Shown: positions 1-64,000 of the stretch, piece after piece
How positions within the stretch are numbered: the first letter of the stretch is position 1
Layout of the letters: the number at the start of each line of letters is the position of its first letter
IMG/VR virus record: IMGVR_UViG_3300016665_000824
Coordinates: 32,001 to 96,000 of that record
DNA: 64,000 nucleotides
Strand: one strand, 5' to 3'
Origin: a virus
Translations under genes and position numbers: made by a program
The notes under the pieces: model-generated
What the model saw: the letters and a program-made list of their open reading frames with translations, nothing else
Database searches by the model: none
What the model was told of the DNA's origin: nothing

Positions 1-1756
1 ATATTGAGCTAAATACCTGTGGCTTGCTTGAATCGTAATCATAGACCTTTCGGATCACGCTGTTGTAAGCCTCTTCTCCCGCAAAAATAAATTCAGGACG
101 ATTATCGCCAGCCTTCCTTGTTGTAGTTGGCAAATACGGGTTAAATACAGGGCTTTTAGCAAAAGTAAAACAGCTTTTAAAACTACTCTCACTCTTAATC
201 CAAAAAGGTTCGGAGTCGGTCGGACTAGCAGTAATAATGCCTACAACATATTCAGGATCGATAACCGTAGTGCCATTTTGAGTGATATACGAGGGAGGAA
301 TATTTCCCCTAGCCACAATGTCTTGGGGAATATCAGTGTATTTTTGGACTTCAATCTGAAATGGGAAAGGAGTAGATACGGGATACAGCGATCGTATAGG
401 CGCAATCTCAAAGCCAGACCTCCCGTTAATTGGAATCTTTTTCCAGTCACAAAGCTCGGCTGCATAGCGAGATGTATTGTAAACATTGTCAGAAACTGCG
501 GGTGGAGTACTGTATATGGACTCGTACTTACCTTCCGTCTCTTTTTGGAGTCGGACGTACTTCCATCCACGAATCGTTGTGCCAATTAAATATTTGGCAT
601 TGTCAAGAATGGTCTGAAACCCATTCCCTTTCAGTACATTTGCCGAGTCTGGGTTAATATAAATTGGCGCTACTCTACCTGTGGAGGTGGCGTAAACATT
701 GAAATAGGCAAGAATAGAAGAATATTCATAGGTTACTTCTTGTTCTTCAACCTGAGTCCACCATAAGCTAGGAGAACCATTTAGTTTTAAAACGGTTCTT
801 TTACCCTCGATTGTCCCAAACTCAGCGACATCTACTGCCCTAAATTTATATCCGTAAATACGAGTTAATTCGCTCTGAACAACGCCATCGACAATTACGG
901 TGCGAGTATAAACTTTCTTAGGTCCCGATACGTCAAAATTCATATCAAGCGACTTAAGCGTTCCACTTGCTTCTTTAGATGAAAGTTGACTAGCATCGTC
1001 CCCAGTGTCGCCACCTCCATTCTGGATAACAATTTCTGTTTGAGGGGAAATTGGTAAAAGCAATTTATCTTCTTGGTCGAAAGGATCTTTGGAGAACTTA
1101 CCTGTGATCGCCACGTTGTCGATAATTGGCAGTACAGGACTGCGCTTCCTGCTCCCGTCATCGACGACCAAGTAATCGGGGAAAGCCCAAGAGCCAACCC
1201 CATCTATAGGAAGCATCTTTACAGCATCAACATCAGAAAACCGAACAAAACATCCTAGTCTGCGGCAGTTAGTTTTTAAGATCTCTTCAAAGGTTGTTTC
1301 GAGATTATCTGGGGAGAAAAATATTGCAGGTCCAGAGTAGGCAATACCTAGAAACGCGGCGATCGCTGCCACATTTACGCCAGTGGCATATTTAAACCTT
1401 GAAAAATTATCAGGTTGCACGAACGGGCTAACACTAAACTTTCTCTGGCACTTGGCTTTCCACTTTGAATCAAGGTTGACCACAACCTCATAGGTTTCAA
1501 TATCTCCACGACCATGACGTGATCGCTTGATCGACACCCCACTCGGCATCACGATAAAGCCAATGCCTTCGATATTTACAGTCGTTAAGTTTGGGTATGC
1601 AGTGGCGATCGTATTGGCAAGATCTAAAGTACACCCCTTATAAGTGATCGTCCCCGAAGGATAGTCTTCTAGCTTGTCAGACCACTGCAAATTACCTACT
1701 TGTAGCGGGTAGGGCAATTGAGGGTAACTCGTAAGCTGTTGAGAGATCGTAGGCAT
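1..1756 (-). CDS. Virion structural protein, tail fiber/baseplate-like; 3' partial, continues beyond window start
   Basis: Open minus-strand frame from ATG at 1756 to window edge, not in ORF track because no stop in window; TAATG stop/start overlap with upstream ORF; Ser/Thr/Gly/Asn-rich beta-type composition. Confidence 0.5.
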   Translation of the reverse strand, partial: MPTISQQLTSYPQLPYPLQVGNLQWSDKLEDYPSGTITYKGCTLDLANTIATAYPNLTTVNIEGIGFIVMPSGVSIKRSRHGRGDIETYEVVVNLDSKWKAKCQRKFSVSPFVQPDNFSRFKYATGVNVAAIAAFLGIAYSGPAIFFSPDNLETTFEEILKTNCRRLGCFVRFSDVDAVKMLPIDGVGSWAFPDYLVVDDGSRKRSPVLPIIDNVAITGKFSKDPFDQEDKLLLPISPQTEIVIQNGGGDTGDDASQLSSKEASGTLKSLDMNFDVSGPKKVYTRTVIVDGVVQSELTRIYGYKFRAVDVAEFGTIEGKRTVLKLNGSPSLWWTQVEEQEVTYEYSSILAYFNVYATSTGRVAPIYINPDSANVLKGNGFQTILDNAKYLIGTTIRGWKYVRLQKETEGKYESIYSTPPAVSDNVYNTSRYAAELCDWKKIPINGRSGFEIAPIRSLYPVSTPFPFQIEVQKYTDIPQDIVARGNIPPSYITQNGTTVIDPEYVVGIITASPTDSEPFWIKSESSFKSCFTFAKSPVFNPYLPTTTRKAGDNRPEFIFAGEEAYNSVIRKVYDYDSSKPQVFSSI

Positions 1757-2124
1757 TAGCTAACTTCACCACCTGAAATCTTGACATCGGAAAAATATGC
1801 GTAGCCATGCCCAAGAAATCGACTATCCACAGAGTCAAAGGAATAATAGTCGTCCTGAACTTTATAGCTTGATATTTCTAGTTCAATCCCAGCTTGCCCC
1901 AACTGCTTTTTTTCTGGTACTAAAGCCTCGGAGTCTACTGGGTAGCGCTTAAGCTCGGTGTCCTTGAGTATTCTGAGTTTCAATTTATTTGATAGAGATC
2001 GCTGCATTGATGACCCCAAAATTCTCTTTACAGGCTTGCATATTATGACCACTGCTTTTCTCTTTGTGTCATTCTTGCGATCGCTAAGCATTGTAGGTAA
2101 TACTGCCAACCGTCTGCCTGCCAT
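1756..2124 (-). CDS. Hypothetical protein in structural operon
   Basis: 122-aa ORF coupled to flanking minus-strand genes. Confidence 0.4.
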   Translation of the reverse strand: MAGRRLAVLPTMLSDRKNDTKRKAVVIICKPVKRILGSSMQRSLSNKLKLRILKDTELKRYPVDSEALVPEKKQLGQAGIELEISSYKVQDDYYSFDSVDSRFLGHGYAYFSDVKISGGEVS

Positions 2125-2935
2125 TTACAGGGGAAGGCTGTTCAACCTGAGATCCCGCAAACAATGCCATTGGCATGTATAGCGTCACATATTTTTCATC
2201 GTCGGATAAAAATTCGTAGACTTCGGGCGATCGCATGTTTAAAGCCCTCAAATAAGTACGCCCCGCAAAGTCAGAAACGAGTGTAAATTCTGGTAGTTCA
2301 TAAGTAGCGATCGCGGCGACAGGCTCCAACGTTAAATCTTGATGTAAATGTAGCATTGTTGCGCCCGTAGGGAATGGGGCTGTCGGATAGACAAAGATTG
2401 CATCGGTATCAACACCATAGGTTCCTACTACGCCGAGAGTTGGCGAGTACGGGAACGAGATGCCGTCTACGGCAATGGGGCTGGGACTAGTGAATGTACC
2501 CCATGTCGAAGTGTCGATACGATATACGTTTGCATTGTTTGTGGCGATCGCAGTGGCAGACACTGCCATATCTACTGAGATACTGACTGCTTTACTGCCT
2601 TCATATATGTGGACAGTGTTGGAATCAGTATTGAACCAAAATGAATGCGGTACAGCGAGCTTTGGTTCAACTTCATTTGAGCCAGCCACCGATACCGCTT
2701 CGACGGTGAACGGGAAGGTATGGCGGTAGTGAACACCCGAATAAATAGGGTTGACTGCGTGATAAACGACAGGTTGCAACCCGATCGCATTGGCATAAAG
2801 TACGGTGTAGTTACAACTGGCGATCGGAGCCATGCTGCGTGATGAGCCTTGCCATAACCTCATGACACTAGTACTGGTTTGTGATGGACTAGGTAGTGCG
2901 GTAGTAGGCAAGTCGTTGGACACGAGTTTAAACAT
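2084..2935 (-). CDS. Putative tail/baseplate structural protein
   Basis: 283-aa ORF; 16-bp palindrome immediately upstream of ATG; context downstream of giant tape-measure-like gene. Confidence 0.5.
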   Translation of the reverse strand: MFKLVSNDLPTTALPSPSQTSTSVMRLWQGSSRSMAPIASCNYTVLYANAIGLQPVVYHAVNPIYSGVHYRHTFPFTVEAVSVAGSNEVEPKLAVPHSFWFNTDSNTVHIYEGSKAVSISVDMAVSATAIATNNANVYRIDTSTWGTFTSPSPIAVDGISFPYSPTLGVVGTYGVDTDAIFVYPTAPFPTGATMLHLHQDLTLEPVAAIATYELPEFTLVSDFAGRTYLRALNMRSPEVYEFLSDDEKYVTLYMPMALFAGSQVEQPSPVNGRQTVGSITYNA

Positions 2936-2951
2936 AATTCAGATCTGAATT
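2936..2951. repeat. Perfect 16-bp palindrome AATTCAGATCTGAATT filling the intergenic gap before an ATG
   Basis: Member of ATTCAGATC[TG]GAAT family, also at 28783-28798, 36955-36969, 43314-43329, 53273-53290. Confidence 0.6.
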
Positions 2952-4403
2952 TTAATAATTCCAGTCAAGGGATTCGTAAACCAGAGTCATCGACTCGATC
3001 AGCTTCTCCGCGCCGACAAAGTATTCCTTCCCAGACGGCGTAGCGCCAATCAGGTAACAGTTTCTCAGTGTCGCGCCAAGCAAGCTAATTGTTCTCACTG
3101 CGGGGGTAGATCCTTTTGACAGGGCGGTGCGAGATGCGTTAGCTAGCGATCGCCATGCAATCACATCACTCGCTTTAACCCCTGACAACCCCAATGTTAC
3201 TGATTGGCGAGCGAGGGCTACCTGTGTTTGCACTCCATTGCGATTAAGGAGGATCTGTGAGTTATCGGCATCGGCAAAAGAGATCGAATCAACCTCATAG
3301 CCATCGAAGAAGTTTGCTGCGCCCGCACCCGTTTGATCGTAAGACCAATATTTGCTGATAAATTCAAGCTGGGTTGATGCTCGTATTTCCCGCCCGCTTA
3401 CGGTTACGGTTTCTGAAGGAGTGACATTAGTAAGAATTGCCGAGGGGATTGTGTAGCCAGCAACAGTTAACGAGATGACTTCAGGATTAAGAGCATCGGC
3501 AACATTTTCGACCTTGTGGATATAGTTGACTGCATATTCTGCGGGTGTGCCAATTACCGAGAAGGATATCCGCCGCTTAAAGGTTGGGACTTCGCGACGA
3601 CCCGAACCTGCTTGGTTAATTACAAATATCTTTGTATCAGCGCCAACATTAATATTCGCGATCGGGTAGCCATCGAAAGTCCCCTGAGAGAATGGGACAT
3701 CATAATTTCGAGTTTCATATTCAAGCACCAGTGCATCACTAATTTTGCCCAGCCCCGTAGTAATCGAAGCGGTCGGTGTTACTGATGTCAGTACTGCATT
3801 ACTTAAAGTAATACCGCCAATAGTAATGTCTTCAGTTAGTGGCGCAAGCAGGTCTGTATTCAGTAAGTTTAAAAATTTCTGATAGTCGGCTGGTGAAGTA
3901 CCTTTCAGGGTAATCGTCACCTTGCGGCGCTTAACTACGGCAGTACGAACTATGCCTGCATCGGCATACTGGACGCTAATCGAATCACCATCACCGAACT
4001 GAACCCCGTCTAACTCGACCGTATAACCTTTAAAGTGGTCGAAGGCTACACCATGCGTCCAAGTATTACTTTCGTAGAGCAGTCTTAAAGTCTCAACTAT
4101 TTGAGCTTCACCTACCTGCAAAATACCCGTTATTTCTGCGGAGACAAGGCGACATCCCGACAAACTGCGTCCACCATAGGAGATACTGTCACGGAGATCA
4201 GATCCTGCTTCTGCTGCGGACTGATAGTAAAGAACGTCGGCATCTGAGACCCCAGTAATGGTTATCCCGATGTTTGGGCGATAAGCCTTGAATTTTTGGA
4301 GCGTAGACCCGTCCTGCTTGGTGAATTCCCTAGACTCCGCCTCGCCAAACTGAATACCATCTGGCGCGATCGCAAATCCATCAAATTGTAAAAGCGAAAT
4401 CAT
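2952..4403 (-). CDS. Putative tail/baseplate structural protein
   Basis: 483-aa ORF, beta-rich composition, first large gene after tape-measure-like gene. Confidence 0.5.
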   Translation of the reverse strand: MISLLQFDGFAIAPDGIQFGEAESREFTKQDGSTLQKFKAYRPNIGITITGVSDADVLYYQSAAEAGSDLRDSISYGGRSLSGCRLVSAEITGILQVGEAQIVETLRLLYESNTWTHGVAFDHFKGYTVELDGVQFGDGDSISVQYADAGIVRTAVVKRRKVTITLKGTSPADYQKFLNLLNTDLLAPLTEDITIGGITLSNAVLTSVTPTASITTGLGKISDALVLEYETRNYDVPFSQGTFDGYPIANINVGADTKIFVINQAGSGRREVPTFKRRISFSVIGTPAEYAVNYIHKVENVADALNPEVISLTVAGYTIPSAILTNVTPSETVTVSGREIRASTQLEFISKYWSYDQTGAGAANFFDGYEVDSISFADADNSQILLNRNGVQTQVALARQSVTLGLSGVKASDVIAWRSLANASRTALSKGSTPAVRTISLLGATLRNCYLIGATPSGKEYFVGAEKLIESMTLVYESLDWNY

Positions 4404-4472
4404 TGGCGCATCAAAAAGGCGATCGCTTTATTTAATGTGCGATCGCCTTTTTGATATTTAATTGTTGCGGAA

Positions 4473-4715
4473 TTAGGAAGCCTTGAGACCCTCCAATACG
4501 ATCTGAGATTCTTCGAGCATCTGACGATCGCCTGTTCGCTGGCAGATATAAAAATAGCTGTCAGCATCATAATCATATAAACGCCGCTTGATCGTATAAG
4601 ACTTATTGGCGTACAAAATCCTTGTTCCTAGTTGGTATTTGGGAATTCCAATCGCGTAGCTTGCACTTTTTGCTGTCATATTGTGTTCGTGGGGATATCG
4701 CCACAAATCTACCAC
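4473..4715 (-). CDS. Small hypothetical protein (GTG start, or ATG at 4679)
   Basis: 80-aa ORF; start overlaps CCACAAA operator-like element. Confidence 0.3.
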   Translation of the reverse strand: MVDLWRYPHEHNMTAKSASYAIGIPKYQLGTRILYANKSYTIKRRLYDYDADSYFYICQRTGDRQMLEESQIVLEGLKAS

Positions 4716-4718
4716 AAA
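4699..4718 (+). promoter_or_regulatory. Operator-like direct repeat CGCCACAAATCTACCACAAA
   Basis: Two CCACAAA half-sites 11 bp apart, ~68 nt upstream of 4788 ATG; 19/20 identical to 27933-27952. Confidence 0.5.
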
Positions 4719-4787
4719 AATAGGTTAAAATAATTTATTCGCCGCAGCGTTGTAGCGCTCGGCGTGTGAATCACCAACCATAACTTA

Positions 4788-5321
4788 GTGACTACACATA
4801 TGATACGAGCAATTCGTGCAATCGTCGAGCTTGATGATTTTTCTTTCGATGCGTACCAAATGCCAGACGGTGAAAAGCGCATTGGGTTTTTGGGAGCTTC
4901 CAACGTTTTAGGCTATGCTGACAACTGGTTGGGCAGGTTACATAAAGGCGATTCTCGGCAGCTAAAGGCTATACAGGGTATGGGTTATAGCGGCTTACAA
5001 ACCGAGGTCGAAATCATTCAACGGGGTAGGGAGATTAGCGCCTACGGGACTCGTGCAAATACTATCTCTCTTCGGGATTTTATTAAACTTGTAACTTATG
5101 AGGCTATCAAGAAAACAAATACCCGCGCAATTACTATTCTTGCCTCAATGGCTGAGTTTGGTTTTGAGCAAGTCATTGACATGGCTTTTGCTGGCAACCC
5201 AATGGATGAAATCCTTTCAAAGATCGTTCACTTTAGTCTATGGACTCAAGAAGAATGGGAGCAAGCTTTGGCGGATAACAGGGAAGACTTAGCTAATTTG
5301 CGACTTGGGATGTGGCGATAA
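4788..5321 (+). CDS. Accessory (moron-like) protein, unknown function
   Basis: 177-aa ORF on opposite strand between structural genes; preceded by CCACAAA direct-repeat element; convergent with giant ORF. Confidence 0.55.
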   Translation: MTTHMIRAIRAIVELDDFSFDAYQMPDGEKRIGFLGASNVLGYADNWLGRLHKGDSRQLKAIQGMGYSGLQTEVEIIQRGREISAYGTRANTISLRDFIKLVTYEAIKKTNTRAITILASMAEFGFEQVIDMAFAGNPMDEILSKIVHFSLWTQEEWEQALADNREDLANLRLGMWR

Positions 5322-5352
5322 GGTAACAAGGACTTGAGTCCTTGTTACCTTA
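5319..5352. terminator. Strong hairpin (15-bp stem, 4-nt loop) spanning the stop codons of two convergent genes
   Basis: TAAGGTAACAAGGAC-TTGA-GTCCTTGTTACCTTA; no flanking U-tract. Confidence 0.45.
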
Positions 5353-8300
5353 CTCCGCTAGTAACACCCGCTACTCGTCTCAAGACATTATTAAGCGTGT
5401 CATTAACAGCCTTCTGGACATCATTGCCCACACCCGCCGCAGAACTAATGTTGCTTTGAGTATTGATAGCGATCGGGGCATTAACCGTAATATTTCCACT
5501 TGTACCCAGAGCCGCACCCGTAGGATTGCCCTGTTGCTGAGGAACAAGATCTTTACCGCCAAGACTACCGAAAGCCTGCGCCAATGCCTCCGCTCTTTGA
5601 AGTTGTCCTTCGTCAAGCAAGGCGATCGGCTTGTCGAGTTTCTTCTGGGCTTCCTCAAATGCCTTGTCGTCGATCTTCAATGTCACGGGGTTCTCGGAGA
5701 TTTGCTTCGACACACGGTTAAATTCCGCTTCCAGTCCTGCGGTTAAATCTTTAACCTTGAGATCTGGGGCAACCAACACCTTGGAGAAGCCTTCATCGAT
5801 TTGCTGAGTTAACTTGTCGAACGAAGACGCGATCGCCTGTTCTGGCTTTGCTTCCTCCGTAGGTTTGCCACCGTACTTAGCGTTAAGCTCCTCAAACGAG
5901 TTGGCTTGAGCAGGATACTTCTTGTTAAGCTCCTCAAAGCTGCCTGCCATGCCCTTGTCGGGATATTTCTTGGCTAACTCCTCAAAGCTAGTAGCGAACG
6001 GTGCGTTATCAGGCTTTGGTTCGGGTGCAGCCGTAAATACTCCGCCCTGCTCAACCTGCCCAAGCAATGCCGAGGTGGGGTTCTTAAACGAAGCACCGCG
6101 AACATTAACAGGTTGGCTTGCCGCAGCCACAGCATTACTTACATCCGTGGTAGTCAATGCTGCTGTACCCGTATTTTGAGTTAAGCGAGCAAGCTGCTCT
6201 CGTTGTAGGCGCTCTTGCAGCGCAGGATCTCTAGTTGCGCCAATAACATCGCCGATCGCCGTATTAGTTTCGCCTTGCTGTTTATTGGCAAGAGCTTGAC
6301 GATCATTCTTGTTGACAATCTCGTTAACCTTGGCTTCGTCGGCAATGAAACCCTTTTCTTGCTGCAATCCACCCAATTCAAGAAAGTTCTTCTCCTGTCC
6401 AAGCTTGGCTTGAGCAAGTTTAAGCTTCGCCTCTTCGGACTGGGGACGTAGTTTAACCTCCAACTCGGCGGCTTTGATAGCAGCATCCTGTGAGGCAATG
6501 TCCACCTTCTTCTTGGCGATCGCGATTTCATTTTCGACCTTCTTGCGTTCAAGCAATAGGTCACGCTTCTGGATTTCCCGCTCCAAGGACTCGGCTTCAA
6601 ACTTTTGCTGTTGCTTGAGGGAATTAAGCTTAAGAACGGCAAGTTTTTCCGCAAGAATCAGCTTTTTCTCTTCGAGTTCGAGATCGGCAAAGTTGCCCTG
6701 ACCACCTGCGGCACGGATGGCAGCTTGTTGGCGATCGTAGATCTTGTTGAGAGCAGCAAACTCTGACTCGCGTAATGCCACTGTAGACTGGGCAAGTTTA
6801 TTTGCCGACTCGGATAGGCGGCTTTGATTCTCAAGCCCCTTTTCTAGTGCGGTGAATAATAGTTTTTGACGTTCAAGCTTGAGGTTTTGCTGCTCAATCG
6901 TGACCGCATACTTTTGTGATTCCAAGACTAGGCGATCGCGCACTGCGGAAACTAATCCTTCAATCGCCGCGAGTTCGGCTTCAGCGAGCTGTTTGGATAG
7001 TTCAGCAACCTTGATTAGATTAGCGTTCTTAGTTTCCTTGCTAACACCAACGCCCTTCTTCTCAAGATCGGCGATCGCCTTCTGCTTTTGTTGTTCGAGT
7101 TGCAGCTCTAAAGTGATACTGCGTTTACGTTCGGCAGTTTCTTGAAGCTTAATTTCAGATTCAAGCTTAATTCCCGACTTGCGGAGTTGAGCTATCTGAG
7201 CAAGACGCTGAGTCTCGCCAACCTTTTCGGCGGCAAGGGTCTCCTTAATCTGTGCATCCAATCCCTTAACAAAGCGCTCGGAACGGGCTTTGGCTATTTT
7301 TGCCTCAGCGTCCTTCCGTTTGTTGTCGGCATCCTCTTCTAATCGCGCTTTCTGGGCGGCGGTAGCCTTAACTAGATCAAGCTCTTTTTTGTTTGCGTCA
7401 GCAATAGAGTTTTTCGCCAAGTTTTGACGTTCGGCATCTGGCTTTGCGATTGAGGAAAGTTGATCCCTCTTTGTCTGCAACGTCCGAAGTTCAGACTCTT
7501 TCTTGGCGATCGCGTCCTGTTCCGCCTTGATCTGTGCGGTGTACTCCGAGGAATTAAAAAATGGCGCGTCTTTTACGGTGTTGAATCGCTGTAATGTCTC
7601 CGCATTCCCAGCTTTCAGACTAGACAAGGCTTTTTCCCCATCTTCAATCTGCTTCGTAATTCCCTCTAGCTGTCCCTGAGTATCCTCTGACAACTTTAAG
7701 GTGCTATCCAAGGTTCCTTTCTGGCTCTGGAGGCTATTAAGTCTTGATTGCAACACAGCAAGCTCGTCCGTTACTTTCTTAACGTCCTCGGCAGCGTTAT
7801 CTCCCGCAACACCCGTACTTATAGACTCTTGGAGAGCCTTCTTCCTTGCCTCTGCATCTTTGATCTGTTGACTGGTATCGTCGATCTTTCCTTGCAAGAC
7901 AGGAGCTTGAGCTTCCCTGACCTGCCGTATCTTTGAAGGATCTCCAGTTGCAGCAGCTAACTGCGCTTCCGCCAACTCGCGATCGCGCTTAATCTGTTGT
8001 TTCTGCTCATTAGCGTTGGTCTCCAAGATCTGCTGTCTTGCTCTTAGAGCCTTTTGATCGGCTTCAGACTGGGCTTGAATCTTCTTCTCCTCTAATTGTC
8101 CAGAGAGGGCGATCGATTCAGACTCAGAGATTCGCCCCGTGGCGAGCAAAGCTTGAATCTGGGAAAGTTGAGCGTCATAAATAGCTATGCGGCGATCCGC
8201 CTCCTTTTTGTACGCGGCAGTAATCGCTTCTTGAGCCTTTATCTGTAAATCGCGATCGGCAGAGACATTCGTAGCTACTTTTTGAAACGCTCCCGCAACT

Positions 8301-11300
8301 TCGTCTGCACGGAGAATCCCTGCATCTTGAAGGGCGTTAGCCGTTTCAAGCAACTCGCCCAACTTCGCCTTAAATAGCGCAGGATCTCCCGCAGACTTGT
8401 TTAAAGCGTCAAGGGCTGCATTATATTTTGAAGTTGCCTGCTCGATCGCATTACCAATACGAGGAAGATCAATAGCCTGAATTTGCAGGTTTACCGACTT
8501 GTAGGATTCTTGAAGTTTTCTAAGGGCTTCAAGTTCTCGATCTCTTTCTGCGTCTAAACCTTCTACAGCTTGAACCTGATTAATGATTGCCTCGATATTG
8601 TTGTTTCTTTCGGCGATCTCCTTCTTCTTATTCTCGATCTGAATATCAAAACGCGCAGCACCATCTTTGTCGCTTAGCGCTTCCGCCTTGGACTTTTCCT
8701 GCTCTAATTTAATTAAATCCTCTTGGAGTTTCTTCTGAGCAGACAGTCCTATTCCTAGATCAACCCGCCGAGAAGCTGACTGATTTAAGACGTTTTTATT
8801 ATCTTGCAATCTTATTTGGACGGCTTTCTCTTCAAGATTTCCTGCGCGATCGCCTAGACCTAACTTGTCGGAAGCGCCAAACGTTACCGTTCTTAGCCCC
8901 TCTCTTGCCGCGTCACCTGTAAGAGCAAAACCTTCTGTAACGCGAGTACCAATATTGTCTCTCTCTTTTTTAACCTTCTCCCTCAACGCGTCTTCGGAGT
9001 TGGTTGGTTTGCTTTGTAATCCCCTCAACTCTTTGAGTTTTGCGAGCTGTTGATCATACAGCTTTAAAGTGGGGTCATCTTGGAGGATGCTCTTGTCTTG
9101 GATTGAGGCAACATATTTTTCGCGTTCTGAGGTTAGGTTTGCTAGCTCAGAAGCGGCATCCTTTCCTTGCGATTTGTTTAGGATCGCAACCCTTGCGTCA
9201 CTATCTTTGAGCGCATCGTTGAGTTTGTCTACATTGGCTGTAGCTGCTTTTGTTTCCTGATCGACGTAGCCAACCAAGGTTGTTATTGCGGCGAAAGCTG
9301 CGCTTAACAATAATGTAGGACCAATTTCTGCGGCGAGGGCGGCGAAGGATTTGCTGATACCTTTGACATTCTCGGAAATAAACGAGGTAGCGCCTACAGC
9401 ACCCTTTTTGAGGTTTGAATAAAGTCCACCGACACTAACGTTCGCGTTTTGAGTGAAATCAGCAAAGCTAGACTTAGCTCGCGAGCCAAAATCTTTGACA
9501 CCAGAAAGAGCATCTTGGAAACCTGTCTTTAACCCAGCACCTAAATTTTTGAGGCTTAAATCGGGGAGAGAAATAGACTTGACTTGATTGACAAACTTAT
9601 CTATAGCGATACGAGAATTAGCCAAAGAAGCGGGAATATTTAGCTCTCTAAAGAACTTATCGAGTCCCAGTCTCGCGTTTGCAAGAGAGGTAGGGACGTT
9701 GATCTGGGAAAATGCTTTTTCAACCCCGTTGCGGAGGTTTACCAGCGAGGCAGGAATGTTGATATTTGCAAAGGCGTTCCGAATGCTAGCTTTAGTATTC
9801 TCAATTTGCGCGGGGAGATTTGCAAAGATACCAGTTTTTTGACTCGAATCCTGACTGAACCTTCCCTTAATGTCAGATATAAAACTACCAATAGAGTCGC
9901 CCAAGGACTTCAAAGAAGTTTTTGTCTTTGTGGCGATCGCTCCAATATCTTCTGCGAACTGTTTTGTGAACGGGACGGGAATTGGATTGGCAATAATCTG
10001 ACTTCGGAGCGACTTGATTCTGTCGGTAGTCTCCTGATAACTTTTAAGAGCCGCCGCACGAGCTTCGGGGGTTAACGACAGATCTGTAGAGTCTTTTTGG
10101 CTCACGATCGCCTGCTGTTTTAGTCCAGAGACCTCTCGTTTAGCGGCGACAACCTGAGTAGGATTTAGAGTCGTTGACTGAACTGGCTTGCCCCCAAGTA
10201 TTTCTCGAACACTATCGTTTAGCTTCTTGATGCGCCCAAAGGTTTCGCCAATACTGGCTCCAGCACCGCTAATTCCCGTGTTAATTGTCTTAAATACATT
10301 GGAGATTGTGCCACCAAACAGCTTGGTAACAGCGATCGCGATTAGCAATCCGCCAACTACTTTTTGAAAAGGATTGGAGTTCTCGCCAAAAGTAAAGAAC
10401 GGCAATATCGTGTCTGCAACCACCTTAATTACTGGTGCTAATACCGACCCTACCGTATCCGCAAACTTACGAATAGCTGCGGTTACATCCTGAATGATTT
10501 TTTGTAGACCTTTGTTCTTCAGGATTAACTGATCGAAGAAGACAAAACCAACAAATGTTCCAGCACCCAACAAGGCTGTTGATACGGCAAAAGACCTTGC
10601 CGCAGCTCCTGCCGCTTTTAATGAATTAGAGAAGATGCTGTTTACTTTCTCGGTATTTGTAGCGACATCGGCAAACTTGCCCAAGCTCTTGGCTGCGTCC
10701 GCAATCAACGGGCTAAACGAGCCAAATAGTTGGGACTTACCAACAATGCCTGAGAAAGCTGTTAAGGCGATCGGCGCTGCCTTCGTAAATCCTTGCAGTG
10801 CGGTTCCTAGCGCAGGAAATGCTTGAGTAAGTCCAATCAGTTTTACCCCAAAGCCACCTAGTGTTGGCAAAGCGGCAGTTATAACTCCCGCGAATGGCGA
10901 GAACGCACCGAGAACTTTGCCCAACTCTTTTTGGACTAAGCCAGCAGCACCAGGGATCTTGTTTAGATTCTCCGCCAACAACAGGAATCCAGCAGACCCT
11001 CGACCGACAACCGAACTTAAATTAGCAAAAGTGTTGACAACCCCGTTAGTACGCTTGTCAAGCAGGAAGAGAACTTCTCCCAAACCTGGTACAAGATTAA
11101 ACATCAACGAGAAGCCTTTGTTTAATGCCCCGATCGCGCCCGAAAGAACTTTTGCGCCGACGGAGATGCCGATCCAAATCCCTCCAAGAGGACCTACAAC
11201 ACCTGCAATTTGTTCAAACACATTAATAGCTGGCTGAACAACAGCAAGAGTAAGGCTCATCGCATCGGAAAAAGCCTTTACTGCGCCAGCGAGAGACTTG

Positions 11301-13780
11301 AATAGGTATTCTGGAACCTGCCCAAAGATCTGGAAGAATGGCCCCGCGAGACTTTTTAGGGTCGCAATCACGTTCTTGAATACGTCAAACAGTATTCCTG
11401 CGAGACTCCCTACTTGAGCAGCGATCGCGTCTTTATTCTTTGAGAAATACTGGTAAAACCCGTCAAGTTCCGCTACTAAAGGTGCGAGGAATTTCTCCCC
11501 AGCGAGTCTGCCGATCTCATCAACTAGCTCTTGAATATTGCTAACAATCCCACCCACGGACTGAGCAGCTAGCTTGTTTCCAGACTTAAATGCTTCTAAT
11601 CGACCTAAAAGCTCTTTGACGAAGGTTCCTTGAGACTTCCACTTAGCCACCATCTCATTGTTGAGGTTAAGCGATTTGGCAAGAGCTGAGTTTTGGTCAA
11701 TAGTTCCCGAAGTTATACTAACAACCTCTTGACGGGCTTGATATAAAGGTATGCCAAGCGTTCCGAGTGCGGCGGCGAACGAGGTTGTAATATTAGCAGC
11801 GTCATTCAAGGACGCGCCAATGTTGCTTGCCTGCCCAGCAACGATCTGAAAAACCCCGACAAGATCTTTACTGGTTACGCCGACCAGCTCTAACGAGTCT
11901 TTACGAATTTTATCGATCGCCCCTTCAACCGCAGGGCCAACCGCCTTGATCGCTTGAGTTGGATCTGATACGCGATCGCCATTAACTACGATTCTATTGG
12001 TTGCCGCTAAGCTCGCCTGAGTAGAGAGTAGTTGCTCTTGGAGCCTGATGTTTTGCCCAATCAACAGATCGAAAGGGCCGTTTTGTACAAATCCTTGGAG
12101 TGCCTGCAATCCCAATCCCAAGAAAGCAAGTCTCTGAGATACTTCAAAGATCGCGTTGGTTGCCTTGCCAGCACCTTCGCTAATTAGATTGAATACTTCT
12201 AGTGGTTCCGTCGCCCCCGCCACTGGAGCAACCACTGCGGCGGCAATATCTACAGGTTCTTGCAGCTTCGGGGCTATCTCTTGAGTCTTTTGAAACCCCT
12301 TAACGATAACATCATCAACACTATCGATGACAGTACCGACTTCGGCAAGGATTGTTGATCTCAGTCCATCAACAAAATTCTTACCTGCGATCGCGCCAGT
12401 ATCTTTTAAAAGCGAACTAAATGTTCCGCCAAAAAACTCGTCAATCTTGGTTGCAAGTTTTTGCAGTGAGCCATCCCCGCTTCCGATAGAATCAATCGCC
12501 GCGCCCAACCCTCCGTCAATAGCATCGACAGCTTTTAGGGCTAAATTCCTGAGAGGCGCAAGGATGCTAGTATCTTCTACGCTAAACAAGCTATTGAGAG
12601 CCTGTCCAACGCCTCCCTTTTGAGTCTCTATTAAAGGGCGGAGGATGGCAAAAGCGGATCTTAAATCCTCTGGAATTGCTTTTTCTAGTCCATTAAATAA
12701 CTGTCCAGACAACGCATTTCCAAAATCTTGCAACTCATTAGAGGCAACAATCGACCCCAAATTTGCCACCCCGATCTTGTTGGCAATCAGTTTTGCTAGT
12801 GGTGGTAGTGGCAACTTATCTACAAGCTGAGGGATTCGCCCCGCTAGGCGGTTGATCAGCTCAGATACAGAGCCGCCTAACTGTTCGTCAAGAATTTTAA
12901 ATTGATCGGTCGCCTCAGATCTGCTGCCGACGATTGCCCTGCCGACCGATCCTCCTAAAGCGCTAGATAAGCGCCCTACAACTCTTTGTCCGTCCTCAAC
13001 GTTTGGCGCGATTGCGTTAACGGCAAAAGCTTTAGCAGCACCCGATACCGACCCACCAGCCAACTGCTTCGACACTTCCGACAGCAATCCAGTTTTTGCC
13101 GCAGTCCGAAATGAGTTGGCGACAATTGAGGTTAAATCCGCCCCGAAAGCTTGGTTAACAATACCTTTTAAAGCGTCGGGGAGTCCTCCCCCAACAACGC
13201 CCGAAATGAGTGAGTCGGCGATCGCGTTATCTAGCGTTCCAGTAAAAGCCTCAACTCCCACTCCAAGCTTGCGCTGAATTTCTTGATTTAGCTTTGAAGC
13301 CCTAACATTTGCTTCTAACGCTTTACCGAAACTGTTTGCAGAATCGCTAAGTATCTGCGTAATTCTCTTGCCGTTATCCGAAAATATTGCAGACTGAGCT
13401 TGCTCTGCCGACTGCTTAGATAAGAATCCTCCTCCGACATCTTTTCCTGCAGAGGTAATCCCCTTGATTACCTTTGAGAGCGGAGCTAGTTTTGAAACTG
13501 CACTGTCGGCGACATTCGAGATCTGTTCTAAAAATATTTTGCCCGACTGCGTATCTAGTACATCTCGAACCGACTGAATTGCGTCTCTCAGCCCTCCAAA
13601 CGTGCCAATCGCGGTTGCCCCTACCGTGCTGATCGTTCCGCCAAGGGCTTGTACAGATCCCTTTGTTACGTCCGCAACAACACCAACACTTTTTAGACCA
13701 GCAGCTATCTCCGAAACTTGTTTGCTTGCTTGATCTTTCGCCTGTATTAAGATCTCAACAATATTGGTTTGCGGAGCCAT
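5345..13780 (-). CDS. Giant virion protein, tape-measure-like (tail length tape measure or ejection/internal virion protein)
   Basis: Uninterrupted 2811-aa ORF; Gly/Ala/Ser-rich hydrophobic N-terminal third, long E/K/Q/A/L-rich coiled-coil centre, internal tandem repeats, position between head and tail-fiber genes. Confidence 0.6.
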   Translation of the reverse strand: MAPQTNIVEILIQAKDQASKQVSEIAAGLKSVGVVADVTKGSVQALGGTISTVGATAIGTFGGLRDAIQSVRDVLDTQSGKIFLEQISNVADSAVSKLAPLSKVIKGITSAGKDVGGGFLSKQSAEQAQSAIFSDNGKRITQILSDSANSFGKALEANVRASKLNQEIQRKLGVGVEAFTGTLDNAIADSLISGVVGGGLPDALKGIVNQAFGADLTSIVANSFRTAAKTGLLSEVSKQLAGGSVSGAAKAFAVNAIAPNVEDGQRVVGRLSSALGGSVGRAIVGSRSEATDQFKILDEQLGGSVSELINRLAGRIPQLVDKLPLPPLAKLIANKIGVANLGSIVASNELQDFGNALSGQLFNGLEKAIPEDLRSAFAILRPLIETQKGGVGQALNSLFSVEDTSILAPLRNLALKAVDAIDGGLGAAIDSIGSGDGSLQKLATKIDEFFGGTFSSLLKDTGAIAGKNFVDGLRSTILAEVGTVIDSVDDVIVKGFQKTQEIAPKLQEPVDIAAAVVAPVAGATEPLEVFNLISEGAGKATNAIFEVSQRLAFLGLGLQALQGFVQNGPFDLLIGQNIRLQEQLLSTQASLAATNRIVVNGDRVSDPTQAIKAVGPAVEGAIDKIRKDSLELVGVTSKDLVGVFQIVAGQASNIGASLNDAANITTSFAAALGTLGIPLYQARQEVVSITSGTIDQNSALAKSLNLNNEMVAKWKSQGTFVKELLGRLEAFKSGNKLAAQSVGGIVSNIQELVDEIGRLAGEKFLAPLVAELDGFYQYFSKNKDAIAAQVGSLAGILFDVFKNVIATLKSLAGPFFQIFGQVPEYLFKSLAGAVKAFSDAMSLTLAVVQPAINVFEQIAGVVGPLGGIWIGISVGAKVLSGAIGALNKGFSLMFNLVPGLGEVLFLLDKRTNGVVNTFANLSSVVGRGSAGFLLLAENLNKIPGAAGLVQKELGKVLGAFSPFAGVITAALPTLGGFGVKLIGLTQAFPALGTALQGFTKAAPIALTAFSGIVGKSQLFGSFSPLIADAAKSLGKFADVATNTEKVNSIFSNSLKAAGAAARSFAVSTALLGAGTFVGFVFFDQLILKNKGLQKIIQDVTAAIRKFADTVGSVLAPVIKVVADTILPFFTFGENSNPFQKVVGGLLIAIAVTKLFGGTISNVFKTINTGISGAGASIGETFGRIKKLNDSVREILGGKPVQSTTLNPTQVVAAKREVSGLKQQAIVSQKDSTDLSLTPEARAAALKSYQETTDRIKSLRSQIIANPIPVPFTKQFAEDIGAIATKTKTSLKSLGDSIGSFISDIKGRFSQDSSQKTGIFANLPAQIENTKASIRNAFANINIPASLVNLRNGVEKAFSQINVPTSLANARLGLDKFFRELNIPASLANSRIAIDKFVNQVKSISLPDLSLKNLGAGLKTGFQDALSGVKDFGSRAKSSFADFTQNANVSVGGLYSNLKKGAVGATSFISENVKGISKSFAALAAEIGPTLLLSAAFAAITTLVGYVDQETKAATANVDKLNDALKDSDARVAILNKSQGKDAASELANLTSEREKYVASIQDKSILQDDPTLKLYDQQLAKLKELRGLQSKPTNSEDALREKVKKERDNIGTRVTEGFALTGDAAREGLRTVTFGASDKLGLGDRAGNLEEKAVQIRLQDNKNVLNQSASRRVDLGIGLSAQKKLQEDLIKLEQEKSKAEALSDKDGAARFDIQIENKKKEIAERNNNIEAIINQVQAVEGLDAERDRELEALRKLQESYKSVNLQIQAIDLPRIGNAIEQATSKYNAALDALNKSAGDPALFKAKLGELLETANALQDAGILRADEVAGAFQKVATNVSADRDLQIKAQEAITAAYKKEADRRIAIYDAQLSQIQALLATGRISESESIALSGQLEEKKIQAQSEADQKALRARQQILETNANEQKQQIKRDRELAEAQLAAATGDPSKIRQVREAQAPVLQGKIDDTSQQIKDAEARKKALQESISTGVAGDNAAEDVKKVTDELAVLQSRLNSLQSQKGTLDSTLKLSEDTQGQLEGITKQIEDGEKALSSLKAGNAETLQRFNTVKDAPFFNSSEYTAQIKAEQDAIAKKESELRTLQTKRDQLSSIAKPDAERQNLAKNSIADANKKELDLVKATAAQKARLEEDADNKRKDAEAKIAKARSERFVKGLDAQIKETLAAEKVGETQRLAQIAQLRKSGIKLESEIKLQETAERKRSITLELQLEQQKQKAIADLEKKGVGVSKETKNANLIKVAELSKQLAEAELAAIEGLVSAVRDRLVLESQKYAVTIEQQNLKLERQKLLFTALEKGLENQSRLSESANKLAQSTVALRESEFAALNKIYDRQQAAIRAAGGQGNFADLELEEKKLILAEKLAVLKLNSLKQQQKFEAESLEREIQKRDLLLERKKVENEIAIAKKKVDIASQDAAIKAAELEVKLRPQSEEAKLKLAQAKLGQEKNFLELGGLQQEKGFIADEAKVNEIVNKNDRQALANKQQGETNTAIGDVIGATRDPALQERLQREQLARLTQNTGTAALTTTDVSNAVAAASQPVNVRGASFKNPTSALLGQVEQGGVFTAAPEPKPDNAPFATSFEELAKKYPDKGMAGSFEELNKKYPAQANSFEELNAKYGGKPTEEAKPEQAIASSFDKLTQQIDEGFSKVLVAPDLKVKDLTAGLEAEFNRVSKQISENPVTLKIDDKAFEEAQKKLDKPIALLDEGQLQRAEALAQAFGSLGGKDLVPQQQGNPTGAALGTSGNITVNAPIAINTQSNISSAAGVGNDVQKAVNDTLNNVLRRVAGVTSGVR
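5872..6000 (-). repeat. Three imperfect tandem ~42-48-bp repeats near the 3' end of the giant ORF
   Basis: Encodes SFEELAKKYP / SFEELNKKYP / SFEELNAKYG. Confidence 0.65.
9581..9820 (-). repeat. Four tandem 60-bp (20-aa) repeats inside the giant ORF
   Basis: Encodes NIPASLVNLRNGVEKAFSQI / NVPTSLANARLGLDKFFREL / NIPASLANSRIAIDKFVNQV / NLPAQIENTKASIRNAFANI. Confidence 0.7.
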
Positions 13781-13823
13781 AAGAATAACCGAGAGAGAGT
13801 CTTCTCAGTTATTCTTGTGGGGT

Positions 13824-14171
13824 TTACTTTTGCTTTAGCTTTTCTGGCTCATATCGCGACACCAAGGCGATAAGCAGATCTTGAGACGGCTTTATTTCTG
13901 AGTCAGCCCATTCTTTGAAATACTTGTGATATCTAGAACAGCTAGCCTCGGCTTTAGCGGTTTGCTCTAGGGCTAGCTGCTTCGTGGGGTCGCTATCAGG
14001 GAGGGTCTTTAACCCCTCCTCTTTTCCTAGCAGACTATACGAAGTCGAGCAATACCTGTAATCTTCGGCGATCGCTGTCGCTGCCGACTTGGACTGAAAA
14101 GACCTTACAGCGCCAACTGAAAGCAACGCTAGCACGACTACCGCCCCTAATGTGATTGGATTAAGCTTCAT
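13824..14171 (-). CDS. Small protein with N-terminal signal/anchor sequence
   Basis: Likely start at MKLNPITLGAVVVLALLSVGAVRS (ATG 14171) rather than track start 14288, which overlaps upstream gene; two Cys. Confidence 0.4.
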   Translation of the reverse strand: MKLNPITLGAVVVLALLSVGAVRSFQSKSAATAIAEDYRYCSTSYSLLGKEEGLKTLPDSDPTKQLALEQTAKAEASCSRYHKYFKEWADSEIKPSQDLLIALVSRYEPEKLKQK

Positions 14172-14220
14172 TGATTTTTGTGATTTCTTCACGAAGATTA
14201 TAGCGCGATCGCCTCGCAAT

Positions 14221-16428
14221 TTATCCCTTACCGTTACTGGGTTTTGAGGTTGGCTTATAGACATCATAGAGAGAGCCAATCTTCCCATTCTTCTTAGAGG
14301 CGTATAAAATCATAGGATCTTGACCCTCCATAGGGGCGAAGCCAGCCTTTTCGTAAATACTCTTACGCTTACTGCCAGCCCCATCTTTGTCATAAGCCCC
14401 AGCCGTAAGAATAGAGTTGTCGGGCATAGCCTCAATATGCTTGGCAAACGAAGCCTTTGTCATGCGAATAATTTGTTTTGCTCCAGAAGCCCCAAGGTTG
14501 GCGGACTCCTCCTTGTTATTGGATTCGTTTATGGCGAAAGAAACCTCGTAGACACTTCCTCCAGAAGCTTCTTTTTTGTACACAGTCGTAAAGGTGTACA
14601 AGGCTGGTCCAACAGAAGCTACAGTATAAACCCCACCATTCTTTCTATCCCTGTAAGTGAAGCTGTTCGATTCTTTGTCTACGTCAATAAGATCCCGACC
14701 CTTAATAGACTGAGTTTTTCTTGCCAAGGCGAGCTTGGTCATTCCGATAAGACCTTTTGCTTTGTCTTTAAGGGCTGGGCTTAAATCAGATCTATCCAAA
14801 GCCCGATCCGCCACTTTCCCCAAGGCTAAACTCTGCTTGTAGGTCATAATCAGTGCAACATCTGAAATCTTGTAATCTTTTGTCGCTTGAATATTGCCAA
14901 TACCGACGACTCCAGCTACCACTGAACCTACGCTACCTGCGACGATCGCTGCCTTGCGAGCGCCTTTGTTAGAAAGTAGTCCGATAGCCTTGTCTACTGG
15001 TGTCTCCTTTTTTTGTAGGGGCGGCTGAGGTATAGAGAATTCCGTTTTTGGTTGTTGTGACTCGCTTGGATTACCCCCTTTTGTTGACTTGCCTCGGTTT
15101 GCAGCGATCGCCGCCGCACCACCAACTAAGGCAGCAGCACCTAAACCAGTACCAACATTTCGGGCTAAATTATTCTCGCTTTTTTTCTCGCCGATCTTTT
15201 GACAGGCGTTTCCACGCTGGACATAGCCTTCCTTGCATTTGAGCGTTCTACCCTTGTCGTAGCGCAAAGATACCGACATACGCCCCTCAAGATAAGACGA
15301 ATCATTCTGTAGATCGGCATCAGTCCGCCTTGTAGTTGCACTTTGATAGATGTTGCTAAATAGGTAAAGAACTTCGATATCCTCGTCATCCTCAACCGAG
15401 TCTCCCCTCTTCTCATTTATCTGGGATATCTTCTCGTTTGTTTTAGCCTCTACGTTTTCTCTAAAGTCCTTGAGTCCACCCCTCTTTGTTGCGAGGGTGA
15501 GAGCAGTGCCAAGAAGAATGGTGTCTCGCTCAGCTCTTCTTAGAACCTTCTGAAAAGGAGATAAGGTAGATTCATTCTTACCACCCGAAATCGACTTGGA
15601 CACATATTCTCCCGCAATGCGTTGAATTTCAGGATCTTTAGACCACTCGGAAGCTACGGATGAGCCATATTTCAAGGCTGCGCTACGAGCTTTTGGATTG
15701 GTCAGCACCTCTTTTGCGATAACCATAGAGGCTTTTTTCTTTGCTTCAACTAAGTTTGTTTCGTTACTAAATTCAGGAGCGACAAAAGTTCCGACAGCGC
15801 TGGCTACTTCTGGCTTTTCCGCAAGAATACTCAAAATTGCGGTAGCTTTATCTCTGTAAGCAGGATTGTTTAAATCCTTGATGCGCCTTTTAATCAATAC
15901 TTGAGATAAATTGTCTCCCTCACTTTTGATTTCACCTTTCTTCTCTTTTGACAAAAGGTTTGCCACTACAGAGACAGTCTTGTTCACCGCCACCGAAGCC
16001 GCCTTTTTCGTTGCGCCCAATATAATCTGATTCTTTTTCTGAGAGATCGCAGCCCCAGTTACCGCAACAACGGTACTGGCTCCAGCCGCCAAATACCTCT
16101 TCGCCAGAGGAAGTCCTTTCTCCCCTTTTTTGGAGGCAGTAGAACTCGAAAGAAGGGCAACAGGGGCGGGATCTACGGCTCTGTTTTCTTGCGGAGATCT
16201 TCTCGATGCGATCGCCGCCACACCGCCGACTAAAGCCGCAGCCCCTAGCCCTGCGCTAATATTTCGAGCTAAATCACCCCCAGCCTTCTTCTCGCCAATC
16301 TTCTGGCAAGCAGCCCCGCGCTGTACATAACCTTGCTTACACTTAATCTTCTTCCCCGCATCTTGACGTAGAGCGACAGACACCTGCCCCTCAAGATAAG
16401 CTAAGTCACTGGCTAAATCTCTCGTCAT
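14221..16428 (-). CDS. Cys-motif/hydrophobic-helix protein with duplicated anchor module and GNAT-like C-terminus
   Basis: 735 aa; two copies of CK[QE]GYVQRGxAC followed by GLGAAALVGG-type hydrophobic segment; C-terminal GASGAK...IYEKAGF resembles GNAT acetyltransferase motifs. Confidence 0.6.
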   Translation of the reverse strand: MTRDLASDLAYLEGQVSVALRQDAGKKIKCKQGYVQRGAACQKIGEKKAGGDLARNISAGLGAAALVGGVAAIASRRSPQENRAVDPAPVALLSSSTASKKGEKGLPLAKRYLAAGASTVVAVTGAAISQKKNQIILGATKKAASVAVNKTVSVVANLLSKEKKGEIKSEGDNLSQVLIKRRIKDLNNPAYRDKATAILSILAEKPEVASAVGTFVAPEFSNETNLVEAKKKASMVIAKEVLTNPKARSAALKYGSSVASEWSKDPEIQRIAGEYVSKSISGGKNESTLSPFQKVLRRAERDTILLGTALTLATKRGGLKDFRENVEAKTNEKISQINEKRGDSVEDDEDIEVLYLFSNIYQSATTRRTDADLQNDSSYLEGRMSVSLRYDKGRTLKCKEGYVQRGNACQKIGEKKSENNLARNVGTGLGAAALVGGAAAIAANRGKSTKGGNPSESQQPKTEFSIPQPPLQKKETPVDKAIGLLSNKGARKAAIVAGSVGSVVAGVVGIGNIQATKDYKISDVALIMTYKQSLALGKVADRALDRSDLSPALKDKAKGLIGMTKLALARKTQSIKGRDLIDVDKESNSFTYRDRKNGGVYTVASVGPALYTFTTVYKKEASGGSVYEVSFAINESNNKEESANLGASGAKQIIRMTKASFAKHIEAMPDNSILTAGAYDKDGAGSKRKSIYEKAGFAPMEGQDPMILYASKKNGKIGSLYDVYKPTSKPSNGKG

Positions 16429-16763
16429 TTCTTGCTCCGCTTTTTAATCATCTTGCTAATAGCTTCAGCTCCATTAGCCACTTTAGACTCAACCTTGCCC
16501 GTAGCTCGACCCGTGTTAAAGATTGCCTTACCAGTATTAAAATCCTCTTTCAATCCTGTTTTACCTTTATCGGCAAGTTTGGCGATCGCCACAGCAGTCA
16601 GTCCCGCGATCACGCCACGACCAACTGCGCCAGCAACACTCTTAATCGCTGTTTTAAGTTTGCCTTTACCACAAGTAGCGCCTTGAGGGATGCAGTAGGT
16701 TTTACCATCTTCTCCTTGGCAGGGTTTGCCGCGATCGCACGTTGTGTCTAGTCTAATCTTCAT
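16425..16763 (-). CDS. Small Cys-knot/hydrophobic-helix protein
   Basis: 112 aa; CDRGKPCQGEDGKTYCIPQGATCG then Gly/Ala-rich hydrophobic helix; 4-nt overlap with neighbours. Confidence 0.55.
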   Translation of the reverse strand: MKIRLDTTCDRGKPCQGEDGKTYCIPQGATCGKGKLKTAIKSVAGAVGRGVIAGLTAVAIAKLADKGKTGLKEDFNTGKAIFNTGRATGKVESKVANGAEAISKMIKKRSKK

Positions 16764-18468
16764 ACTTATTTTTCACCGCTTTTTCCACCGCAAGTCTGGC
16801 TGCAATACCAATCGCGATCTTAACTATGGGATGAGAACCTTCTGCGTAAGAAGGAGAGGCTTTTTGTAACGCTGCAAATGAAGCTTTCGTGCCTACATAT
16901 TGCGTTGCCGCGTCAGAAAACATCAATAGCGCAGTTTTTTCTGTCTGACCTAACGAGGAGTCGGACAACGTTCTCTCTGTCGCATCACGAGCAACTTTAC
17001 CTCCAAAGGCTCCAACCAAACTAGAACCAATCTCATATCCAAGCATCTTGAGTTTGTCTTTTTCTTGCCTCCCAATCGATTTTAAGGTGACAAAATCGCC
17101 CACTTGCTGGACAAAGTTCTTTTTCGCTTGCGGAGTTTGAATCATGGCTTGGAGGCTTCTGCCTGCGCTTGAATTGCGGAGTTTTCCAATAGAGCGGGTT
17201 AAGCGATCTCCTAGTCCGCCCCTTCCTTTTACTGTGGATAGAATAGCCTCCCCGACCTGCATCCCGTCCCTAGCCTTCTGCCTTAAGTCGTGTTGCTTCC
17301 CCTTAGGGGCATTAGCGATTAGGGCTAGCGTAGTCGCCGAGGCTGCTGCTACCCCTATTGTTGCCAAGGTTCTTGAGGAAATAAAAGGTTTTCTCTTTTC
17401 TGACCCGCAGGTTGCGTTTTTTGGGATACAGTAAGTCTGACCGTCCTCGCCCTTGCACGGCTTTCCGCGATCGCAGGTAGAATCTATTCTATTTTGAATA
17501 GATCTTGTTTTTTTGTAGATGTATCCGCTAGTCCTCCCCGTCTTAGATCTCAAAAAAGAATCTGTTTCTGTACTGATTTTGCGTGCAAACCCCTGATAAT
17601 CCTGAAAACGATCGGTCACAGTTCTGGGTTGCTTGTCCTGCCATTTTTCTGTTAATTGCCTGTTTAGATTGGCGTGAACGTCAGCCAACTCTTTAGCTAG
17701 TGAGCTACTAGGAGAAAATGCCCCCTCTCTTTTAGCCTGTAATACAGAGGTGGTTTCCGCTCCAGTCGCACGAATTTCTTTGATGTTACTAAAAAACGCT
17801 CCTACTTTTAAGTCGGCGGGACTAAAGGCTGACGTATCTCCAACCCCAGCAATATCTGGGTGATTGTGAGTCATCAGTACTGTGTTTTTTGCGGCTTTTT
17901 GATTATACGCATCGGTTATTCCAAGAGAGACCGAGCCTATCTGCCCTTTTCTGATCAGTGAAGGCTTGCCATCCACGTCAAAAGCAAAAAGAGTCTCGAA
18001 ATCATTATGCTGGATCTTTCTTTCTGCCGCGTAAACACTAATTGCAAGTTCTTTGGGGAGGTGGCTATATGCAGGAGCATCTCTTGCGGGAATGCCATTC
18101 TTGGCTACGTCTTCTCGTTCTTTCGCAAACTCCTTATAGGTTTCAACATCATCAAGCTTCTCTCTTATAACCTTATTGGCAATCATGGCTCCCACCCCCA
18201 GCGCTAAAAACTTAGCCGCCGCCTGAGGATCTTTAGAAGCTAATGCGGCTCCTGCCGCTAGTACAGTCAGTTTTGCAAGAGTTCCAGTTCCATCGCCCTT
18301 ACTAGCTGTGGATAGGGAACCAGTTCTAGATATCGGATGACAGGCGGAGCCTCTTTGGACATAACCTTGCCGACAATTGATTTTTTTGTACTCATCCCGC
18401 CTCTCCACATATCGCGATCGCGACAGTAGATACCCCATTTCGTACTCGTTCTTGTTATCTAGTCTCAC
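16753..18468 (-). CDS. Cys-motif/hydrophobic-helix protein with JAB/MPN-like (JAMM) signature
   Basis: 571 aa; N-terminal CRQGYVQRGSAC plus hydrophobic segment; central THNHP...SPAD (aa 200-219) resembles RadC/JAB HxH...SxxD; C-terminal CDRGKPCKGEDGQTYCIPKNATCG plus hydrophobic segment. Confidence 0.55.
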   Translation of the reverse strand: MRLDNKNEYEMGYLLSRSRYVERRDEYKKINCRQGYVQRGSACHPISRTGSLSTASKGDGTGTLAKLTVLAAGAALASKDPQAAAKFLALGVGAMIANKVIREKLDDVETYKEFAKEREDVAKNGIPARDAPAYSHLPKELAISVYAAERKIQHNDFETLFAFDVDGKPSLIRKGQIGSVSLGITDAYNQKAAKNTVLMTHNHPDIAGVGDTSAFSPADLKVGAFFSNIKEIRATGAETTSVLQAKREGAFSPSSSLAKELADVHANLNRQLTEKWQDKQPRTVTDRFQDYQGFARKISTETDSFLRSKTGRTSGYIYKKTRSIQNRIDSTCDRGKPCKGEDGQTYCIPKNATCGSEKRKPFISSRTLATIGVAAASATTLALIANAPKGKQHDLRQKARDGMQVGEAILSTVKGRGGLGDRLTRSIGKLRNSSAGRSLQAMIQTPQAKKNFVQQVGDFVTLKSIGRQEKDKLKMLGYEIGSSLVGAFGGKVARDATERTLSDSSLGQTEKTALLMFSDAATQYVGTKASFAALQKASPSYAEGSHPIVKIAIGIAARLAVEKAVKNKYED

Positions 18469-21083
18469 TGGCTTTGCTTCCTCGCTTTACGGCGTTGAGT
18501 TAATGTTGCATTGAGTTTTTTGGCGATCGCGTCAGCAGCATTTACCGACAGGTAATCCACTGCGCTGCCGTTAGTTCCTGAGAAGCTATCGGGGTTTTTG
18601 CCCTTGAATGGAGTTCGACTCCAGAGATCGCCGTCCGACCACAGATCGGTCTTTGGAGTTTTTAGCAGATCTGTATCTACTTTTTTCTTATCTACCTTCT
18701 CTCCCCCAAAACCCAGCTCAGGAGTTCCCAAAGTAACAAGGTGAATTTGTTTAGCAATATAAGTCCCAGCAACATTTCCTTGCGAACCTGTTTTTTGCAT
18801 TGACTCCAAGATGTCCAAAGCCCTTTTTGCTGTTTCTCCACCTTGCTTTAGCCCAATAACAGAAATAGCTGGGTATTCAGTTGAGCTTCCCTCGTATGAG
18901 CTGTTTCCGATAGCGTAAAGTTCCGCAGCCAACTTTACAGCTTCAGGGTCTCGTCCCGCTTTGAGGGTCTTACTCATCACGGCTTCGTAGCTTCTTGCCA
19001 TAGTGTCAATAACACCCATAACCCTGCCCCTAGACTGAGGCGGGAGGGTTCGATCAAAAGAAACCACGTCGCTTTGATCGTAGAAGTCTTTCTCTGCTTG
19101 AGACTGAAGCTTTGATCCGTTACTTTTAATTGATTTGCCCAGAACATCGCTAGGAGTTTCTCCATCTCCTATTGCGATAATGACGCTGGGATTTATTGGG
19201 GTAGGCAAAGTCGTTCGTCCACTTGCTACAATCTCTTGAGCCTCAAGAGCAGACTTCGCTATATTGTTGTTGTATTTAACCCTCGCAGCCACAGCAGCAG
19301 TCACCGTTACTTGACCAAGTACGGCTACAGTATTAATCGCTGCTGCTGTGGGATTGTCTTGATATTTATCCTTGATCGCAGAAACCAGATTCCACGTCTT
19401 TCCTAGCGTTGGGTTTACCGCAGTGATCGCCGCCGCTATTTCTTTTGCCCCCTTGTCGCTAGACTTGCTTCCCGCAACAGAATTAGAGAAAAATCCAAAC
19501 GTCTCGCGGATTTTATCTCTGACCGTGCTATCGGTTAAGTAGTCCTCAATCTCATGCCCCTTGACCGAGCTGACAAACTGCGAAAACCTCTTAGGCAGGA
19601 TTGAGAAAGGATCGTTTTTGGAGGTAATAGTGCGGTTGTTAATGTTCGCCCAGTTCTTGTCGTCTTGAGTTGTGCCACCCGTCAAACCGAAGGATGCACC
19701 GCCAAGTCTGGCGATATTGAGGCGCTTCAGAACTTCTCCACCATCAAGCCCCCTAGCAGGCTTGATCCGACTCAAAATTTCGGCAGCTTCATCAACAACG
19801 TTGCCCCCAGAACCGTGACTAACTACGTTCAAAGGCTTGTCACGATACTTAGAGCCATAAGCATACAATTTAGAAGCCAGATCCACCGCAGCTTCGTTTC
19901 TGCCACCGACAATATTGCTTAGATATTTGCCAAAACTTTCTTTAGCTACATACCCCAGATACAAGGGATTGTAGTTCCCGTTTTTATCCTTTGGGAGAAT
20001 ATCGGTTGGAGGAACATTAAACTCCGAATTGTTGAAGGGGATGACCTGCTGGGTCTTGTTAAACCACTGTTCCCGTTTTGAAGTGTCAAGCGGAGTTTTT
20101 AAATATTCAGCGAGCTTATCACCAGAAGAGCCAAGGTTGGAAAATCCTCCTACAGCAAAAGTTAGTTGAGGTTTGGAGGTTGGCTCGACAGGAGTAGTTT
20201 GTGCTCTTTGGTACGCCATTAGCGCCGATTCAGGCAAGCCTTCTTTGTAGCGATCGCGAGCGGTCATCATTACCGATGAGGGAATGCCCAGCAGTACGCT
20301 TGCCGCTAATATGCCTGCCGCAGGGCGATTGTCTCCAAAAAACTTGCTAATCTTTTCGATATCTTTCCATGCGCCAGCAACGGGTTGGGGTAGCAAACTC
20401 TTAAGAGCTTTCTTGCTAGACTCTGCGCGATTCAAGCCTTCACGAACAATCTTCTGGCGATCGGGATTGGCTTTTTGCAGGCGAATTGATTCTCGCAATT
20501 GAGCCTGACTCATATACGAGTAGCGATACACGCCTCGTTTGCGAGCTTCTTCCTTTAATTCCCGAATATTCTTGTTATCAAGATCGTCCTCAACTGGGGC
20601 AACGCCAACAAATTTCGCTTTTTGAACTTGGTTTACCGCATCATTCAGATCGGAAATCTCTTGTCTATTTAAAGCTTCAGGAACGTCAATACGGCAGGTG
20701 TCCGTCTTTGCAATACAAGCGCCTTTGCAGGATAGTCCAACCTTACAGTTCTTGGGCTTAGAAATTTTATCGGTACGTTGACCGATATTGTTTGCATAAG
20801 CAAGTAAGTACTGATCTGCGTCAGTATCTACTGCATCAGTGCGACCATCCTGTACCTGCTTATACTCAATGCGATCTCCTAATTCCAGCCGAATCAGCTT
20901 TTGATCCTTGTCATCATCACGAAACAGACAAGTGATAAGCCCGTCATTACCGATATTGATATTAAGGATCTGATCGATACTCCCGTAGGCGCGAGAAATA
21001 ATGCGAGTTAATAGCCTCGCAATCGTTCTTCTTGCGGCGAGAGGATCTGTGGTTTGAATTGGTGGTGGTGCGATCGCGTACAT
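18465..21083 (-). CDS. Large virion/effector-like protein with possible alpha/beta-hydrolase-like region
   Basis: 872 aa; CKVGLSCKGACIAKTDTC motif; VVSHGSGG (aa 421-428), NDPF (aa 490-493), KGHE (aa 508-511) in the order expected of a Ser-Asp-His hydrolase, not canonical GxSxG. Confidence 0.5.
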   Translation of the reverse strand: MYAIAPPPIQTTDPLAARRTIARLLTRIISRAYGSIDQILNINIGNDGLITCLFRDDDKDQKLIRLELGDRIEYKQVQDGRTDAVDTDADQYLLAYANNIGQRTDKISKPKNCKVGLSCKGACIAKTDTCRIDVPEALNRQEISDLNDAVNQVQKAKFVGVAPVEDDLDNKNIRELKEEARKRGVYRYSYMSQAQLRESIRLQKANPDRQKIVREGLNRAESSKKALKSLLPQPVAGAWKDIEKISKFFGDNRPAAGILAASVLLGIPSSVMMTARDRYKEGLPESALMAYQRAQTTPVEPTSKPQLTFAVGGFSNLGSSGDKLAEYLKTPLDTSKREQWFNKTQQVIPFNNSEFNVPPTDILPKDKNGNYNPLYLGYVAKESFGKYLSNIVGGRNEAAVDLASKLYAYGSKYRDKPLNVVSHGSGGNVVDEAAEILSRIKPARGLDGGEVLKRLNIARLGGASFGLTGGTTQDDKNWANINNRTITSKNDPFSILPKRFSQFVSSVKGHEIEDYLTDSTVRDKIRETFGFFSNSVAGSKSSDKGAKEIAAAITAVNPTLGKTWNLVSAIKDKYQDNPTAAAINTVAVLGQVTVTAAVAARVKYNNNIAKSALEAQEIVASGRTTLPTPINPSVIIAIGDGETPSDVLGKSIKSNGSKLQSQAEKDFYDQSDVVSFDRTLPPQSRGRVMGVIDTMARSYEAVMSKTLKAGRDPEAVKLAAELYAIGNSSYEGSSTEYPAISVIGLKQGGETAKRALDILESMQKTGSQGNVAGTYIAKQIHLVTLGTPELGFGGEKVDKKKVDTDLLKTPKTDLWSDGDLWSRTPFKGKNPDSFSGTNGSAVDYLSVNAADAIAKKLNATLTQRRKARKQSQ

Positions 21084-21085
21084 GA

Positions 21086-22492
21086 CTATTTTTTAGCTTG
21101 CTTCTGGTTTTCTTCTTCCGCCTTGTTTATGGCGTGGGCTGCGAGAGCTAGAGATCCAGCAGTTGCCGCAACGTTCGCTCCGATCGCGCCAGCAACAGAT
21201 GCTCCGCGACCATGACCACGCGATCGTAAAGCTCTGTAAGTGCCGCTACCGATCGGCCCAGCCAGCGCCTGTACCGCCCCCTTTCCAAAAGCTTTGGCAG
21301 TCTCCCCAGCACAATTCTTTTCTTGAGGAATACAGATCTTTCCGCAAGGCTTAGTACCTGAACCGCACTTTGCGTCTTCACGAAGCTGCTCGACGAATGA
21401 GTCGATGCGCTCATCTAAGGATTCGTATCGACGACTTGTTTTATTCCACACTCTATTTGTAGTCATATTCGCTCTTCTAATTCGTTTTGGCATCTCCCTC
21501 CGAGTTGTTTTAACCTCAGATGCTTTTACGTCTACCGTATTATTCTTGTCAACAAAAGTCTGCATAAAACTTCTAGCGAAATTGTCTACGGCGTTAAGAG
21601 TTGATCGGGTGGTAGATCCCGCCTTTTTTGCCGCCTCGTTTAGGTCGATAGTTTTGTCGGCAAGATTCTTCCTCGCGACGCGATCGCGTTCTAGCCTTTC
21701 TTTTGTTTTTCGATACAACTTACCCGCCGCCGCACCTGCGGAACCAGCAGCTCTTGTTAATAGTGGCTTCTGAGGTTCGGCGATCGCACTACCACTACTC
21801 TTGCCCGATTCACTCGCAGCAATAGTTAATCCACCAGTAGATACCTTGGAAGCAGGAGGGTTGTATGGCAGTCGAGTTGGAGGTGGGGGTGTAGGAGTTT
21901 CAGGTTTATTGACGGGGACTAGTGCTCCACCGATTTCTGGCTTGGGCTTGGGTGATGGAAGGCGATCGGGCGGGGCTAGCCTCCTGCTTTCTATCTCGCC
22001 TTGCCGAGCTGCTTCTCGCTCAAGATCTTTCTTAGCCTTATATCGAAAATACTCCTCTTCTGCCGCAGCTTCCTCTGCTCTCCACCGCGCCCTCCGAGTT
22101 TCGCTATCCTTTTCGCCAGCCTTGTTTGCGCCCTTCTCGATAATGGGGCGAAGACCTACGGTGATGGCTTTATTCGCAATTACACCTGCGCCGAGTGATG
22201 CGGCAGTTCCACCGACCTTGATCGCCGCTTTCTTAGCAAACTCACCAACCTTATTGGGAGGTGACTGAGGAAGTATAGAAGCAGGCTCCGTCACAGGGAT
22301 AGGCTTCTGTTCTTCTGGCTTCTTCCTTAGCGCGATCGCTGCTGCCCCCAACCCACCCAAGGCAAGTGCAGCGCCAACACCCGCAGCCCCTTTCTTTGCT
22401 GCACTGGCATTGCGGAAGTATGAATAAGCCTTACGTCCATTTTGCGCTGGGACTTTAACTTCTACCTGTGCGTCCTGTCTTTCAGTACTCAT
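21086..22492 (-). CDS. Low-complexity basic/Pro-rich protein with Cys-knot motif and Gly/Ala-rich hydrophobic segments
   Basis: 468 aa; CGSGTKPCGKICIPQEKNCAG near C-terminus; several GAAGVGAALALGG-type segments. Confidence 0.5.
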   Translation of the reverse strand: MSTERQDAQVEVKVPAQNGRKAYSYFRNASAAKKGAAGVGAALALGGLGAAAIALRKKPEEQKPIPVTEPASILPQSPPNKVGEFAKKAAIKVGGTAASLGAGVIANKAITVGLRPIIEKGANKAGEKDSETRRARWRAEEAAAEEEYFRYKAKKDLEREAARQGEIESRRLAPPDRLPSPKPKPEIGGALVPVNKPETPTPPPPTRLPYNPPASKVSTGGLTIAASESGKSSGSAIAEPQKPLLTRAAGSAGAAAGKLYRKTKERLERDRVARKNLADKTIDLNEAAKKAGSTTRSTLNAVDNFARSFMQTFVDKNNTVDVKASEVKTTRREMPKRIRRANMTTNRVWNKTSRRYESLDERIDSFVEQLREDAKCGSGTKPCGKICIPQEKNCAGETAKAFGKGAVQALAGPIGSGTYRALRSRGHGRGASVAGAIGANVAATAGSLALAAHAINKAEEENQKQAKK

Positions 22493-22875
22493 CTGTTTGG
22501 CATCCTCGTTAAAATAATTTCCCAGCTAAAACTTTTGTTCTCAATAGTCCCCATTACCTCATTACACTTGATCGAACCATCGACAATGTAATACTTGCCC
22601 TTGCCCGTAAGCTGAGCCTCGGTGTATGCCGCAGATATACCGCTCACCTGATAGTCGTCAATACCAACCTTGATATTAGTGCTTTCAAACAAGGCGACAG
22701 TACGAGGGTTAACCCGTAGAATCGTGGGGTGAGGCAATATCTCTAGCCTTGTTTCTCCCGACGTAGTGCGAGTCACTACTGTTAATGGCAGCACATTAGG
22801 CGCACCGATCGCATCTCCTGCTAGGCGATCGCGCAGTGGTTGAAGTTTGGCAATAATCTTTGAGGCTAGTGACAT
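22489..22875 (-). CDS. Hypothetical virion protein (head-tail joining region)
   Basis: 128-aa ORF, 4-nt overlap with downstream gene. Confidence 0.4.
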   Translation of the reverse strand: MSLASKIIAKLQPLRDRLAGDAIGAPNVLPLTVVTRTTSGETRLEILPHPTILRVNPRTVALFESTNIKVGIDDYQVSGISAAYTEAQLTGKGKYYIVDGSIKCNEVMGTIENKSFSWEIILTRMPNR

Positions 22876-22968
22876 ATCGCTATTGTTTGATGCTCACAAG
22901 CAAACAGGCGATCGCTTGATGAATTAGCGATCGCCTGTTAGATCTCCTTGTACACATGGCACATGAGG

Positions 22969-23388
22969 CTAGAAGGCAATGAATGGTGGCACGGCAGGGA
23001 TACTGTCACCCATAAAACCGCCCGTTAGAACCAATTCCTTAAGCATTAGAAATTGCTGCCCATAGGTGGTTCGAGATAGATACACATCGGAGAATCTGCC
23101 ATTACCGTTTGCGGGGGTGGAGGTTCTCCGATTAGACATAGACTCACCAGTGTCGATCGCCTTAGCATTTGACACAGTGACAGTACCTTCCTCGGTATTG
23201 AGCGCCAAATAGTGAGCAGTCAGCAACATTACCGCCATTTCCGCATTGTCACCCCACTCTTCAATCGAGCAAAACCGCGAATAGAAATTCAGCCAGTTCT
23301 GGATAAAGATCAGCGACTCCCCAACAAAGTCAGAGAATGCTGCCTCGGAAGTGAAAGTATCTGCGGAAACGACGGGGTATGTTGCCAT
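22969..23388 (-). CDS. Putative head-tail adaptor/connector protein
   Basis: 139-aa ORF after capsid gene; AEMAVMLLTAHYLAL segment reminiscent of head-tail adaptor families (from memory). Confidence 0.35.
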   Translation of the reverse strand: MATYPVVSADTFTSEAAFSDFVGESLIFIQNWLNFYSRFCSIEEWGDNAEMAVMLLTAHYLALNTEEGTVTVSNAKAIDTGESMSNRRTSTPANGNGRFSDVYLSRTTYGQQFLMLKELVLTGGFMGDSIPAVPPFIAF

Positions 23389-23392
23389 GTAT

Positions 23393-24019
23393 TTAGACTG
23401 TTTCTACGTGAGCTCGTTCAGCACTGCGGAGGCTTTCCAGTTCATCATTCTTGATCTCTTCGAGTCTCGCCTTAATTGCACGGGCAATCTCTGGACGGGC
23501 TTGAGATTCACGACCATGCCAAAGCTCCAACTCAGCCTTGTCGTAGGAAGCCTTAATCAGAGCCTTCGCCTTTTCGGGGGTGAAGTGAATCGACATTGCC
23601 GTATCGTTGGCAATACCTTCAATATCTGCGCGATCGGGGGTAAGGATTTCTAGAACACCTTCTTTAATGAGGCGTTCAAGGTGCTCGGCGCTAGGACGAT
23701 GAGATTGGATGGCGCGAGCTGTTTCGAGAGGGATTTGATTGGGGCCAAAGTTAATCCAGATATCAGTCAAGGGCAAGGAACTCATTCCCTTGGGCACGTT
23801 AATATCGGCAAGAATATCCTTGGCGCGATCGGTTGGAGGGTATTGGAGATTGATTGGCGCGTTATTGCGAGTTTCATTGTGCTTAAACGACCAAACCACA
23901 TAAGCATAGGGATCTTCGGTCTTGTATTCTGGCTCTGCGACAGAAGGGTCCAAGACGGCGGTTGTAGATTTTGCCTTGGGAACCTTAATTTCGGTTGTTG
24001 GAGTAATATCTTCTGGCAT
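23393..24019 (-). CDS. Hypothetical virion protein
   Basis: 208-aa ORF in head-completion position. Confidence 0.4.
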   Translation of the reverse strand: MPEDITPTTEIKVPKAKSTTAVLDPSVAEPEYKTEDPYAYVVWSFKHNETRNNAPINLQYPPTDRAKDILADINVPKGMSSLPLTDIWINFGPNQIPLETARAIQSHRPSAEHLERLIKEGVLEILTPDRADIEGIANDTAMSIHFTPEKAKALIKASYDKAELELWHGRESQARPEIARAIKARLEEIKNDELESLRSAERAHVETV

Positions 24020-24029
24020 GATTTCTTCT

Positions 24030-24467
24030 TTAAGCTGGGAGGTAAAGGATATCTGATTTTGGTTTTTGAAGAGCGTTGCTTTTGGCTACATACTCATAAA
24101 GCTTGGTAATGGGCACTGCTTCGGCATGGGATTGACTATCCCAACCAACGTGCATCACCACGATCGCCTCAGATGGGTTGTAGCTACTTAGCGCTGTATG
24201 AGCTTCGCCCTGAACACCATCTGCCTGCTCTCGTAGTGCTTCTGGGTACATAAACCTTGCAATTACACCGAACTGATCGCTAATGCAGGACATAACAATG
24301 CCCTTCTCGCCAATATGGTTTCTATTGGCGTGGAGCAGGGTTTCAGCGTGGTTCTTGATTACAACATCGAATTCATCGGCGATCGTGCCGACAATTACGC
24401 GATCGCAATAGGCAAAGTTCCGCAGAAGCGGTGCGTTGAGGAGGAGATGATCAGGGTTTTGTTTCAT
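24030..24467 (-). CDS. Hypothetical virion protein
   Basis: 145-aa ORF in head-completion position. Confidence 0.4.
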   Translation of the reverse strand: MKQNPDHLLLNAPLLRNFAYCDRVIVGTIADEFDVVIKNHAETLLHANRNHIGEKGIVMSCISDQFGVIARFMYPEALREQADGVQGEAHTALSSYNPSEAIVVMHVGWDSQSHAEAVPITKLYEYVAKSNALQKPKSDILYLPA

Positions 24468-24528
24468 AATTCAATAGATATAAAAATATCGAGCGCAGGT
24501 ATTCCCACGCTCGATATTGGCGATCGCC

Positions 24529-25440
24529 TTACAATCCGTGCAACCAGAGTACGGAGTAGGGACGCTTGATAATCAAGCCGCCGTACTTCATACGGGCGGT
24601 GCGCTGCATCCCACGAGGAAGCTCAATCCACTTCTTGAAGGAGAAAGGCTCGGTAATGCGGAACTTGATTTTGTTCGGATCGCGCTTGTAGTAACAAGCA
24701 ACGTTAGAACCGCCATCACCAACACCTTCGAGAGGGAGTAAGGGGAAGTAATCCTTAATGTAAGTTGCCTTACTCAAGTAGTAATCAAGAACAGAATCAC
24801 TGTTGAAGTCACTGAGACGACGGAAGCTGATTTCATCGTGAGTTGCCTGAGCAAACAAGATCGTGTCAGGGGTCTCAATATTGCGGGTCAAACGACGCAT
24901 GGCGTTGCCAGTGTTGTTCAATACCGCAAGAAGCTGAGCTACCGTAGCATTGCTGTCAAAAGCGTATGCAGAGTAGGACTTCAAAGTATCAGGATGGTTG
25001 AAGAAACCGCGCAATTGACCGTCACCCAAGAACACCATCTTGTCGAGGTATTGTTGACCTGCTTCAAGCACGATCTGGACTTTTTCCGCCTCAATGCCAG
25101 TACCAAACTTTTGAGAAAGTTCGATTTCTTTGTCATTAAGGGTATAAGCACCAATATGCTCAGAAACTCTTTGGCGGAATTCTCTCGACACGATCTCGAC
25201 GTTAGGAACGTGAGTGGTGTAGTCGCGAGCAGCTTCCCACCGACCGATACCAGTTACCTTGCGATAGCCAGTTTCTTCGAGTTCAGGTTTGTTCCAATCT
25301 TCGCGAGGAAGGAGAGTGCCGTTAGCCCAGTAAAGCTGTTCGTACTCTTCTTTTTCGAGAGACTGTTCTAGTTCGACGAGCTGCTCTTTGAAGTAGCCCA
25401 CCGACCAATCATCATTCTTAATTTCAGTAGCTGTGGTCAT
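24529..25440 (-). CDS. Putative major capsid protein
   Basis: Start reassigned to ATG 25440 (MTTATEIKND), preceded by AGGAGG; track start 25728 runs through upstream gene; ~303 aa, downstream of protease/scaffold-like gene. Confidence 0.45.
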   Translation of the reverse strand: MTTATEIKNDDWSVGYFKEQLVELEQSLEKEEYEQLYWANGTLLPREDWNKPELEETGYRKVTGIGRWEAARDYTTHVPNVEIVSREFRQRVSEHIGAYTLNDKEIELSQKFGTGIEAEKVQIVLEAGQQYLDKMVFLGDGQLRGFFNHPDTLKSYSAYAFDSNATVAQLLAVLNNTGNAMRRLTRNIETPDTILFAQATHDEISFRRLSDFNSDSVLDYYLSKATYIKDYFPLLPLEGVGDGGSNVACYYKRDPNKIKFRITEPFSFKKWIELPRGMQRTARMKYGGLIIKRPYSVLWLHGL

Positions 25441-25450
25441 TGGACTCCTC

Positions 25451-26323
25451 CTAGAAGTTCGCGTAAACTTTGACAACCCTGTTGTTGTTGATGTCGATAA
25501 CAACATCGGAGCGGAAACTGGCGCGGGTCGAAGCGTCGATCGCGCTGTTCGCATTGGTCTTTTGGGCATAACCCTTAGAGCCAGCAGCAACAGAGATATA
25601 AACGGTGTCGGACTCGGCGATACTGGTTTCCAAAGTAGGAACCCAAATACCAGAGAGATCACCCAATCGTCGTTGAACATCAACCGCCAACTGGTTAGCT
25701 TCGTATCCAGCAGTCGCCGCTTCGCCAACCACGTCTTTTTGAACGGAGGTGTTTAGGCGGGTGATGCCGCAGATAGCGGAGATTGCGTCACCACTGTTAG
25801 GAAGGCGAATGCTGCCACCATTGAGAGTTCCAGTCACACGAGGAGTTGTGCCTGCGACCTTGGTGACAAACAATCCAAAGCCAATGCGAGATGGGGCTGC
25901 GGCTGCGGTAGTTGGAGTGGTAGGCACGGTTAAAGGTGCTGCACCGCCACCACTGACGCTCACAAACATCGGGGTATTATCCTTGCGATGAGTGAAGACC
26001 AAAGTTGAGGTGTTATTTACCACCGAGGCAATCTGGCTGGCGCGAAGGTTAGCGCGGAACGCTGCGTACAAGCCTGCGGCAAGGTCGGCGCGAACAGTTG
26101 AAGCGGTGGTAAAAGAGAAGGTGATTGGGTTATCGGAGGTATCAGCATCATAGATAGTGATGCTGTACACAGTGGCTGTAACGGGAGTTGCAGGAGTTGT
26201 AACCGTCCAAACTTCCTTAACGTAGCCACTGTCATTGTGATAGGCTTCAACAGAGCCAACACCCATGCCCTCAACCATTCCAGCGAGAGCCTGTGTGTAA
26301 TACTGGCGATAATTCTTTTGCAT
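25451..26323 (-). CDS. Ala/Thr-rich head structural protein (decoration or capsid-associated)
   Basis: 290-aa ORF between scaffold-like and capsid-like genes. Confidence 0.4.
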   Translation of the reverse strand: MQKNYRQYYTQALAGMVEGMGVGSVEAYHNDSGYVKEVWTVTTPATPVTATVYSITIYDADTSDNPITFSFTTASTVRADLAAGLYAAFRANLRASQIASVVNNTSTLVFTHRKDNTPMFVSVSGGGAAPLTVPTTPTTAAAAPSRIGFGLFVTKVAGTTPRVTGTLNGGSIRLPNSGDAISAICGITRLNTSVQKDVVGEAATAGYEANQLAVDVQRRLGDLSGIWVPTLETSIAESDTVYISVAAGSKGYAQKTNANSAIDASTRASFRSDVVIDINNNRVVKVYANF

Positions 26324-26336
26324 TGTTTAGTTGCTC

Positions 26337-27827
26337 CTATTTTCTAGTGGAACGAGCTAAGGGTTTGGAGTAGTTCTTGCCGTAGCGCTCGTTATTGCGT
26401 TCTGCGGCATCCTTCTTCTCCTCGGAATCTTTACGCTCAGTGCGACCAACCTTTACGGCGGTCTCTAGGCGATCTGCGTAGCTAGGCGCAGGAACAAGAG
26501 TTGCGTACTCAGCCGCGCTATCGAAACGGGCTTCGATGTAGCTATCGTTGCGATCGCTTAAATCAACTTCAGGATGAATAGCCTTCAGTGCAGCGCGACG
26601 AATCTCGGTGGAGTCCATCGTGGTTTCGATACCTGCATCCTCGATGTTGATACCCTTAGAGGTAAGAAGGTCGTGAGCCTTGCCAATTGCATCGAGGCGA
26701 TCGGCAGTCTGGCGATTGATTTCTTCAGCGAGGAATTCACGGACTTCATCGGAGTCAAGAACGACTGCCAACTCAGAAGAGTCCATCTTCTTGCCCTTCT
26801 TCATCTTTTTCTTGATGAAGTCAGGCATCTTGCTTTCACCCTCGGATTCCTCATCGTCAGGCTCGCCTTCGCCGTCTTCCTTGTCACCACAAGAAGCATC
26901 CTGACGGATAGTTTCGAGTTGAGTTAGGGTTTCGGTTAGCTCATCTTCAAGAGCGTCAGCACGACCCTTGGTGCGATTAACTTCGGAAGTAAGGTCGGCG
27001 ATCGCGTCAGCCTTCTCTTTGAGTTCAGCCTCAAGAGAATCCACGCGAGACTTATATTTAGATAGTTCTTCGAGTTTTTGCGACAGGGGGTAGAGCGCGA
27101 TGTCCTCCACCTGAAACTCGCCAGCGCCATCCACGCGCAATGTTTTTGTTTTCAAATCGGACATAGCGGAGCTACCCTCATTTTTAATTGTTGGAATAAC
27201 GACAACGCTGTTCGGAGCAGAGGCTTTAACTTGGATCGAGTCAAAGCGAACTAGCTCAACAACCTCATCCCCATCGGCATCGGCACTATCGAGGTGCATC
27301 CTCACAGTGCTCCCCCCGCGTGGGTTGTCAGTTGCGGCGCAATGGTCTGGTCGAATCTTGGTTTGAACACGGTCAAAATCGCCCCGATAGGTGATCTGGT
27401 CGATCGCGTCGAACCATTCGCCATTCGGGGCTTCTACGATTTCGCATTCATATCCAAGAGAAAGACCGTTCTTTTTGCCTGCCTTTACGGACTGGGCAAA
27501 ATCGGGGTTAGAGATTCGGGCAATATTCTGTACAACCCCCTCGTTATCGTTGTACTCACCCGCCCTTGTTAATTCACCAACAGCGCTATCTCGTTTTCCC
27601 CGCAATAGCGAAGATGGATGCTCGACAGTCATCGGCAATCCTTTTAGGGACTCAAGGAAATCGCGATCGCGGTTTGCCGAAGCAGGTCGCAATTCACGAA
27701 CTCGCTTTCCGTCACCTCGAAAGTATGTCAATATGCCGTCTCGACAAACCGTGCTGTACGCATACAGCCCGTCCGCACGTTCTTCAGTGCGGGTCGCGAA
27801 ACTTACGTCATCAAAACGAAATGCCAT
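26337..27827 (-). CDS. Putative head maturation protease/scaffolding protein
   Basis: 496 aa; globular N-terminal half, coiled-coil and strongly acidic C-terminal half typical of scaffold; precedes capsid genes. Confidence 0.45.
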   Translation of the reverse strand: MAFRFDDVSFATRTEERADGLYAYSTVCRDGILTYFRGDGKRVRELRPASANRDRDFLESLKGLPMTVEHPSSLLRGKRDSAVGELTRAGEYNDNEGVVQNIARISNPDFAQSVKAGKKNGLSLGYECEIVEAPNGEWFDAIDQITYRGDFDRVQTKIRPDHCAATDNPRGGSTVRMHLDSADADGDEVVELVRFDSIQVKASAPNSVVVIPTIKNEGSSAMSDLKTKTLRVDGAGEFQVEDIALYPLSQKLEELSKYKSRVDSLEAELKEKADAIADLTSEVNRTKGRADALEDELTETLTQLETIRQDASCGDKEDGEGEPDDEESEGESKMPDFIKKKMKKGKKMDSSELAVVLDSDEVREFLAEEINRQTADRLDAIGKAHDLLTSKGINIEDAGIETTMDSTEIRRAALKAIHPEVDLSDRNDSYIEARFDSAAEYATLVPAPSYADRLETAVKVGRTERKDSEEKKDAAERNNERYGKNYSKPLARSTRK

Positions 27828-27932
27828 TGGCTAATTCAACTTAGGTCAATGGCATTACTTTCTTGTTTTGTCAAGATGAATATTCGGTTTTATGGAAATT
27901 AGCGATCGCTTTTCTTTAAATACGCTCAATAC

Positions 27933-27952
27933 CGCCACAAATCCACCACAAA
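27933..27952 (+). promoter_or_regulatory. Operator-like direct repeat CGCCACAAATCCACCACAAA
   Basis: Same element ~38 nt upstream of 27991 ATG. Confidence 0.5.
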
Positions 27953-27990
27953 GCCACGTTTCAATGCGAAAATCCGAGTAGAGTTACCAG

Positions 27991-28554
27991 TTGAATATGG
28001 CAGTAAAAAGTAAAGTCAAGCTCGGCGCGTATATCGGGCGAAGGCTGGAGCAGGAACGTACCGATGCCGATTACGGTCAGCAAGAAGTCATTAATGAGAT
28101 CCACAGAATAACGTCATCCCCAGAAGTTATTGCTGCGCTAGAGATATCTGTCGCCGCAAACCTAACCAAGTTTCGAGAGTTTCGAGGCAAACGCCAGAAA
28201 GATTTAGCCGCAGATCTAAACAACTTGCGCGATACCTTGCATGGCGTAGGTATAGATACTGAAGTGTCTGGCGATGTGTCTTGGATGTCTAAGGTTGAGA
28301 ATAGCGATCGCATCATGCAGGCGGTCGAACTACGACTCTTTAGCCTTGCTTTGGGTGTTCCGATGGAGGCATTTTTCCCTAATGAGTTAAACGTACTAGC
28401 AGAAAGTAATGACCCGTTCGCCCCTTACCGATATCTGGGACGCAGTATCGAGGGTATTCAAAAGTATCGACATGTCAGCGATCGCAACAAAATTGCGATC
28501 GTTTATTGTTCAGAAGGGTTGTCTTTACCTGATGGTGTGGGGAAATATCTATGA
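27991..28554 (+). CDS. Hypothetical protein, first gene of accessory island
   Basis: 187-aa ORF; CCACAAA direct-repeat element ~40 nt upstream; ATGA overlap with next gene. Confidence 0.5.
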   Translation: MNMAVKSKVKLGAYIGRRLEQERTDADYGQQEVINEIHRITSSPEVIAALEISVAANLTKFREFRGKRQKDLAADLNNLRDTLHGVGIDTEVSGDVSWMSKVENSDRIMQAVELRLFSLALGVPMEAFFPNELNVLAESNDPFAPYRYLGRSIEGIQKYRHVSDRNKIAIVYCSEGLSLPDGVGKYL

Positions 28555-28784
28555 GTGTTTATTCAAGCCCCGAATTCACTGGTACAATCATTCGAGAAAG
28601 CCATGAGAGTGGCGTTTTGCTAGTCACGGTCGTAGAGTTACCAGGGCTAGTCTTAGTGCTCAACTCCCATAGCGAAGAAGAAATCGTATTGCCCCAAGCT
28701 ATTAGATCGTATCTAAGTCTTGAGGAGCAATTGAAGATTAAGCGATCGCGACCCAAAGTCACAGCAGTAAAAATATCCATCTAA
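28551..28784 (+). CDS. Small protein with HicB-like (UPF0150-type) features
   Basis: 77 aa; VTVVELPGLV resembles the PELPGC motif of HicB-type antitoxins (from memory). Confidence 0.35.
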   Translation: MSVYSSPEFTGTIIRESHESGVLLVTVVELPGLVLVLNSHSEEEIVLPQAIRSYLSLEEQLKIKRSRPKVTAVKISI

Positions 28785-28812
28785 TTCCGATCTGAATCAC
28801 CACGAAGAAATC

Positions 28813-30786
28813 ATGTCCTATGAAGCCCTGCCGTCGGGAAGCTTAGTCAAAGCTCCCATCGATCTGATCGAAACTCATCCACAGAACCCCGCCCCTACAT
28901 CACAGAGGTATAGCGAAATATTGGGGTATCCCGTCAGGGTTGAGGATGCTCAGGTCGAGTCCCTGATTGAACTACTAAGGGCGGAGGGCTACAACCCCAA
29001 TAAGCCTATGCTGCTCAGACCAGTTGGCGATCGCCTCCAAGCCGTTGAGGGCAACCACCGTTTTGTGGCAATGTGGATGCTCACCAAGGTACTCAGAGAG
29101 TTTGAACAGGACTATATTCCCGCGATCGTGGATGAAGATCTATCCGAAGAGGACGCTCTGATTAAGTTGAGTACTCTTAATACTCAGCGCAGGATGGAGG
29201 GTTGGCGGTTAGCTCGATTGGCTTACTACACTTGCGTTGAGAAAGGCATGTCTCAGCCTGAGTATGCGGCAAAGGTGGGATACGTCCTTGAGGGTGGAAA
29301 GCCAAATGGTCCACGGATTTCTAAGTTGATTCAAGCCTGTCGATTTGTTGACTATATTGCTGCCAACTCACCGATTGAAGAACTGCAAGACGTTGAGGCT
29401 TTAACCGAACCTAAGAACGGTTTGTTTAGGTCAGTTGATCGCGTCGTTGAGTTTATGTACCTCGACCAAGAGGACTGGTTATGGATTGCAGAGTTCTACC
29501 TCCGTCATCACATGCAGATCTCGGCAAAACAACGAGTCAACCTAGCCAAGGCGATCAAAGATACAAAGGATTTGCTCAACAGATCTACCTCGTATCCCGA
29601 TCGCTGGAGTCAATGGTTGCGCTGGGAGTATATACGCGGAGAGGTCGCTAGTCAGTGTGCGGCAAACGAGGAGTCCCAATTAGCCAAGAGTTTATTACCC
29701 CAACTAATTTCTGAGGCGAATAAAACCTACGAGTCGGACGACTTGCCATTCATTCACAACTATCACGAAGTTACTGGTAACAGGGTTGAAGAGAAAACTG
29801 CCAATCTCAAGGAGGAATTTCGTGCTGAGTTAATCAAGCAGATCGAAGGGCGTAGTGCCAAGTTTTACAGGCTTGTTGATGTTGCTGAAGCTGCGCGGAC
29901 TGTGATCGATCGCTATGCGTTTATCGATCAGAAGTACGAAAACTTCAAAAAGATCGAAAACACGGTACATATCGAGCAAGAGATTGTTGCGATCGCACCT
30001 CCGACGACCTCAAAGTCAAAATCTACGCCAACAACATCTACGCGATCGCCTGTTGCAGAAACAAAGCCCAAGCTTGATACCGAAAAGCGAGTGTGGATTG
30101 AGGAACAATATCAGCCAAAAGGCATGGTTTCTTCTCTAGAAGATTATGCTTTCCACGGCGGCAAACAGTACGGGCTGATATTCTCCCGTCTTGGCAATAG
30201 CGGCATGGAGGACTTCTTTCAAAATACCGACTATATCTATAGAACGCTTACCGAAGATGGAGTATTCGCACTGATATTGCCGCATAAATATTCCTTCGCG
30301 GTAATTGAGGAGCTTGAGTATAAGGTAGCTAACTCTAGTCGCTTACACCTTCGAGGGTTGGATGGCGGCATATATTCCGATGATGAAAAGCCGAGATTGG
30401 CGATCGCCGCATCAAACCGTACATTGATTCATCAAGAGTACGAAGAATTATTATTGTTCACCACTCAAGACGATACTCCTCTGCCATTGCGATCGCCTCT
30501 CCCTCGGATGGCGCTGGAGCCAGTTCACGATATTCTGACCGCTTTTGGCGACCTGAGCGAGCCGTTCTTAGATCCGTTCGCCTTCAGTGGTGAGGTCGTA
30601 GTCGCAGCAAAAAGTCTTGGGTATCGGTGCGACTATCTCGTACAGACTCCAAACCAGTTGGACTTGGTTACGCGCTGGTGCGATCGGACTGAGTTTCCTG
30701 AGAGTCTACTTAGATTTGCGGAAGAGTTTACTCATTTTGATGAGGCACTGTTTAGTGATCGAGCAACTACTCGTGCAAGATCCTGA
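28813..30786 (+). CDS. ParB-like nuclease domain protein with degenerate methyltransferase-like C-terminus
   Basis: 657 aa; N-terminal LLRPVGDRLQAVEGNHRFVAMW fits ParB/Srx fold; C-terminal LDPFAFSGEVVVAAKSLGYRCDYL aligns to MTase motif I (DPFxGSGTT) with glycines replaced; no DPPY motif. Confidence 0.55.
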   Translation: MSYEALPSGSLVKAPIDLIETHPQNPAPTSQRYSEILGYPVRVEDAQVESLIELLRAEGYNPNKPMLLRPVGDRLQAVEGNHRFVAMWMLTKVLREFEQDYIPAIVDEDLSEEDALIKLSTLNTQRRMEGWRLARLAYYTCVEKGMSQPEYAAKVGYVLEGGKPNGPRISKLIQACRFVDYIAANSPIEELQDVEALTEPKNGLFRSVDRVVEFMYLDQEDWLWIAEFYLRHHMQISAKQRVNLAKAIKDTKDLLNRSTSYPDRWSQWLRWEYIRGEVASQCAANEESQLAKSLLPQLISEANKTYESDDLPFIHNYHEVTGNRVEEKTANLKEEFRAELIKQIEGRSAKFYRLVDVAEAARTVIDRYAFIDQKYENFKKIENTVHIEQEIVAIAPPTTSKSKSTPTTSTRSPVAETKPKLDTEKRVWIEEQYQPKGMVSSLEDYAFHGGKQYGLIFSRLGNSGMEDFFQNTDYIYRTLTEDGVFALILPHKYSFAVIEELEYKVANSSRLHLRGLDGGIYSDDEKPRLAIAASNRTLIHQEYEELLLFTTQDDTPLPLRSPLPRMALEPVHDILTAFGDLSEPFLDPFAFSGEVVVAAKSLGYRCDYLVQTPNQLDLVTRWCDRTEFPESLLRFAEEFTHFDEALFSDRATTRARS

Positions 30787-30822
30787 TCGGTTAAGCGTGG
30801 GTAGCCACGACGCTTGTTCAAG

Positions 30823-30863
30823 GCAATAAAAAAGGAGTCCAATTGAGACTCCTTTTTTATTGC
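30823..30863. terminator. Bidirectional intrinsic terminator
   Basis: 17-bp perfect stem GCAATAAAAAAGGAGTC / GACTCCTTTTTTATTGC with 7-nt loop, A/T tracts on both sides, between convergent genes. Confidence 0.7.
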
Positions 30864-30869
30864 TGTAGT

Positions 30870-31595
30870 TTAATCAAAGAATTTTCTAACCGCCGCTTCT
30901 ACATCCTTGTTTGGCATCGGGTAGCACCAAATCGGCATCATCCGACCATTGCAAATCCTTTCTTCTTGTTTGCCAAGAGCCTCGCAAGTAGCTTTGACAA
31001 ATTTTCCTAATGTGGTGCGGTTTTTAGCTGTTACGGGCAAACTCAAAGATTCAGCAATTTCTACGGCTCCCATCCACTTTGTCTCCGAGGCTGGAGCGAT
31101 CGCCTTGATAACAGCCATTGCGTCGTTGATCGCAACATCTACAAGCATTTGACATAAGCGAGGGTCGGAATCAGCAAGCATATCCTTGATCTCAAAGACT
31201 GACTTCGCTGTTTCGAGTGCTATTACACGAGAGGGCAATGCGGGAACAGGAGTGGGGGTAGTAGGCACTGATTGTAACAATGCCTTCGCCTTAGAGAAGG
31301 CTTCAACCAGATCGAGCTTGCTCTGAACAACGGCTACCGTGTTTCGGCTCAGGGTCATTAAAGCGGTCGCTTGGTCTTCGTTGAGTAGCGCAAATTTAGG
31401 AGGGTTCCCTGTCGCCTTTTCGGGGACTCCGATTTTAAATCGGATACCCGCGAACCTTGCTTCAATCATGTCTTGGTACTTCTTGATGTTCCGCATAAAG
31501 CTCTCGTGATCAATCCCAAGTCGCTCGGCAATCAGTCGAGAGTCAACAAGCAATTCGCCATCTTCATTGATGATTGGTACAATACTTTCGGACAT
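30870..31595 (-). CDS. Rha-family phage regulatory protein
   Basis: 241 aa; N-terminal LLVDSRLIAERLGIDHESFMRNIKKY matches Rha domain pattern. Confidence 0.6.
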   Translation of the reverse strand: MSESIVPIINEDGELLVDSRLIAERLGIDHESFMRNIKKYQDMIEARFAGIRFKIGVPEKATGNPPKFALLNEDQATALMTLSRNTVAVVQSKLDLVEAFSKAKALLQSVPTTPTPVPALPSRVIALETAKSVFEIKDMLADSDPRLCQMLVDVAINDAMAVIKAIAPASETKWMGAVEIAESLSLPVTAKNRTTLGKFVKATCEALGKQEERICNGRMMPIWCYPMPNKDVEAAVRKFFD

Positions 31596-31678
31596 ATAAT
31601 CTACCTTTTCTAGGTTATGTGTTACGCGATCGCACCTTCAAAAACTTGCGATCGCTATCCTTAATATTATACCTTGAT

Positions 31679-31697
31679 CTTGTGGCGATTTTGTGGG
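31679..31697 (-). promoter_or_regulatory. Operator-like CCACAAA-N4-CCACAAG dyad, inverted orientation
   Basis: Reverse complement reads CCCACAAAATCGCCACAAG; between Rha gene start and 31727 ATG. Confidence 0.4.
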
Positions 31698-31726
31698 AGT
31701 ATTAATAAACGTCACAGGAATTTTTT

Positions 31727-32686
31727 ATGTCTGAATACTATTTATACGGCGATCGCGAAGGTAATGCTCTTGATCGGTTAAAAGCTTCTCGCCCTCAGCT
31801 AATCAATAAGCTTTACTACTGGGCTGGCAAACGGCTTGACTATCGGGTTAAGCATTCGCTTATGGCGGAGCAGGATGTTTCCAAGCAGGTTGATCGATAT
31901 CTAGAGGCGATTGCATTTGCTTCGTCGGAAAAGGATCTGCTAAACACGCTCAACAGTTGGAACCTCCTGTCACCTCAAGAGAAGGCGATTATGGCAAAGC
32001 TGTTCCCCTTCAAACCAAATCATCGGTTTGATCCTACAAATTTACAGTTTGAAGGATGGTTTACTGGGTGTAATTGGTACGAATTGAGAAAGGGCGAGTA
32101 CATCACCGCAGAAGAGGAAGTTCTTGACGGCATTGCCTATCAAGGACAGGAAGTAGCGATCATCACAAAGAATGCTTACGAGGCAGAAGTTTTGAACGCC
32201 AAGAATATGATGATTGTTGACGTGGATCTTGAGGGTGATCAGGCGATCGTGCAGAATGCTCAGTTCGCTCTTGACGTACTTCGATCTTTTATTAGCAACA
32301 CAAAAAATTGGGATCTAGGCTTTAGGGTTTACAAAACTGCGGCAGGTTTGAGATATATCTGCACGACCCATGAATTTGAAGCGACAGATCCTCTTAGCGA
32401 CAAGATTATGCGTAATTTACTCGCTGATGATCGCTACCGAGCTTTGTGTAAATTCCAAGATACCTATCGCGCTCGATTAACTCCAAAACCTTGGCGAGCT
32501 TCTGACATTGCGTGGCGTAATCGCGGAGTGTGGGATGTTTCAGGCGAATGGGTGGAATATTTCAGGGTGTGTGACTCGCTTAGCCTCTACGGAAATACTA
32601 ATATCCTTCCCCAGTTCGCCAAGGCGATCGAATACCATGATCGAATCACAAATGTCTTTGCCGATCCAAAACTAATCCTCGCGTAG
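31727..32686 (+). CDS. Hypothetical protein
   Basis: 319-aa ORF; inverted CCACAAA dyad ~30 nt upstream. Confidence 0.5.
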   Translation: MSEYYLYGDREGNALDRLKASRPQLINKLYYWAGKRLDYRVKHSLMAEQDVSKQVDRYLEAIAFASSEKDLLNTLNSWNLLSPQEKAIMAKLFPFKPNHRFDPTNLQFEGWFTGCNWYELRKGEYITAEEEVLDGIAYQGQEVAIITKNAYEAEVLNAKNMMIVDVDLEGDQAIVQNAQFALDVLRSFISNTKNWDLGFRVYKTAAGLRYICTTHEFEATDPLSDKIMRNLLADDRYRALCKFQDTYRARLTPKPWRASDIAWRNRGVWDVSGEWVEYFRVCDSLSLYGNTNILPQFAKAIEYHDRITNVFADPKLILA

Positions 32687-33109
32687 ATACTCTTCCAGAA
32701 TAATCCCGATCTCTACCTCATCCTCTTTGGATACACCCAAGAACTTACGCACGGGTAAACCCTCTAGTCCTAATTGATGCTTCCGCATATAGTCCACATT
32801 AGTACCCACAACCACGCGATCTTTAGTTGCCGCATAGTTAATCGAAGCTCGACCTCGACCTGACGCTTGGAGGATTTTATCGATATACCCCTTAGCCTTC
32901 TTTAGTCGCCTTGTATAGGGCGTATTAGCCTTCCAAGGGTTTCCGTCGGGGTCAACCTCTTTCTCGAATCTCTGGTCTGTACTCAATAGAAGTTGCTGTC
33001 CGATCTCATTCATTACTGGAGTGAGGTCGGATGTTTTTTTGATCAACTTTCGGAGTTGCTCTTGGATGGCTTTGTCATTATAAGTGAGCGAGATGATTGG
33101 ATCAGCCAT
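32672..33109 (-). CDS. Phage virion morphogenesis protein (Mu G-like)
   Basis: 145 aa; DPDGNPWKANTPYTRRLKKAKG...VVVGTNVDYMRKHQLG resembles Mu G-family pattern; adjacent to Mu F-like gene. Confidence 0.55.
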   Translation of the reverse strand: MADPIISLTYNDKAIQEQLRKLIKKTSDLTPVMNEIGQQLLLSTDQRFEKEVDPDGNPWKANTPYTRRLKKAKGYIDKILQASGRGRASINYAATKDRVVVGTNVDYMRKHQLGLEGLPVRKFLGVSKEDEVEIGIILEEYLRED

Positions 33110-33812
33110 TGACTTTCGCCTTGATTTGCTTCTTGACTTGAGTTCTCAGGTCTGGGGATAGTCGCTTCAGTCCCTGATTCAATATTTGCTGAGTTGTCTT
33201 CGCGTCTGTACCGCGACGAAAGTTGACACCCATGATCGTGTCGGGATCTGGTGGGTTTTCCAAGATTTCAATACCATTTCGCTCGCAGTAAGCGCGAGAC
33301 ACAGCGATCGCAGTACACTTGCAATTCCAATCACATGGAAATCCTATTCGCCTCCAGAAAGGAGAGGCTGCGGGAATCCCTTTATTGTGTAAAGCCTTAT
33401 GTGCTGGACGAGGCACTACCGAGTCGCGATGTCTCCATACCCATATATCGAGTTTCGCCATCACTTCAGGACTCCGCATCACCTTCTCCCTACCCTGCCA
33501 ATAAGACTTGTTGATATTCGTATCAAAAATCAACTTAATCTTCTGACCATTCGGCTGATATCCTGCGCGACCGATACGACGGTTAAAGCTACGAGTAAAT
33601 TGCTCGAAGGACGTGCCATCTTCAAGGGCTTTACCGATTAACCACTTAGTTGCTTCAAGTAAATCTGCTCGCATTAATCCAGATACCATAAAAGCGTGGT
33701 CGTGGATACGGGCATCTAAACCTTTGTAGTCGGATATAGGTAGAGCTAACCGATCGCGTAAGGCTGCGATCGCATCAACAGGTTTTAACTTCAAATACTC
33801 AGGGGTTGCCAC
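33102..33812 (-). CDS. Phage head morphogenesis protein, Mu F-like / SPP1 gp7 family
   Basis: 236 aa; WVWRHRDSVVPRPAHKALHNKG matches Mu F-like signature. Confidence 0.65.
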   Translation of the reverse strand: MATPEYLKLKPVDAIAALRDRLALPISDYKGLDARIHDHAFMVSGLMRADLLEATKWLIGKALEDGTSFEQFTRSFNRRIGRAGYQPNGQKIKLIFDTNINKSYWQGREKVMRSPEVMAKLDIWVWRHRDSVVPRPAHKALHNKGIPAASPFWRRIGFPCDWNCKCTAIAVSRAYCERNGIEILENPPDPDTIMGVNFRRGTDAKTTQQILNQGLKRLSPDLRTQVKKQIKAKVNG

Positions 33813-36394
33813 TAGCTCACCCTCCGAAACTTGTCGCGGGTTTCCCAGTAGGCTGCGAGGTAGACTTCCGATGTGGCGATCGCGTCGTTATTGAGTTGAC
33901 TGTCAATGAAGTCGCGTCCCTCCTTCTGCTTTTTCTGGATTTGCTCTTGTTGATAGGCGATCGCTTTTTGTAGTTTTGAGATCTGCTTCTCAGGGGTTAG
34001 TGTTCCAAATCCAGTTATATCTATCCCCATATTGGTTAGTGCTGTTTGAGATGCAGCTAGCGGCTTCTTCCCTGACTGAATTCGAGCAAGGGTCGCCTCT
34101 AAGGTCTTAGTGGTTGCCTCCATCTTGCTGATGTTGTTTTGAAGCGTTTTCAAGTCTATAGGCGGAGTAGCAGTCTTTGATTCAGTACTTGCAGCAGTAT
34201 CCACTGATTTATTTTTACGCGATCGTTTTTGGGTTGCGGTAGTACTGGTTGCAGTACTTACTGATTTACTGCTAGGCGATCGCGTAGAACTTTTTGAAAG
34301 GGGTGGCGCGGCGGAAGACTTAGCTCCGTAGTTTTCGGGATATCGGGCTTTGTTTTCTTGCACCAGTGATTCGTAGTAATCGGCGAATCCGTCTGCCGCT
34401 TCTTTTGCCTGTTCAAGGGAAAAGAAGCGGGTTTTATCTCTGTTCCTACCGCTAAACATATCGGCTAAATCTTCAGGTTCGTGCTCTTCGGTATAAACCA
34501 TCCACCCATCATCTTCTTTTTGGATGGAAATAAAGAGTGATGCGTCTTTGTCTGAAGCCTTTTTTCTTGCGTTGGAGCTGTATCTGTCAGCAGAGTCTGG
34601 ATCTTTAACCCACTCTCCAGCAATAACCTTGTCCAGCTTTTTATTGTATGTTTCTCGTGCTTTCTGTCTTCTCTCTGCGGCTTTCTGTTTTTTGGCAAAC
34701 TCTGCCAGTGTTTTTTCGGCGCTAGATACTAAACTGTTGGACTGACTTGAAGTCAAGTTGTCGGGTTTGCTGCTAGGCGATCGCTCTTGAGGGGTTTCGG
34801 GTTCTGCTTTAGGTGGTTTCGGAGCAACATACTTTTTACCAATCATCGCCTCATGCAGCAGCATTAATTCCTTGGCTTCAGAAGTATCAACACCTAGTGT
34901 CTCGATATCCCTAGCAATGACGGAGGCAAGCTTAGACTTTTGTTCTGGGGTAGCCTTGTCCGCAAACACCTCCTGATCCGACTGAGGAAACTTCTTGGTG
35001 TTTCTCAGCTCGTAAGCCGCATTTATGTTTGCTATCCCATCAACAGCCTTGGAAATCCTAACAGCTTCTTCCTGTGCTATTTCTTTCTTGCTTTTAGGTT
35101 TGACTGGAACATTCGCCTCCTGAGCGATCGCCGCTACTGGCTGGATAACTTCTTCAGTTTTTGGTTTTACCGCCCTGCTGCGACTCTTCTTAGGCTCGCC
35201 CTCTACGGGGTTTTTGGTTGATCTTTCTGTGTTAGGAGTCTCGTCTACCTGAGTTTTTGGAGGCTTAGCCGCTTTCTCTGTCGATCGAGACTTCGCCCGT
35301 GGGTTCTTGATGTTCTCGGCGATCGCCTCTTGAATCTTGTCTTGATTACGAGTAAACCGCATCTCGCCTACACGAATAACTCCTTTCCCATCCCTAAGAT
35401 CGATAGAGTATTGATTTGCACTCTCGGCAAGAGGAGTTCCTTTTTTCTTGTCAATGGCTCCACGAAACTGGATAGAGTCCTCAAGTCCATGTTCTTTAAG
35501 CTTGTCGTATAGTCGCTGCAAATCGACAGACTGTTTTTCGCGAGCAACCTTGTTTACAATACCGTTTCCTGCGCGAGCCTTTACGTCGTCGATACGGACA
35601 TATCCCTCATCATCAGCTAACTCAAGGTTCTGCTTCTTCCTCTCGATCTCTTCTGGGAGGAGTTGCTTACGTTTCAGTTCCGCAGCTAGAGCTAGTTCAT
35701 ACCCCCTCTTTTGGGCGGGGTAATTAACCGAAACTAGCTCCTTCAGGGCTTGAATCTTGGGTTGCTCAGCTTCGTATGCGGACTGGGCTTCTGGAGTTCT
35801 AACCTCTTGAGTCTTCTGCGGTTTTGTTACAGGAGTAGACTCAACCTGTTCAACTATGGGTTCAACCTCTTTAATATCTGTGTTTGCGGGTGGAGTTGAC
35901 TTGTTTGCGATCGCCGCACCAACACCCAATCCAACAGTCGCAGCCGCACCAACACCTACCGCAACATTTCTTGAAGTATTAGAGGGCGGAAGAGTTGGTC
36001 TCTGCCTAACGGGTTCCTGATAAGGTTCACTAGAACGCCCTGCGTTCACCACTGCGCCAGTCAAGGCTAGTCCGCCAACAGCTAATCCCGCACCGATCGC
36101 CGCTTTACTAAGAAAGCCCATCTCAGATTTTGGTGGTTCCTGCGATCGCGCCAATGCTCGCTCTAATTTTGATGGTGGTAGTACATTTACGCCCTGTCCT
36201 TGTGGAGCTTTCCGATAATAAAAACCACCCCTAACACGTCTATCCTGAACGCAAACATAACCTGCCCGTGGAGCGCAAGCATCGTAGCGCAACTTAACTT
36301 CTAGAGCCGCATCAATATACTCTTGAGGCATTACATCAAGAGTAATTTCGTCTAGATACAGACCAGCAAGGTAGTTCTTATCGAGATCTGGCAT
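33812..36394 (-). CDS. Large virion protein with N-terminal Cys-motif/hydrophobic module
   Basis: 860 aa; CAPRAGYVCVQDRRVRGG motif then AAIGAGLAVGGLALTGAVV and NVAVGVGAAATVGLGVGAAIA segments; Pro/Lys-rich low-complexity remainder. Confidence 0.55.
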   Translation of the reverse strand: MPDLDKNYLAGLYLDEITLDVMPQEYIDAALEVKLRYDACAPRAGYVCVQDRRVRGGFYYRKAPQGQGVNVLPPSKLERALARSQEPPKSEMGFLSKAAIGAGLAVGGLALTGAVVNAGRSSEPYQEPVRQRPTLPPSNTSRNVAVGVGAAATVGLGVGAAIANKSTPPANTDIKEVEPIVEQVESTPVTKPQKTQEVRTPEAQSAYEAEQPKIQALKELVSVNYPAQKRGYELALAAELKRKQLLPEEIERKKQNLELADDEGYVRIDDVKARAGNGIVNKVAREKQSVDLQRLYDKLKEHGLEDSIQFRGAIDKKKGTPLAESANQYSIDLRDGKGVIRVGEMRFTRNQDKIQEAIAENIKNPRAKSRSTEKAAKPPKTQVDETPNTERSTKNPVEGEPKKSRSRAVKPKTEEVIQPVAAIAQEANVPVKPKSKKEIAQEEAVRISKAVDGIANINAAYELRNTKKFPQSDQEVFADKATPEQKSKLASVIARDIETLGVDTSEAKELMLLHEAMIGKKYVAPKPPKAEPETPQERSPSSKPDNLTSSQSNSLVSSAEKTLAEFAKKQKAAERRQKARETYNKKLDKVIAGEWVKDPDSADRYSSNARKKASDKDASLFISIQKEDDGWMVYTEEHEPEDLADMFSGRNRDKTRFFSLEQAKEAADGFADYYESLVQENKARYPENYGAKSSAAPPLSKSSTRSPSSKSVSTATSTTATQKRSRKNKSVDTAASTESKTATPPIDLKTLQNNISKMEATTKTLEATLARIQSGKKPLAASQTALTNMGIDITGFGTLTPEKQISKLQKAIAYQQEQIQKKQKEGRDFIDSQLNNDAIATSEVYLAAYWETRDKFRRVS

Positions 36395-36953
36395 AATGTC
36401 TTTTCACTTCTAGATAGGCGGCTTGGTACTCAAGGGGTTTGGTTGAGTCAACTCGTTTAGATTTTGCGAGTGGTTTCTTATAGTTCGGAGCCTTGTCTTG
36501 ACCACCACAAGCGCATTGAGCTTTAGTCAACCCTTTCTTCTTGCAGTCCGAACATCCGCATTTATCGTTCATACCCATAGAATCCACCTTGTATTTATTA
36601 CTGCCGTTAGCAGGAAGGCTCTTTGACCACAAATCTTTCCTTGCCCAATGATTGGGACTAAACACGTCGTTTGCTGTGGACTGCCCTGATTTGTTTTTAA
36701 TCCCCGCCGATCGCGCTAAGTAGCTCTTCTTCGCCTCGGCGCTGTAGTTGTTCTGATATCCAGTTGCGCCATAGTGGACAACCTTGATGCGATCGCCTTT
36801 TTTCACGAGTACAGCCCGTTTCTTGCCTGGTCGCCATGACTTGATGGGTTTGTTAAAAGCGGGAAAGGTATGCCCAGCATAGTTAATACCGCCACCTTCC
36901 TTCTTGAGGCAGCGCTTGCCTGCCGAGATATATCCTTTGCCGCATTGAGCCAT
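36378..36953 (-). CDS. Cys-rich basic protein
   Basis: 191 aa; CGKGYISAGKRC motif; C-terminal CGCSDC...CACGG cluster; near-palindrome directly upstream of ATG. Confidence 0.5.
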   Translation of the reverse strand: MAQCGKGYISAGKRCLKKEGGGINYAGHTFPAFNKPIKSWRPGKKRAVLVKKGDRIKVVHYGATGYQNNYSAEAKKSYLARSAGIKNKSGQSTANDVFSPNHWARKDLWSKSLPANGSNKYKVDSMGMNDKCGCSDCKKKGLTKAQCACGGQDKAPNYKKPLAKSKRVDSTKPLEYQAAYLEVKRHYARSR

Positions 36954-37039
36954 GATTTAGATCTGAATACGTTGTCCGATAATAAGCGATCGCCAATTCA
37001 GCTTCATTTAAAATCTCCGAAGGCGCGATCGCTAAGATT

Positions 37040-38593
37040 TTGGCATTTAGTTGTGCGATCGCTATGGCAAAATTTACAACAGGAGATCAGGCTTCAACTG
37101 CTGCTCTGTCGCGAGTTGACACTCTTCTCCAAACTATAAATACCGACGCAGACTATGCGCTTTGGCGGGAATGGATTTATGACAGGGCGATCGCCAAACT
37201 AGCACTAGGCTTAACTGGCGGAGGTGGAAGCTCCACTTCAATTCTTGCGGGTTTCAAGGCGATCGCTAATGGCACTGGCTACAGTATTGGCGATTTGATA
37301 TTTTTGCGGCAAACAGGAACTAACCAAACCGAATATTACAACGGTACTACAGGTTTAGTTATTACACCTGCCCCACCTAGCAGCGATCTTGGCTCTATTA
37401 TCTCTTCTAGTAATGTTGCTGTTACATCACTTCCTCCATTGCCGTCTGGCGCAAATACCATTGGCGCTATATCAAATGCTAGTTTTGGTATTAGTGGTAG
37501 CTTGCCAGCATTTGCTAGCACACCCACAGTAAATATTGGTACTACTGGCGCGATCGCCACTGATAGCACCTTACAGCAAGTAAGGGACGCGATCAAAGCA
37601 CAGATCGATATCGCCTCAACAATTTGGACAGATAACACAGATACTTTTTATGTACGACGAGATCTGGTAAACGAAGGAACGGGAGTAATCACTGTATCTT
37701 TTACTTTGCCAGACGGTACGGCGGCTACACCTAGCGCTGGACTTAGACCTCTAGCAACCGTAGATAAAGATGTTCTTAGTGATTATTACGATGTATTGAT
37801 TGCGGGTACTGGCTATGCGATCGGGGATTTATTAGCAAGGGTTGCGATCATTGATGCAAACGGTGCTTCTCCAACATCAACATTTATCTGGCTGAATTTG
37901 ACGGCAGGGACAATCCTCGGAACAGCACCTAGTTCTGCAAATATTGAAAGAGCGAACGAAACTATCGGTGCTAGGCAAAGCGGTACATGGAATATCACCA
38001 ATATTAGTGGTACGGTATCACTACCTACGGGAGCCAGTACATCGGCTAATCAGGCTACAGCGATCTCAAGCCTTGGCAGCATTGACGGAAAACTCCCTGC
38101 GAGTTTAGGGGTAAAAACTGCTGCTAATTCACTTGCTGTAACGCTTTCAACGGATGGAATCGCGAGTGGAATTGACACAAAAATTGGCGAAGTCCAAACA
38201 ACTCCAACTGCTAATACTGTTTTGGCGAGATTAAAAAATATTGCTGATGCGTTGGTGTTTGGGGCAAAATCACCAGCTAATAGTATTTCAGTTACCCAAG
38301 CTTTCGCCGCAACATCTACCCTAGCGAATGTGGCTAGTAGTGCGACATCAGTTAGCTTGTTAGCTGCCAACAATAACCGCAAAACAGCAATCATTCTAAA
38401 TGATTCGACTTCAGATTTATACGTTACTCTCAACGCAAGCGCCGCCAGTACGACGAATTATTCATTATTTTTAGCCGCTAAAGTTGGTAACACGCCATCA
38501 TTTTTAGCTATAAATGGTGATGATTATTCGGGCGAAATTCGTGGAATTTGGAGTAGTGCTAATGGTTTCGCAAGAATTACGGAGGTCGTGTAA
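37040..38593 (+). CDS. Tail fiber-like protein
   Basis: 517 aa, Ser/Thr/Gly/Ala/Asn-rich beta-type composition; precedes second fiber-like gene. Confidence 0.55.
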   Translation: MAFSCAIAMAKFTTGDQASTAALSRVDTLLQTINTDADYALWREWIYDRAIAKLALGLTGGGGSSTSILAGFKAIANGTGYSIGDLIFLRQTGTNQTEYYNGTTGLVITPAPPSSDLGSIISSSNVAVTSLPPLPSGANTIGAISNASFGISGSLPAFASTPTVNIGTTGAIATDSTLQQVRDAIKAQIDIASTIWTDNTDTFYVRRDLVNEGTGVITVSFTLPDGTAATPSAGLRPLATVDKDVLSDYYDVLIAGTGYAIGDLLARVAIIDANGASPTSTFIWLNLTAGTILGTAPSSANIERANETIGARQSGTWNITNISGTVSLPTGASTSANQATAISSLGSIDGKLPASLGVKTAANSLAVTLSTDGIASGIDTKIGEVQTTPTANTVLARLKNIADALVFGAKSPANSISVTQAFAATSTLANVASSATSVSLLAANNNRKTAIILNDSTSDLYVTLNASAASTTNYSLFLAAKVGNTPSFLAINGDDYSGEIRGIWSSANGFARITEVV

Positions 38594-39498
38594 TGATTAT
38601 TGTTAATAATTCCACTAGTGCTGCTGGCATTGGGAAAAACTATTTTAAGAATCCCAATTTTCAAGTAATCCAAGGCACTGCATCAGGGACGCTCGCCAAT
38701 TCCACAGCATTACCCACAGCATCACTAGGATACCTAGGTGAGACTGAATGGGGTATTGCGGCGGCGGGTGGCACTCCTGCTTATGCTTTTAGCTCAGCGA
38801 ATGAATCTGTTACCTTTACGGGTGCAGCATCAACTACCGCTATTTATTTGCTTCAAAGACTTGAAAGCAGAGATATTACTACTCTAGCCAACAAACTGGC
38901 GACAATTACTTTTAGTGCTGAGATATCTAATTCGCTGCTTACTTCGGTAATTTGGGAAGTATTTCGCCCTACTACCACTGCTGACACTCATGGCACAATT
39001 GGCACACCTACGCAGACATTGATTGCTAGTGGAACGTTCACCGTAAACTCAACGCTGACAAAGTATAGCGCCACATTTACCCTTCCTGCATTAGCTGCTA
39101 ATGGACTGGAGGTAAGACTAAGAGTAGGGGCGCAAACTTCTGGAACTTGGGTGGTGTCAAGGTTGCAATTAGAAGAAGGTAGTGTTGCTACTAACTTCAT
39201 TTGTGATGATTATTTGACTGAATTGAATCAATGTCAAAGATACTTTAGAAGATTATCAGATTATCTATATGTTTATTTTGGTACTACTGGTGTATTAAAT
39301 AGTGAACGAATGCATTTAAATATGTTTGGTACTACTAGAATTAGAAATTTAATAGCACAAAATTCAATAGGTGGAACTGGAGTTACTATATCAGCAGGAC
39401 TTAATGAAGATTCAACTAGAGCTAATTATATAAATAATGCTGGAGCTGGTTACTATGGTGGCAATCCATTATATACAGTGTCAGCACACATCCCTTAA
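38593..39498 (+). CDS. Tail fiber protein (receptor-binding candidate)
   Basis: 301 aa; [11 protein letters not shown]...LNQCQRYF motif typical of phage tail fibers; AT-rich 3' third. Confidence 0.6.
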
Positions 39499-39515
39499 AA
39501 ATACAAATAAAAACA

Positions 39516-39896
39516 ATGGAATTTACATATAAACTAATACAAAATCAACCAAACTCCATCATAAGACTTGAAGATGGAGCAATTATCCCAGAAGGGCATA
39601 ATGGTGATTGGCAACTTTACGAGGCATGGTTAGCTGAAGGAAATACGCCTGAAGCCGCTGATGCGCTGCCTATTGTAGTGCGGGAAATCGATGCTCGTAA
39701 ACTGCGATTAGCTTTGCTTCAATTAGGGCATCTATCTACCGTCACTAGCGCTATTTCTAGCCTTGGTGAGGCTGCAATCATTGATTGGGAATATGCCACA
39801 ATCATTCGCGAAGATTACCCTTTGGTACTGGCTTTGGCAAGCAATTTAAATTTGGATATTAAAGCAATATTTGATTTAGCGAATTCATTGGTGTAA
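39516..39896 (+). CDS. Hypothetical protein (possible fiber chaperone)
   Basis: 126-aa ORF immediately after fiber gene. Confidence 0.4.
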
Positions 39897-39898
39897 TT

Positions 39899-40444
39899 GT
39901 GGCAGGAGATCTAATCCCAATCTTAAAGAGCTATTTTGATTTTGCGGTGATCGCGCAAATATCGGACAATAGAGGTACGGTTGGGATACCTTCTCAATCA
40001 AATCCCCCCGACAGCAGCATCAGCCAGATCAGCACTGCTGCTGTCGGTAGTGCTGTCGTTGTTACTGCTCTTTTTAAATTGTTTGAAAAATTTGGAACAA
40101 ATGTAATTGATGGGCAAAAAAGCAGGCTTAGCCTTGATTTAAAGGCTAAAGAGCTAGAGCTAGAATTTGAAAAGGCTGAAAAGTTGGCAGCCAGAAAAGA
40201 GGAAGAGCGCAAAACTGAACTAATCGAACAAATACTGAATAACGCACTGTCACACGTTTACAGCACAGCCAAAGAAAACAAAGAAATTTACCATGAATTG
40301 CTTGAAAAATTCCAAAAAAGTAACGAAATTAACGAGAAAGCTTGGAGCAAAATAGAAGAACAAAGCCAAGAAATCCATTTGTTAAACCAAACTTTAAAAG
40401 ATGTTTTAGCGACGCTAAGTTTGAAAGATCGTCAAAAAACCTAA
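39899..40444 (+). CDS. Hypothetical protein with hydrophobic segment and coiled coil
   Basis: 181-aa ORF; AAVGSAVVVTALF hydrophobic stretch then K/E-rich coiled coil. Confidence 0.4.
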   Translation: MAGDLIPILKSYFDFAVIAQISDNRGTVGIPSQSNPPDSSISQISTAAVGSAVVVTALFKLFEKFGTNVIDGQKSRLSLDLKAKELELEFEKAEKLAARKEEERKTELIEQILNNALSHVYSTAKENKEIYHELLEKFQKSNEINEKAWSKIEEQSQEIHLLNQTLKDVLATLSLKDRQKT

Positions 40445-40510
40445 AACAAAAGCCCAACTCAAGCTATGGCAAGAATTGGGCGTAGGTTACGGACAGGGGT
40501 GGCTATGGGG

Positions 40511-40930
40511 TCAGGCCATTCCTACTTGATCTTGACCAGATAACGTAGCGATCGCCAACCACTCCGCTAGTCCATCGGCAAATCCTTTGTCACTGTATTC
40601 GTCAAGGCTGTAGATAGAGTCGATGCGATCACGCACCTCTTCTAGCGTCAAACCTTCTTTTTGCCATTGTTTTAGCTTTCGCCCAATCACTTGATTGAAC
40701 TTCTCGATTTGTGGCGCTAGATTTTCTCTCGCCAACTCAGAAATGCGATCGCGCAAATCATTCTCTTCGATTTCGGAGATCTCATCGTCAAACCGTTGCA
40801 GATATTCGGGATTTTCTTGAGCAATGCGAACGCGGAGTAGCTGTATCGCATCATCGAACAGGATGTCGATTTCGTTAGGTGCGATCGCGTCAGTCCTATA
40901 GCCAAGCTTTTCTAATACTTCGAGTTTCAT
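40511..40930 (-). CDS. Hypothetical protein
   Basis: 139-aa ORF, ATGA overlap with upstream gene. Confidence 0.45.
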   Translation of the reverse strand: MKLEVLEKLGYRTDAIAPNEIDILFDDAIQLLRVRIAQENPEYLQRFDDEISEIEENDLRDRISELARENLAPQIEKFNQVIGRKLKQWQKEGLTLEEVRDRIDSIYSLDEYSDKGFADGLAEWLAIATLSGQDQVGMA

Positions 40931-41337
40931 ACCTCTACCGCCTTAACACCATAATCGAAACTGAGAAGCTTGATCAAAAAGCTTGGCAACTCATCTTCAA
41001 GTCTAGTAAATCCAGTCTCTGACTGCCCTTCAAGATACGTGTAAACGTAGTAGGGAGCTTCTTCTTGGAGTAAGAAATAAAATTGATATCCTTGATGATC
41101 GTAAAAAACAATAGCTTCGTCAGGAAGTTCCTTTAAAAACCCATCCTCTTTGAGCAAAGATTTAAAAGCTGCTTTTACTTCGGAGCAAGAGTGAACAAGC
41201 AGGGCTATCAACTTGTTGTTCTCGCCTAGTAGTAGTTCTGTACTCATAGACTGATGGAGTCGCTCAAACTCTTCGGTAGGAGCGTCGGAAAAATTTATTC
41301 TTAGGAGATCCTGAACCTTATCGAAAACTATATACAT
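40927..41337 (-). CDS. Hypothetical protein
   Basis: Start reassigned to ATG 41337 (MYIVFDK); track start overlaps upstream gene. Confidence 0.4.
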   Translation of the reverse strand: MYIVFDKVQDLLRINFSDAPTEEFERLHQSMSTELLLGENNKLIALLVHSCSEVKAAFKSLLKEDGFLKELPDEAIVFYDHQGYQFYFLLQEEAPYYVYTYLEGQSETGFTRLEDELPSFLIKLLSFDYGVKAVEV

Positions 41338-41552
41338 TTTAATCCTAAATCCTTGGTGGCTTTGATAGCGTCCTTTTCTGAGTCGGCGGCGTACAGGCAA
41401 AACTTGTCGGCGATCGCCTGTACCTTCCATAGCCCTGCCCATCCCTGCTCGATCTCAACTGGTTCCTGTGTATTCACAATGTTGGTGGCACGAATCAAGG
41501 TGTTGCTGAGCAGGTGGGAGTTTTGAATATCTTCGAGTGTTAATTTTGCCAT
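41328..41552 (-). CDS. Small hypothetical protein
   Basis: 74-aa ORF directly after portal-like gene. Confidence 0.4.
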   Translation of the reverse strand: MAKLTLEDIQNSHLLSNTLIRATNIVNTQEPVEIEQGWAGLWKVQAIADKFCLYAADSEKDAIKATKDLGLKCI

Positions 41553-43208
41553 TTATTTGAGTCGTCCCTCAACCCACATCTTAGCAAAGGGAGAGTCCAA
41601 ATCCTTAAACAACCGAGAAGCAATTTCTACAGCCGAAACGGAATCCTGTTTAACACCTTCTTCGGGAGGTGTATCTGCTTGACCCTGATCTGCACCTTGA
41701 TCGCCAAAGTAGTCGCCACCTTGATCGCCGCCATATCCCTGTAGAGCTGCAAGCTCTTGTTGCTGCTTGGCTAATTCTTCATCCTGCTTCAGTTTTTCCC
41801 ACGCTTCCTTATCGAGAGAGACCTCATAGGAGTACTCTGTTCCACCGTAGAGGCTAGCGCGAACTTCATCCTTAGTAATTGCTCCCGACTGGGTTTGCAG
41901 AGCGATAAGCATATTAGTGTGAGCAGTTTGGTTGGCTACTTCATCTTTGCGACTCTCTACATAGAGGGGTTTAAACTTATAAGACCATCCTTCAGGGATC
42001 TTACCCTTCGTAGGGCCATCTTGAGCGAGCCAAATATACTTGTAAAGCATATCCAACTTGCGGTGGCGATAATTCTGCTCTTGATAGGCAGCAACGGTCT
42101 TTGACCAAACCTGATCTTCGGTTTCTCCAGTACCACCTGCCGCTAACCCTTTTGGTCCACGCCCAAAGATCATTGTGTAAGGAATCCCCACCGCAGCAAC
42201 CAAATCTTCTTGAAAGCTCGCTTTCATGTCGGACAAGCCTTGGTAGTTCCGCACTAGATAAGTAAGGTCATCTTCCGAGTCTACCGACACCGCCCCCAGC
42301 TTCCGCATCTGCATCTTCATGGCGCGAAACTGTTCTGAAAGAATGGTTAAAGCTTTTGGCACTCCATTGGTAGTGGCAGCTCCACCAGCAGCTTTTTCTT
42401 GGGCAAGATTTTGTTTGATCAGGTTTTGCAGGTTCTTCATCTTGTGGAGAAGAATCGTGTGATCTTGAATCATCTCCGCCATTGCGTCGGAGACTTTTGT
42501 GTAGCGAGCAATTTCTTTGAGTGCTGAGACGATTAGCGGATCGCCCCATCCACCCGTCGATCGCAACAATCTTGGAGGTAATCGAGAACCATCAAATCGA
42601 ATAATCCGCGATTTGTGAATTAAGTTGAACGAGGTGTAGTTTGAGCCTAACTTATCTATCTTGGATTTCGATTCTTGGGAGTAAAAGACCTGATAAAAGT
42701 CGGGGTCATCAGAGGGTGCATCAAGGTTTGGGAAATACGGGCGGATATCCTGCGGGTCAAGCTCGTAGATACCCTTGATGGTTTTAATTTTTGCCGTGTT
42801 AACTGGCTCGTTTGGGGGTAGCCCATCATCGATATTGACGAGAATAGCTGCGCCGCCATAAATATTCGCTAGCCAGTCAGCCTTATTAAATTTGTATTTC
42901 GCTTCTATCCTTTCTTCGTACTGTTCAAAGGCTGTGGCAATCTTGCGATCAGTGTCCTTAACTAAGCTAATCTCAGTCCATTTTCTTGTTGCCTCGTCAG
43001 GAAACACCGAGACAATTTTCTTTCCTAGCCAGTCCCTAGATAGTTCTTCGAGGGCTTTGTAGCTTAGTCTGCGCCGATCGCCTGTGCTATTCATCCCCAG
43101 ATCATTCTGAGCGAGCAGGTTGTTGTTGTACTCAGCCTCATAGAGCGCATCGATAATGGCTCCGTCTTGTCTCACATAGACTTCGGGATAATCTGTTTCT
43201 TTGGACAT
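41553..43208 (-). CDS. Putative portal protein
   Basis: 551 aa; no Walker A, so not terminase large subunit; Gly/Asp-rich acidic C-terminal tail; AVGIPYTMIFGRG segment; structured 5' leader. Confidence 0.45.
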   Translation of the reverse strand: MSKETDYPEVYVRQDGAIIDALYEAEYNNNLLAQNDLGMNSTGDRRRLSYKALEELSRDWLGKKIVSVFPDEATRKWTEISLVKDTDRKIATAFEQYEERIEAKYKFNKADWLANIYGGAAILVNIDDGLPPNEPVNTAKIKTIKGIYELDPQDIRPYFPNLDAPSDDPDFYQVFYSQESKSKIDKLGSNYTSFNLIHKSRIIRFDGSRLPPRLLRSTGGWGDPLIVSALKEIARYTKVSDAMAEMIQDHTILLHKMKNLQNLIKQNLAQEKAAGGAATTNGVPKALTILSEQFRAMKMQMRKLGAVSVDSEDDLTYLVRNYQGLSDMKASFQEDLVAAVGIPYTMIFGRGPKGLAAGGTGETEDQVWSKTVAAYQEQNYRHRKLDMLYKYIWLAQDGPTKGKIPEGWSYKFKPLYVESRKDEVANQTAHTNMLIALQTQSGAITKDEVRASLYGGTEYSYEVSLDKEAWEKLKQDEELAKQQQELAALQGYGGDQGGDYFGDQGADQGQADTPPEEGVKQDSVSAVEIASRLFKDLDSPFAKMWVEGRLK

Positions 43209-43257
43209 ATTCAGTGGCGATCGCGTATGTCCATCTGACAGGCGATCGCCACTGAAT
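43209..43257 (-). promoter_or_regulatory. 16-bp-stem hairpin directly upstream of the portal-like gene start codon
   Basis: ATTCAGTGGCGATCGC...GCGATCGCCACTGAAT ending 1 nt from ATG at 43208. Confidence 0.45.
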
Positions 43258-43281
43258 CAGGAGTATTTGCTAAAAAAGCAA

Positions 43282-43307
43282 AACAGGACTGCGTTGGCAA
43301 TCCTGTT
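43282..43307 (-). terminator. Intrinsic terminator, minus strand
   Basis: 11-bp stem (one G-U) with CAAC loop, then U-rich tract on minus strand; between 43329..44063 and portal-like gene. Confidence 0.55.
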
Positions 43308-43328
43308 TTAGGTGATTCAGATCGGAAT

Positions 43329-44063
43329 CTATTCTGGGATGTCTATATCCCCAAGCGCTCTTATCTTCTCTCTAAACTCTATAAATGTCCTTACCACGCC
43401 TATGTAGTCACTAAATCGAGTCTTAAGCTCAGAGACTTCTTTCTGGCTTAGCTGTAGAGACTCAATATAGTTTTGTTCTCGATCCTTGAGGTTCGCGTTC
43501 TCTTCCTTAAGATCCGCAATCTGTCTGCGTAGATCGGCGATCGCTATTAGGATCTGATCAATCTCCTCCTTTGTTATTGCGCTTGGAGGATCTTCAAACT
43601 CCCCATTCTGTAGGGCGATCGCGCCAATCTTCCGAATAGCTTCGCGGTACTGAAGTCTTTCTTTCTGGAGGTCGTAGGCACTTTTCTCGATCTTTGTATA
43701 CTCTGCGTCAGTCACGTATGGAGGGGACTCCACTTCGACACACAGAAAGTTCGTGCCAATTCTTGCTAATCTATACCCAATCTCGGACTTAGCTCGACGG
43801 ATATGATTTATCTGGGATTCCAGCTTTGTATAGAACTCGTCGGTCTCAACGTCGGACGGAGAAAAACCTTCGTCTAGCAAGAGCCTGCCAAGATAATCAA
43901 TCTTTTTAGCGAATAGCTTCTTGGTTTCTACTGCTCGTTCGTAGTCTTCTAGCTGCTCAACATAGGTCTGTGCAAGCGTCTGAATACTCTCGTACTGCGA
44001 TCGCGGAACGAACCACTTGGAAAGGATGTCGTTAATTAGATTCAAATCAATCCTCCAGCTCAT
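43329..44063 (-). CDS. Coiled-coil hypothetical protein
   Basis: Start reassigned to MSWRID (ATG 44063); followed by minus-strand terminator. Confidence 0.4.
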   Translation of the reverse strand: MSWRIDLNLINDILSKWFVPRSQYESIQTLAQTYVEQLEDYERAVETKKLFAKKIDYLGRLLLDEGFSPSDVETDEFYTKLESQINHIRRAKSEIGYRLARIGTNFLCVEVESPPYVTDAEYTKIEKSAYDLQKERLQYREAIRKIGAIALQNGEFEDPPSAITKEEIDQILIAIADLRRQIADLKEENANLKDREQNYIESLQLSQKEVSELKTRFSDYIGVVRTFIEFREKIRALGDIDIPE

Positions 44064-44736
44064 CTGCGTCTGGGGGTGCGGGAGTGCTAACCACAGTAAG
44101 CCAATTAGCTTTTTGCTCAACTAAAGCCGCTTGATAGTCCTGCTCCTCAAGAGTGGAGAGATCGGGGCGCAACTCGGCTAGTTTTTCGTCAGGAATGGCA
44201 ATCAATTTTTCGGCAGTTTTGACTGCGGCGATTTCTTCGGGAGTTACTTGCTGCCCAGTGAGATCTTCTAGGGTTGGCGCTTCAGGAGTTTTTTCGCCGA
44301 AGCCTTTTTTCTTGCGAGATTTCTTTTCTGGTTGAGGCTCCTCCACTGCGGCTTCCGTATTTTGAGGTAACACCGCATTGATAAATTCAATCAGTTCAGT
44401 TGCACCCAAACTTGCTGGCAAGGTGGGGATTAGCTTTCTGAGATTATTCTCCAATGCTACGCGGGGATTCTTGGCGGGGTCTGGCTCGATTTCAGGGTCT
44501 AGGTTTAGAGAGAACAAGAAAGCCGAGTCGCGATCGCTAGATTGTGTTTCCACCATTAGATCCTGAAAGGCTTTTACGGGATCTTTGGTTGTTAGCGCCG
44601 ACTCATAGGCTTTGGCGGACGAAATTTTTAAAAGCGACCAAATAATCTTGGTGGCAGGATCGATCGCGGCATCGCCAGAAACGAAGGGGTACTCAACGCC
44701 GCGCACGGTGATAGTGTTACTCAACGAATTCTCCAT
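44047..44736 (-). CDS. Acidic hypothetical protein
   Basis: 229-aa ORF, coupled to neighbours. Confidence 0.4.
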   Translation of the reverse strand: MENSLSNTITVRGVEYPFVSGDAAIDPATKIIWSLLKISSAKAYESALTTKDPVKAFQDLMVETQSSDRDSAFLFSLNLDPEIEPDPAKNPRVALENNLRKLIPTLPASLGATELIEFINAVLPQNTEAAVEEPQPEKKSRKKKGFGEKTPEAPTLEDLTGQQVTPEEIAAVKTAEKLIAIPDEKLAELRPDLSTLEEQDYQAALVEQKANWLTVVSTPAPPDADELED

Positions 44737-45247
44737 AAATATTTAGGTTTGACTGATATCGAAAAATCACGCCGAAGGGGATATCGACTATCCATGCAGG
44801 TGACTGCTCATACTGCGTCCTTATGGGCTGTCTTGGTACAGGGGTAATATCCCGTCCGTCCCATTCGACTCCTAAGAAGTTTTTGCTGGGGATTTTAAAT
44901 CTGTTGTACTTCGCGATCGCGTGAGAGATGAACGCCAGTTCGACAGGAACTTTTTGTTTGTATTCAGTCTCGTTGGCATATCCTTTGATCGCCAAAACCT
45001 CAATCCTTTGCATTCGATAAGCCCTGTTTGGGCTGTCGGGACGCTCAGAATCTTTGCCGTGGTCGCCAATTGAAGCTATGCCGACGGTCTCGCCTTCGAT
45101 CACGTTGTAGTAATCCCCACTAGTGTCTAAGTGCAGCTCACTGATAATGTGTGCGACAAAGTGATTTATCGACTCGGTTATAAGCCCTTTGTAATAGTCT
45201 TCAAAGTTCATCGTGGCGATCGCAAAATATTGCCTTGATATTACCAC
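44717..45247 (-). CDS. Hypothetical protein
   Basis: 176-aa ORF. Confidence 0.4.
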   Translation of the reverse strand: MVISRQYFAIATMNFEDYYKGLITESINHFVAHIISELHLDTSGDYYNVIEGETVGIASIGDHGKDSERPDSPNRAYRMQRIEVLAIKGYANETEYKQKVPVELAFISHAIAKYNRFKIPSKNFLGVEWDGRDITPVPRQPIRTQYEQSPAWIVDIPFGVIFRYQSNLNIYGEFVE

Positions 45248-45262
45248 AGAAATGCGTTATGG

Positions 45263-45805
45263 TTGTTATGCGATCGCCAAGTCTCAATTGGCAGGAAGAA
45301 TGTCACTGGCGACAAACATAAGGATACGCGGCGAGATACTGGCGATCATCTTAAAAGAAATCGTAAAAACCACATGAAAGAACTTGAAAACAATAAAGAT
45401 CTTGAATCTTTTCTAAAAGAGCTGCGAGAGCAGGCGGTTGCGGGTGACTTTGGTGTGGATGCTCTGCTTAACGAAGTAAGGAAAGCCGCAAAAAAGTGTG
45501 AAGAATTTAGGAATACAGAGTCTAGTCAGCCCAAGGATATTGAGTTTATTCAAGCTCTAATGCGATTTGCCGCTAACCAGCCCAGTCTTGCATTTCTAAC
45601 CCCTTATTTTGGCAAACAAAAATCAGAAGAAGAAGTTCAGGCTATTTTTAAATCGTTGCTGCTTAGGGAGTTAGGAGAACTCAAACTCTCTGCTAATCAC
45701 CACAAAGCCAGTATTCAGTTCTATCAATATGAACTAAAAAGGAACGAGAGATATCGAGCAGACATAGAAGAAGCGATCTCCAGAAATTATCCAAACCTAA
45801 AATAA
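45263..45805 (+). CDS. Hypothetical protein (plus-strand insert; start may be ATG ~45376)
   Basis: 180-aa ORF followed by small membrane protein. Confidence 0.4.
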   Translation: MLCDRQVSIGRKNVTGDKHKDTRRDTGDHLKRNRKNHMKELENNKDLESFLKELREQAVAGDFGVDALLNEVRKAAKKCEEFRNTESSQPKDIEFIQALMRFAANQPSLAFLTPYFGKQKSEEEVQAIFKSLLLRELGELKLSANHHKASIQFYQYELKRNERYRADIEEAISRNYPNLK

Positions 45806-46050
45806 TGAACTTGTATATTTCAATTCTGTCGTACCTATCCCTTGGAGTTGCCTATACTCTTCTGAGGTACAAATACCTTGAAGACAACTGTATTAGGGCT
45901 TTGCGAGACAATTTTTCTTATCTGGATTCACGAACTCAAAATCTTCTGCTAAAACAGGTTCTTTTCTCCGTCGTCTTGACTTATCCTCTGTTTATTCTTG
46001 GAGGCATTTGGGACTGGATATGCGATCGCTTTAATCCGCCCGAAGACTAA
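45805..46050 (+). CDS. Small membrane protein (two predicted TM helices)
   Basis: 81 aa; hydrophobic segments ISILSYLSLGVAYTLL and VLFSVVLTYPLFILGGIW. Confidence 0.45.
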   Translation: MNLYISILSYLSLGVAYTLLRYKYLEDNCIRALRDNFSYLDSRTQNLLLKQVLFSVVLTYPLFILGGIWDWICDRFNPPED

Positions 46051-46781
46051 AACCCATCGGGGAAACAAACTCCCCGATCGCGCAGAATTCCCGCAATATC
46101 ATCCTTAACCCCTTCCCAGTATTCCCGATCAATCTTGCCGACTGCGACAGTCCGAGAAGTGGTCGGGAATTTTTGATCTTTCTCGGCATCTTTAGGATCT
46201 CGCTGGAGGTTAGCAGCTTCCTCAAGAATATCCATGACCATGCCCATGCCAAAACTCTTAAGCACCGTATCGCCAGAGCCTTTGAAATTTAGATGTACTG
46301 CGGCAATGATGCGAGCGTCCAAATTGCCTGTCGAGAGCGGTGCGGAAGGCTTGTCTTTGGACTGTTTGGGTTGACGACTTTGCTTGGCGGGATAGGTCAA
46401 ACCCATCAACAATTGCAGTTGTGATAGACCAGGCATTTCCTGCTCGTAGCCAACGGGTTTAACTGGCTCGGTACAGAAGAAAAAGTTGTGGCGGGACTTA
46501 GTGGTGAGATTGTCGATATTTAGGAGGCAGTCTGGCTGGGTGCGGCGAAATATCAGCGCGATCGCCTCTAAATGTTTGCGCGATCGATATACCAAGAACT
46601 GATGCACCGTAATTTCATCCTTTAATACTGCGTCGGGCGGATATACTGGTACACCCCTGATGAGTTCGAGCATGTCGTCGATAACAGGGATTAACTCGGA
46701 ACGGGTATGAAAAGATGGTTCGCGAATAAATTCCCACGACTCGTCTTCATAGTTAATTTTCTGAGGATAAATTAAGGGCAC
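46047..46781 (-). CDS. Hypothetical protein
   Basis: 244-aa ORF. Confidence 0.45.
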   Translation of the reverse strand: MPLIYPQKINYEDESWEFIREPSFHTRSELIPVIDDMLELIRGVPVYPPDAVLKDEITVHQFLVYRSRKHLEAIALIFRRTQPDCLLNIDNLTTKSRHNFFFCTEPVKPVGYEQEMPGLSQLQLLMGLTYPAKQSRQPKQSKDKPSAPLSTGNLDARIIAAVHLNFKGSGDTVLKSFGMGMVMDILEEAANLQRDPKDAEKDQKFPTTSRTVAVGKIDREYWEGVKDDIAGILRDRGVCFPDGF

Positions 46782-47508
46782 TTACGGCTAAATTGTTGTT
46801 ATCGAAAGCTAATCTCAAGGTGATGTTCTGCGCGTCGGCATCAAAAGCCTCAATTACGGGCAAAACATCCTTGATGACAACATGGTACGGCACTTCGCTT
46901 TTTATTGCCACAAGATTTAATTCGATGGGGGGTAAGGGCTGATTAGTGTTAACAACAACATCGTCCACCAAAACAACTGCCATTTGAGAGACGATCCGTT
47001 TGCCATAAAAGCTCCTGTTAACTTGAAAAGTACCATCGGGTGCGATCGCCACATCATTCCCATCGGTGTATTTGTCAGCAATCCGTAACGAAATATTGTC
47101 GCAAAGAACTTTGGGCTGGTCGGTTGTATCGAGCTTATAGTTAGCCGTCAATCGCTGAGTTGGTTCTAGCCTGCCCGTACCATCTTGATTGACGTTGGCT
47201 TGAAACAAGTAGCGTTGGCGGTAGTTTTTGTGGACTTTGTAATCTGAGCCAGAGGCGATCGCCACAATCTCCGCGCTATTAACAGTCTCAAATGACAATG
47301 CGACCACAGGCATTTTTACTGGCGTACTTTCCTGTGATCGCATCTTACCGAAAAACATTTTGTCCGAGCAGGCATCTCGAAAGATCTCCTGCTCGGAGAT
47401 GGCGATCGCGCCCAAGGACGGATACGCCGAAACTACTCGGCTTGGCTCCAATACAAGCCAAGCGCGGTAGAACACCATATCGTCGAGACTAGACTCCACG
47501 GGCAGCAC
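46753..47508 (-). CDS. Hypothetical virion protein
   Basis: 251-aa ORF. Confidence 0.45.
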   Translation of the reverse strand: MLPVESSLDDMVFYRAWLVLEPSRVVSAYPSLGAIAISEQEIFRDACSDKMFFGKMRSQESTPVKMPVVALSFETVNSAEIVAIASGSDYKVHKNYRQRYLFQANVNQDGTGRLEPTQRLTANYKLDTTDQPKVLCDNISLRIADKYTDGNDVAIAPDGTFQVNRSFYGKRIVSQMAVVLVDDVVVNTNQPLPPIELNLVAIKSEVPYHVVIKDVLPVIEAFDADAQNITLRLAFDNNNLAVSALNLSSEN

Positions 47509-48202
47509 GTAAAGCCTTGATAGACTTGGCGTGTTTAGCAGGTGCTAGGGTAACAACACCACTAGCACTTGCGGCGGTGGGTTGAGCACCGTCGAAGGAC
47601 TGGAAGTCCACGCTGACTTGGAAGTAAGCATCGGCATCACCAGAAACACCAGCATTGATATTGGTGGTAAAGATCTTGCCGTAGTTGGGTACACCGCTCG
47701 CAGCCGTCGCAACGGTCGTACTGGAAATTGTAAAAGATGTGCCAGTCTCGGTAACAGCGATCGTGTGGGCTTGACCAGGAACTACCGAGGTTACGGTAAT
47801 CGTGTAAGGACTAGCGACAGAAGCGGTGCTGGCGTAGAGATAAGGATTGAGGTTGATTAGAGCCAAGACAATTTCGATTACATCAGCAAGGCTGTCGCCA
47901 GACTGAACCGTGTAAGTCAACTCGCGAGTCTTGGGAGATCCAGAACCGTCGGTTGCCGAGACAATAACAGTGTCGCCTGCGGTAGGAGATGTTGCGGCAA
48001 TAGTAAAGGTGGAAACTTGAGCGATCGCGCTAGGGTTGAAAGATAGGTAGTGGTCAACTGTGTTGCGCTTGTTGGAGCCTACAAAGTTGACACTAGTTTG
48101 AGCGGTCAGAGGCAGTGTTGTAGGGGTCGAAGTGGTCGCGGTTTGACCGTAAGTAATCGAAGATACTGCTTGAGCCGAAGCTTCGGGGCTGTAGGAAGGC
48201 AT
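47489..48202 (-). CDS. Thr/Ser/Ala-rich putative virion structural protein
   Basis: 237-aa ORF, first gene after 150-bp intergenic region. Confidence 0.45.
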   Translation of the reverse strand: MPSYSPEASAQAVSSITYGQTATTSTPTTLPLTAQTSVNFVGSNKRNTVDHYLSFNPSAIAQVSTFTIAATSPTAGDTVIVSATDGSGSPKTRELTYTVQSGDSLADVIEIVLALINLNPYLYASTASVASPYTITVTSVVPGQAHTIAVTETGTSFTISSTTVATAASGVPNYGKIFTTNINAGVSGDADAYFQVSVDFQSFDGAQPTAASASGVVTLAPAKHAKSIKALRAARGV

Positions 48203-48351
48203 TGAAAGTAATCCTCATGAGGGAATCCCCCGATACTTTCAGTTAAATAAGAAGGCTGTTTTTTTTTAGAGGAATTAGCGAATGTTATTCCCTATTTACC
48301 CTCGTTCTTGAGGTAGAATTACTTCAATCGATAACAAGCAGGGGTCTTCAC

Positions 48352-48630
48352 TTGGTGATTACGCAACAACTACGGGGGCTAGAAAGCTTCCTGTCGGAAC
48401 TATGCCCGTCACACGGATCTGGAATTGAATTAACTTCGATAGGCGATCGCGTCGTTAAAATTGCGTGTCAATACGAGGGTCACGCAAGAATTATTAGTGA
48501 TCTGCTAAAGCTGCAAAAAAACATAGCCAAGCTCGAAGGGCTTGGCTATGAAAAAGCAATAATTGTCTTTGCCAGCGCGACAAAGAAAGAAGTTATCTTG
48601 ACCGTAGAGACCTGTGACTATCTTCCCTGA
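48352..48630 (+). CDS. Small hypothetical protein
   Basis: 92-aa ORF. Confidence 0.3.
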   Translation: MVITQQLRGLESFLSELCPSHGSGIELTSIGDRVVKIACQYEGHARIISDLLKLQKNIAKLEGLGYEKAIIVFASATKKEVILTVETCDYLP

Positions 48631-49471
48631 TTGGCTCAAAGCCTAGTGGCGTTGCTAGCAGCTCCGCCACTGAATAGGGATCTCCATTCTCTTTCTTAAG
48701 GACTTCGAGCTTTGCTAGTTGCTTAACAATGCTCCTGATTTGTCCTAGATAAGAGCTTTCAGAGATTTTGTTTATGATCAGTTCTAGCTCCATCCTCACA
48801 AAGTTTTGTCCATCTTCGTTCATCTGATCGACTAGCGATCGCAGAACCCCGTCTTGAGTTATTCCTCTTAACGTCATTTGCTCTCTAACGTACTTACTCA
48901 GCAAGTCAGAGATGGTTGTCTCGGATTCCATGCGGTTTTCTTTTGTAGGTATTGTCTTCGACTCTATAGCCTCGACCTTCTTCCGCGAGTCGGCGGAAGG
49001 CGCTTTACTGGCAACTATTAGCGGGATCTCCTTCCTTATCCACGCATTTTTGGGTAGTTTGCCATCATCATTCGTGTCTAAATAATCAAAAACGTTGTAA
49101 TCCGAATCCACACTTCCCGTCATACAGAAGAGGAGGAATAATTTAGTCCAAGCTTCGTTCACTTTCGAGTCAGAATATCTTTGTTCTATTTCAAATCCGC
49201 GAGCCATCTCAGTAAGCTCCCCCCGCAGCCTTTCCTGAGCGGAAAATCTGTCCTTAGCTGTCAAGTTTGTGCCGTCTAGTTTGAGCAGATAGATAATAAA
49301 CTGCTGCATGTAATTACCAAACTCCGCTTGGCTCATTACCATTACATCTTTACGATAGCGCGAGAACCATCTTGAAAATGCCTTAGATCGAATTTTTGTT
49401 CTAGGGTCGTCCTTCCCCTTCTTGAGACTGCCTTGCTTTTCTTTGTCTTTCACCATAGTTGCCGAAGGCAT
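48593..49471 (-). CDS. Hypothetical protein with basic N-terminus
   Basis: ATG at 49471 (MPSATM) preferred over TTG at 49495; divergent from plus-strand genes. Confidence 0.45.
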   Translation of the reverse strand: MPSATMVKDKEKQGSLKKGKDDPRTKIRSKAFSRWFSRYRKDVMVMSQAEFGNYMQQFIIYLLKLDGTNLTAKDRFSAQERLRGELTEMARGFEIEQRYSDSKVNEAWTKLFLLFCMTGSVDSDYNVFDYLDTNDDGKLPKNAWIRKEIPLIVASKAPSADSRKKVEAIESKTIPTKENRMESETTISDLLSKYVREQMTLRGITQDGVLRSLVDQMNEDGQNFVRMELELIINKISESSYLGQIRSIVKQLAKLEVLKKENGDPYSVAELLATPLGFEPIREDSHRSLRSR

Positions 49472-49487
49472 AATTTTCCTCTTGTTT

Positions 49488-49498
49488 TGCCACAAAAT
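49488..49498 (+). promoter_or_regulatory. TGCCACAAAAT half-site motif
   Basis: One of three exact copies of the 11-mer (49488, 49613, reverse at 61932). Confidence 0.4.
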
Positions 49499-49522
49499 TA
49501 AAACATTTTTACGTTATATATG

Positions 49523-49573
49523 GTATCCTTATGAGGTGTCCATATATTGGATCAAATCCTAGTATAAGGATAC
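49523..49573. promoter_or_regulatory. Nested palindromes in divergent intergenic region (candidate operator)
   Basis: GTATCCTTAT...ATAAGGATAC 10-bp inverted repeat around TCCATATATTGGA and GGATCAAATCC palindromes. Confidence 0.4.
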
Positions 49574-49595
49574 ACCAAAAAACGGAAAAACGAGT

Positions 49596-50051
49596 ATGTC
49601 TAACTCTAGTTCTGCCACAAAATTGGCGATCGCAAGATTAAAAGGATCTGACCTGCCTATTTTTGTTCCAGTTTCAGTCTCTGAGAAAGTCGCAACCCTA
49701 GTCAGGGAGTGTATTTTACAGTCCGACAGTTTAAAGATATTAAAAGTTACTACTACAGTTTACAACGAGCTTACTAAGCATTTAAAGCAGTACGAAAAGC
49801 CAAAATATACCATTCCTCAGTATCTTTTGATGCTCCTATATACGGTTTCTACTACTTCAGAATTGATCGAAAAACACAACAAGGGTTTAATTTCAGATGA
49901 CGAGTTTATTAACTGTATCAAAAACAACAAAAACGCAAACGGGACTAAAACCTCCCGCAAAATGGGTCGGAAGAAAGCAAGCGTTGATGCCAGCGATCGC
50001 GCAGTACTTCCCCGCGAGGTTCACAAAAGAACCAGTTCCAAGGTTTCTTGA
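49596..50051 (+). CDS. Hypothetical protein; 3' end overlaps methyltransferase start
   Basis: 151-aa ORF; ~155-nt overlap with next gene in another frame. Confidence 0.35.
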   Translation: MSNSSSATKLAIARLKGSDLPIFVPVSVSEKVATLVRECILQSDSLKILKVTTTVYNELTKHLKQYEKPKYTIPQYLLMLLYTVSTTSELIEKHNKGLISDDEFINCIKNNKNANGTKTSRKMGRKKASVDASDRAVLPREVHKRTSSKVS

Positions 50052-50814
50052 TTTCAAAAAGGGTGTCGGCAATTTCCACGACCCTTTCGTTGGTACTGGT
50101 AGTGCATTTTTGTATTTTGCGGATGGATTTCGAGGCGATCGCAAGATTTTTATTAGTGACAGTAATCCTGAACTCATTAATATTTGGCTGTGCATTCAAG
50201 CCGATCCTCTAAGGCTTTTAAGATCCTTGCTTGAATACAAGCGCCCTGTATTTAACAGCGCCGAATCGTACTATCACGAAAGGCAGATCTTCAATCAGCA
50301 GTTTAAAGGTTCTTACGACTACGAGCTAGCAGCAAGAATGATCTACTTAATTCAGGCTGGTTTCAATAGCCTATGGAGGGTTAACAGCGACGGTGAAATG
50401 AACACGCCTTTTGGCTCTCAGAAGCAAATTGCCCTTCTTACCGAGAATGATTTGACCGCGCTTTCGGTTCTCCTTCAAAAAGCGACAATCAAACATCAGC
50501 CTTTTGAAGAGTCGCTAAAAGATGTACAACCCAATGATGTCGTCTATCTCGACCCGCCATACATTGAAGTCAAAAAGAATTCCTTCAATAAATACACCAC
50601 AAAAGGTTTTAGCAGAGAGCAGCAGATACTCCTCCGCCAAGAAGCCGATCGCCTGCACGATCTAGGCGCTTATGTATACGCCAGTAATAGCGATACCCCC
50701 TTGAGTCGCGAAATTTGGTCGGGCTGGAAAATCGCAGAACTGACGAGATCGGGCTGCATGAACTCAGATGCAACCAAGCGTCAACGGGTTGGAGAGTTGT
50801 TATTTTATAAATAA
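49897..50814 (+). CDS. dam: DNA N6-adenine methyltransferase, Dam (D12) class
   Basis: KWVGRK N-terminal motif, FVGTGS motif I, VYLDPPY motif IV. Confidence 0.8.
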   Translation: MTSLLTVSKTTKTQTGLKPPAKWVGRKQALMPAIAQYFPARFTKEPVPRFLDFKKGVGNFHDPFVGTGSAFLYFADGFRGDRKIFISDSNPELINIWLCIQADPLRLLRSLLEYKRPVFNSAESYYHERQIFNQQFKGSYDYELAARMIYLIQAGFNSLWRVNSDGEMNTPFGSQKQIALLTENDLTALSVLLQKATIKHQPFEESLKDVQPNDVVYLDPPYIEVKKNSFNKYTTKGFSREQQILLRQEADRLHDLGAYVYASNSDTPLSREIWSGWKIAELTRSGCMNSDATKRQRVGELLFYK

Positions 50815-51418
50815 AAAAAGCCAGTCGCGGGACTGGCTACAGGTAAAACAACAAAAGACAACTAAGCGGAAATCAACATATACCGAGCATTTGTGGAGAA
50901 CAGCTCAGGCACTTATGGATATTAGCACAGAATTAAAACAAATCACTGTGAGATCGATGCGAGGAGGCAGCTTTTCGTTCGGTCCTCACGATATTCGAGT
51001 CGATCGCGGGTCGATCTTAGGCAATCCCTACGAGATGGCGAAAGATGAATCCAATCGCGATCGCGTATGCCTTGCCTACAAGCACTGGCTATTTGCAAAT
51101 ATTCGGTACTGGCTGGACATGAAAGAAAAAGGCATTGCAAAGGCTCTCTGGTGGCATATCGATCCAAAGAGCATAGCGATCGCCTCGGATTTAAGAATTG
51201 CTCCGTCGTGGAAGCAGTTCACTGTTGCTCAGGTGGAGAGTGAATTTACTCGCCTCTGCTATGAAGCAACCCAGCACGATATCAACCTCATTTGCTGGTG
51301 CTTTCCAAAAGCTTGCCATGCGGATGTACTGCGAGCAGCCTTGATCTGGTACTACGAGGAGCATTACTTAAAGGAGTGCTCACGGATTGAAACGACTATT
51401 AAAGAATTTTTTAGGTAA
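50768..51418 (+). CDS. DUF4326-like small protein (real start probably ~50908-50956)
   Basis: GSILGNPY and LICWCFPKACHADVL motifs recalled from DUF4326-type proteins; N-terminal part of track ORF spans a hairpin. Confidence 0.4.
   Translation: MQPSVNGLESCYFINKKSQSRDWLQVKQQKTTKRKSTYTEHLWRTAQALMDISTELKQITVRSMRGGSFSFGPHDIRVDRGSILGNPYEMAKDESNRDRVCLAYKHWLFANIRYWLDMKEKGIAKALWWHIDPKSIAIASDLRIAPSWKQFTVAQVESEFTRLCYEATQHDINLICWCFPKACHADVLRAALIWYYEEHYLKECSRIETTIKEFFR
50819..50838 (-). terminator. Terminator-like hairpin oriented for the minus strand
   Basis: AGCCAGTC-GCGG-GACTGGCT preceded by A7 on plus strand (U7 after hairpin on minus); directly after Dam stop. Confidence 0.35.
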
Positions 51419-51423
51419 ACACT

Positions 51424-51690
51424 ATGAGAAAACAAGTCCACTATGCCGTTCGCGCCGTTAAAGCCTTGATGGATGGCGATGTTGTAACAATCGATGGGAT
51501 GGATTATATCTATCAAGACGGGCAGATACTGATAAGGGCTACTCGCATTGAAGACGGCGTTGAGTCTGAAGTATGGCTGGGAGGAATGTGCTCCGAAATG
51601 AGTCTCGACTACTTTTTGAATTACTGCGCCAACAAAACTTTTGAAGATCAAGTTCTCGATTTTCCCGTAAAAATTCCATCACGGTACTAA
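51424..51690 (+). CDS. Small hypothetical early protein
   Basis: 88 aa, tightly packed array. Confidence 0.45.
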   Translation: MRKQVHYAVRAVKALMDGDVVTIDGMDYIYQDGQILIRATRIEDGVESEVWLGGMCSEMSLDYFLNYCANKTFEDQVLDFPVKIPSRY

Positions 51691-51691
51691 T

Positions 51692-51901
51692 ATGAATACA
51701 CAAATTAAGCTCAGGCATTCCGTTGTTTTACCTACACCCCTAAAAGTTGGCGATCGCGTAGAAATCGCAGGTCCATCTCGCCACGTTGGAATTATTACGG
51801 AGATTAAAGATAGTCCATATTCGGGGCTATCCTACAGCGTCAAGTTTGGCAGCAATATCCGTCTTGACCGTATCGCCCCAGAAGCCTTGACAAAGTTATG
51901 A
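51692..51901 (+). CDS. Small hypothetical protein (SH3/KOW-like composition)
   Basis: 69 aa; GDRVEIAGPSRHVGIITEI. Confidence 0.45.
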   Translation: MNTQIKLRHSVVLPTPLKVGDRVEIAGPSRHVGIITEIKDSPYSGLSYSVKFGSNIRLDRIAPEALTKL

Positions 51902-52230
51902 TTAAGAAGCGTCCAGCGATCGGGCGGCTAGTAAGGTTGCCAAGTAAAATCGTCACTGTTGTGGGGTATAAGGATGGGGTTTTTCTAGTCCGCGTCGGCA
52001 CGGGAAAGACTCAGAAAATCACGGAATCGTTTCTTATGGCGCACGGCGTTCTTGTCGAGAAGGAGTGGCGCGAGGAGAAGAAGTCTGCACCCAAACAGGA
52101 ATACGTGAACCGAGAGTTTAAACGCTTCTTTGAGGAGCGAGCCGAAAGGGACTACCAAGAAAAAGTTCTTAAGGGCTTTAAGATTGAGGATGAAGTTATC
52201 GAAGGATTTGAGGCGATCGCGGAGGAATAA
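51898..52230 (+). CDS. Small hypothetical protein
   Basis: 110 aa, ATGA overlap with previous gene. Confidence 0.45.
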   Translation: MIKKRPAIGRLVRLPSKIVTVVGYKDGVFLVRVGTGKTQKITESFLMAHGVLVEKEWREEKKSAPKQEYVNREFKRFFEERAERDYQEKVLKGFKIEDEVIEGFEAIAEE

Positions 52231-52437
52231 ATGGATATCGAAGAACTTGTTGCCGCAGCATCCGTAAGTCGGCATATATATCTTGAGCGCGTCGGCAAAG
52301 GTAGGCTACCAAAAGGATTTCCCTGTGGTGAGCTAATGTGCGTTAATTCGGACGGCAACCGAACTTATTTATTTGATTCGGCGAAAGTCTTAAAGTGGTG
52401 TCGAAAGCAAAATAATCAGGCGATCGCGGAGGAATAA
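52231..52437 (+). CDS. Small hypothetical protein
   Basis: 68 aa, abuts neighbours. Confidence 0.4.
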   Translation: MDIEELVAAASVSRHIYLERVGKGRLPKGFPCGELMCVNSDGNRTYLFDSAKVLKWCRKQNNQAIAEE

Positions 52438-52703
52438 TGCGAAAAATAGACAAGGACTACAGTTTTACAGAACGAGAGATTCAGGCGTTAATGTTGATAT
52501 GCACTATTGGACGAGAAGACTGGCTCACTAAAGAGGTGAAGGAGATATTGTCGCAATACATAAGCAGAAAGATGTATCACAGGACTGCTTCTCAAGTCTT
52601 TGCTCACAGAAAAAGAGTTCTGGGTTCTTTCCCTAGCAATGCGGGTAAATACTTACTTGAAAGGCGAACTAGCTTTATTGAGCGATCGCGGAGGAGTGAG
52701 TAA
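52437..52703 (+). CDS. Small hypothetical protein
   Basis: 88 aa; stop lies in bidirectional terminator. Confidence 0.4.
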   Translation: MRKIDKDYSFTEREIQALMLICTIGREDWLTKEVKEILSQYISRKMYHRTASQVFAHRKRVLGSFPSNAGKYLLERRTSFIERSRRSE

Positions 52704-52753
52704 AAATATAAAAAGACGATCCGACGTGAGATCGGATCGTCTTTTTATATTTT
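52703..52753. terminator. Bidirectional intrinsic terminator
   Basis: 22-bp stem AAAATATAAAAAGACGATCCGA / TCGGATCGTCTTTTTATATTTT between convergent small-gene array and primase. Confidence 0.65.
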
Positions 52754-52874
52754 GGTAGGCTGTGAAACAACTAATACAAAAGGGTTTTAGGGTATTGGAA
52801 GGAATTTTGGTAAGGTGTGAATCTCGCTGCTTTTTAATTACGCGAATACACGTAATTCATATTTACCAATACCT

Positions 52875-54632
52875 CTAGCTAGCGATCGCCATTAATTTAG
52901 TCAACCCAGCCTTCCGCAACATCTCTTGCTGGAGCTTGGTTTGAAAATATGGCTTATCCTCAGCACTTGCTACTCGATACAGTTCCAGCCAGTATTTCTC
53001 CCGCTTCTCGCAGTGTATATGCTGAATCTTGGCGATCGCACGGTCAACCACTGCCTTGACATCGCCAGCGATCGCCTCTTGCATTGCGTAAGGTATGTCC
53101 GAAAAGTCATCGTTCAGGAATTTATCCCACAGCGCACAGTGATCGTCATGGGCAAATTCGATCTCTTGAAGCAGGATATACCCCCGCAAATCGGGATGAT
53201 GGACAAAGGCTTTTAGTATCTGCATTTCGGCTAGTTGCAGAGCAGTATAACTGGGTTTTGCGGCAACCTGTGGTGATTCAGATCGGAATACCGATCGCGC
53301 AAGTCGATGTAAATCCTCCTCAATGCGTACGGCAAGGCGAGCATTTCCCTGAGCTAACTTCTGAGCACACTTATGGGTATAGTGGCTACGTCGGGCATCC
53401 ATCGGCAATGGGGCGAGTATTTGCGCGATCGCTTGATTAGCTCGCTGGAAGTCGGCAGAATTGTTAAGGTCTTTGCCCTTAATCTCAAGGTCAATTAACC
53501 AGTCAAGGTATAGCGGCGCTTCGCGGAGCAGCGATAAGTACGCTTCAGAACCATAAGTGGTTAGGTACTCGTCGGCATCTTTTTTGCCCTCAATGGTTAG
53601 TATCCGTAGATTTACCGTACCATCCAGAACTAGCTCTAGGACTTGACTTACGGCTTTTTTAGTTGCCGTAACACCTGCTTTGTCCGAGTCGAAGTTGCAA
53701 ACTATACGCTTCGACTCAGTATGGCGTAAAACCTGTTTAATTTGAGCGGCGCTAAGCGCTGTGCCCATTGAGCCGACTGCATGGGTAATTCCATTTTGGT
53801 GCAGGGAAATCACGTCGAGGTGTCCTTCGACAATTACCGCCTCGTCGTTCTTGGCGATCGCCTCACAAGCTTTGTCTAGTCCAAACAGTAGTTCACCCTT
53901 TTTGAACAACTCGGTTTCGGGCGAGTTGATATACTTTGCGCCGTCGTCCTCACCGCTTAGCGATCGCGCAGAAAATCCAACCACGCGACCACGGATATCG
54001 GCGATCGGGATAATCAGGCGATCGCGAAATCGGTCATAGTAGCCTTCGTTTTCTTTGCGAGGTATCGCCAACCCCAATTCTTCAAGAGTTTGAACGGGGA
54101 TATTTAACTCGGCAAGGTTACTCCACCCCGCAGGCGCGTAACCGAGCTTGAACTTATTGCAGGTATCTCTGGTGATTTTGCGTTTTTCTAAGTAGGCAAG
54201 GGCTTTGGTGTTGAGCTGTTGCTGGTAGTAACGAGTGACTTTAGCTATTTGATCGAAGAGGTATTCCCTGTGCGATCGCTCCTTAACGATTTGCTCGGCA
54301 TGTTCTGGCTCTTCGGTTCTTACTTCAACCCCGTAACGACCAGCCAAATCTAGTACGGCATCTGGGAACGATTTATGACCAATCTCCATCATAAACTTGA
54401 TCGCACCACCCGACGCACCGCAGTTATGGCAGTAATACATGCCTTTGCTGGGGTCTACCGAGAGGGCGCTGGGATTCGTGCCGTTGTGAAATGGGCAAGC
54501 GCCACGAAATGAGTGACCCGACCGCTTAAGTACGACGTTTTCGCTAACGACATCAACGATGTCGGCTTTGTCGTTTACTGCGGCGATCGTATCAGCATGG
54601 ATTCGGAATGATTTAGGTTTGGCGGATTGCAT
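52875..54632 (-). CDS. dnaG: DNA primase, DnaG-type
   Basis: N-terminal CHC2 zinc finger (CPFHNGTNPSALSV...YYCHNCGASGG), central polymerase region, TOPRIM-like EGHLDVISL and DSDKAG. Confidence 0.85.
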   Translation of the reverse strand: MQSAKPKSFRIHADTIAAVNDKADIVDVVSENVVLKRSGHSFRGACPFHNGTNPSALSVDPSKGMYYCHNCGASGGAIKFMMEIGHKSFPDAVLDLAGRYGVEVRTEEPEHAEQIVKERSHREYLFDQIAKVTRYYQQQLNTKALAYLEKRKITRDTCNKFKLGYAPAGWSNLAELNIPVQTLEELGLAIPRKENEGYYDRFRDRLIIPIADIRGRVVGFSARSLSGEDDGAKYINSPETELFKKGELLFGLDKACEAIAKNDEAVIVEGHLDVISLHQNGITHAVGSMGTALSAAQIKQVLRHTESKRIVCNFDSDKAGVTATKKAVSQVLELVLDGTVNLRILTIEGKKDADEYLTTYGSEAYLSLLREAPLYLDWLIDLEIKGKDLNNSADFQRANQAIAQILAPLPMDARRSHYTHKCAQKLAQGNARLAVRIEEDLHRLARSVFRSESPQVAAKPSYTALQLAEMQILKAFVHHPDLRGYILLQEIEFAHDDHCALWDKFLNDDFSDIPYAMQEAIAGDVKAVVDRAIAKIQHIHCEKREKYWLELYRVASAEDKPYFQTKLQQEMLRKAGLTKLMAIAS

Positions 54633-54861
54633 CTTGATCTTCCCTATCTACGCGAGCTTCTCCCTCTAAAACTTTTTGCAGGTCTAAAACTCTGAAGCCG
54701 ACTGGGTTGCACTGAGTTAACTTGGCTGCGTCATGGATGGCATGACCATACTCTTCGTAAATCTTTCCCTCTTCTACCCCCGCTTCGGCGCAGGCAGGGC
54801 CAGAATAAGGCTCGGAGGTGTAACGACTCGATTTATTGATGATGTACTTAGGCATATTCAC
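54613..54861 (-). CDS. Small hypothetical protein
   Basis: 82-aa ORF upstream of primase. Confidence 0.4.
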   Translation of the reverse strand: MNMPKYIINKSSRYTSEPYSGPACAEAGVEEGKIYEEYGHAIHDAAKLTQCNPVGFRVLDLQKVLEGEARVDREDQDAIRQT

Positions 54862-54896
54862 CTCTTGAGAATCTTTTGTACGATCGCTTGTTGTCG

Positions 54897-55199
54897 TTAA
54901 ACAAATAGGAAGGACTGAACTTCATCAGCCTTGGTTGCGACCAACGGCAAGTGCTGACGCAGTATCTTGTACCCTTGCATCTCCCAAGTCAAAGCAATCC
55001 TCTCCGCTAGCTCTAAAGCGTCATAACAAGGATTTAATCGATGAAAAACACCGCTCAGTAATTCGTACCCACACTCAGGGGGGAGTTGCTCAAGATCTTG
55101 GATTAGCTGAGTAATTTTAGTACTTACCGTGATACCACCTTGATTAACAAAAATAGTCGCGTCAAATGTTTTGCTTAGACCTTTCAAATTGATTGTCAT
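54897..55199 (-). CDS. Small hypothetical protein
   Basis: Start at MTINLKG (ATG 55199) with AGGAAG 6 nt upstream. Confidence 0.45.
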   Translation of the reverse strand: MTINLKGLSKTFDATIFVNQGGITVSTKITQLIQDLEQLPPECGYELLSGVFHRLNPCYDALELAERIALTWEMQGYKILRQHLPLVATKADEVQSFLFV

Positions 55200-55209
55200 T
55201 TTGTTCTTC

Positions 55210-55674
55210 CTATATCTTTTGCGCGATCGCTTGCTTATGGATGCGATCGCTATGTGTTTGCACTGCCGCCAATTCCCGCTCAAGCTGATCGAATGTCACT
55301 CCATCCCTCTTGTCGCCGTCAACCACTGGGGTTAGTACGGGGTTGATAACTGGGGAGTAGACACACCAGCAGATAGCGATCATGTCGAACTCGGAAGACA
55401 ATCCTTCAGCCTTAAAGACCTCTACCGAATCAACAACCCAATCGGACTTACGAGAATGTGTAGTCCCATCGTCACGCTGATGGGACTTGAGAGACTCGGT
55501 TACTGTTACTGGGTGGATAGGTCGATCGCCTTTCTTTGGCACGGGTTTTGATGAGTAGCTAAGAACCGTGTAGAGGATGTCGGTAAATAGATTGCAGTGA
55601 GTTAGCTTGCGATCGCTAGCACCCTCAGTTTGTCCCACTTTTGCCTTATAGATAATATATTTACTCACTGTCAT
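55210..55674 (-). CDS. Hypothetical early protein
   Basis: 154-aa ORF. Confidence 0.45.
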   Translation of the reverse strand: MTVSKYIIYKAKVGQTEGASDRKLTHCNLFTDILYTVLSYSSKPVPKKGDRPIHPVTVTESLKSHQRDDGTTHSRKSDWVVDSVEVFKAEGLSSEFDMIAICWCVYSPVINPVLTPVVDGDKRDGVTFDQLERELAAVQTHSDRIHKQAIAQKI

Positions 55675-55882
55675 TGTCTCCGTATGTTCTGGGGAATTTT
55701 GCTTCGCCTTTGTAGAAGCAGTTGTGTGTCAGGATTGGATCTCTTGTCAGCTCGTAATGAGAGTAATCCCAATCGTATTTCTTAGCCATTTTTATACATC
55801 TTTCTTCGCTTGACGCGCTGTGAGTTGTATAAAACTCCTGTTCTTCGTCGTCGTCATTCTGTGGCAAAATCTCGTTAGCCAT
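55661..55882 (-). CDS. Small acidic hypothetical protein
   Basis: 73-aa first gene of leftward early operon. Confidence 0.4.
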   Translation of the reverse strand: MANEILPQNDDDEEQEFYTTHSASSEERCIKMAKKYDWDYSHYELTRDPILTHNCFYKGEAKFPRTYGDNDSE

Positions 55883-56027
55883 TAGACCTCTCAGATAGGT
55901 TTGTTTGGTTAGAGGTGATTGCTTGTTGAGAGCAGGCGATCGCCTCGATAGAAATATTATTGCAGAAGTATTGCCAAAACGTCAACTATTGTTTTACACT
56001 TAGAGCATATTAATTCGGTGTAGCGAT

Positions 56028-56261
56028 ATGACTAGTTCTACTTTTGTTGTTGAAGTACCTGTAGAGGTCGGAGACCTACCCCAAAAAATATGGGAGGCTC
56101 GGAGACTTTGCCGACGCAATCATGTTGATTTGTGTAGGGATGCTGGCATAACCCGACAATATTGGACACAAATTGAGAAGGGGCAACGCAAATCAATCCC
56201 TTTACACACACTAAGAAAAATAGAAAAAGCTTTAGGCGTTGATTTTGGTATTCAGGCTTAG
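56028..56261 (+). CDS. XRE-family helix-turn-helix transcriptional regulator (Cro/CI-like)
   Basis: 77 aa; LCRDAGITRQYWTQIEKGQRKSIPLHTLRKIEKALGV HTH pattern; heads rightward operon. Confidence 0.75.
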   Translation: MTSSTFVVEVPVEVGDLPQKIWEARRLCRRNHVDLCRDAGITRQYWTQIEKGQRKSIPLHTLRKIEKALGVDFGIQA

Positions 56262-56266
56262 AAATT

Positions 56267-56623
56267 ATGAAAAAGTTAGACCCCGATGAAATTATCAACA
56301 TCAGCTTTGGCTGGTGCTACTTACTTAAAAATGGCGATCGCGTCTGGGAGCAGGACGACGAAGCTATCTGGGCGCATGATGGTGAGGGTGAAATTCGGTG
56401 GGATCGTGTCAAGGATATTGAGGCGATCGCTGCTCAAGACCCCACCGCCAGATACTTGCTAGTTGTAGACGGAGCCATGTATTCGCGAATATACGAGCGC
56501 TTTGCAACTGGCTGGGTGCAGATTAGGCAGATGCTCGGATTTGCGGATGACTACAGCGCTGAGCTTTTTCAAGAAGAGTTGGAGCGGATTGTTCGTGAAA
56601 AGACATTGTGTTTTGTTGAATAG
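56267..56623 (+). CDS. Hypothetical protein
   Basis: 118-aa ORF. Confidence 0.5.
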   Translation: MKKLDPDEIINISFGWCYLLKNGDRVWEQDDEAIWAHDGEGEIRWDRVKDIEAIAAQDPTARYLLVVDGAMYSRIYERFATGWVQIRQMLGFADDYSAELFQEELERIVREKTLCFVE

Positions 56624-56655
56624 GCTGCGATCGCATAAAAATCGAGGAGAAAACC

Positions 56656-57102
56656 ATGAGTTACGACGGGAACATTTACGAGGATGCTATGGAATCAATT
56701 TCACAGTTATCCTCAACGGAAAATCTTTTGTCTTGGGCTAAGAAACTGCGAGAGGCGGCTGAAGTCGAAACGTATCGCAGTCAGTTTTTGATAAATACAG
56801 CGTGGAATCTTGAGGAGTGCGCGTGGATGCCTGAGCTATTACAGCAGCTTGAGGATATGGGGATCAAAAGAAACACAATGTTTGGCGGCGCTCCGACTGG
56901 GAGGGGGCAGACAGGATACTGGACCCATTTAGCCCCCAAGGACTGCGATTTCGATCCTTGTATCTCACCCGTGTTTGGTAAGACTGAGTATGAGTCACTG
57001 AAAGAGGCGATCGCGCTGGAGGTACAAATCCGAGAGTATATGACTGGTTGGAGCAAAATACCCTTTGCTTGTTCTATACCTGCGGAAGTAGGCGATCGCT
57101 AA
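56656..57102 (+). CDS. Hypothetical protein
   Basis: 148-aa ORF. Confidence 0.5.
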   Translation: MSYDGNIYEDAMESISQLSSTENLLSWAKKLREAAEVETYRSQFLINTAWNLEECAWMPELLQQLEDMGIKRNTMFGGAPTGRGQTGYWTHLAPKDCDFDPCISPVFGKTEYESLKEAIALEVQIREYMTGWSKIPFACSIPAEVGDR

Positions 57103-57397
57103 TTTTTAATCCGCAACGTAATTTTGTTGTGCTATTGTTGTAATCACCAAAGAAGCAAATGAGAGACCCACCTGCTAAAAATAAGCAAAAAATAAAAGAG
57201 CCAACCGCCAAGTCGCTCTTTCATTCTTTGAAAATGATTGTTTGTTTCACTTCAGTTTCGGTTGTTCCTTCCACCTCGTCGTTTACACGCCTTGGCTGTT
57301 TGTGTTCAACACGACACTAATTTCCTGAATACTCTAACACATGGCGATCGCTTTGTGAAGGGGAATTTACGGAATTGGTGAAAAAACTGGAAGACAA

Positions 57398-57997
57398 GTG
57401 GTTTCTTGGGAATCTCAAGAACGCTTTGGTTGTTTTTTACACTTTAGTTTCGTAGGAAATTTAGTTATGCTCTCAAGCGAAGAATACATACGCGACAGAC
57501 AAGACTTCGGTTGCTGGGAAGCCCGTATATTTTACTCCCCAGAATTAGATGCCGTTGTTGCGGCAGGTTTTATGGATGGGTTGATCTTCAACAAGGAAGA
57601 ACTCTTCCAGCTAGGCTCATTACTCCTTGATGCCTCAATTAACGTTTCGGGTAAAGACATCTGCCACCTCAATAATCGGACATCGGCGAGAGGTCGTTCT
57701 GACAAGGATTTTTGGCTACAGCGCAAGAATAGATCTGGACTCGTGTATCTAATCAAGGCGATCGGGACTAACTACTACAAAATTGGTAGAACAAAAGATA
57801 TTGAGACTAGATTAGAGACCCTGCAAAAGTCATCTCCATTCGACCTCTCGCTGATTCTTGCCATAGAAACATCAGACTCTTTGGCTCTAGAGAGGTACTT
57901 CCACGATAAGTACAATGATTGTCGAGTTAGGGGTGAGTGGTTTGAGCTAGATGAGTATGCGATCGCTGAATTTATGAGCTACGAGGAGGTCGCGTGA
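57398..57997 (+). CDS. T5orf172 (GIY-YIG-like) domain protein
   Basis: GLVYLIKAIGTNYYKIGRTKDIETRLETL matches T5orf172/MUG113 pattern; start may be internal. Confidence 0.6.
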   Translation: MVSWESQERFGCFLHFSFVGNLVMLSSEEYIRDRQDFGCWEARIFYSPELDAVVAAGFMDGLIFNKEELFQLGSLLLDASINVSGKDICHLNNRTSARGRSDKDFWLQRKNRSGLVYLIKAIGTNYYKIGRTKDIETRLETLQKSSPFDLSLILAIETSDSLALERYFHDKYNDCRVRGEWFELDEYAIAEFMSYEEVA

Positions 57998-59220
57998 TGA
58001 AAGGATACGAACAGACCTGCCCCAAAGTCGAAGCGATCGGGCAAATCAACTTTCACGGCGACGGTGTTTTTACGCCAAACAACTGGTATCACAACATCTG
58101 TCACAAGAACGGTAAACCCTATCTCGAAGCAATAATTCTTCTTGCGGATATTGTTTCTTGGTATTTGCCCATCTACGAAAGAGATGAAGTCACTGGCAAG
58201 ACGATTGGGGTCAGGAAAAAATTCAAGGCAGACAAACTCCAGCGAAACTACGACTCTTTTGCGGACCATTATGGCATGACCAAAGATCAAGCTAGAAATG
58301 CTCTGAAACACCTAGAAAGAGACGGACTCATAGACCTAGAGCTAAGAACAGTCGAAACTTCAGTACAAAAGCTTGGAAATGTTTTGTTTATCGGTGTTTA
58401 CCCAGAAAAAATCAAGGATTACACTTTCACCCTCTCGCCAAAAGAACAGACCCCTGTGCTCACAGAAACCGATAGGGGTATCGACAGAAAAGCAGAGGGG
58501 TCTGCACAGAAACAGACAGCACTCCCCACAGAAGCCCAGACAAATACAGATCAATCTACAGATCTTTCTACTGATCAATCTACTAAAAATATAAGAGCGG
58601 ATGAATTTTTTGCGATCGCTCCTTCGTCGCAAATCCAAGAAAATTCTTTTCCCGCACAAACAGAAAATCCGAGAATTGAAGAAACCCCAACACCCCCTAC
58701 CCCCTCTTCCCCTTCCGCGCCCGAAAATATCGGCAAGGCGATCGCGCCCTCGGTAGCCACCTCAAAACAGGCAGAAGCGTATATGCAGTTTGAGCAGCGC
58801 TTTAGCCAACCAAAACCTCAAAACCGCCACGTACCCAAACTGCTTGTGGAGGCTGGCTATGCAGAATGGCACAACGGCAAACACCCGAACGACTGGCGCA
58901 AATCCTTGATAGATGTTTGCATCCAAAGGAAGAAAAAGCGTGGCGATGAAGCGACTGTAGGTGCAGCCACCGACTTTATTTTTAACGTAATGAAAGACTG
59001 TATTTCCCTCGGATTCTGGGGTAAGTTCCAAGAGCTTGTTGATCAAGCCCTAAAGCTCGAAGCCGTCGAAGCGATCGCCGCACAACAAAAACAAATTGAA
59101 GATCAGCGATTCGAGCAACAGCCAGTTGAATCTAACGCCCCCACAATGACTCTTGAACTTCGCAAGCAATATGCTGCCGAATTGAGACGTAAAGCCAACA
59201 ACATGAGACTAATTGCTTAA
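57994..59220 (+). CDS. Putative replication initiation / replisome organizer protein
   Basis: 408 aa; globular N-terminal domain, Thr/Pro/Ser-rich linker, C-terminal domain; immediately upstream of DnaB-like helicase. Confidence 0.45.
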   Translation: MMKGYEQTCPKVEAIGQINFHGDGVFTPNNWYHNICHKNGKPYLEAIILLADIVSWYLPIYERDEVTGKTIGVRKKFKADKLQRNYDSFADHYGMTKDQARNALKHLERDGLIDLELRTVETSVQKLGNVLFIGVYPEKIKDYTFTLSPKEQTPVLTETDRGIDRKAEGSAQKQTALPTEAQTNTDQSTDLSTDQSTKNIRADEFFAIAPSSQIQENSFPAQTENPRIEETPTPPTPSSPSAPENIGKAIAPSVATSKQAEAYMQFEQRFSQPKPQNRHVPKLLVEAGYAEWHNGKHPNDWRKSLIDVCIQRKKKRGDEATVGAATDFIFNVMKDCISLGFWGKFQELVDQALKLEAVEAIAAQQKQIEDQRFEQQPVESNAPTMTLELRKQYAAELRRKANNMRLIA

Positions 59221-60952
59221 AACTATGAAAGACCCACAACAGATCCAAAGACTCAACGCTCAGATCGAACCTAGCAACGTTGAAGCCGAACAAACGATCA
59301 TTGCGGGGGTTTTTGAAGGTGGAAGCCTTCTTAGCCTAGTCGCCGACGCAATCACACCTGAGATGTTTTTTTCGAGCCTTCTAGGGGCATTTTTTAGGGC
59401 ATCGTTGTTTTTGAGAAATAGCGATCGCGACATAAACACCCTAACCTTAGCCGCCGCGCTACAGGAGATGGGTTTTAAAGACTTTTACGGCTTTGACAGT
59501 ATCTCGGCGCTAGTCCACAACACCTATGCCGACATTATGGGCAGCACGTATATTCAAAGTCCAGCCCACTACGAATCTGCCGCCGCCCTAATCCGTGAAG
59601 CCTCCGTAAGGCGAGACCTGATTAAAGCTGGCAGAGCAGCGATCGCCGCAGCCTACGATCAAGAAATATCTGTGCTTGATGCCTGTACTAAAGCTCAAGA
59701 TTTGATTGGGGATGCTATGACATCATCTCAGGTTCGTAGTACCGTGTTTGAGGTTGGTACAACCTACACAAACATGTGTGCGGAACTTCTCGATCCTCAA
59801 ATTGGAGAGTTCAATCCCGTAATCCCCAGTGGTTATGCGGCGTGGGATGAAATGCTTGAAGGTGGTTTTCGGGGTGCTGAACTCGCGGTTATTGGTGGAG
59901 ACTCGGCGATCGGTAAGTCGATGCTCTTGTTTGGTGCGGCATGGAATATGGCGAAATTCCTTTCGGATCAAGGTAGGGTGGGTTATATCGGCTCGATGGA
60001 AATGTCCACTCGTAGCGTTGTGCATCGCTGGATTGCTTCCGAAGCGCAAGTGGCTTTATCTCGGATGCGTCGCCGAGAATTAAGCGAAGCCGATTGCGAA
60101 AGGATTATGAAGGCATCTAGCGCTGGCGAAATGTTGAATAACCTTGTAATTGACGAGGACAACAAGGCTACTATCCCCCAAATGCTTAACCGAGCCAAAG
60201 AATTTGCACGTAAACATGCTAGAAAATATGGCGGTAGCGGCGAGCTTGGCTTTATGGTTATCGACAACATCAAGATCGCCGAAAAAGGTGGTGACGATTT
60301 CAACTTGGTTAACCGATACCTCAAAGATCTCAAGGGGATTGCAAAGGATTACAACATCCCGATAATCTCTTTGTCTCAGCTAACTAGAGAATCCCTGTTA
60401 AAAAGTTCTGACAAACGCCCTACTGTTGAGGGGTTGTATGGCGGCAAAGCGATTGAAGAAAATGCTGACGACATTTTTGGCTTGTATCGAGGTGTTAAGT
60501 ACGACGATTTCTCTATCCCCACAAACCGAGCTGAGATTATTCGTCTGAAAGGTCGAAACTCAGACCAGTCAAAGGAAAATAGAACGATTTTGCTTGGCTT
60601 CAATGGCGCTCTTTCTACTTTTTACGACCTTGGCGAACCAAAACTAGCCCAAAAATCGGAGCAAAAACAAGCGATCGCCACACCAGTCACCGAAGACATT
60701 AACTACTTCGGCGATCTCGAAGATGGATGTCAAGTTGTTCTGGATATTTCCTACTCAACACCTGAAGAAAAATCGGAGATCAGCGATCGTATCAACGCAA
60801 AGCAGCTACCAAAGCCCAATGAAGTCTGTGGAGTAACCCGCCTAAGCGTTTGCGAAACTCCTGAAGTAGGTAAATTTGGGGTTGCCCACCTAATACTGCC
60901 CGACAACTCCGAAATGAAGGTTGCAGTAGACGAATTGCGCCGAGTCAGTTAG
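59213..60952 (+). CDS. dnaB: Replicative DNA helicase, DnaB-type
   Basis: N-terminal IEPSNVEAEQTIIAGV motif; Walker A GGDSAIGKS; RecA-like C-terminal domain. Confidence 0.85.
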   Translation: MLKTMKDPQQIQRLNAQIEPSNVEAEQTIIAGVFEGGSLLSLVADAITPEMFFSSLLGAFFRASLFLRNSDRDINTLTLAAALQEMGFKDFYGFDSISALVHNTYADIMGSTYIQSPAHYESAAALIREASVRRDLIKAGRAAIAAAYDQEISVLDACTKAQDLIGDAMTSSQVRSTVFEVGTTYTNMCAELLDPQIGEFNPVIPSGYAAWDEMLEGGFRGAELAVIGGDSAIGKSMLLFGAAWNMAKFLSDQGRVGYIGSMEMSTRSVVHRWIASEAQVALSRMRRRELSEADCERIMKASSAGEMLNNLVIDEDNKATIPQMLNRAKEFARKHARKYGGSGELGFMVIDNIKIAEKGGDDFNLVNRYLKDLKGIAKDYNIPIISLSQLTRESLLKSSDKRPTVEGLYGGKAIEENADDIFGLYRGVKYDDFSIPTNRAEIIRLKGRNSDQSKENRTILLGFNGALSTFYDLGEPKLAQKSEQKQAIATPVTEDINYFGDLEDGCQVVLDISYSTPEEKSEISDRINAKQLPKPNEVCGVTRLSVCETPEVGKFGVAHLILPDNSEMKVAVDELRRVS

Positions 60953-60958
60953 TAAAAA

Positions 60959-60983
60959 GCCCACGAGACCCATTCTTGTGGGC
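60959..60983 (-). terminator. Terminator-like hairpin oriented for the minus strand
   Basis: 9-bp stem GCCCACGAG / CTTGTGGGC with A-tracts both sides; directly after DnaB stop. Confidence 0.3.
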
Positions 60984-61559
60984 AAAAACACACAAAATTA
61001 CAACAAAACTATGCAAGAAGAAATCTCACAACAGGAAATCGCTGCGATCGCAGCCGCAAAACTGAAAAGAATGCAGCGATCGCAACAACAAGAGCCGATA
61101 ACGAAGGTCGAGCCAAAAACTCCAAGTCCCGCACCAGCAAAACAGTCAAAATCAGCAACAAACAGCTACTGGAACAAACCTCAAAGCAGCATCGACATCG
61201 TGAAAAACCCCAAGCACGTTGCCGATATTTACACCATGACCCCGTGGATACCCCAGCCACAGGTAGATGATATCTGCGCGATCGCCGAAAGACCCTACGG
61301 CGACTGGATAGACCTCGAAGCGCAGCATATCGAAGGCAAGTGGGATAGGCAAAGATTCATTGAGTCAGCCTATAACTGGCCTTTCCGCGCCAAGATGCGA
61401 TGTGTTGAAATTTCTGAGGACGGACTGATGGCAACAGTATCCGTCTCAGGAGTCCGCAAACGATTACCACTAGTGTGTTTATGGGAGATGAATGAAATAG
61501 TTGACACTATGACTAATAGTGAGTATGATGAATCTTGGTTTCAGGTAAGACAATTATGA
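60978..61559 (+). CDS. Hypothetical protein
   Basis: 193-aa ORF; 3' end contains consensus promoter for next gene. Confidence 0.5.
   Translation: MGKNTQNYNKTMQEEISQQEIAAIAAAKLKRMQRSQQQEPITKVEPKTPSPAPAKQSKSATNSYWNKPQSSIDIVKNPKHVADIYTMTPWIPQPQVDDICAIAERPYGDWIDLEAQHIEGKWDRQRFIESAYNWPFRAKMRCVEISEDGLMATVSVSGVRKRLPLVCLWEMNEIVDTMTNSEYDESWFQVRQL
61501..61529 (+). promoter_or_regulatory. Sigma70-type promoter, consensus TTGACA-17-TATGAT (copy 1)
   Basis: TTGACA 61501-61506, 17-nt spacer, TATGAT 61524-61529; ATG at 61556. Confidence 0.6.
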
Positions 61560-61870
61560 CAAAGACTTTAATCTGTAGAGAGATTAAGTGCCTGTATTTC
61601 GACGTTTCAGACCCAATGAGTTCTGGTTGTAAATTCTACGAAAGCGCTCGTCAATGTCACCTACTGTCTGGGATGCTTTCTACTGAAAAGACAGCACTGG
61701 CGACTGACTACGAAATAATTGCTGAAGATTTGTATACGGCTGAAGACCTGATCAGGGTTGAAAACGATTTTTACATTAAATGTTCTGAAAAGTATTTACG
61801 CGATTGTGAGCTTCAGGGGCTTACACCTGAACCCGTAAGAGAAAATGTTCGAGCATGGTTTCGTAGATGA
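61556..61870 (+). CDS. Cys-containing small hypothetical protein
   Basis: ATG at 61556 preferred over TTG at 61535. Confidence 0.5.
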   Translation: MTKTLICREIKCLYFDVSDPMSSGCKFYESARQCHLLSGMLSTEKTALATDYEIIAEDLYTAEDLIRVENDFYIKCSEKYLRDCELQGLTPEPVRENVRAWFRR

Positions 61871-61957
61871 CTCCAGCAACTAAAGCAAGATTCACAAATA
61901 GGCGATCGCCTTCTCTGCCTCGTTTTTTAACATTTTGTGGCAGTTAAAAGAAAATGT

Positions 61958-61986
61958 TTGACAGTATGCCTAGTAGTGTGTATGAT
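61958..61986 (+). promoter_or_regulatory. Sigma70-type promoter, consensus TTGACA-17-TATGAT (copy 2)
   Basis: TTGACA 61958-61963, 17-nt spacer, TATGAT 61981-61986; ATG at 62012; ~65 bp similar to copy 1. Confidence 0.6.
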
Positions 61987-62011
61987 GGTATTTAGTTTCA
62001 GGTAAAACAAT

Positions 62012-62530
62012 ATGACGAATAGCTTGGCTGTGACCTACCAATCGCTCCCACAGAAAGAACAGCTTGAGATACTAGCAGGAGTATCACACCTTATGATAAA
62101 GGTAATGGCAGGTAAAATCCCAACAACAGAAGAGATGGACTTGGCTTCAAAAGCCCAGACCCATCCAAGCCTATTTTTAAAATGCTTCTCTGCCGAACTT
62201 ATGGGAGAGGAGTGGAGACCAAAGCTATTGCCTCAAGGCGGAGAAGGGTATATTATTCGCTGGAAATCCGATGAATACGAAGAGGTAGAGACCGACTCCT
62301 ATCCCTTTAAAAAGAGGGTTTACAAAGAAGAGGGCAATGGACTTGAAATCCAAAGCTACGAGCAGGCGATCGCCAATTGTGAATTTCTAAATAAGCAATA
62401 CCCAGAGAGGACTTACTGGCACTTCTGGGTAAACCAAGACATCCTCAACAACGCAGAAAGCGAGGGTCTTCAACTCATAGACACTGTTGCTCAGCATCTC
62501 TTTGAGGCTCTATCACAGGCTCATGGTTAG
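62012..62530 (+). CDS. Hypothetical protein
   Basis: 172-aa ORF preceded by duplicated consensus promoter. Confidence 0.55.
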   Translation: MTNSLAVTYQSLPQKEQLEILAGVSHLMIKVMAGKIPTTEEMDLASKAQTHPSLFLKCFSAELMGEEWRPKLLPQGGEGYIIRWKSDEYEEVETDSYPFKKRVYKEEGNGLEIQSYEQAIANCEFLNKQYPERTYWHFWVNQDILNNAESEGLQLIDTVAQHLFEALSQAHG

Positions 62531-62533
62531 TTT

Positions 62534-62824
62534 ATGACCCCAGAAACTAGAGCGCGATTCAAAGAATGGGCGATCGCCTACTGGAAGAAAAATCCAAAGT
62601 TACTGAAGCCACCCGATGACTTTCTCACGCAAGGACAGCAGTTGGCGATCGCTATCTACCATGCCATTCCCGCCGATGGGAAGTTTATTAAAGCTGATGC
62701 GATCGCTACTAAGCTCAAACGCAAAACCAGACAAATAGAAGAGATTCTGGGGCTAATCAAAGAGCCGTGGCATCTCAAGTCAAGTAAAAACAACAAGGAA
62801 GGAGGATATACGAGAAATGAGTGA
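62534..62824 (+). CDS. Small hypothetical protein
   Basis: 96-aa ORF. Confidence 0.5.
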   Translation: MTPETRARFKEWAIAYWKKNPKLLKPPDDFLTQGQQLAIAIYHAIPADGKFIKADAIATKLKRKTRQIEEILGLIKEPWHLKSSKNNKEGGYTRNE

Positions 62825-63089
62825 CACAGTTGGTTTGATTTTTGGTAAGGAAGATAGCAGGACAGAGCAGGAAATCTCTGAGCTTGCGGAGGTCGTAAAA
62901 GCGGCTGGAATTAAGAGAAACCCTGCCATGTTTGCAAGATTTATTTACACACTCGACAAGACAAAAACCTGTCACCCGTCGATTGACCGTGAAGCCTTTC
63001 TGCTAACACTTCAAGAAGTATGGGAAGAGAAGGGACTCCAAGGACTTTCTCTCGCTGAAGAAATATATCAAAGAGGTTTTACAAGATGA
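62817..63089 (+). CDS. Small hypothetical protein
   Basis: 90-aa ORF. Confidence 0.5.
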   Translation: MSDTVGLIFGKEDSRTEQEISELAEVVKAAGIKRNPAMFARFIYTLDKTKTCHPSIDREAFLLTLQEVWEEKGLQGLSLAEEIYQRGFTR

Positions 63090-63823
63090 TTGAAAGGCAA
63101 GTTAAACTGCTGGTTCTAGACAAAGACGGTACACTCGTTCGCCCCAAATCTGGCAATACCTTCGTCCAGCACCCCGAAGATCAGGAGCTAATCGAAGGAG
63201 TGGCTGAAGCTATTCAGAGGTATGTTGCTGATGGATGGCAGTTGGCGATCGCGTCAAATCAGGGTGGATGCGAAGTGCGATGGTGTCACCCCGCCGAATT
63301 ACCTGTAGGTAGTTACTGCAATGTAGATAACATTGCCATCAAGGTTGAATACCTTCAAGACACTGGTGAGTTTATACTCGTAAATGGGCATCACCCACTA
63401 CCAAAAACTAGGTTTGCGAAGTTCCAATACAAGACTCTCGGCATAGCGATCGCAGAGATGCAGTATGCGATGAAGCTGATCGGCATTCAGTATCATGGTC
63501 TATTCTGTCCAGACATGCAAGGGAATGAATGCTACATGACTTCGGACTTTGCTGCTCCGCCATTACACAAGGTTGATAGATACAAACACTTAATAGGCTC
63601 GTTCCGTAAGCCCAGTGGTGGAATGTTGCTAGCATTAAAGCAGCACTTTGAAACACATCTTGATGATGTTGATCGGCTGCTCATGATCGGCGATCGTCCC
63701 GAAGATTTGGGATCGGCTCAAGCCGCAGGATTCGATTTTGTGTGGGCAGAAGACTGGCGAAATAACGAACTAGACAAAGTTCTGCCCTACAGGAGCGAAG
63801 AATGGATCGCTCTGAACTCCTAA
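63086..63823 (+). CDS. HAD-superfamily phosphatase (polynucleotide 3'-phosphatase/GmhB-like)
   Basis: LVLDKDGTL (DxDGT motif I), IASNQ, MIGDRPEDLGSAQAAGF. Confidence 0.7.
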   Translation: MIERQVKLLVLDKDGTLVRPKSGNTFVQHPEDQELIEGVAEAIQRYVADGWQLAIASNQGGCEVRWCHPAELPVGSYCNVDNIAIKVEYLQDTGEFILVNGHHPLPKTRFAKFQYKTLGIAIAEMQYAMKLIGIQYHGLFCPDMQGNECYMTSDFAAPPLHKVDRYKHLIGSFRKPSGGMLLALKQHFETHLDDVDRLLMIGDRPEDLGSAQAAGFDFVWAEDWRNNELDKVLPYRSEEWIALNS

Positions 63824-64000
63824 CTCGCATCCAAGTCCAGCGAATGTGGCTAGAGGACATCCGTGGCAAGTCTCTAGCTCCTCAGTTGGAGATTTGGAAG
63901 AACAAATACCTTGCCGCAAATAATCTCACGCATCTGGATGCTCAGGGGCTGGAGCAACTGCTTAAGGCTCTTGAGTCTATGACTAAGGCTACGGTGAGTA
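63812..64000 (+). CDS. Hypothetical protein, 5' partial view (continues beyond window end)
   Basis: ATG at 63812 overlaps previous stop; open to window end. Confidence 0.35.

Follow-up and report, generated by a model that had tools for sequence, protein, structure and literature searches.

Two unannotated neighbours of a MuF-like phage head gene as the putative split-off middle of a portal-MuF protein, each opening with a junction unit type shared with other virion cargo proteins

Introduction

Directly upstream of a MuF-like head gene in a cyanophage DNA stretch of 64,000 nucleotides (hereafter the window; positions 32,001 to 96,000 of IMG/VR record IMGVR_UViG_3300016665_000824) lie two unannotated ORFs of 191 and 860 amino acids. 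What do these genes encode, and has the 860-aa protein taken over the position of the portal, as an earlier note on this DNA had proposed? The same note had assigned to both ORFs the Cys/hydrophobic anchor module of a second virion gene block. Here we present evidence that the two genes are probably the split-off middle of a single portal-MuF protein. As judged from the sequences, each opens with a type of "junction" unit, undescribed so far, that is shared by other virion cargo proteins of this phage group.

Results

The portal is set apart and not replaced

The ORFs, coordinates and sequence strings given in the earlier note were correct. Both ORFs are real minus-strand genes, and about 12 metagenomic cyanophages keep the pair in the same synteny (Table 1). 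The neighbouring 236-aa ORF is Mu F-like, as had been noted, and passes the Pfam Phage_Mu_F profile (36.2 bits, gathering cutoff 29.6). The end of the 191-aa gene overlaps the start of the 860-aa gene by 17 nt, an overlap present in relatives too. The GTG start of the MuF gene overlaps the 860-aa stop and is preceded by GGAGG 9 nt upstream, such that the 860-aa protein would be made together with MuF via translational coupling.

Since a genuine portal gene is present further upstream (Table 1), the portal has not been replaced by the 860-aa protein, and this claim had to be abandoned. Between the portal and the 191-aa gene sits an opposite-strand cassette which splits them; its 301-aa ORF is tail-fibre-like, and the gene sets at this position differ among relatives. 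The 860-aa ORF was also considered as the portal itself, but no portal profile matched it and the neighbouring ORF at 41553-43208 matched instead. It encodes no portal and no scaffold that could be recognised as such, in agreement with the earlier note: Pfam, PHROG, NCBIfam, PDB sequences and a fold search returned nothing for it, and no family, fold or literature description matches this protein.

Table 1. Features of the locus and of the second virion block (window positions; aa, residues of the encoded protein)
Feature	Position	Strand	Evidence or remark
Second virion block: 468, 872, 571, 112, 735-aa proteins	14221..22492	-	Cys4, Cys2 or GRKAYSYFR units
Mu G-like virion morphogenesis protein	32672..33109	-	PF05069, E=7.5e-32
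MuF-like minor head protein, 236 aa	33102..33812	-	PF04233, PHROG_220, CL131 gp012 matches
860-aa gene	33812..36394	-	Conserved unit at the N-terminus, then a variable and mostly disordered cargo region
Conserved C-terminal tail NNDAIATSEVYLAAYWETRDKFRRVS, aa 836-860	33815..33889	-	Nearly invariant in alignment A1
Orphan domain, aa ~200-370	35285..35797	-	pLDDT 76-91; kept in most homologues
Gly/Ala-rich hydrophobic helix 2, aa 143-164	35903..35968	-	Kyte-Doolittle 1.97; weakly conserved
Gly/Ala-rich hydrophobic helix 1, aa 95-118	36041..36112	-	Kyte-Doolittle 1.93; nearly invariant
Type-B junction unit RYDACAPRAGYVCVQDRRVRGGFYYRK, aa 36-62	36209..36289	-	Profile HMM match, E=3.6e-8
191-aa gene	36378..36953	-	N-terminal Cys2 loop, DUF5754-like core, Cys cluster, C-terminal YL helix
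C-terminal tail of 191-aa protein, ...EYQAAYLEVKRHYARSR	36381..36461	-	Modelled helix 174-190
C-terminal Cys cluster CGCSDCKKKGLTKAQCAC, CGCSDC...CACGG, aa 132-149	36507..36560	-	Low model confidence
DUF5754-like core, aa 16-127	36573..36908	-	pLDDT 83-94
Cys2 loop CGKGYISAGKRC, aa 4-15	36909..36944	-	Pattern match
Opposite-strand variable cassette	37040..40444	+	ORFs 517, 301, 126, 181 aa
Portal gene	41553..43208	-	PF06381 (Phage_portal_3), E=1.5e-57; PHROG_146

The order of a portal-MuF fusion is kept on separate genes

PHROG_220, which is annotated "minor head protein and DNA pilot", was matched by three proteins in successive segments: portal, positions 52-501; 191-aa protein, 512-631 (E=2e-31); MuF, 896-1116. 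That these segments were matched in profile order but on separate genes indicates a fissioned form. In the Aphanizomenon phage CL131 a single 1393-aa chain, gp012, comprises portal, 191-like core and MuF. The window proteins are 30% (portal), 52% (191-aa protein) and 41% (MuF-like protein) identical to its residues 52-516, 512-622 and 940-1168, respectively. Purified CL131 virions contain gp012, with 42.6% coverage (PMC6293099). The 860-aa ORF had no PHROG match, including the middle segment of PHROG_220 (positions 631-896), and no BLAST match to gp012; neither CL131 nor any other of the isolate genomes searched has an 860 homologue. From the conserved order, the 191-aa, 860-aa and MuF genes appear to be what follows the portal in a portal-MuF fusion, broken up into separate genes, with the 860-aa protein filling the variable middle.

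The 191-aa protein opens with a Cys2 loop

Homologues of the 191-aa gene form 49 clusters. The N-terminus of its protein fits the Cys2 junction loop, C-x2-G-[YWF]-[VI]-x2-G-x2-C, as defined from the 735- and 571-aa proteins of the second block. In a six-frame translation C..GY[VI]..G..C was matched four times, twice in the 735-aa ORF and once each in the 571- and 191-aa ORFs, compared to 0 occurrences in 200 shuffles, such that the recurrence of the loop is beyond chance. The loop is kept in 13 cluster representatives and follows an RxD prefix in P0025; in the AF2 model it forms a beta-hairpin that packs against the core sheet. The Cys/hydrophobic module previously described for this ORF thus stands as to its Cys2 loop and its C-terminal Cys cluster, but not as to a hydrophobic helix after the loop: the protein is without any hydrophobic segment, and no Gly/Ala-rich helix is found within about 60 aa of the loop.

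Against DUF5754 (PF19058) the core of the window protein scored 15.4 bits, below the cutoff of 27.4, while two homologues, P0037 (52 bits) and P0044 (44 bits), exceed it. A fold search with the core gave no match; elsewhere, in 34 viral contigs, it makes up a protein of its own, about 100 aa long. In 11 close cluster representatives the Cys cluster is kept, though varied. CL131 gp012 and the L049 portal have D-x-C-x-C strings resembling it behind their portal domains.

The 860-aa protein joins a nearly invariant N-terminus to a variable region

Among 5.8 billion proteins 12 homologues of the 860-aa protein were found. Over its first 130 aa the protein is nearly invariant, and the remainder is variable with domain swaps; relatives replace the variable region by HeH DNA-binding or zincin-peptidase domains. 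The N-terminal leader consists of two conserved YL-type helices that end in RxD. The protein does not literally begin with CAPRAGYVCVQDRRVRGG, as had been stated, since this string is located at aa 40-57; AAIGAGLAVGGLALTGAVV and NVAVGVGAAATVGLGVGAAIA follow at aa 98-116 and 143-163. Columns L95 to S122, which include helix 1, are invariant in homologue alignment A1. By sequence reading, helix 1 has a small-residue ladder A99xxxG103xxxG107 and helix 2, which is variable in the alignment, a ladder G147/A151/G155/G159; the spacing resembles that of a glycine zipper.

As to the description of this protein as "anchored", it has two Gly/Ala-rich helices, with Kyte-Doolittle values of 1.9-2.0 over 19-22 aa. 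Their hydrophobicity is marginal, however: Hessa summed energies are +1.7 and +2.2 kcal/mol for helices 1 and 2 (+1.3 to +3.0 for the Gly/Ala-rich helices overall), and AF2 renders both as low-confidence coil. The term anchor is therefore an interpretation, and membrane insertion is not assured.

The label "low-complexity" was fair, with K, E, P, S, T, A and Q making up 59% of aa 166-860 and pLDDT values below 50 at 404 of the 860 residues. The protein is basic (pI 9.2), Lys-rich and mostly disordered. Its orphan domain and other confidently modelled parts had no PDB fold match. In L002 the counterpart of the C-terminal tail is found on a separate 260-aa ORF.

The unit of the 860-aa protein is of a separate type

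The N-terminal unit of the 860-aa protein belongs to a type that we call B, in which RxD is followed by GY-x-[C/W]-V-x-D-x-RV-x-GG-x-Y-x-RK, and this in turn by two Gly/Ala-rich helices. Membership was defined by the pattern RxD...G[YHF]x[WC]VxDxRVxGGxYxR[KR] and by an HMM from which the 860 family was left out. With an HMM from the repeats of P0072, P0073 and P0075 alone, the 860-aa ORF was the only match in the window (E=3.6e-8), and all relatives in related loci were matched as well. A forward profile search from the 860-aa family reached P0072 (E=7e-11). The 860-aa unit and the P0072-type repeats are homologous, as supported in both search directions. In P0072, P0073 and P0075, as in the 860-aa ORF, the unit is followed by a Gly/Ala-rich helix. 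C40 and C48, the Cys pair of the unit in this lineage, are retained as a pair or lost as a pair across relatives and may form a disulfide; in distant relatives both are replaced by x/W, and the cysteines do not define the family.

Type-B units also occur in the head block of another phage, where a 1975-aa LRAT-domain polyprotein, encoded between the Mu G-like and DUF2213/capsid genes, has five of them besides four-Cys units. All but one of these type-B repeats run directly into a Gly/Ala helix. The same phage has a type-B-like motif after its MuF domain, ahead of a kinase-like segment. In P0072 and P0075 type-B and Cys4 units co-occur, and LRAT and DnaJ domains are carried.

Both virion blocks share a grammar

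The second virion block is located directly upstream of a 2811-aa tape-measure-like gene and occupies the same position as the gp044-gp048 block of CL131; its 872-aa protein aligns to gp048 with 25.6% identity. The Cys4-plus-helix proteins gp044-gp048 are all virion components by LC-MS/MS (PMC6293099); MS support is confined to these, gp049 and gp012 of CL131. Each unit of the second block runs into a Gly/Ala-rich helix. An architecture of a small unit plus a hydrophobic helix thus recurs in both blocks, as the earlier note had it, and the units are conserved in homologues of both ORFs.

That the module is the same was only partly borne out: the 191-aa loop is the Cys2 loop of the 735- and 571-aa proteins, but the 860-aa unit is the distinct type B. 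Profile HMMs of the 735/571 module, suggested as a check across the window, and of the Cys junctions reached neither the 860-aa nor the 191-aa ORF (E<=10-50), with the 860-aa Gly/Ala helix as sole exception (domain E=0.04). The 860-aa loop CAPRAGYVC differs in spacing from the Cys2 pattern and does not fit it. In hhalign, the 860-aa protein and the Cys junction aligned only as YIDAALEVKLRYDAC to YLEGQVSVALRQDAG, in the pre-helix region alone (P=0.02). For RxD plus a GY-containing Cys loop, compared for the 860-aa ORF, 4 cases were observed versus 0.29 expected. The common element is a grammar (RxD, mini-hairpin, Gly/Ala helix) and not one module. The suggested link between type-B and Cys units rests on this grammar and on co-occurrence; in profile-profile comparison the similarity is weak. 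The grammar of type-B, Cys2 and Cys4 units probably marks the starts of cargo segments in virion proteins of this phage group, and the units may double as packaging or processing signals.

Discussion

With a probability of about one half, we take the 860-aa protein to be a virion-packaged, membrane-inserting cargo protein from a fissioned portal-MuF "polyvalent" head protein. It would be packaged in few copies inside the capsid near portal and MuF and would exit with the DNA at infection. The Gly/Ala helices would next enter the host membrane or oligomerise in it, which would place the cargo at the entry site, resembling a pilot or ejection protein.

Alternatively, the protein could stay unpackaged in the infected cell, helix-anchored in the cell or thylakoid membrane, as a head-assembly platform or for superinfection exclusion or lysis. 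With about 25 aa between them, its two hydrophobic helices would make a hairpin anchor, and its size, basic charge and disorder are in line with such a role. We consider this unlikely, since the hydrophobicity of the helices is marginal for insertion via the translocon, the gene lies amid the head genes with coupling to MuF, related unit-bearing CL131 proteins occur in virions, and type-B units are fused after MuF and in a head-block polyprotein. The near invariance of helix 1, including its ladder, suggests specific helix packing. The Gly/Ala helices could accordingly be glycine-zipper oligomerisation elements instead of membrane segments, and the 860-aa protein a structural inner-body or DNA-organising protein, bundled with the 2811-aa tape-measure-like protein into a core within the lumen of capsid or tail. 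The positive Hessa sums, the basic, Lys-rich composition, the HeH motif in some members and the position of the second block next to the tape-measure-like gene all favour such a role. However, the cargo of relatives consists of enzymes whose targets are expected to lie in the host (LRAT/NlpC-like, zincin, esterase-like, JAB-like, DnaJ, kinase-like), which fits delivery better than pure structure, and we give the structural role a low probability. The two roles are not mutually exclusive.

Even less probable in our view is that the RxD-plus-hairpin units are mainly sites at which a maturation protease, either the prohead protease or a zincin domain, recognises polyproteins and cuts them into pieces, such that the blocks would resemble each other in shared processing sites and not in anchoring. 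The units do occur at cargo-segment boundaries in polyproteins and at N-termini of split genes, the 191- and 860-aa proteins end in YL-helix/RD-like tails, some family members have zincin domains, and self-processing of polyvalent proteins through peptidases that they carry has been proposed (PMC5512222). The near-constant Gly/Ala helix that follows would remain unexplained. Processing sites are compatible with the delivery of a packaged 860-aa protein.

More broadly, though rather tentatively, a clade of cyanobacterial siphoviruses might use undescribed, interchangeable "junction cassettes", each an RxD-ended helix, a mini beta-hairpin (Cys4, Cys2, type B or GRKAYSYFR) and a glycine-zipper helix. 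These would target cargo to the virion, convert it to membrane-inserted effectors on ejection and define polyprotein cuts or gene splits; the 191/860/MuF cluster would then be a portal-MuF polyvalent protein breaking apart at cassettes.

If delivery of a packaged protein holds, the units provide a sequence-level handle on particle-carried unannotated proteins of CL131/PaV-LD-like cyanophages, which infect bloom-forming Nostocales. It would suggest a route for the delivery and host-membrane positioning of esterase-like, LRAT/NlpC-like, JAB-like, zincin, kinase-like and DnaJ enzymes. The locus would show a portal-MuF polyvalent protein caught split, with breaks at recognisable units, by which questions of packaging signals and polyprotein processing become testable. 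The tempting misreading of a replaced portal is corrected in any case.

Comparison with known systems

The ejection proteins T7 gp14/15/16 and P22 gp7/16/20 and the T5 tape measure Pb2 are virion-carried, have hydrophobic segments and envelope-acting enzyme domains, leave with the DNA and insert into the envelope of the host. The likeness of the 860-aa protein to these is a functional analogy, in which its ejection is presumed; sequence or fold similarity to proteins of the T7/P22/T5 type was not found. Portal-MuF fusions or "polyvalent" virion proteins were described by Iyer et al. 2017 (PMC5512222). The RxD-hairpin-Gly/Ala-helix units are apparently not described there, and the words "cysteine" and "transmembrane" are absent from the main text. 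The window shares with these proteins, PHROG_220 and gp012 the order portal, DUF5754-like segment, variable middle and MuF, with the cargo slot adjoining MuF; relatives likewise carry zincin, HeH and kinase-like cargo, and packaging is of the portal-terminase kind. Unlike in the fusion, the chain is distributed over at least four genes, with the portal set apart by an inverted cassette. Polyvalent proteins have at least two effector domains per chain and a virion-gene context. The 860-aa protein has this context and orphan domains only, with no known effector domain; relatives carry HeH or zincin domains, and P0072 and P0075 LRAT and DnaJ.

Polymorphic toxins anchored by MuF have reportedly been described for temperate phages by Jamet and colleagues in 2017. 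Such toxins are also summarised in PMC5512222. As there, variable cargo is linked to MuF, and in the L049 relative a single chain joins MuF to a type-B-like motif and a C-terminus resembling a kinase; in the window, by contrast, the cargo gene is separate from and upstream of MuF, and neither a toxin domain nor an immunity gene was found in this setting. From the Cys-junction proteins the two genes differ in that the 860-aa unit is of type B and the 191-aa loop, identical in its Cys2 pattern, stands without a helix. CL131 gp044-gp048 and the 468-, 872-, 571-, 112- and 735-aa proteins of the window share the grammar of RxD, hairpin unit, Gly/Ala helix and cargo.

Gene layout of the head region

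The 191-aa, 860-aa and 236-aa (MuF) ORFs adjoin one another on the minus strand, next to a Mu G-like gene. The GTG start of the MuF ORF shares 1 nt with the stop codon of the 860-aa ORF and has a GGAGG 9 nt upstream. A programmed frameshift from the 191-aa through the 860-aa to the MuF frame was considered and set aside for the more probable separate initiation, to which the short overlaps (17 nt and 1 nt) and the individual starts (GGAGG-GTG for MuF, ATG for the 860-aa ORF) point. A scan of 32.5-37.3 kb for promoters and terminators gave signal no higher than that of shuffled sequences.

The window comes from a phage genome and has genes for portal, DUF2213, cement-like, major capsid, DUF4054, 2811-aa tape-measure-like, DnaG, DnaB and Dam proteins. 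There are 139 copies of the cyanobacterial HIP1 octamer GCGATCGC versus ~0.7 expected from base composition. Three copies fall within the gap of 86 bp that precedes the 191-aa gene; examples lie at 36986, 37025 and 37055. For a phage genome, this excess amounts to a strong host-like signature. Called as its longest ORF (399 aa), the major capsid gene runs 278 nt into the 290-aa cement-like gene upstream of it; since a relative's capsid gene encodes 315 aa, translation probably begins near 25470. The 2811-aa ORF lacks cysteine altogether, and between aa 790 and 1160 it has many hydrophobic stretches rich in Gly and Ala. Its likeness to a tape measure is weak (PHROG_305, E=3e-4); if it is one, the tail would be very long.

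Features of the head region and of other genes in the window
Feature	Position	Strand	Remarks
2811-aa ORF	5345-13780	(-)	
571-aa protein	16753-18468	(-)	
872-aa protein	18465-21083	(-)	
Major capsid gene	24529-25728	(-)	
145-aa ORF	32672-33109	(-)	Mu G-like, Phage_tail_S protein, E=7.5e-32 (Pfam)
236-aa MuF ORF	33102-33812	(-)	Pfam Phage_Mu_F, 36.2 bits vs 29.6
860-aa ORF	33812-36394	(-)	17-nt overlap with 191-aa ORF
191-aa ORF	36378-36953	(-)	
Opposite-strand cassette	37040-40444	(+)	Four genes, one tail-fibre-like
Portal gene	41553-43208	(-)	Phage_portal_3, E=1.5e-57 (Pfam)

The portal and its relation to the 191-aa and MuF proteins

The earlier note had proposed that an anchored protein stands where the portal is expected. 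The portal has not been replaced, however: a portal gene is present on the same strand as the 191-aa gene, separated from it by two small minus-strand ORFs and the opposite-strand cassette. The family PHROG_220 ('minor head protein and DNA pilot', 1338 positions) was matched segment after segment by the portal (positions 52-501), the 191-aa protein (512-631, E=2e-31) and MuF (896-1116). In Aphanizomenon phage vB_AphaS-CL131 (CL131) all three matched segments lie in one chain, the 1393-aa gene product gp012, with which the window proteins share 30% (portal, gp012 aa 52-516), 52% (191-aa core, aa 512-622) and 41% identity (MuF, aa 940-1168). The 860-aa ORF has no match to gp012; its position is the variable middle of the CL131-type fusion.

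The layout is repeated in metagenomic relatives: portal, 139-aa gene, opposite-strand cassette, 190-aa gene, 860-like gene, sometimes an extra ORF, MuF and Phage_tail_S. The cassette resembles a hypervariable island whose position is fixed. Its gene content is wholly different among relatives, with four genes in the window and up to 12 elsewhere (loci L002, 2552-9334, and L004, 2328-9336, the latter including an EAL-domain gene).

The 191-aa protein

All strings that the earlier note had quoted for the 860- and 191-aa ORFs were found. In the 191-aa protein CGKGYISAGKRC lies at aa 4-15 and five cysteines at aa 132-149. The core (aa 16-110) occurs in many other viral contigs as a stand-alone protein of ~100 aa ending in ...SANHWARKDLW. 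Some of these homologues pass as Pfam DUF5754, with the window copy falling under the cutoff, and BLAST detected neither portal nor MuF beside the stand-alone DUF5754 genes of 34 viral contigs. Only in the present lineage is the core extended by an N-terminal loop, CGKG[YHF]IS[AV]GK[RH]C, the Cys cluster and a C-terminal helix, ...EYQAAYLE.KR.YAR.R. The loop is present in 13 cluster representatives, in one member preceded by the RxD prefix ...YGDRIDSAGKRC. An AF2 model (pLDDT 76) places it as a beta-hairpin against the core sheet; no solved structure was similar to the model.

The 860-aa protein

In the 860-aa protein C40 and C48 lie inside CAPRAGYVCVQDRRVRGG, and two hydrophobic stretches rich in Gly and Ala span aa 98-116 and aa 143-163. 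Only 12 homologues were found in 5.8 billion proteins, none by tblastn in 50,697 phage genomes, and no match in Pfam, PHROGs, NCBIfam, PDB sequences or PDB folds (Foldseek). No relative of the N-terminus occurred in 185,579 species genomes, so that it does not belong to a known prophage. Within the family there is almost no variation over the first 130 aa, to which C40, C48 and helix 1 belong. Helix 2 is weakly conserved. The remainder is variable with large insertions and ends in a conserved 25-aa tail, NNDAIA.SE.YL.AY.E.R.KYRR. Cargo is swapped in this part: some members hold a HeH/SAP-like motif, and the metagenomic proteins P0063 and P0073 end in a zincin-like HExxH domain. In locus L002 (10001-13362) the 860-like gene is split into an 862-aa ORF without the conserved C-terminus and a 260-aa ORF with the tail at its end. 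In the AF2 model two orphan domains are predicted with confidence (aa ~200-370 and aa 745-835), and 404 residues have pLDDT <50; the model had no match in the PDB.

A separate unit at the N-terminus of the 860-aa protein

According to the earlier note the same Cys/hydrophobic anchor module recurs beside the Mu F-like gene. At the level of a regular expression this stood for the Cys2 loop of the 191-aa protein: C..GY[VI]..G..C occurs four times in the window (735-aa ORF twice, 571-aa ORF, 191-aa ORF) versus 0 in 200 shuffles. It failed at the profile level, where HMMs of the 735/571-aa module and of 15 Cys junctions missed both the 860- and the 191-aa ORF. No hydrophobic helix follows the 191-aa loop, and hhalign of the 860-aa N-terminus against the Cys junction units aligned the pre-helix only (P=0.02).

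Searching 1.84 billion representatives with the 860-aa N-terminal profile returned 19 proteins, among them more distant full-length relatives with the Cys pair kept. One metagenomic match, P0072 (1975 aa, E=7e-11), contains five repeats R[VT]DS.D.AP.G[HY].WV.D.RV.GG.YLRK, four of them directly followed by a Gly/Ala helix, as well as two Cys4 units and LRAT domains. P0075 (1853 aa) has two such repeats together with Cys4 units, LRAT and DnaJ. P0073 begins with an 860-type N-terminus without Cys (...RAGQHWVEDRRVNGGGYWRR) and has a Cys2 loop CGEGWMSQGEEC later in the chain, before its zincin end. An HMM built from the repeats of P0072, P0073 and P0075 alone matched the 860-aa ORF as the sole protein in the window (E=3.6e-8). 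Because the Cys-unit HMMs miss it and the repeat HMM finds it, the 860-aa unit is, by profile comparison, a separate 'type B' unit (GY-x-[C/W]-V-x-D-x-RV-x-GG-x-Y-x-RK after RxD). Other copies have x and W at the positions of C40 and C48; the two cysteines are retained together or lost together. A protein search with the type-B alignment returned one fragment and nothing else.

A weak match to the 860-aa N-terminal profile (E=4e-4) was the metagenomic P0074 (769 aa), a 12-fold near-perfect tandem repeat (WQRSAGAAAGGRLYVRATVVF...) and probably a repeat-driven false positive. The J-domain embedded in P0075 (aa 461-507, E=2e-14) suggests cargo aimed at the host chaperone.

Junction units in other virion proteins

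In the second virion block (14.2-22.5 kb) and in CL131 gp044-gp048 cargo follows a common order: an RxD-ended helix, a small unit and a Gly/Ala-rich helix. The small unit is Cys4 (C-x5-6-C-G-x2-C-I-P-x4-C), Cys2 or of GRKAYSYFR type, and the cargo segments include esterase-like GxSxG and JAB-like HxHP...SxxD motifs. Five or six units are strung together in the 1811-aa gp048, and two Nostoc genomes encode proteins of this kind (1456 and 1749 aa). In its own phage, the gene of P0072 has the Mu G-like gene on one side and the DUF2213/capsid genes on the other. The MuF protein of that phage bears a type-B-like motif (E=0.002) after the MuF domain and ahead of a PI3/PI4-kinase-like segment.

At the motif level, the 571-aa protein reads as JAB/MPN-like (THNHP...SPAD, as in gp044) and the 872-aa protein as esterase-like (SHGSGG); the only match of the latter among isolate phages is gp048. 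Units are shuffled between close relatives (locus L006 4222-11116 vs window 14221-22492): the 735-aa protein with two Cys2 units corresponds to a one-unit, 371-aa protein in L006, where a GRKAYSYFR-type leader also replaces the Cys2 leader of the JAB-like protein. The Cys4 motif CKxGKPCGDxCIPK ends 213-aa stop-to-stop ORFs in one Caulobacteraceae and one 'Enterobacteriaceae' metagenome-assembled genome (L051 3374-3415, L053 986-1027); one of these ORFs finishes in ...GGCACGG, comparable to CACGG in the 191-aa Cys cluster. Judged from these motifs, the Cys4 knot may represent a small domain of wider occurrence.

Interpretation

On the best-supported reading, the 191-aa, 860-aa and MuF proteins together represent a fissioned portal-MuF polyvalent protein, with the 860-aa protein as head-associated cargo. 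Its N-terminal unit and Gly/Ala helices would serve first in packaging, then in insertion into a membrane or in oligomerisation; for this protein we infer packaging, ejection and membrane insertion alike. In CL131, gp012 and gp044-gp049 were all found in purified virions by LC-MS/MS (PMC6293099, Table S5). The Gly/Ala helices reach Kyte-Doolittle values of 1.9-2.0, yet the Hessa energies sum to positive values (+1.3 to +3.0 kcal/mol), as would suit conditional insertion or a bundling of helices more than a classical anchor. It appears unlikely to us that the 860-aa protein instead belongs to a membrane of the infected cell, and we are similarly doubtful that it forms an internal element of the core. 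A main role of the units as processing sites is quite improbable.

The unit-bearing proteins themselves had no match in Pfam, PHROGs or NCBIfam, and literature searches on glycine zippers in bacteriophage ejection and on DUF5754 returned nothing relevant. As both 'cysteine' and 'transmembrane' are absent from the main text of PMC5512222, the junction units are apparently undescribed there; portal-MuF fusions and MuF-linked cargo as such have already been described (PMC5512222).

Follow-up and report, generated by a model that had tools for sequence, protein, structure and literature searches.

The AT-rich end of the tail fiber gene described here is most probably of foreign origin: taken as a whole, the evidence is best explained, and with considerable confidence, by acquisition of a fiber tip from a low-GC phage lineage through recombination at conserved anchors. 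The stretch of viral DNA analyzed (64 kb; here called the window) has an overall GC content of 0.465 and carries phage genes for a portal protein, head maturation protease, major head protein, primase, and DnaB-type helicase. The HIP1 octamer (GCGATCGC) is present in 139 copies, which indicates a cyanobacterial host.

The tail fiber (receptor-binding protein) gene (38593..39498, plus strand) encodes 301 amino acids. Residues 73 to 224 of the product match PHROG 4492, "tail fiber protein" (E value, 5.8e-19), and residues 73 to 218 share 51% identity with S2L_50, an annotated tail fiber of Cyanophage S-2L. Weaker matches are found in S-CRM01, S-N03, and B3/B23, and all of these matches, including that to S-2L, end at residues 218 to 222. 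The tail fiber label given to this open reading frame (ORF) in an earlier sequence-only reading of the same DNA agrees with the PHROG match and the S2L_50 homology, and a probable role as a virion tail fiber component is further suggested by the predicted structure, whose fold matches include fiber and tailspike tips. Other searches returned nothing for this region: 50,697 phage records contained no nucleotide match to positions 37000 to 40500, Pfam gave no family for the fiber or for the 517-, 126-, and 181-amino-acid proteins, and a sequence search of the PDB with the fiber and 126-amino-acid proteins found no match.

The AlphaFold model of the fiber protein (mean pLDDT, 76) consists of a β-sandwich (residues 29 to 195), a short helix (residues 207 to 214, ELNQCQRY), and a second, small β-sandwich (residues 218 to 297) modeled with a pLDDT above 90. 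The conserved N-terminal β-sandwich domain (38677..39177, plus strand) superimposes, in its predicted fold, on carbohydrate-binding modules of the CBM4 type (CBM4/9, CenC-type), and a Pfam search with E values up to 1 reported no CBM family for the protein. The variable C-terminal domain (residues 219 to 296; 39247..39480, plus strand) is predicted to be a small β-sandwich that may resemble H-type lectins such as the discoidin I C domain and Helix pomatia agglutinin. This domain of about 80 residues is likely the receptor-binding tip, a role suggested by its modeled lectin-like fold, the diversity of cassettes found in its place, and an excess of nonsynonymous over synonymous change. Binding of host glycans by the conserved, CBM-like domain is likewise conceivable. 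Two conserved blocks border the variable domain. On the left is a block encoding LEEGSVAT (39169..39195, plus strand), which is common to genes of the backbone type and of the AT-rich type and is assigned as the left crossover zone from a three-way alignment, the break in similarity to locus L046, and the compositional boundary. On the right is a 3' anchor (39481..39498, plus strand; GCACACATCCCTTAA) encoding SAHIP and the stop codon, with 72 to 99% residue conservation among 120 homologues and conserved DNA in 33 loci.

The sequence-only reading had noticed an abrupt AT-rich shift, accompanied by altered codon usage, in the 3' third of the fiber gene. Sliding-window analysis of GC content and codon usage, which it had proposed as a check, found the shift to be real. 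The GC minimum of the entire window falls here at all three sizes used: 0.247 at 39221 (150 nt), 0.285 at 39171 (270 nt), and 0.298 at 39171 (400 nt). Similarly, the GC content at third codon positions (GC3) is 0.075 over the final 80 codons of the gene; none of the 1,494 80-codon windows from 57 ORFs (mean, 0.458; standard deviation, 0.072) has a lower value, and this one lies >5 standard deviations below the mean. Two-boundary maximum-likelihood segmentation of positions 37040 to 40444 places the low-GC segment at 39189 to 39564, with a GC content of 0.287 inside and 0.434 outside and with each boundary accurate to about 30 to 40 nt. This tract (39189..39564, plus strand) is the putative imported segment, an assignment that draws on the segmentation, the window-wide GC minimum, and a block of high identity (39235-39625) shared with an AT-rich contig described below. 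Both of the limits given earlier require correction. The shift had been placed just after the CQRYF motif (39230), and it instead begins at about 39160 to 39190, inside the block coding for the LEEGSVAT region, some 40 to 70 nt earlier. Nor does it end at about 39500 with the fiber stop codon: the tract continues for about 65 nt, crossing a 17-nt spacer and reaching about 39564, some 17 codons into the next gene.

Low GC content could be a by-product of the amino acids of the C-terminal domain, which is rich in N, Y, I, K, and F, with no transfer involved. GC1 and GC2 are indeed somewhat lower in the tract than elsewhere (0.38 and 0.46 versus 0.46 and 0.57), but this drop is far smaller than that at third positions (0.06 versus 0.34), so the shift lies mainly in synonymous codon choice rather than in amino acid content. 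Furthermore, homologous cassettes with 57 to 66% amino acid identity to that of the window, in loci L012 and L013, are encoded at a GC content of 0.40 to 0.41 (GC3, 0.24 to 0.27), the low-GC tract runs on through the noncoding spacer, and its boundaries coincide with homology breakpoints. The GC3 result largely refutes an origin in amino acid composition, which is thus extremely unlikely. Nor is low GC typical of this region of the gene, as the other C-terminal versions are not AT-rich: cassettes at 15 other loci have GC contents of 0.39 to 0.48 and GC3 values of 0.24 to 0.44, like their own N-terminal domains.

The tract limits are matched by breaks in homology to a relative that shares the backbone. 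Locus L046 (43% GC) is 98 to 100% identical to the window over 38258 to 38680 and 93.8% identical over 38258 to 39192; similarity drops to 38 to 60% across 39160 to 39520 and resumes at about 39573. Between these breakpoints L046 carries a different cassette of normal GC content. The coincidence of its homology limits (39192 and ~39573) with the compositional boundaries supports a horizontally exchanged module.

The same AT-rich segment is present in three loci from other samples (L043, L050, and L051) at 95 to 100% identity over approximately 39098 to 39640, outside three variable patches. The sequences upstream of it in these loci are unrelated to that of the window and to one another, with GC contents of 0.43 to 0.53 in L051 and 0.23 to 0.30 in L043. 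The flanks in L043 and L045, both contigs of only 1.5 kb, have GC3 values of 0.07 to 0.12. Recurrence of the junction also bears on the possibility that the mosaic is an assembly chimera, in which the conserved fiber domain served to join reads of two phages, one of normal GC content and one AT-rich. The window does come from a MEGAHIT-style metagenome contig of 134 kb (ERZ27292652 k141_20893), and the conserved domain provides long, nearly identical stretches between lineages. Nevertheless, the junction (39098-39280) is 100% identical in the SRR21892037 (L043) and SRR14556254 (L051) assemblies and 95 to 98% identical in SRR27753951 (L050), and three sources (JGI, Logan, and ENA) and two long contigs contain the exact 301-amino-acid protein. 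An identical or nearly identical junction in three other samples makes a chimera unlikely, and we consider its probability to be minimal.

A donor-like context is provided by L077, an 8.1-kb phage contig of 32.5% GC that carries a tape-measure gene and no HIP1 sites. A search with the C-terminal 97 residues alone, limited by its word index, returned one protein, and this led to L077. Identity to the window is 50 to 60% in the N-terminal domain and 83 to 100% across 39235 to 39625 (84.5% overall within this shared segment), and the sequences diverge again beyond it. The AT-richness of the shared segment is matched in L077 by that of the entire fiber gene and of the gene that follows it. Alignment of the window, L046, and L077 places the left crossover in a block of 24 to 27 nt (TTAGAAGAAGGTAGTGTTGCTACT) encoding LEEGSVAT, which is common to both parental types; positions 39196 to 39235 of the window closely match neither. 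The fiber gene of L077 itself (5830-6760) is broken by several frameshifts and stops upstream of an intact downstream gene and represents either a pseudogene or sequencing or assembly errors.

At the right-hand end of the tract, the AT-richness of the spacer and of the 17 codons that follow it is just as pronounced in L002 and L016, whose cassette is another one, of normal GC content. The last ~65 nt of the low-GC tract may hence not belong to the import and may instead represent an AT-rich junction that is conserved. This observation speaks in favor of a local functional cause that would make the tract AT-rich with no import, for example, an internal promoter or a lack of mRNA structure that serves translational coupling to the next gene. 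Such effects span tens of nucleotides and not ~375 nt, however, and other cassette types in the same position are not AT-rich. A scan for promoters and terminators found no enrichment, with three promoter-like sites against 6.0 expected. One of them is strong: a near-consensus sigma-70-like sequence (TTGACA, 17 nt, AATAAT; 11 of 12 positions) on the minus strand at 39237-39209, antisense within the AT-rich tract. Its occurrence in DNA this rich in AT is probably due to chance, as such sites are fewer than in shuffled sequences. A local function may account for the last ~65 nt, and it is very unlikely to be the cause of the tract as a whole.

The earlier suggestion that the AT-rich third is a horizontally exchanged fiber module thus holds with regard to exchange, on which composition, homology breakpoints, spread over several backbones, and the AT-rich context in L077 agree. 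Confinement of the module to the fiber gene does not hold, since the exchanged piece crosses the end of the gene.

Comparison of fiber C termini across relatives, also proposed in the sequence-only reading, revealed a conserved proximal part joined to nonhomologous distal parts. More than 1,258 homologues were found. In an alignment of the best 120, residues 16 to 218 are ~90% conserved and residues 219 to 296 only 5 to 25%, and the five conserved residues of the SAHIP anchor follow directly after the variable domain. The C-terminal domains of 92 homologues, 69 to 118 amino acids in length, sort into 23 clusters that show no detectable similarity to one another, and the DNA of the 3' anchor and of the beginning of the downstream gene is found repeatedly in different loci. 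The C-terminal domain of the fiber is therefore an exchangeable cassette throughout the population, with at least 23 unrelated versions between LEEG...CQRY[FY] and [SA]AHIP-stop anchors. Switching between invertible or silent cassettes, as in the Mu G segment or shufflons, was considered and rejected, as the cassette has no flanking inverted repeats and the 64-kb window contains no silent cassette, paralogue of the fiber, or second copy of either.

Some relatives carry fiber genes in tandem. Two or three copies are found in L034/L035 (4001-7567), L012 (4-2251), and L020 (35-1991), each with its own C-terminal cassette and most followed by a gene of the 126-amino-acid type, so that each of these phages seems to combine several tip specificities. 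In L043 (126-536) and L045 (43-453), the fiber protein has an N-terminal extension of 137 amino acids that is a separate upstream gene in other phages (e.g., L004, 4167-4550), a difference that reflects fusion or fission of domains in the fiber module. Viral contigs yielded only relatives of ≤68% identity to this AT-rich extension.

Variation within the AT-rich cassette is of a different kind from cassette replacement. Between 38800 and 39640, the window and L043 are nearly identical except for 25 differences, all within 39281 to 39468, which change 16 codons nonsynonymously and 1 synonymously and fall in three hypervariable patches: residues 230 to 239 (39280..39309, plus strand; codons 230, 231, 232, 234, 236, 237, and 239), 256 to 267 (39358..39393, plus strand; codons 256, 258, 260, 262, 263, and 267), and 280 to 283 (39430..39441, plus strand; codons 280, 282, and 283). 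The third patch also has a one-codon indel in L050, L051, and L045. Nei-Gojobori counts of synonymous and nonsynonymous differences over codons 229 to 284 are 0.5 and 23.5 for the window versus L043, 0.5 and 21.5 for the window versus L050, and 0 and 7 for L043 versus L050, compared with a pN/pS ratio of ~0.1 to 0.2 in the conserved domain (Fisher P values of 0.001 to 0.01); codon positions 1 and 2 hold 23 of 24 differences. In the predicted structure, the patches appear to be centered on the loops that follow strands 2, 4, and 6, and these loops would lie at the same end of the sandwich if it has a simple up-and-down topology. The pattern of substitutions fits diversifying selection driven by a receptor.

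Targeted hypermutation, by a diversity-generating retroelement (DGR) or otherwise, could in principle produce such a domain, with the A/T-richness deriving from an adenine-rich template. Nearly identical copies do differ almost wholly at codon positions 1 and 2, and the differences frequently come in pairs affecting one codon and group into three patches close to the C terminus. However, no template-like repeat of 39231 to 39500 exists in the 64-kb window, even with 7-nt seeds, and no reverse transcriptase is present among the 24 ORFs scanned. In the changed codons, positions 1 and 2 vary among all four bases and third-position A and T are fixed (A unchanged in both copies at 6 of the 16 codons, and T likewise constant), which is inconsistent with adenine- or thymine-specific mutagenesis. 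In addition, diversity at the cassette level consists of unrelated sequences of differing length. A DGR mechanism was rejected on these grounds, and hypermutation of this type has an exceedingly small likelihood as the source of the tract.

A further feature of the cassette copies is a block of 45 nt (39238-39282) in which every base is the same in five of them (the window, L043, L050, L051, and L045), including the copy of L045, which is otherwise ~22% divergent (pS of ~0.4 to 0.6 nearby). Most of the block is identical in L077 as well. It could be a recombination anchor or reflect constraint at the nucleotide level.

Import of the AT-rich tip would have proceeded by homologous recombination at the conserved anchors, with a left crossover at ~39169 to 39195 and a right crossover at ~39564 to 39625. 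We infer this mechanism, and likewise the direction of transfer, in which the donor would be a phage lineage with a genome of ~30 to 33% GC. The segment would retain the codon usage of the donor (GC3 of ~0.06 to 0.08) within a genome of 46.5% GC, and because this usage is still unadjusted to the new genome, the transfer would be recent. During or after the spread of the cassette, the patches at residues 230 to 239, 256 to 267, and 280 to 283 would have gained almost only amino acid-changing substitutions, and near-exclusive nonsynonymous change in three patches would be expected if these contact a variable host receptor.

A broader hypothesis is that the fiber family represents a population-wide cassette system of freshwater cyanophages, in which conserved DNA anchors are kept for promoting tip exchange and the three loops are diversified by a targeted process other than a DGR. 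The anchors would be the LEEG block, the invariant 45-nt stretch just after it, and the 3' anchor with the 5' end of the next gene. Targeted diversification of the loops, if true, would explain 16 nonsynonymous versus 1 synonymous codon change on an identical background. We regard this hypothesis as unlikely in its entirety, and import of a low-GC tip by recombination remains the preferred explanation.

Mosaic fiber genes that swap C-terminal receptor-binding regions are well known from lambda stf, P2 H, Mu S, and T-even gp37/gp38, and modular Klebsiella and Escherichia coli tailspikes likewise exchange their C-terminal regions (see also PMC10408124, PMC8262889, and PMC10579305). The fiber of the window shares with mosaic tail fibers a conserved virion-proximal part and an interchangeable C-terminal, putative specificity part, breakpoints at conserved linkers, a downstream assembly-type gene that travels with the fiber gene, and differing composition between parts. 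Unlike the fibers of lambda, P2, Mu, and T-even phages, to which it is unrelated in sequence, the family has a CBM4-like conserved part, a cassette of only ~80 residues, a five-residue C-terminal anchor (SAHIP) kept after the cassette, and HIP1-rich cyanobacterial hosts. The swap is a known kind of host-recognition module exchange among phages and involves no new mechanism. The new points are that the exchanged piece crosses the gene end, that the putative donor lineage is AT-rich, that the cassette family is large, and that three loops appear, from their substitution pattern, to be under diversifying selection.

The C-terminal domain of the window alternates short hypervariable patches with conserved segments, and in this it resembles the adhesin gp38. 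In the T2/T6 type of gp38, hypervariable segments are separated by conserved glycine-rich motifs. By analogy, the conserved segments between patches could serve as recombination anchors. The two differ in that no relationship in sequence or detected fold links them, and the variable domain of the window lies within the fiber protein and not in a separate adhesin. Variation at codon positions 1 and 2, focused on loops of a C-terminal, lectin-like tip, is also reminiscent of DGR variable regions such as Mtd of Bordetella phage BPP-1, from which the window differs in having no template repeat, no reverse transcriptase in the ORFs scanned, and no adenine specificity; diversity in the fiber family, unlike that of Mtd, arises mainly by replacement of whole cassettes. 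A named relative is S-2L (MW334946.1), in which S2L_50 resembles the fiber of the window throughout the conserved domain, as far as the CQRYF motif, and gene order is the same, the fiber gene being followed by S2L_51, a homologue of the 126-amino-acid gene. In contrast to the fiber of the window, S2L_50 is 413 amino acids long, with a long N-terminal extension and an unrelated C-terminal part of 90 amino acids.

The window offers a clean, well-bounded natural case of the swapping of a putative receptor-binding domain in cyanophages: it shows the compositional scar and the breakpoints, and it can be set beside both a relative of the same backbone and a donor-like genome. With its numerous homologues, many tip cassettes, and fixed anchors, the family lends itself to use as a scaffold for host range prediction or engineering in phages of bloom-forming or mat-forming cyanobacteria. 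It also provides a marker for following the movement of genes among phages whose hosts differ strongly in GC content.

The downstream partner gene (39516..39896, plus strand), which encodes a tail fiber assembly-like protein of 126 amino acids, lies 3' of the fiber gene in nearly all related loci. The N-terminal 45 residues of its product are 51% identical (E value, 5e-12) to S2L_51 of S-2L, a "tail fiber assembly-like protein"; its PHROG matches are only of unknown function, and it has no match to the Tfa family model (Pfam Caudo_TAP). No covariation of cassette type with the C-terminal half of this protein was seen among related loci: L003 and L025 have the full-length type alongside other or distant cassettes, and L012 and L013, with the cassette type of the window, match only its first 51 to 60 residues. 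A role as a cassette-specific chaperone is consequently not supported.

Upstream of the fiber gene is a gene of the same module encoding 517 amino acids (37040..38593, plus strand), whose C-terminal ~100 residues are conserved in relatives. Residues 415 to 517 have tblastn matches of 57 to 76% identity directly upstream of the fiber gene in related loci, and the corresponding DNA (38258-38593) is 98 to 100% identical in L046. Both neighbors belong to a fiber module of four plus-strand genes (37040..40444) amid minus-strand genes, with an atypical composition overall: GC3 is 0.25 to 0.36, versus 0.41 to 0.57 in most other ORFs. These features suggest a foreign or mixed origin for the module as a whole, and more than one transfer, including older ones, may be layered in it. 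The largest HIP1-free gap in the window (37550-40548) is also located at the fiber module; it was discarded as independent evidence, being not rare enough by a Poisson estimate (P of ~0.2 for a mean spacing of ~460 nt and ~140 gaps).

Near identity between the window and L043 begins at about 38800, and the first ~165 nt of their shared region (38635-38800, corresponding to 537-700 of L043) contain 31 mostly synonymous differences. This pattern suggests that recombination also took place at another, separate breakpoint, located within the conserved domain.

Two long minus-strand ORFs lie elsewhere in the window. One of 2,811 amino acids (5345-13780), among minus-strand genes downstream of the head genes, had no PHROG match at E values up to 1e-5, and its product could be a giant virion or tail protein. 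The other, of 860 amino acids (33812-36394), lies just before the fiber module and has low-complexity stretches of Pro, Lys, Ser, Thr, Ala, and Glu; its residues 595 to 682 show a weak match (39% identity) to a sequence in L001, a provirus locus of Phormidium tenue.

Follow-up and report, generated by a model that had tools for sequence, protein, structure and literature searches.

The window analysed here, a stretch of 64,000 nt, stems from an uncultured cyanobacterial siphovirus-like phage (cyanosiphovirus). The genome of this phage comprises ~134 kb and is rich in the octamer HIP1 (GCGATCGC), and a recorded contig of 134 kb encodes an identical protein. Among the genes in the window are those for a head protease, the major head protein, the portal protein, a primase, a DnaB helicase and a D12 adenine methyltransferase. 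No close cultured relative was found, the best portal match among GenBank phages being 31 % identical (S-CBS4, CL131, PaV-LD). In GTDB genomes we found neither the portal nor the hairpin pattern described below, and a prophage or host copy was rejected on this ground. Relatives of the portal gene were gathered from IMG/VR, JGI, ENA and Logan assemblies; among the distinct haplotypes obtained, nine show 80-96 % and three 45-50 % portal identity.

The portal gene (41553..43208, minus strand) encodes 551 aa. The first-pass annotation, made from the sequence alone, had called it portal-like, and matches to Pfam PF06381 (E=1.5e-57) and phrog_146 (E=1.2e-74) identify its product as a portal protein. 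Immediately upstream, a repeat finder located hairpin 1 (43209..43257, minus strand), with arms of 16 nt (43209-43224 and 43242-43257) that are 100 % complementary. Read on the minus strand, the 5' arm (43257-43242) and the 3' arm (43224-43209) form the 16 perfect bp that had been annotated. They enclose a 17-nt loop (43225-43241), within which UGUC (43240-43237) and GACA (43231-43228) form an inner 4-bp helix with AGAUG as the apical 5 nt. The hairpin had been placed 1 nt before the ATG. It does adjoin position 43208, but no unpaired base lies between: the A at 43208 of the ATG (43208-43206) directly abuts the last stem base 43209, and the 1 nt is a coordinate difference. Relative to the portal AUG, the stem spans positions -1 to -49. 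It begins 21 nt downstream of a canonical intrinsic terminator (43279..43310, minus strand, terminator scan; AAAACAGGAUUGCC...GCAGUCCUGUUUUGCUUUUUU) that belongs to the upstream 263-aa gene. At the stop codon of that gene lies a conserved palindrome (43314..43329, not assigned to a strand), which reads TTCAGATCTGAA in the relatives and GATTC-N6-GAATC in the window.

Hairpin 2 (4410..4455, minus strand, repeat finder) was likewise present as described, with a 17-bp stem 6 nt before the ATG at 4403. Its arms (4410-4426 and 4439-4455) comprise 17 nt each and are 100 % complementary, and its loop consists of 12 nt (4427-4438, ACAUUAAAUAAA). It is situated in intergenic DNA after a stop codon; six bases (4404-4409) separate it from the ATG (4403-4401) of a 483-aa virion/tail-module gene (2952..4403, minus strand; phrog_35535), which lies downstream of a 2811-aa tape-measure-like ORF. 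The stem spans positions -7 to -52 relative to the AUG of this gene. Both stems were said to contain the HIP1 octamer, and we located four sites, one per arm: 43242-43249 and 43217-43224 in hairpin 1, 4419-4426 and 4439-4446 in hairpin 2 (starts at 43217, 43242, 4419 and 4439). Since both N-termini are conserved in homologues (MSKETDY or MSETDY for the portal, MISLLQFDGF for the 483-aa protein), both ATGs appear to be true start codons. Neither start has a Shine-Dalgarno sequence, the best anti-SD duplex at positions -75..-1 of the portal gene amounting to -3.0 kcal/mol; other genes of the phage use Shine-Dalgarno sites of the GGAGG type.

No conserved small ORF covers either hairpin. A upstream ORF starting at the ATG in the loop of hairpin 1 has 7 codons in the window and is in the portal frame in the relative L004; it is ruled out by ATA in place of ATG in L019, L020, L027 and L023. 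Other small ORFs across hairpin 1 have only TTG starts. A 58-aa ORF running through hairpin 2 (4400-4576, minus strand) and ending in ATGA, as in translational coupling, is spurious because its frame has no conserved start in the relatives. Membership of a known RNA family was dropped, as the Rfam 15 covariance models gave zero matches at gathering score across the whole window. A packaging (pac/cos) site or genome end is unsupported as well: no terminase gene lies close by, and related contigs never end at the hairpin.

Both hairpins are beyond chance. As HIP1 is palindromic, two nearby copies pair over 8 bp without further cause; the stems reach 8 (hairpin 1) and 9 (hairpin 2) further perfect bp outward of HIP1. 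The other 23 HIP1 pairs (copies at most 100 nt apart) extend by 0-2 bp, except for a third hairpin with an extension of 5 bp, which is intergenic and lies 27 nt upstream of the ATG at 22875 (22903..22939, minus strand, 14 perfect bp). Sequences simulated from a first-order Markov model of the window yielded 0-4 (nested) hits whose stem reached 10 bp or more. The first-pass annotation had pointed to in silico folding as a check, and folding gave z-scores of -9.25 for hairpin 1 and -5.78 for hairpin 2, with 0/200 shuffles as good. Compared with 5116 windows of 67 nt, sampled in steps of 25 nt on both strands, the start region of the portal gene (-55..+12) ties the minimum at -33.9 kcal/mol, and that of the 483-aa gene falls at the 0.33rd percentile with -28.2 kcal/mol. 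These are the two most structured starts among the 70 genes in the window, the median start having -10.2 kcal/mol.

HIP1 (Highly Iterated Palindrome 1) is known from cyanobacteria (PMC5861425, PMC4390886), and roles in chromosome organisation, recombination and gene regulation have been suggested for it (PMC6604393). The window contains 139 copies versus 1.29 expected, a number reached by 0/100 shuffles. This density is host-like and a cyanobacterial signature: as in cyanobacteria, the octamer is about 100-fold over-represented and under purifying selection. What differs from cyanobacterial HIP1 is that pairs form the cores of intergenic stem-loops, and that they do so in a virus; the HIP1 literature that we found does not discuss paired HIP1 hairpins, terminators or phages. 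In aligned blocks at about 74 % nucleotide identity, for which the neutral expectation is about 9 % (0.74^8), the HIP1 sites of the window are intact at 19/21 (L017), 14/19 (L004) and 8/9 (L039) positions. As HIP1 is hyperconserved genome-wide, a retained HIP1 pair is not evidence for hairpin function, and we dropped HIP1-pair conservation as an argument after this control; HIP1 in the stems is a genome signature. HIP1 biology does not explain the invariant loop half of hairpin 1, its fixed loop length, the recurrent perfect outer stems and the constant distance to the AUG.

Like REP/ERIC-type repeats, the hairpins are intergenic palindromic stem-loops able to affect mRNA stability. Unlike these, the three HIP1 hairpins have no arm or loop sequence in common outside the octamer and are not a dispersed family. 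The loop motif of hairpin 1 occurs once in the window (search allowing 3 mismatches) and a TTTTAGCAAAT motif is found at chance frequency, so a dispersed or mobile palindromic element was rejected.

A rival explanation at the level of DNA holds that the octamers are conserved as methylation, recombination or polymerase-pause sites and the hairpins are incidental. HIP1 pairs would then accumulate in intergenic DNA, and the perfect outer stems would be products of template switching during replication. We regard this as possible, if rather unlikely. It agrees with the conservation of HIP1 across the genome, in coding regions too (75-90 % at about 74 % nucleotide identity), and with its distribution: the density is twofold higher in intergenic DNA (4.1 vs 2.0 per kb), and 5/8 close pairs lie in the intergenic 7 % of the window. 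Further, the phage codes for the D12 adenine methyltransferase mentioned above, and RNA polymerase ChIP peaks centred on HIP1 were reported for Synechococcus elongatus (PMC3219970). Evidence on both sides of this explanation comes from the relatives of the two hairpins.

The region around hairpin 1 has the same layout in 9/9 haplotypes of the 80-96 % portal relatives. The upstream stop codon lies inside the conserved palindrome (TTCAGATCTGAA) and is followed by the canonical terminator, GCUUUUUUAGCAA, a variable 13-15 nt, HIP1, the 17-nt loop, HIP1, 7-9 nt and the ATG. The terminator itself covaries; its stem is altered in a compensatory way in L004 and L023, the one in L023 being different throughout. 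Each of the nine haplotypes retains the HIP1-N17-HIP1 core, the first copy being HIP1 or a 1-nt variant of it. Within the loop, 11/17 positions are invariant and the half TGTCAGAT is nearly so, whereas the outer 5' arm has zero invariant positions. Full pairing of the outer stem is limited to three haplotypes (window, L001 group and L004). In the window, 8/8 of its pairs are Watson-Crick; in the L001 group, two G-C pairs have become G.U. The L004 stem comprises 23 perfect bp, with the AUG included, and at 4/8 of its outer pairs both bases are other than in the window, yet complementary in every case; here, indels shift the register, and template switching could yield the same pattern (PMC8794818). 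L013 has its AUG paired as well, and in the L020 group GUGAUCGC results in a G.U pair. The remaining haplotypes possess the core plus about 3 extra pairs (L017, L020, L023) or a bulged alternative, so that the relatives have stems of about 10 to 23 bp. Perfect pairing over 16 bp is thus lineage-specific, and the conserved part is the HIP1-loop-HIP1 core only. RNAalifold on fixed columns backs the 8-bp HIP1 helix, 2 outer pairs and, weakly, the inner 4-bp helix; its covariation term is about 0, with only 1 pair showing a double change in these columns.

In 9/9 haplotypes, folding favours the sense over the antisense RNA (for example -29.1 vs -20.1 kcal/mol in L001 and -17.6 vs -11.0 kcal/mol in L020), as several of the changes leave G.U pairs on the portal strand. 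Some of the substitutions keep pairing only on the sense RNA, which speaks for the post-transcriptional control proposed in the first-pass annotation. Counting the single stem transitions of both hairpins, 5 keep sense pairing versus 2 that keep antisense pairing (L013, L006), a difference that is not significant and no more than suggestive.

Seen against the DNA-level explanation, the lineage-specific outer stems, perfect in two lineages (window/L001 and L004) with different arms, count in its favour, for perfect arms that differ by lineage are the signature expected from arm-to-arm copying (PMC8794818). Template switching would account for the origin of perfect stems, but not for their persistence at gene starts. 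Nor does HIP1 alone explain a fixed 17-nt loop with the invariant half TGTCAGAT in nine haplotypes, and a sense strand that is always the stabler one also argues against hairpins that are incidental to DNA.

The more distant portal relatives (45-50 %) also possess a HIP1 pair, with 6-7 nt between its second copy and the portal ATG. Here the loops are longer (36-39 nt) and have UCAAAGU in common. One nucleotide before the 5' HIP1, these relatives carry a promoter-like cassette, TTGACA-N16-GACATT/TACATT/GAAATT, which is duplicated before two adjacent genes in L029. With the cassette in this place, transcription would start inside the 5' HIP1 and the RNA hairpin could not form. In CL131 and PaV-LD, cyanosiphoviruses that are still more distant, neither HIP1 nor a hairpin was found before the portal gene.

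For hairpin 2, conservation extends beyond the HIP1 core. Every contig with a relative of the 483-aa gene (79-100 % identity) carries hairpin 2 together with the U-run that follows it and about 45 nt of upstream sequence. Over the 68 nt before the ATG, window and L036 are about 91 % identical, versus 73 % in the aligned regions overall. L036 has two substitutions in the stem, both giving U.G on the sense strand, and L006 and L007 show one A.C mismatch. The persistence of the 9-bp outer stem and the U-run down to relatives of 79 %, with changes of the wobble type, again argues against a purely DNA-level origin. The hairpin is kept with its downstream gene in 12 loci with differing upstream genes: between the tape-measure gene and hairpin 2 we found genes with ANT, WDGH or AAA_15/21 domains, small ORFs, or nothing. 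As it is constant despite these variable neighbours, hairpin 2 goes with the gene that follows it and forms the downstream boundary of an accessory cassette.

The two structures had been presented as hairpins of the same kind, which they are not. Read on the minus strand, hairpin 2 is composed of AUCAAAAAG-GCGAUCGC-(12 nt)-GCGAUCGC-CUUUUUGAU, i.e. a GC core (GGCGAUCGC, 9 bp) preceded by AAAAA and followed by UUUUUGAU; the resulting U-run (GCGAUCGCC-UUUUUGAU) is kept in all relatives. The HIP1 core of both hairpins has 75 % G+C and lies in the range of GC-rich terminator stems (about 5-14 bp). With its 9-bp GC core, AAAAA before and UUUUU after it, and its intergenic location, hairpin 2 resembles intrinsic terminators of the bidirectional type, and its layout (A-run, GC core, U-run) is that of four of the phage's own. 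Besides 43279-43310, these are a benchmark terminator after the major head protein gene (24485..24518, minus strand), with compensatory changes in L051, and the terminators between convergent genes at 30823-30863 and 52703-52753; like real terminators, they covary. It differs from intrinsic terminators in its 12-nt loop, in ending 6 nt before a start codon and in a core made of two HIP1 copies. A consensus terminator scan did not list hairpin 2, because its loop is longer than the short loops (3-8 nt) of terminators. Hairpin 1 is not a terminator. Its 3' end (GCGAUCGCCACUGAAU-AUG) has no U-run, an A-run is also absent, and its loop comprises 17 nt, or 5 apical nt if the inner helix forms.

On these grounds, we propose with about even confidence that both hairpins are selectively maintained cis elements, hairpin 2 of the terminator type and hairpin 1 a stem-loop of the portal mRNA that throttles and/or protects it. 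Each would be built around a HIP1 pair, with the palindrome supplying an 8-bp core of 75 % G+C, and we infer that the RNA rather than the DNA is the functional form. Hairpin 2 would be a Rho-independent terminator or attenuator, composed of AAAAA, GGCGAUCGC, the loop, GCGAUCGCC and UUUUU, and would stop or attenuate transcription that leaves the variable accessory cassette after the tape-measure gene, before the 483-aa tail gene is reached. The long loop and the distance of only 6 nt to an essential start imply partial read-through or an unrecognised promoter. The loop contains a conserved -10-like TTAAAT (ACATTAAATAAA / ATCTTAAATGAA / ACCTTAAATAAA), a weak candidate for a promoter element. 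The single hit of a sigma-70 scan near hairpin 2 was rejected as a promoter, its -10 being inside the coding region.

A scan of 42900-43600 found no sigma-70-type promoter between the upstream terminator and hairpin 1, and such a promoter was rejected. The portal would therefore be expressed from read-through or processed RNA containing the hairpin. In this leader, hairpin 1 would lock positions -1 to -49 in a helix of about -30 kcal/mol, and portal initiation, which also has no Shine-Dalgarno sequence to draw on, should be inefficient. Inefficient initiation would fit a low-copy virion protein, the portal being needed at 12 copies per virion. An equally plausible role of hairpin 1 would be that of a protective 5' structure of the processed downstream RNA. 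The ribosome occlusion put forward in the first-pass annotation thus stands in part: the stems, if present in the mRNA, fill the upstream half of the 30S window at starts without Shine-Dalgarno sequences, but the start codons of the window are outside the stems.

A rival reading takes the hairpins as a temporal switch like that of T4 gene e. Only read-in transcripts would then contain the full hairpin and be terminated or untranslatable, whereas transcripts from a promoter within the hairpin would lack the 5' arm and be translated. The precedent of T4 genes e, soc, 49 and I-TevI (PMC3014915) points in this direction, as does the strong terminator upstream of hairpin 1, which implies that the portal gene needs its own transcription start. 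TTAAAT in the loop of hairpin 2 would put a start in the 3' HIP1, and the TTGACA-N16 cassette of the distant relatives, duplicated in L029, is located 1 nt before the 5' HIP1. This cassette is, however, upstream of both HIP1 copies and not within the hairpin; TTAAAT lacks the conserved A at position 2 and a -35; and the 3' end of the hairpin 1 loop (GACATAC / GGTGTAC / GGGGGAC) is implausible as a -10. The scan of 42900-43600 for sigma-70-type promoters was negative. For L028, in which the upstream gene is divergent, read-in transcripts are not indicated. We consider such a switch quite unlikely.

A conserved loop on a stem of variable sequence is also what one would expect of a site for a trans-acting factor, with the loop giving specificity. 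The factor could be an RNA-binding translational repressor of phage or host, or a double-strand-specific nuclease such as RNase III that processes intercistronic RNA. Operators of this kind are known for MS2 coat protein and for T4 gp32, gp43 and RegA, and the position of hairpin 1 at a translation initiation region would suit an operator. RNase III substrates have a helix of about two helical turns, which is about the length of the 16 + 4 bp helix with its small internal loop. On the other hand, a candidate binding protein was not found, no regulon is evident from a loop motif that occurs once in the window, Rfam gave no match, and a stem of about 10 to 23 bp among the relatives is a poor fit to a ruler-type nuclease. 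We hold a trans-acting factor for hairpin 1 to be highly improbable.

A broader version takes the HIP1 pairs themselves as the functional module, HIP1-N17-HIP1 with its invariant UGUCAGAU loop being an operator that gates portal synthesis via a phage or host factor; this version we rate as very unlikely. The factor may be an RNA-binding repressor, a nuclease or a methylation-sensitive DNA switch (GATC/CGATCG in HIP1, phage methyltransferase). More widely, cyanophages may keep HIP1 under selection, with paired copies controlling late genes. If true, this would be the first concrete function for HIP1 pairs.

Returning to cis-acting stem-loops, terminators and initiation-region hairpins are classical in phages (PMC3014915), and the peculiarity here is a core made of paired HIP1. 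In T4, the translation initiation regions of e, soc, 49 and I-TevI bear inhibitory hairpins (PMC3014915). Similar to these, a very stable helix is found at the initiation region of a phage morphogenesis or late gene, and the AUG is within the helix in L004 and at the protease and tape-measure genes of the window. At variance with them, the AUGs of the portal and 483-aa genes are not part of the stems but follow them closely (at 0 and 6 nt), a Shine-Dalgarno sequence that could be sequestered is absent, and an internal late promoter was not found here. In T4 genes 25 and 38, a hairpin between Shine-Dalgarno sequence and AUG brings both together (PMC3014915). Hairpin 1 is likewise directly upstream of the AUG, and L013, L019 and L023 have GAGGU/AGGUG just 5' of the hairpin core. 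In contrast, positions -75..-1 of the window and the L001 group show no complementarity to the anti-SD beyond the -3.0 kcal/mol given above. A split or loop-displayed Shine-Dalgarno sequence was rejected, since the motifs are found in some relatives only and are absent from the window.

A further group of known structures comprises the intercistronic or 5' stabiliser stem-loops and RNase III sites of T7 and lambda and the 5' stem-loop of ompA, which define processed ends and modulate downstream translation. The hairpins described here share with them a long intercistronic helix in a phage polycistronic (here putative) mRNA, and differ in having no sequence or Rfam relationship to them. If our reading of the hairpins as terminator and mRNA stem-loop is right, terminators and stem-loops close to start codons serve this cyanophage to set the amounts of low-copy virion proteins (portal, tail), in the manner of T4, T7 and lambda, and such structures have taken up a host-type palindrome, HIP1, as their GC-rich core.

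Start-proximal helices are not limited to the two genes. A 10-bp hairpin without HIP1 (27820..27856, minus strand) holds the ATG of the head-maturation protease in its 3' arm and is kept in L049, L051 and L052. At the 2811-aa tape-measure-like ORF, the ATG lies in the 3' arm of another hairpin without HIP1 (13777..13820, minus strand; 18-nt arms, 89 %); a search for relatives of this start region was without result. On the plus strand, a HIP1 pair with an 8-bp stem and a 22-nt loop (37025..37062) has its 3' HIP1 ending 1 nt before the ATG at 37064, and both sites are conserved in L004. As a side observation that is maybe more useful, viral HIP1 is hyperconserved at about 74 % nucleotide identity and its close pairs are concentrated intergenically, which makes it a compact, fast-evolving system for testing the 30-year-old question of the role of HIP1.

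HIP1 octamers are hyperconserved among the related phages: aligned blocks that share about 74 % nucleotide identity keep 75-90 % of the sites intact, the neutral expectation for such blocks being about 9 %. This comparison covered the whole window versus L017, L004/L008, L036, L039, L013, L020 and L023. The papers on HIP1 that were consulted make no mention of phages. The octamer contains both GATC and CGATCG; the window encodes a D12-class N6-adenine DNA methyltransferase (49897-50814, + strand), and a gene for a C5 cytosine methyltransferase adjoins the portal module of the distant relative L030 (144-1238). Further HIP1 pairs or triplets, likewise conserved, flank divergent promoter regions and gene starts (45214-45279 and 36986-37062), and at 37055-37066 the junction between octamer and start codon reads GCGATCGC-T-ATG.

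In the distant relatives L029 and L030, a promoter-like cassette occurs in two copies, one 5' of the portal's upstream gene and one 5' of the portal gene (L029, 1260-1355 and 1920-2003; L030, 1255-1355 and 1920-2003), in the order TTGACA-N16-GACATT, HIP1, about 34 nt, HIP1, 6-9 nt and ATG. In the portal leaders of L013, L019, L023, L004 and L020, a Shine-Dalgarno-like GAGGU/AGGUG either immediately precedes the hairpin core or falls within the 3' half of its loop. This placement is a hint that some members of the clade may have a split ribosome-binding site. The portal leader of the window is devoid of the GAGGU/AGGUG motif of those relatives.

The stop codon of the portal's upstream gene is overlapped by a palindrome (43314-43329), whose counterpart in most relatives is the perfect 12-mer TTCAGATCTGAA. 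In minimum free energy folds of the window and of L004, the predicted pairing partner of this palindrome is CAGAU, at codons 5-7 of the portal gene, an interaction that would enclose both the terminator and the HIP1-bearing hairpin abutting the portal ATG. The 2811-aa tape-measure-like ORF likewise has a palindrome overlapping its stop codon: TAAGGTAACAAGGACT / AGTCCTTGTTACCTTA (5319-5352), with 16 perfect bp around a 2-nt centre. The start codon of this ORF lies inside the 3' arm of a hairpin without HIP1 (13777-13820), as does that of the head-maturation protease gene (27820-27856); the protease-start hairpin is kept in 79-92 % relatives, with a varying inner loop helix.

Between the tape-measure-like gene and the gene for the 483-aa protein we found a hypervariable accessory cassette (4404-5344, compared with L037-L046). 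Next to an identical 483-aa protein, the insert differs by contig, being ANT, WDGH, AAA_15/21, small ORFs or none. Genes for cyclic-di-GMP turnover (PAS/EAL or GGDEF/EAL) adjoin the portal module in the near relatives L017 (14610-15752), L023 (4245-5644) and L020 (4223-4390), and are candidate auxiliary signalling genes.

Follow-up and report, generated by a model that had tools for sequence, protein, structure and literature searches.

A conserved control region with a candidate promoter and palindromic sites between divergent genes of a putative cyanophage

This study examined the 124-bp spacer at positions 49472-49595 of the window, the 64-kb stretch of viral DNA that was analyzed. The results revealed that the spacer is a real, selectively maintained region of the promoter/operator type, the mechanism of which we infer. 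Judging from the sequence, it is a conserved control region in which a probable promoter is accompanied by palindromic sites, and the most likely explanation, which we advance only tentatively, is that these sites serve as operators for a protein. The functional dyad most likely differs from the 10-bp inverted repeat that the initial annotation of this DNA had emphasized.

Genomic setting and conservation of the spacer

The window forms part of a 134-kb metagenome contig. Its virion genes for a portal protein (41553-43208) and a head protease (26337-27827) are both directed leftward, and its right side encodes a DnaG primase and a DnaB helicase. The HIP1 octamer GCGATCGC is frequent in the window; on our own reading of the sequence and general knowledge, this abundance presumably points to a cyanobacterial host. 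The portal, protease, primase, and helicase genes, together with the richness in HIP1, indicate that the window derives from an uncultured tailed cyanophage. The primase is only approximately 30% identical to those of unrelated phages. Neither the 3.2-kb region nor the 96-bp core had a DNA match to isolated phages or plasmids, a 237-aa neighboring protein also had no match in isolated phages or plasmids, and no tRNA or tmRNA was found in the window. Several other features of the window were recorded. Perfect hairpins at 4410-4455, 22903-22939, and 43209-43257 carry the HIP1 octamer in their stems, and a 2811-aa ORF of the virion-side module (5345-13780, minus strand) had no PHROG match. Between a small rightward ORF and the leftward primase gene lies a perfect 22-bp inverted repeat that is flanked on either side by T-runs (52703-52753); this inverted repeat between convergent genes is probably a bidirectional terminator.

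The initial annotation had placed the interval between divergent genes, and this was borne out: the 124 bp constitute the exact gap between two back-to-back ORFs, from the ATG at 49471 of the leftward ORF to the ATG at 49596 of the rightward ORF. The left gene (292 aa; 48593-49471, minus strand) was identified in both the ORF list and the gene call, and a 300-aa ORF with a TTG start is its upstream extension. The left protein was represented by seven protein clusters (53-100% identity), had no Pfam or PHROG match, and yielded an uninformative AF2 model (pLDDT 40). The right gene (151 aa; 49596-50051, plus strand) is the first gene of a Dam-methylase/DUF4326 operon, with the D12 adenine methyltransferase and DUF4326 genes directly 3' of it. 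The AF2 model of its product was a helical bundle (pLDDT 62) with no specific structural match; the family of this protein is tiny, and both flanking proteins define tiny families. The spacer separates the leftward virion-side block from the rightward block of the Dam-methylase, DUF4326, and replication side. Two readings of the methyltransferase ORF are possible: one of 305 aa (49897-50814), which overlaps the right gene by 155 nt, and one of 234 aa (50110-50814), which is that of the public gene call. A conserved ORF of 77-93 aa (48352-48630, plus strand) converges on the 292-aa gene, the last 38 nt or so of which it overlaps; it occurs in every relative with the 292-aa gene and is absent where that gene is absent.

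We compared 13 distinct versions of the spacer from related metagenomic contigs, the window included (window, L002, L004, L007, L008, L011, L014, L023, L027, L028, L031, L032, and L033). The divergent gene pair was found in all related contigs, the flanking proteins of the relatives were 47-82% identical to those of the window, and the spacer measured 116-129 bp where both genes were present. The mean pairwise identity of the spacer was 0.69, compared with 0.47-0.51 at third codon positions and 0.68-0.71 at first positions. Among five genomes, the identity of the spacer was 0.79 and that of its core 0.86, compared with 0.67 for the neighboring intergenic region. The identity above that of third codon positions clearly marks the spacer as functional DNA under strong purifying selection. 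The L023 lineage lacks the 292-aa gene and an adjacent 92-aa gene, and the core element remains upstream of the right gene. Because the element accompanies the right gene even in the absence of the left one, it belongs with the rightward unit. The L023/L024 lineage (JGI 3300046328 Ga0456310_0000015 and a Logan contig) has a 177-bp spacer, which is a fusion of two neighboring control regions, and an IS605 OrfB/TnpB-type gene approximately 3 kb to the right.

Dyad symmetry in the spacer

The initial annotation had reported a high density of dyad symmetry, and all of the motifs that it named were found in place. These are TGCCACAAAAT (49488-49498); a perfect 10-bp inverted repeat formed by GTATCCTTAT (49523-49532) and ATAAGGATAC (49564-49573), with arms 31 bp apart; and the inner palindromes TCCATATATTGGA (49539-49551; block B3), with 4-bp arms TCCA and TGGA around TATAT, and GGATCAAATCC (49549-49559), with 4-bp arms GGAT and ATCC. 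The symmetry exceeded chance: a perfect inverted repeat of at least 10 bp occurred in approximately 1.7% of 2000 Markov-shuffled 124-mers (P≈0.017), and the z-scores of the spacer fold were -3.9 (DNA, plus strand), -3.6 (RNA, plus strand), and -3.3 (RNA, minus strand). In the window, both inner palindromes are individually weak, with arms of just 4 bp. At the position of TCCATATATTGGA, four relatives carry the perfect 10-bp palindrome CCATATATGG, and L033 carries the perfect 16-bp palindrome CATCAATATATTGATG. A small ORF in the spacer was considered and rejected because the ATG in CCATATATGG is not conserved and, by our own reading, the frames differ among relatives.

A repeat search revealed three features that had not been listed: an 8-bp perfect repeat, ATATATGG/CCATATAT (49516-49523 and 49540-49547); a 27-nt extension of the 10-bp inverted repeat at 78%; and a 21-nt direct repeat (49479-49499 and 49604-49624), the second copy of which lies inside the right gene. 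A second copy of TGCCACAAAATT (49613-49624, plus strand), 125 bp away from the first one, falls in codons 6-10 of the right gene; the GCCACAA within it is conserved in relatives but also encodes Ala-Thr-Lys/Arg.

In the sequence comparison, the best-supported dyad is not the 10-bp repeat but a 32-bp near-palindrome, Pal-A (49516-49547; center at 49531/49532), which is a candidate operator. It reads ATATATGG-tat-CCTTA/TgAGG-tgt-CCATATAT, with 12 of 16 pairs formed in the window, and its outer arms were found by the repeat search and RNAalifold. The inner palindrome CCTTATGAGG (49527-49536), which is CCTTATAAGG in relatives, forms its center. Across 12 versions, 79% of the Pal-A cells were paired, and pair 8-25 was never broken, being G-C in eight versions and A-T in the other four. 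Two-sided changes affected 11 cells, compared with 6.1 in shuffles (1/500), and the covariation was 0.183, compared with 0.140 in shuffles (2/500) and with lower values in all slid controls; the 13 versions represent only a few lineages, and these values count few independent events. In L031, the palindrome is perfect over 30 bp, TATATGAATCTCTTA/TAAGAGATTCATATA, and is built from a different half-site. Dyad symmetry that is maintained while the sequence changes is as a protein-binding control region predicts.

The 10-bp repeat, which had been presented as the headline unit, did not hold that place. It showed no covariation above shuffles and is lost in the most divergent relatives, with 6 of 10 pairs in L014 and, by our own reading, approximately 4 of 8 core pairs in L033. 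Its left arm overlaps the left half of Pal-A, which it joins to the right half of the second dyad, and it looks like a by-product of the half-site ATCCTTA/TAAGGAT occurring in both dyads. The left arm GTATCCTTAT with at most one mismatch was not enriched across the window (4 occurrences versus 3.05 expected). The second dyad, Pal-B (ATCCT-agtata-AGGAT; 49556-49571), was identified from alignments and folds; it is ATCCTTA-N3-TAAGGAT in L007 and L011, and an unrelated GGGG/CCCC dyad takes its place in L027, L028, and L031. The half-sites are 0 bp apart in one dyad and 3 bp apart in the other, a difference that is awkward for a single dimeric binder.

Two further observations concern Pal-A and its central motif. 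L027, L028, and L031, which carry a 113-aa version of the right gene, have a 13-14-nt duplication of the left half of Pal-A (GCATATGGTACTCT / TATATGAATCTCT) that moves the palindrome downstream of the predicted start and away from the ATGGTA box. The pattern CCTYATRAGG occurs at only two sites in the window, 49527-49536 and 48213-48222. The latter is a perfect palindrome, CCTCATGAGG, approximately 10 nt upstream of the ATG of the leftward 237-aa gene; it overlaps the likely Shine-Dalgarno sequence (GAGGA) of that gene and is conserved in every relative, including L014 and L023. An operator shared with this neighboring spacer was rejected, the Smith-Waterman similarity being nonsignificant (p≈0.24), and the 48213-48222 site is no more than a weak lead to a related operator copy.

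The candidate promoter and competing explanations

A rightward sigma-70-type promoter in the spacer is probable on the basis of its hexamers and their spacing. The motif TGCCACAAAAT is better read as the -35 box of this promoter, which it probably is, than as an operator: the -35-like hexamer TTGCCA (49487-49492, plus strand) lies inside it. With at most one mismatch, TGCCACAAAAT occurs 7 times in the window versus 1.5 expected, a count that none of 100 shuffles reached. The -10-like hexamer TACGTT (49510-49515, plus strand) follows the -35 box after 17 bp, and rightward transcription is predicted to start at the GG at 49522-49523, 7-8 nt after the -10 box. The -35 variants TTGCCA, TTAACA, and TTGAAA are each one base off TTGACA, at different positions; the hexamer has a 5/6 match in 12 of the 13 versions, and L023 lacks it at this position. 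The distance between the two boxes is exactly 17 bp in 11 of the 13 versions despite differences in the sequence between them, and the T-tract that flanks TTGCCA on its far side is not of the same length in all versions. In 8 of the 13 versions, the pair was the top plus-strand PWM site. TACGTT is a weak -10 box, with a 3/6 match to TATAAT, and it takes the forms TACGTT, TACATT, TACGTC, and TGCGTT among relatives; A2 is lost in L031 and L023 and T6 in L011 and L028. A stricter consensus promoter scan did not report the TTGCCA-17-TACGTT pair. L033 lacks TACGTT and has a different -35/-10 pair a few bp away, and the promoter is absent as such in L023.

Downstream of the -10 box, the ATGGTA at the predicted start is invariant except in L014 (ATGATA) and L033 (ATGGCA). 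Block B5, AAGGATACAC (49566-49575, plus strand), lies 18-20 nt before the ATG of the right gene; its AAG and TACAC are invariant in 12 versions, and L033 has TACCAC. An A-rich variable leader (49576-49595, plus strand) with no clear Shine-Dalgarno sequence follows. The left gene has a Shine-Dalgarno sequence, GAGGA (49477-49481, minus strand), 5 nt before its ATG, and CCTCTT is conserved in the alignments. A weak candidate for a leftward -10 box, TATACT (49561-49566, minus strand), was identified with low confidence; it scored 3-6.5 bits by PWM in five versions and had a poor -35 box.

Elsewhere in the window, two near-identical promoter-plus-leader cassettes (61501-61560 and 61958-62014), 457 bp apart, each precede a rightward ORF start. 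They consist of TTGACA-17-TATGAT followed by ...TTTCAGGTAA.ACAAT..ATGAC and match sigma-70 better than any other site in 20 kb. One more exact copy of TGCCACAAAAT, the third (61932-61942, minus strand), lies approximately 20 bp upstream of the 61958 cassette; no relatives of the 172-aa protein adjoining this site were found in viral contigs.

In the operator explanation, a host-type sigma-70-like promoter (TTGCCA, 17 bp, TACGTT; start at G49522/49523) would point rightward, and the palindromes would be sites at which a dimeric or tetrameric protein, encoded by the phage or its host, binds double-stranded DNA. Pal-A abuts the -10 box and covers the predicted start. By occupying the -10 box and the first transcribed bases, such a protein would either prevent rightward transcription or set its timing, and it would probably also affect leftward transcription because the sites lie between both genes.

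The regulated switch with many operators that the initial annotation had proposed stands in part. The purifying selection and the dyad symmetry kept through sequence change speak for it. Against it, no neighbor was recognizable as a DNA-binding regulator: neither the flanking proteins nor the small ORFs nearby had a match to a DNA-binding family. An nhmmer search revealed no further copy of the element in the 64 kb, and only a 5-7-bp half-site recurs inside the spacer; phage repressors usually have several operators, and the single copy counts against the operator model. Nothing was found that speaks for or against a temperate (lysis/lysogeny) switch; the ORFs tested included no detectable integrase or repressor. 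Within the rightward operon, a 68-aa ORF (52231-52437, plus strand) has, by eye, an excisionase/MerR-type helix-turn-helix look (..AAASVSRHIYLERVGKGRLP..YLFDSAKVLKW..); it had no Pfam match up to an E-value of 10 and is a lead for a possible regulator.

It is possible, although unlikely, that the dyads act in RNA. An mRNA starting at approximately 49522 would have a 74-nt leader with a 5'-terminal stem, GUAUCCUUAU/AUAAGGAUAC, that encloses one or two hairpins and either protects the transcript from 5'-end-dependent decay or sets translation of the right gene, which lacks a Shine-Dalgarno sequence. The base of the stem falls on the predicted start, the distance from the 3' end of the stem to the AUG is a constant 18-20 nt, and the leader of the window has a stable fold (z -3.4). 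In L027, L028, and L031, the leader forms a closed three-way structure (z -2.5 to -3.9) in which the second hairpin has an unrelated sequence; a 13-nt duplication allows the closing stem to surround both hairpins, and one compensatory change from C-G to U-A occurs in the closing stem of this lineage. However, the closing stem shows no excess of covariation over shuffles, its pairing falls away in L014 and L033 as described for the 10-bp repeat, and the leaders of L014 (z +1.4) and L033 (z -0.2) are unstructured, the range extending from -3.9 (L031) to +1.4. Primary-sequence conservation is equal in loops and stems, Pal-A begins upstream of the predicted start, and a scan of 48000-51000 against Rfam at E-values up to 1 returned nothing relevant, so that a known RNA family was rejected. 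The mismatches provide a further indication. In the 10-bp stem, they are A.C rather than G.T (G.U in RNA) on the plus strand, at 8:3, and in Pal-A, G.T and A.C are equal, at 11:11. Across the few independent lineages compared, this balance in Pal-A and the A.C excess in the stem carry no wobble signature of a plus-strand RNA, and, taken together, the observations favor double-stranded DNA recognition over RNA.

Slightly less probable than an RNA leader is the explanation that the spacer contains core promoters only, in which two overlapping divergent promoters, with similar elements on opposite strands, AT-rich -10-like boxes, and conserved start regions, would produce the symmetry as a by-product with no dedicated regulator. 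The fixed spacing of the conserved -35/-10 pair is consistent with this explanation, as are the ATGGTA/TACCAT conserved in 11 of the 13 versions, which is -10-like on the minus strand, the weak TATACT/TATAGT site on the minus strand, and the failure to find a regulator among the neighboring proteins. Nevertheless, no convincing conserved leftward -35/-10 pair was found, and promoter hexamers do not explain a 30-32-bp palindrome kept with a changed half-site or the perfect 16-bp palindrome of L033. The clear promoters of this phage, at 61501 and 61958, also look quite different.

It is improbable that the spacer is a replication origin or some other element based on DNA structure (a cruciform, or a priming or packaging signal) at the module junction. 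Under this explanation, the AT-rich palindromes would be an unwinding or initiator-binding region. The element is indeed AT-rich, palindrome-dense, single-copy, and conserved, and it borders the part of the genome that holds the replication genes; the turning point of the cumulative GC skew lies a few kb away at most, and TTTGCCACA is identical at 8 of 9 positions to TTTTCCACA, which we take to be the cyanobacterial DnaA box. However, DnaA-box-like sites were neither enriched nor clustered (10 versus 19 expected), and the box-like sequence is lost in L014, L027-31, and L033, while the likeness to a -35 box stays. No iteron arrays or tandem repeats were found, and the skew minimum, at approximately 42-46 kb, is explained by the change in gene orientation.

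We consider equally improbable a toggle in which the left arm (49523-49532) pairs with either the right half of Pal-A or the distal AAGGATAC box, alternatives that arise from the shared half-site, so that a DNA cruciform or alternative RNA leader folds would flip expression between the virion side and the replication side. In L027, L028, and L031, the 13-nt duplication separates the two pairings, and both can form at once. If true, the toggle would be a new cis-regulatory device of an uncultured cyanophage group that operates without a classical repressor.

Other candidates were rejected. A phage-wide promoter or operator consensus had no other copy in the 64 kb; Dam control was rejected on the grounds that the GATC at 49550 is absent from the relatives; and the cyanobacterial LexA, NtcA, and CRP motifs, compared by eye, did not match consistently among the relatives. 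When GTDB genomes were scanned with an exact pattern for host or chromosomal copies, 6 matches were obtained, compared with approximately 7 expected by our own estimate. Two of these, in Xenococcaceae, were similar by eye and are most likely due to chance, one having an E-value of 0.38 and the other being undetected by nhmmer. The two Xenococcaceae MAGs (L021, 4686-4731; L022, 4332-4378) have an element of approximately 60 nt in common, cttatggg....GGTATCCTTATCCGAAGGTGTC...AAAGGATACACCTGCGG, in different intergenic contexts. This element had no Rfam match and could be a small RNA or a dispersed repeat; its likeness to the phage element is probably due to chance.

Relation to known systems and significance

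The PRM/PR-OR region of lambda-type phages is the divergent promoter/operator region of an early-control module. The present spacer is similar in that it is short, separates back-to-back genes where two modules meet, and has dyads that overlap the promoter and start, and it is more conserved than synonymous sites. Unlike the lambda-type region, it has no detectable adjacent pair of a helix-turn-helix repressor and Cro and lacks a triplet of related operators, and no further operator region was found in the 64 kb; the dyad here spans 30-32 bp, compared with 14-20 bp for typical operators, and we found no evidence of a temperate phage.

In lac O1 and LexA boxes, the operators lie at or downstream of the start site, and the palindrome here similarly covers the -10-proximal and first transcribed parts of a sigma-70-type promoter. 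Its sequence fits neither the cyanobacterial LexA, NtcA, and CRP motifs, compared by eye, nor the DnaA motif, compared by search. Bacterial and phage mRNAs of the ompA leader type carry stabilizing stem-loops at the 5' terminus. Here too, a stem could form at the very 5' end predicted for the transcript, and the A-rich region for ribosome loading that comes after it is unstructured; in contrast to the ompA leader, this stem is not kept in the most divergent relatives and has no wobble or covariation signature.

The C-box of methyltransferase operons has the form GACT/AGTC, which the palindromes here do not resemble. Regulation of methyltransferase operons by C-boxes and controller proteins is mentioned in PMC12707154. 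As in such systems, a small ORF precedes a DNA methyltransferase gene downstream of palindromic sites; unlike in them, the small protein here has no detectable helix-turn-helix, and no restriction gene is evident.

Of the two intergenic regions that we compared among relatives, this spacer holds the most constrained noncoding DNA. The concept of a promoter that is combined with palindromic operators and lies between divergent genes is textbook knowledge, and the value of the present finding is local to this phage group: the element is of an ordinary kind, here in an unstudied group. To our knowledge, almost nothing is known about the timing of gene expression in freshwater cyanophages outside the T4- and T7-like groups, and this spacer, at the boundary between the structural and DNA-metabolism modules, is a precise, testable target.
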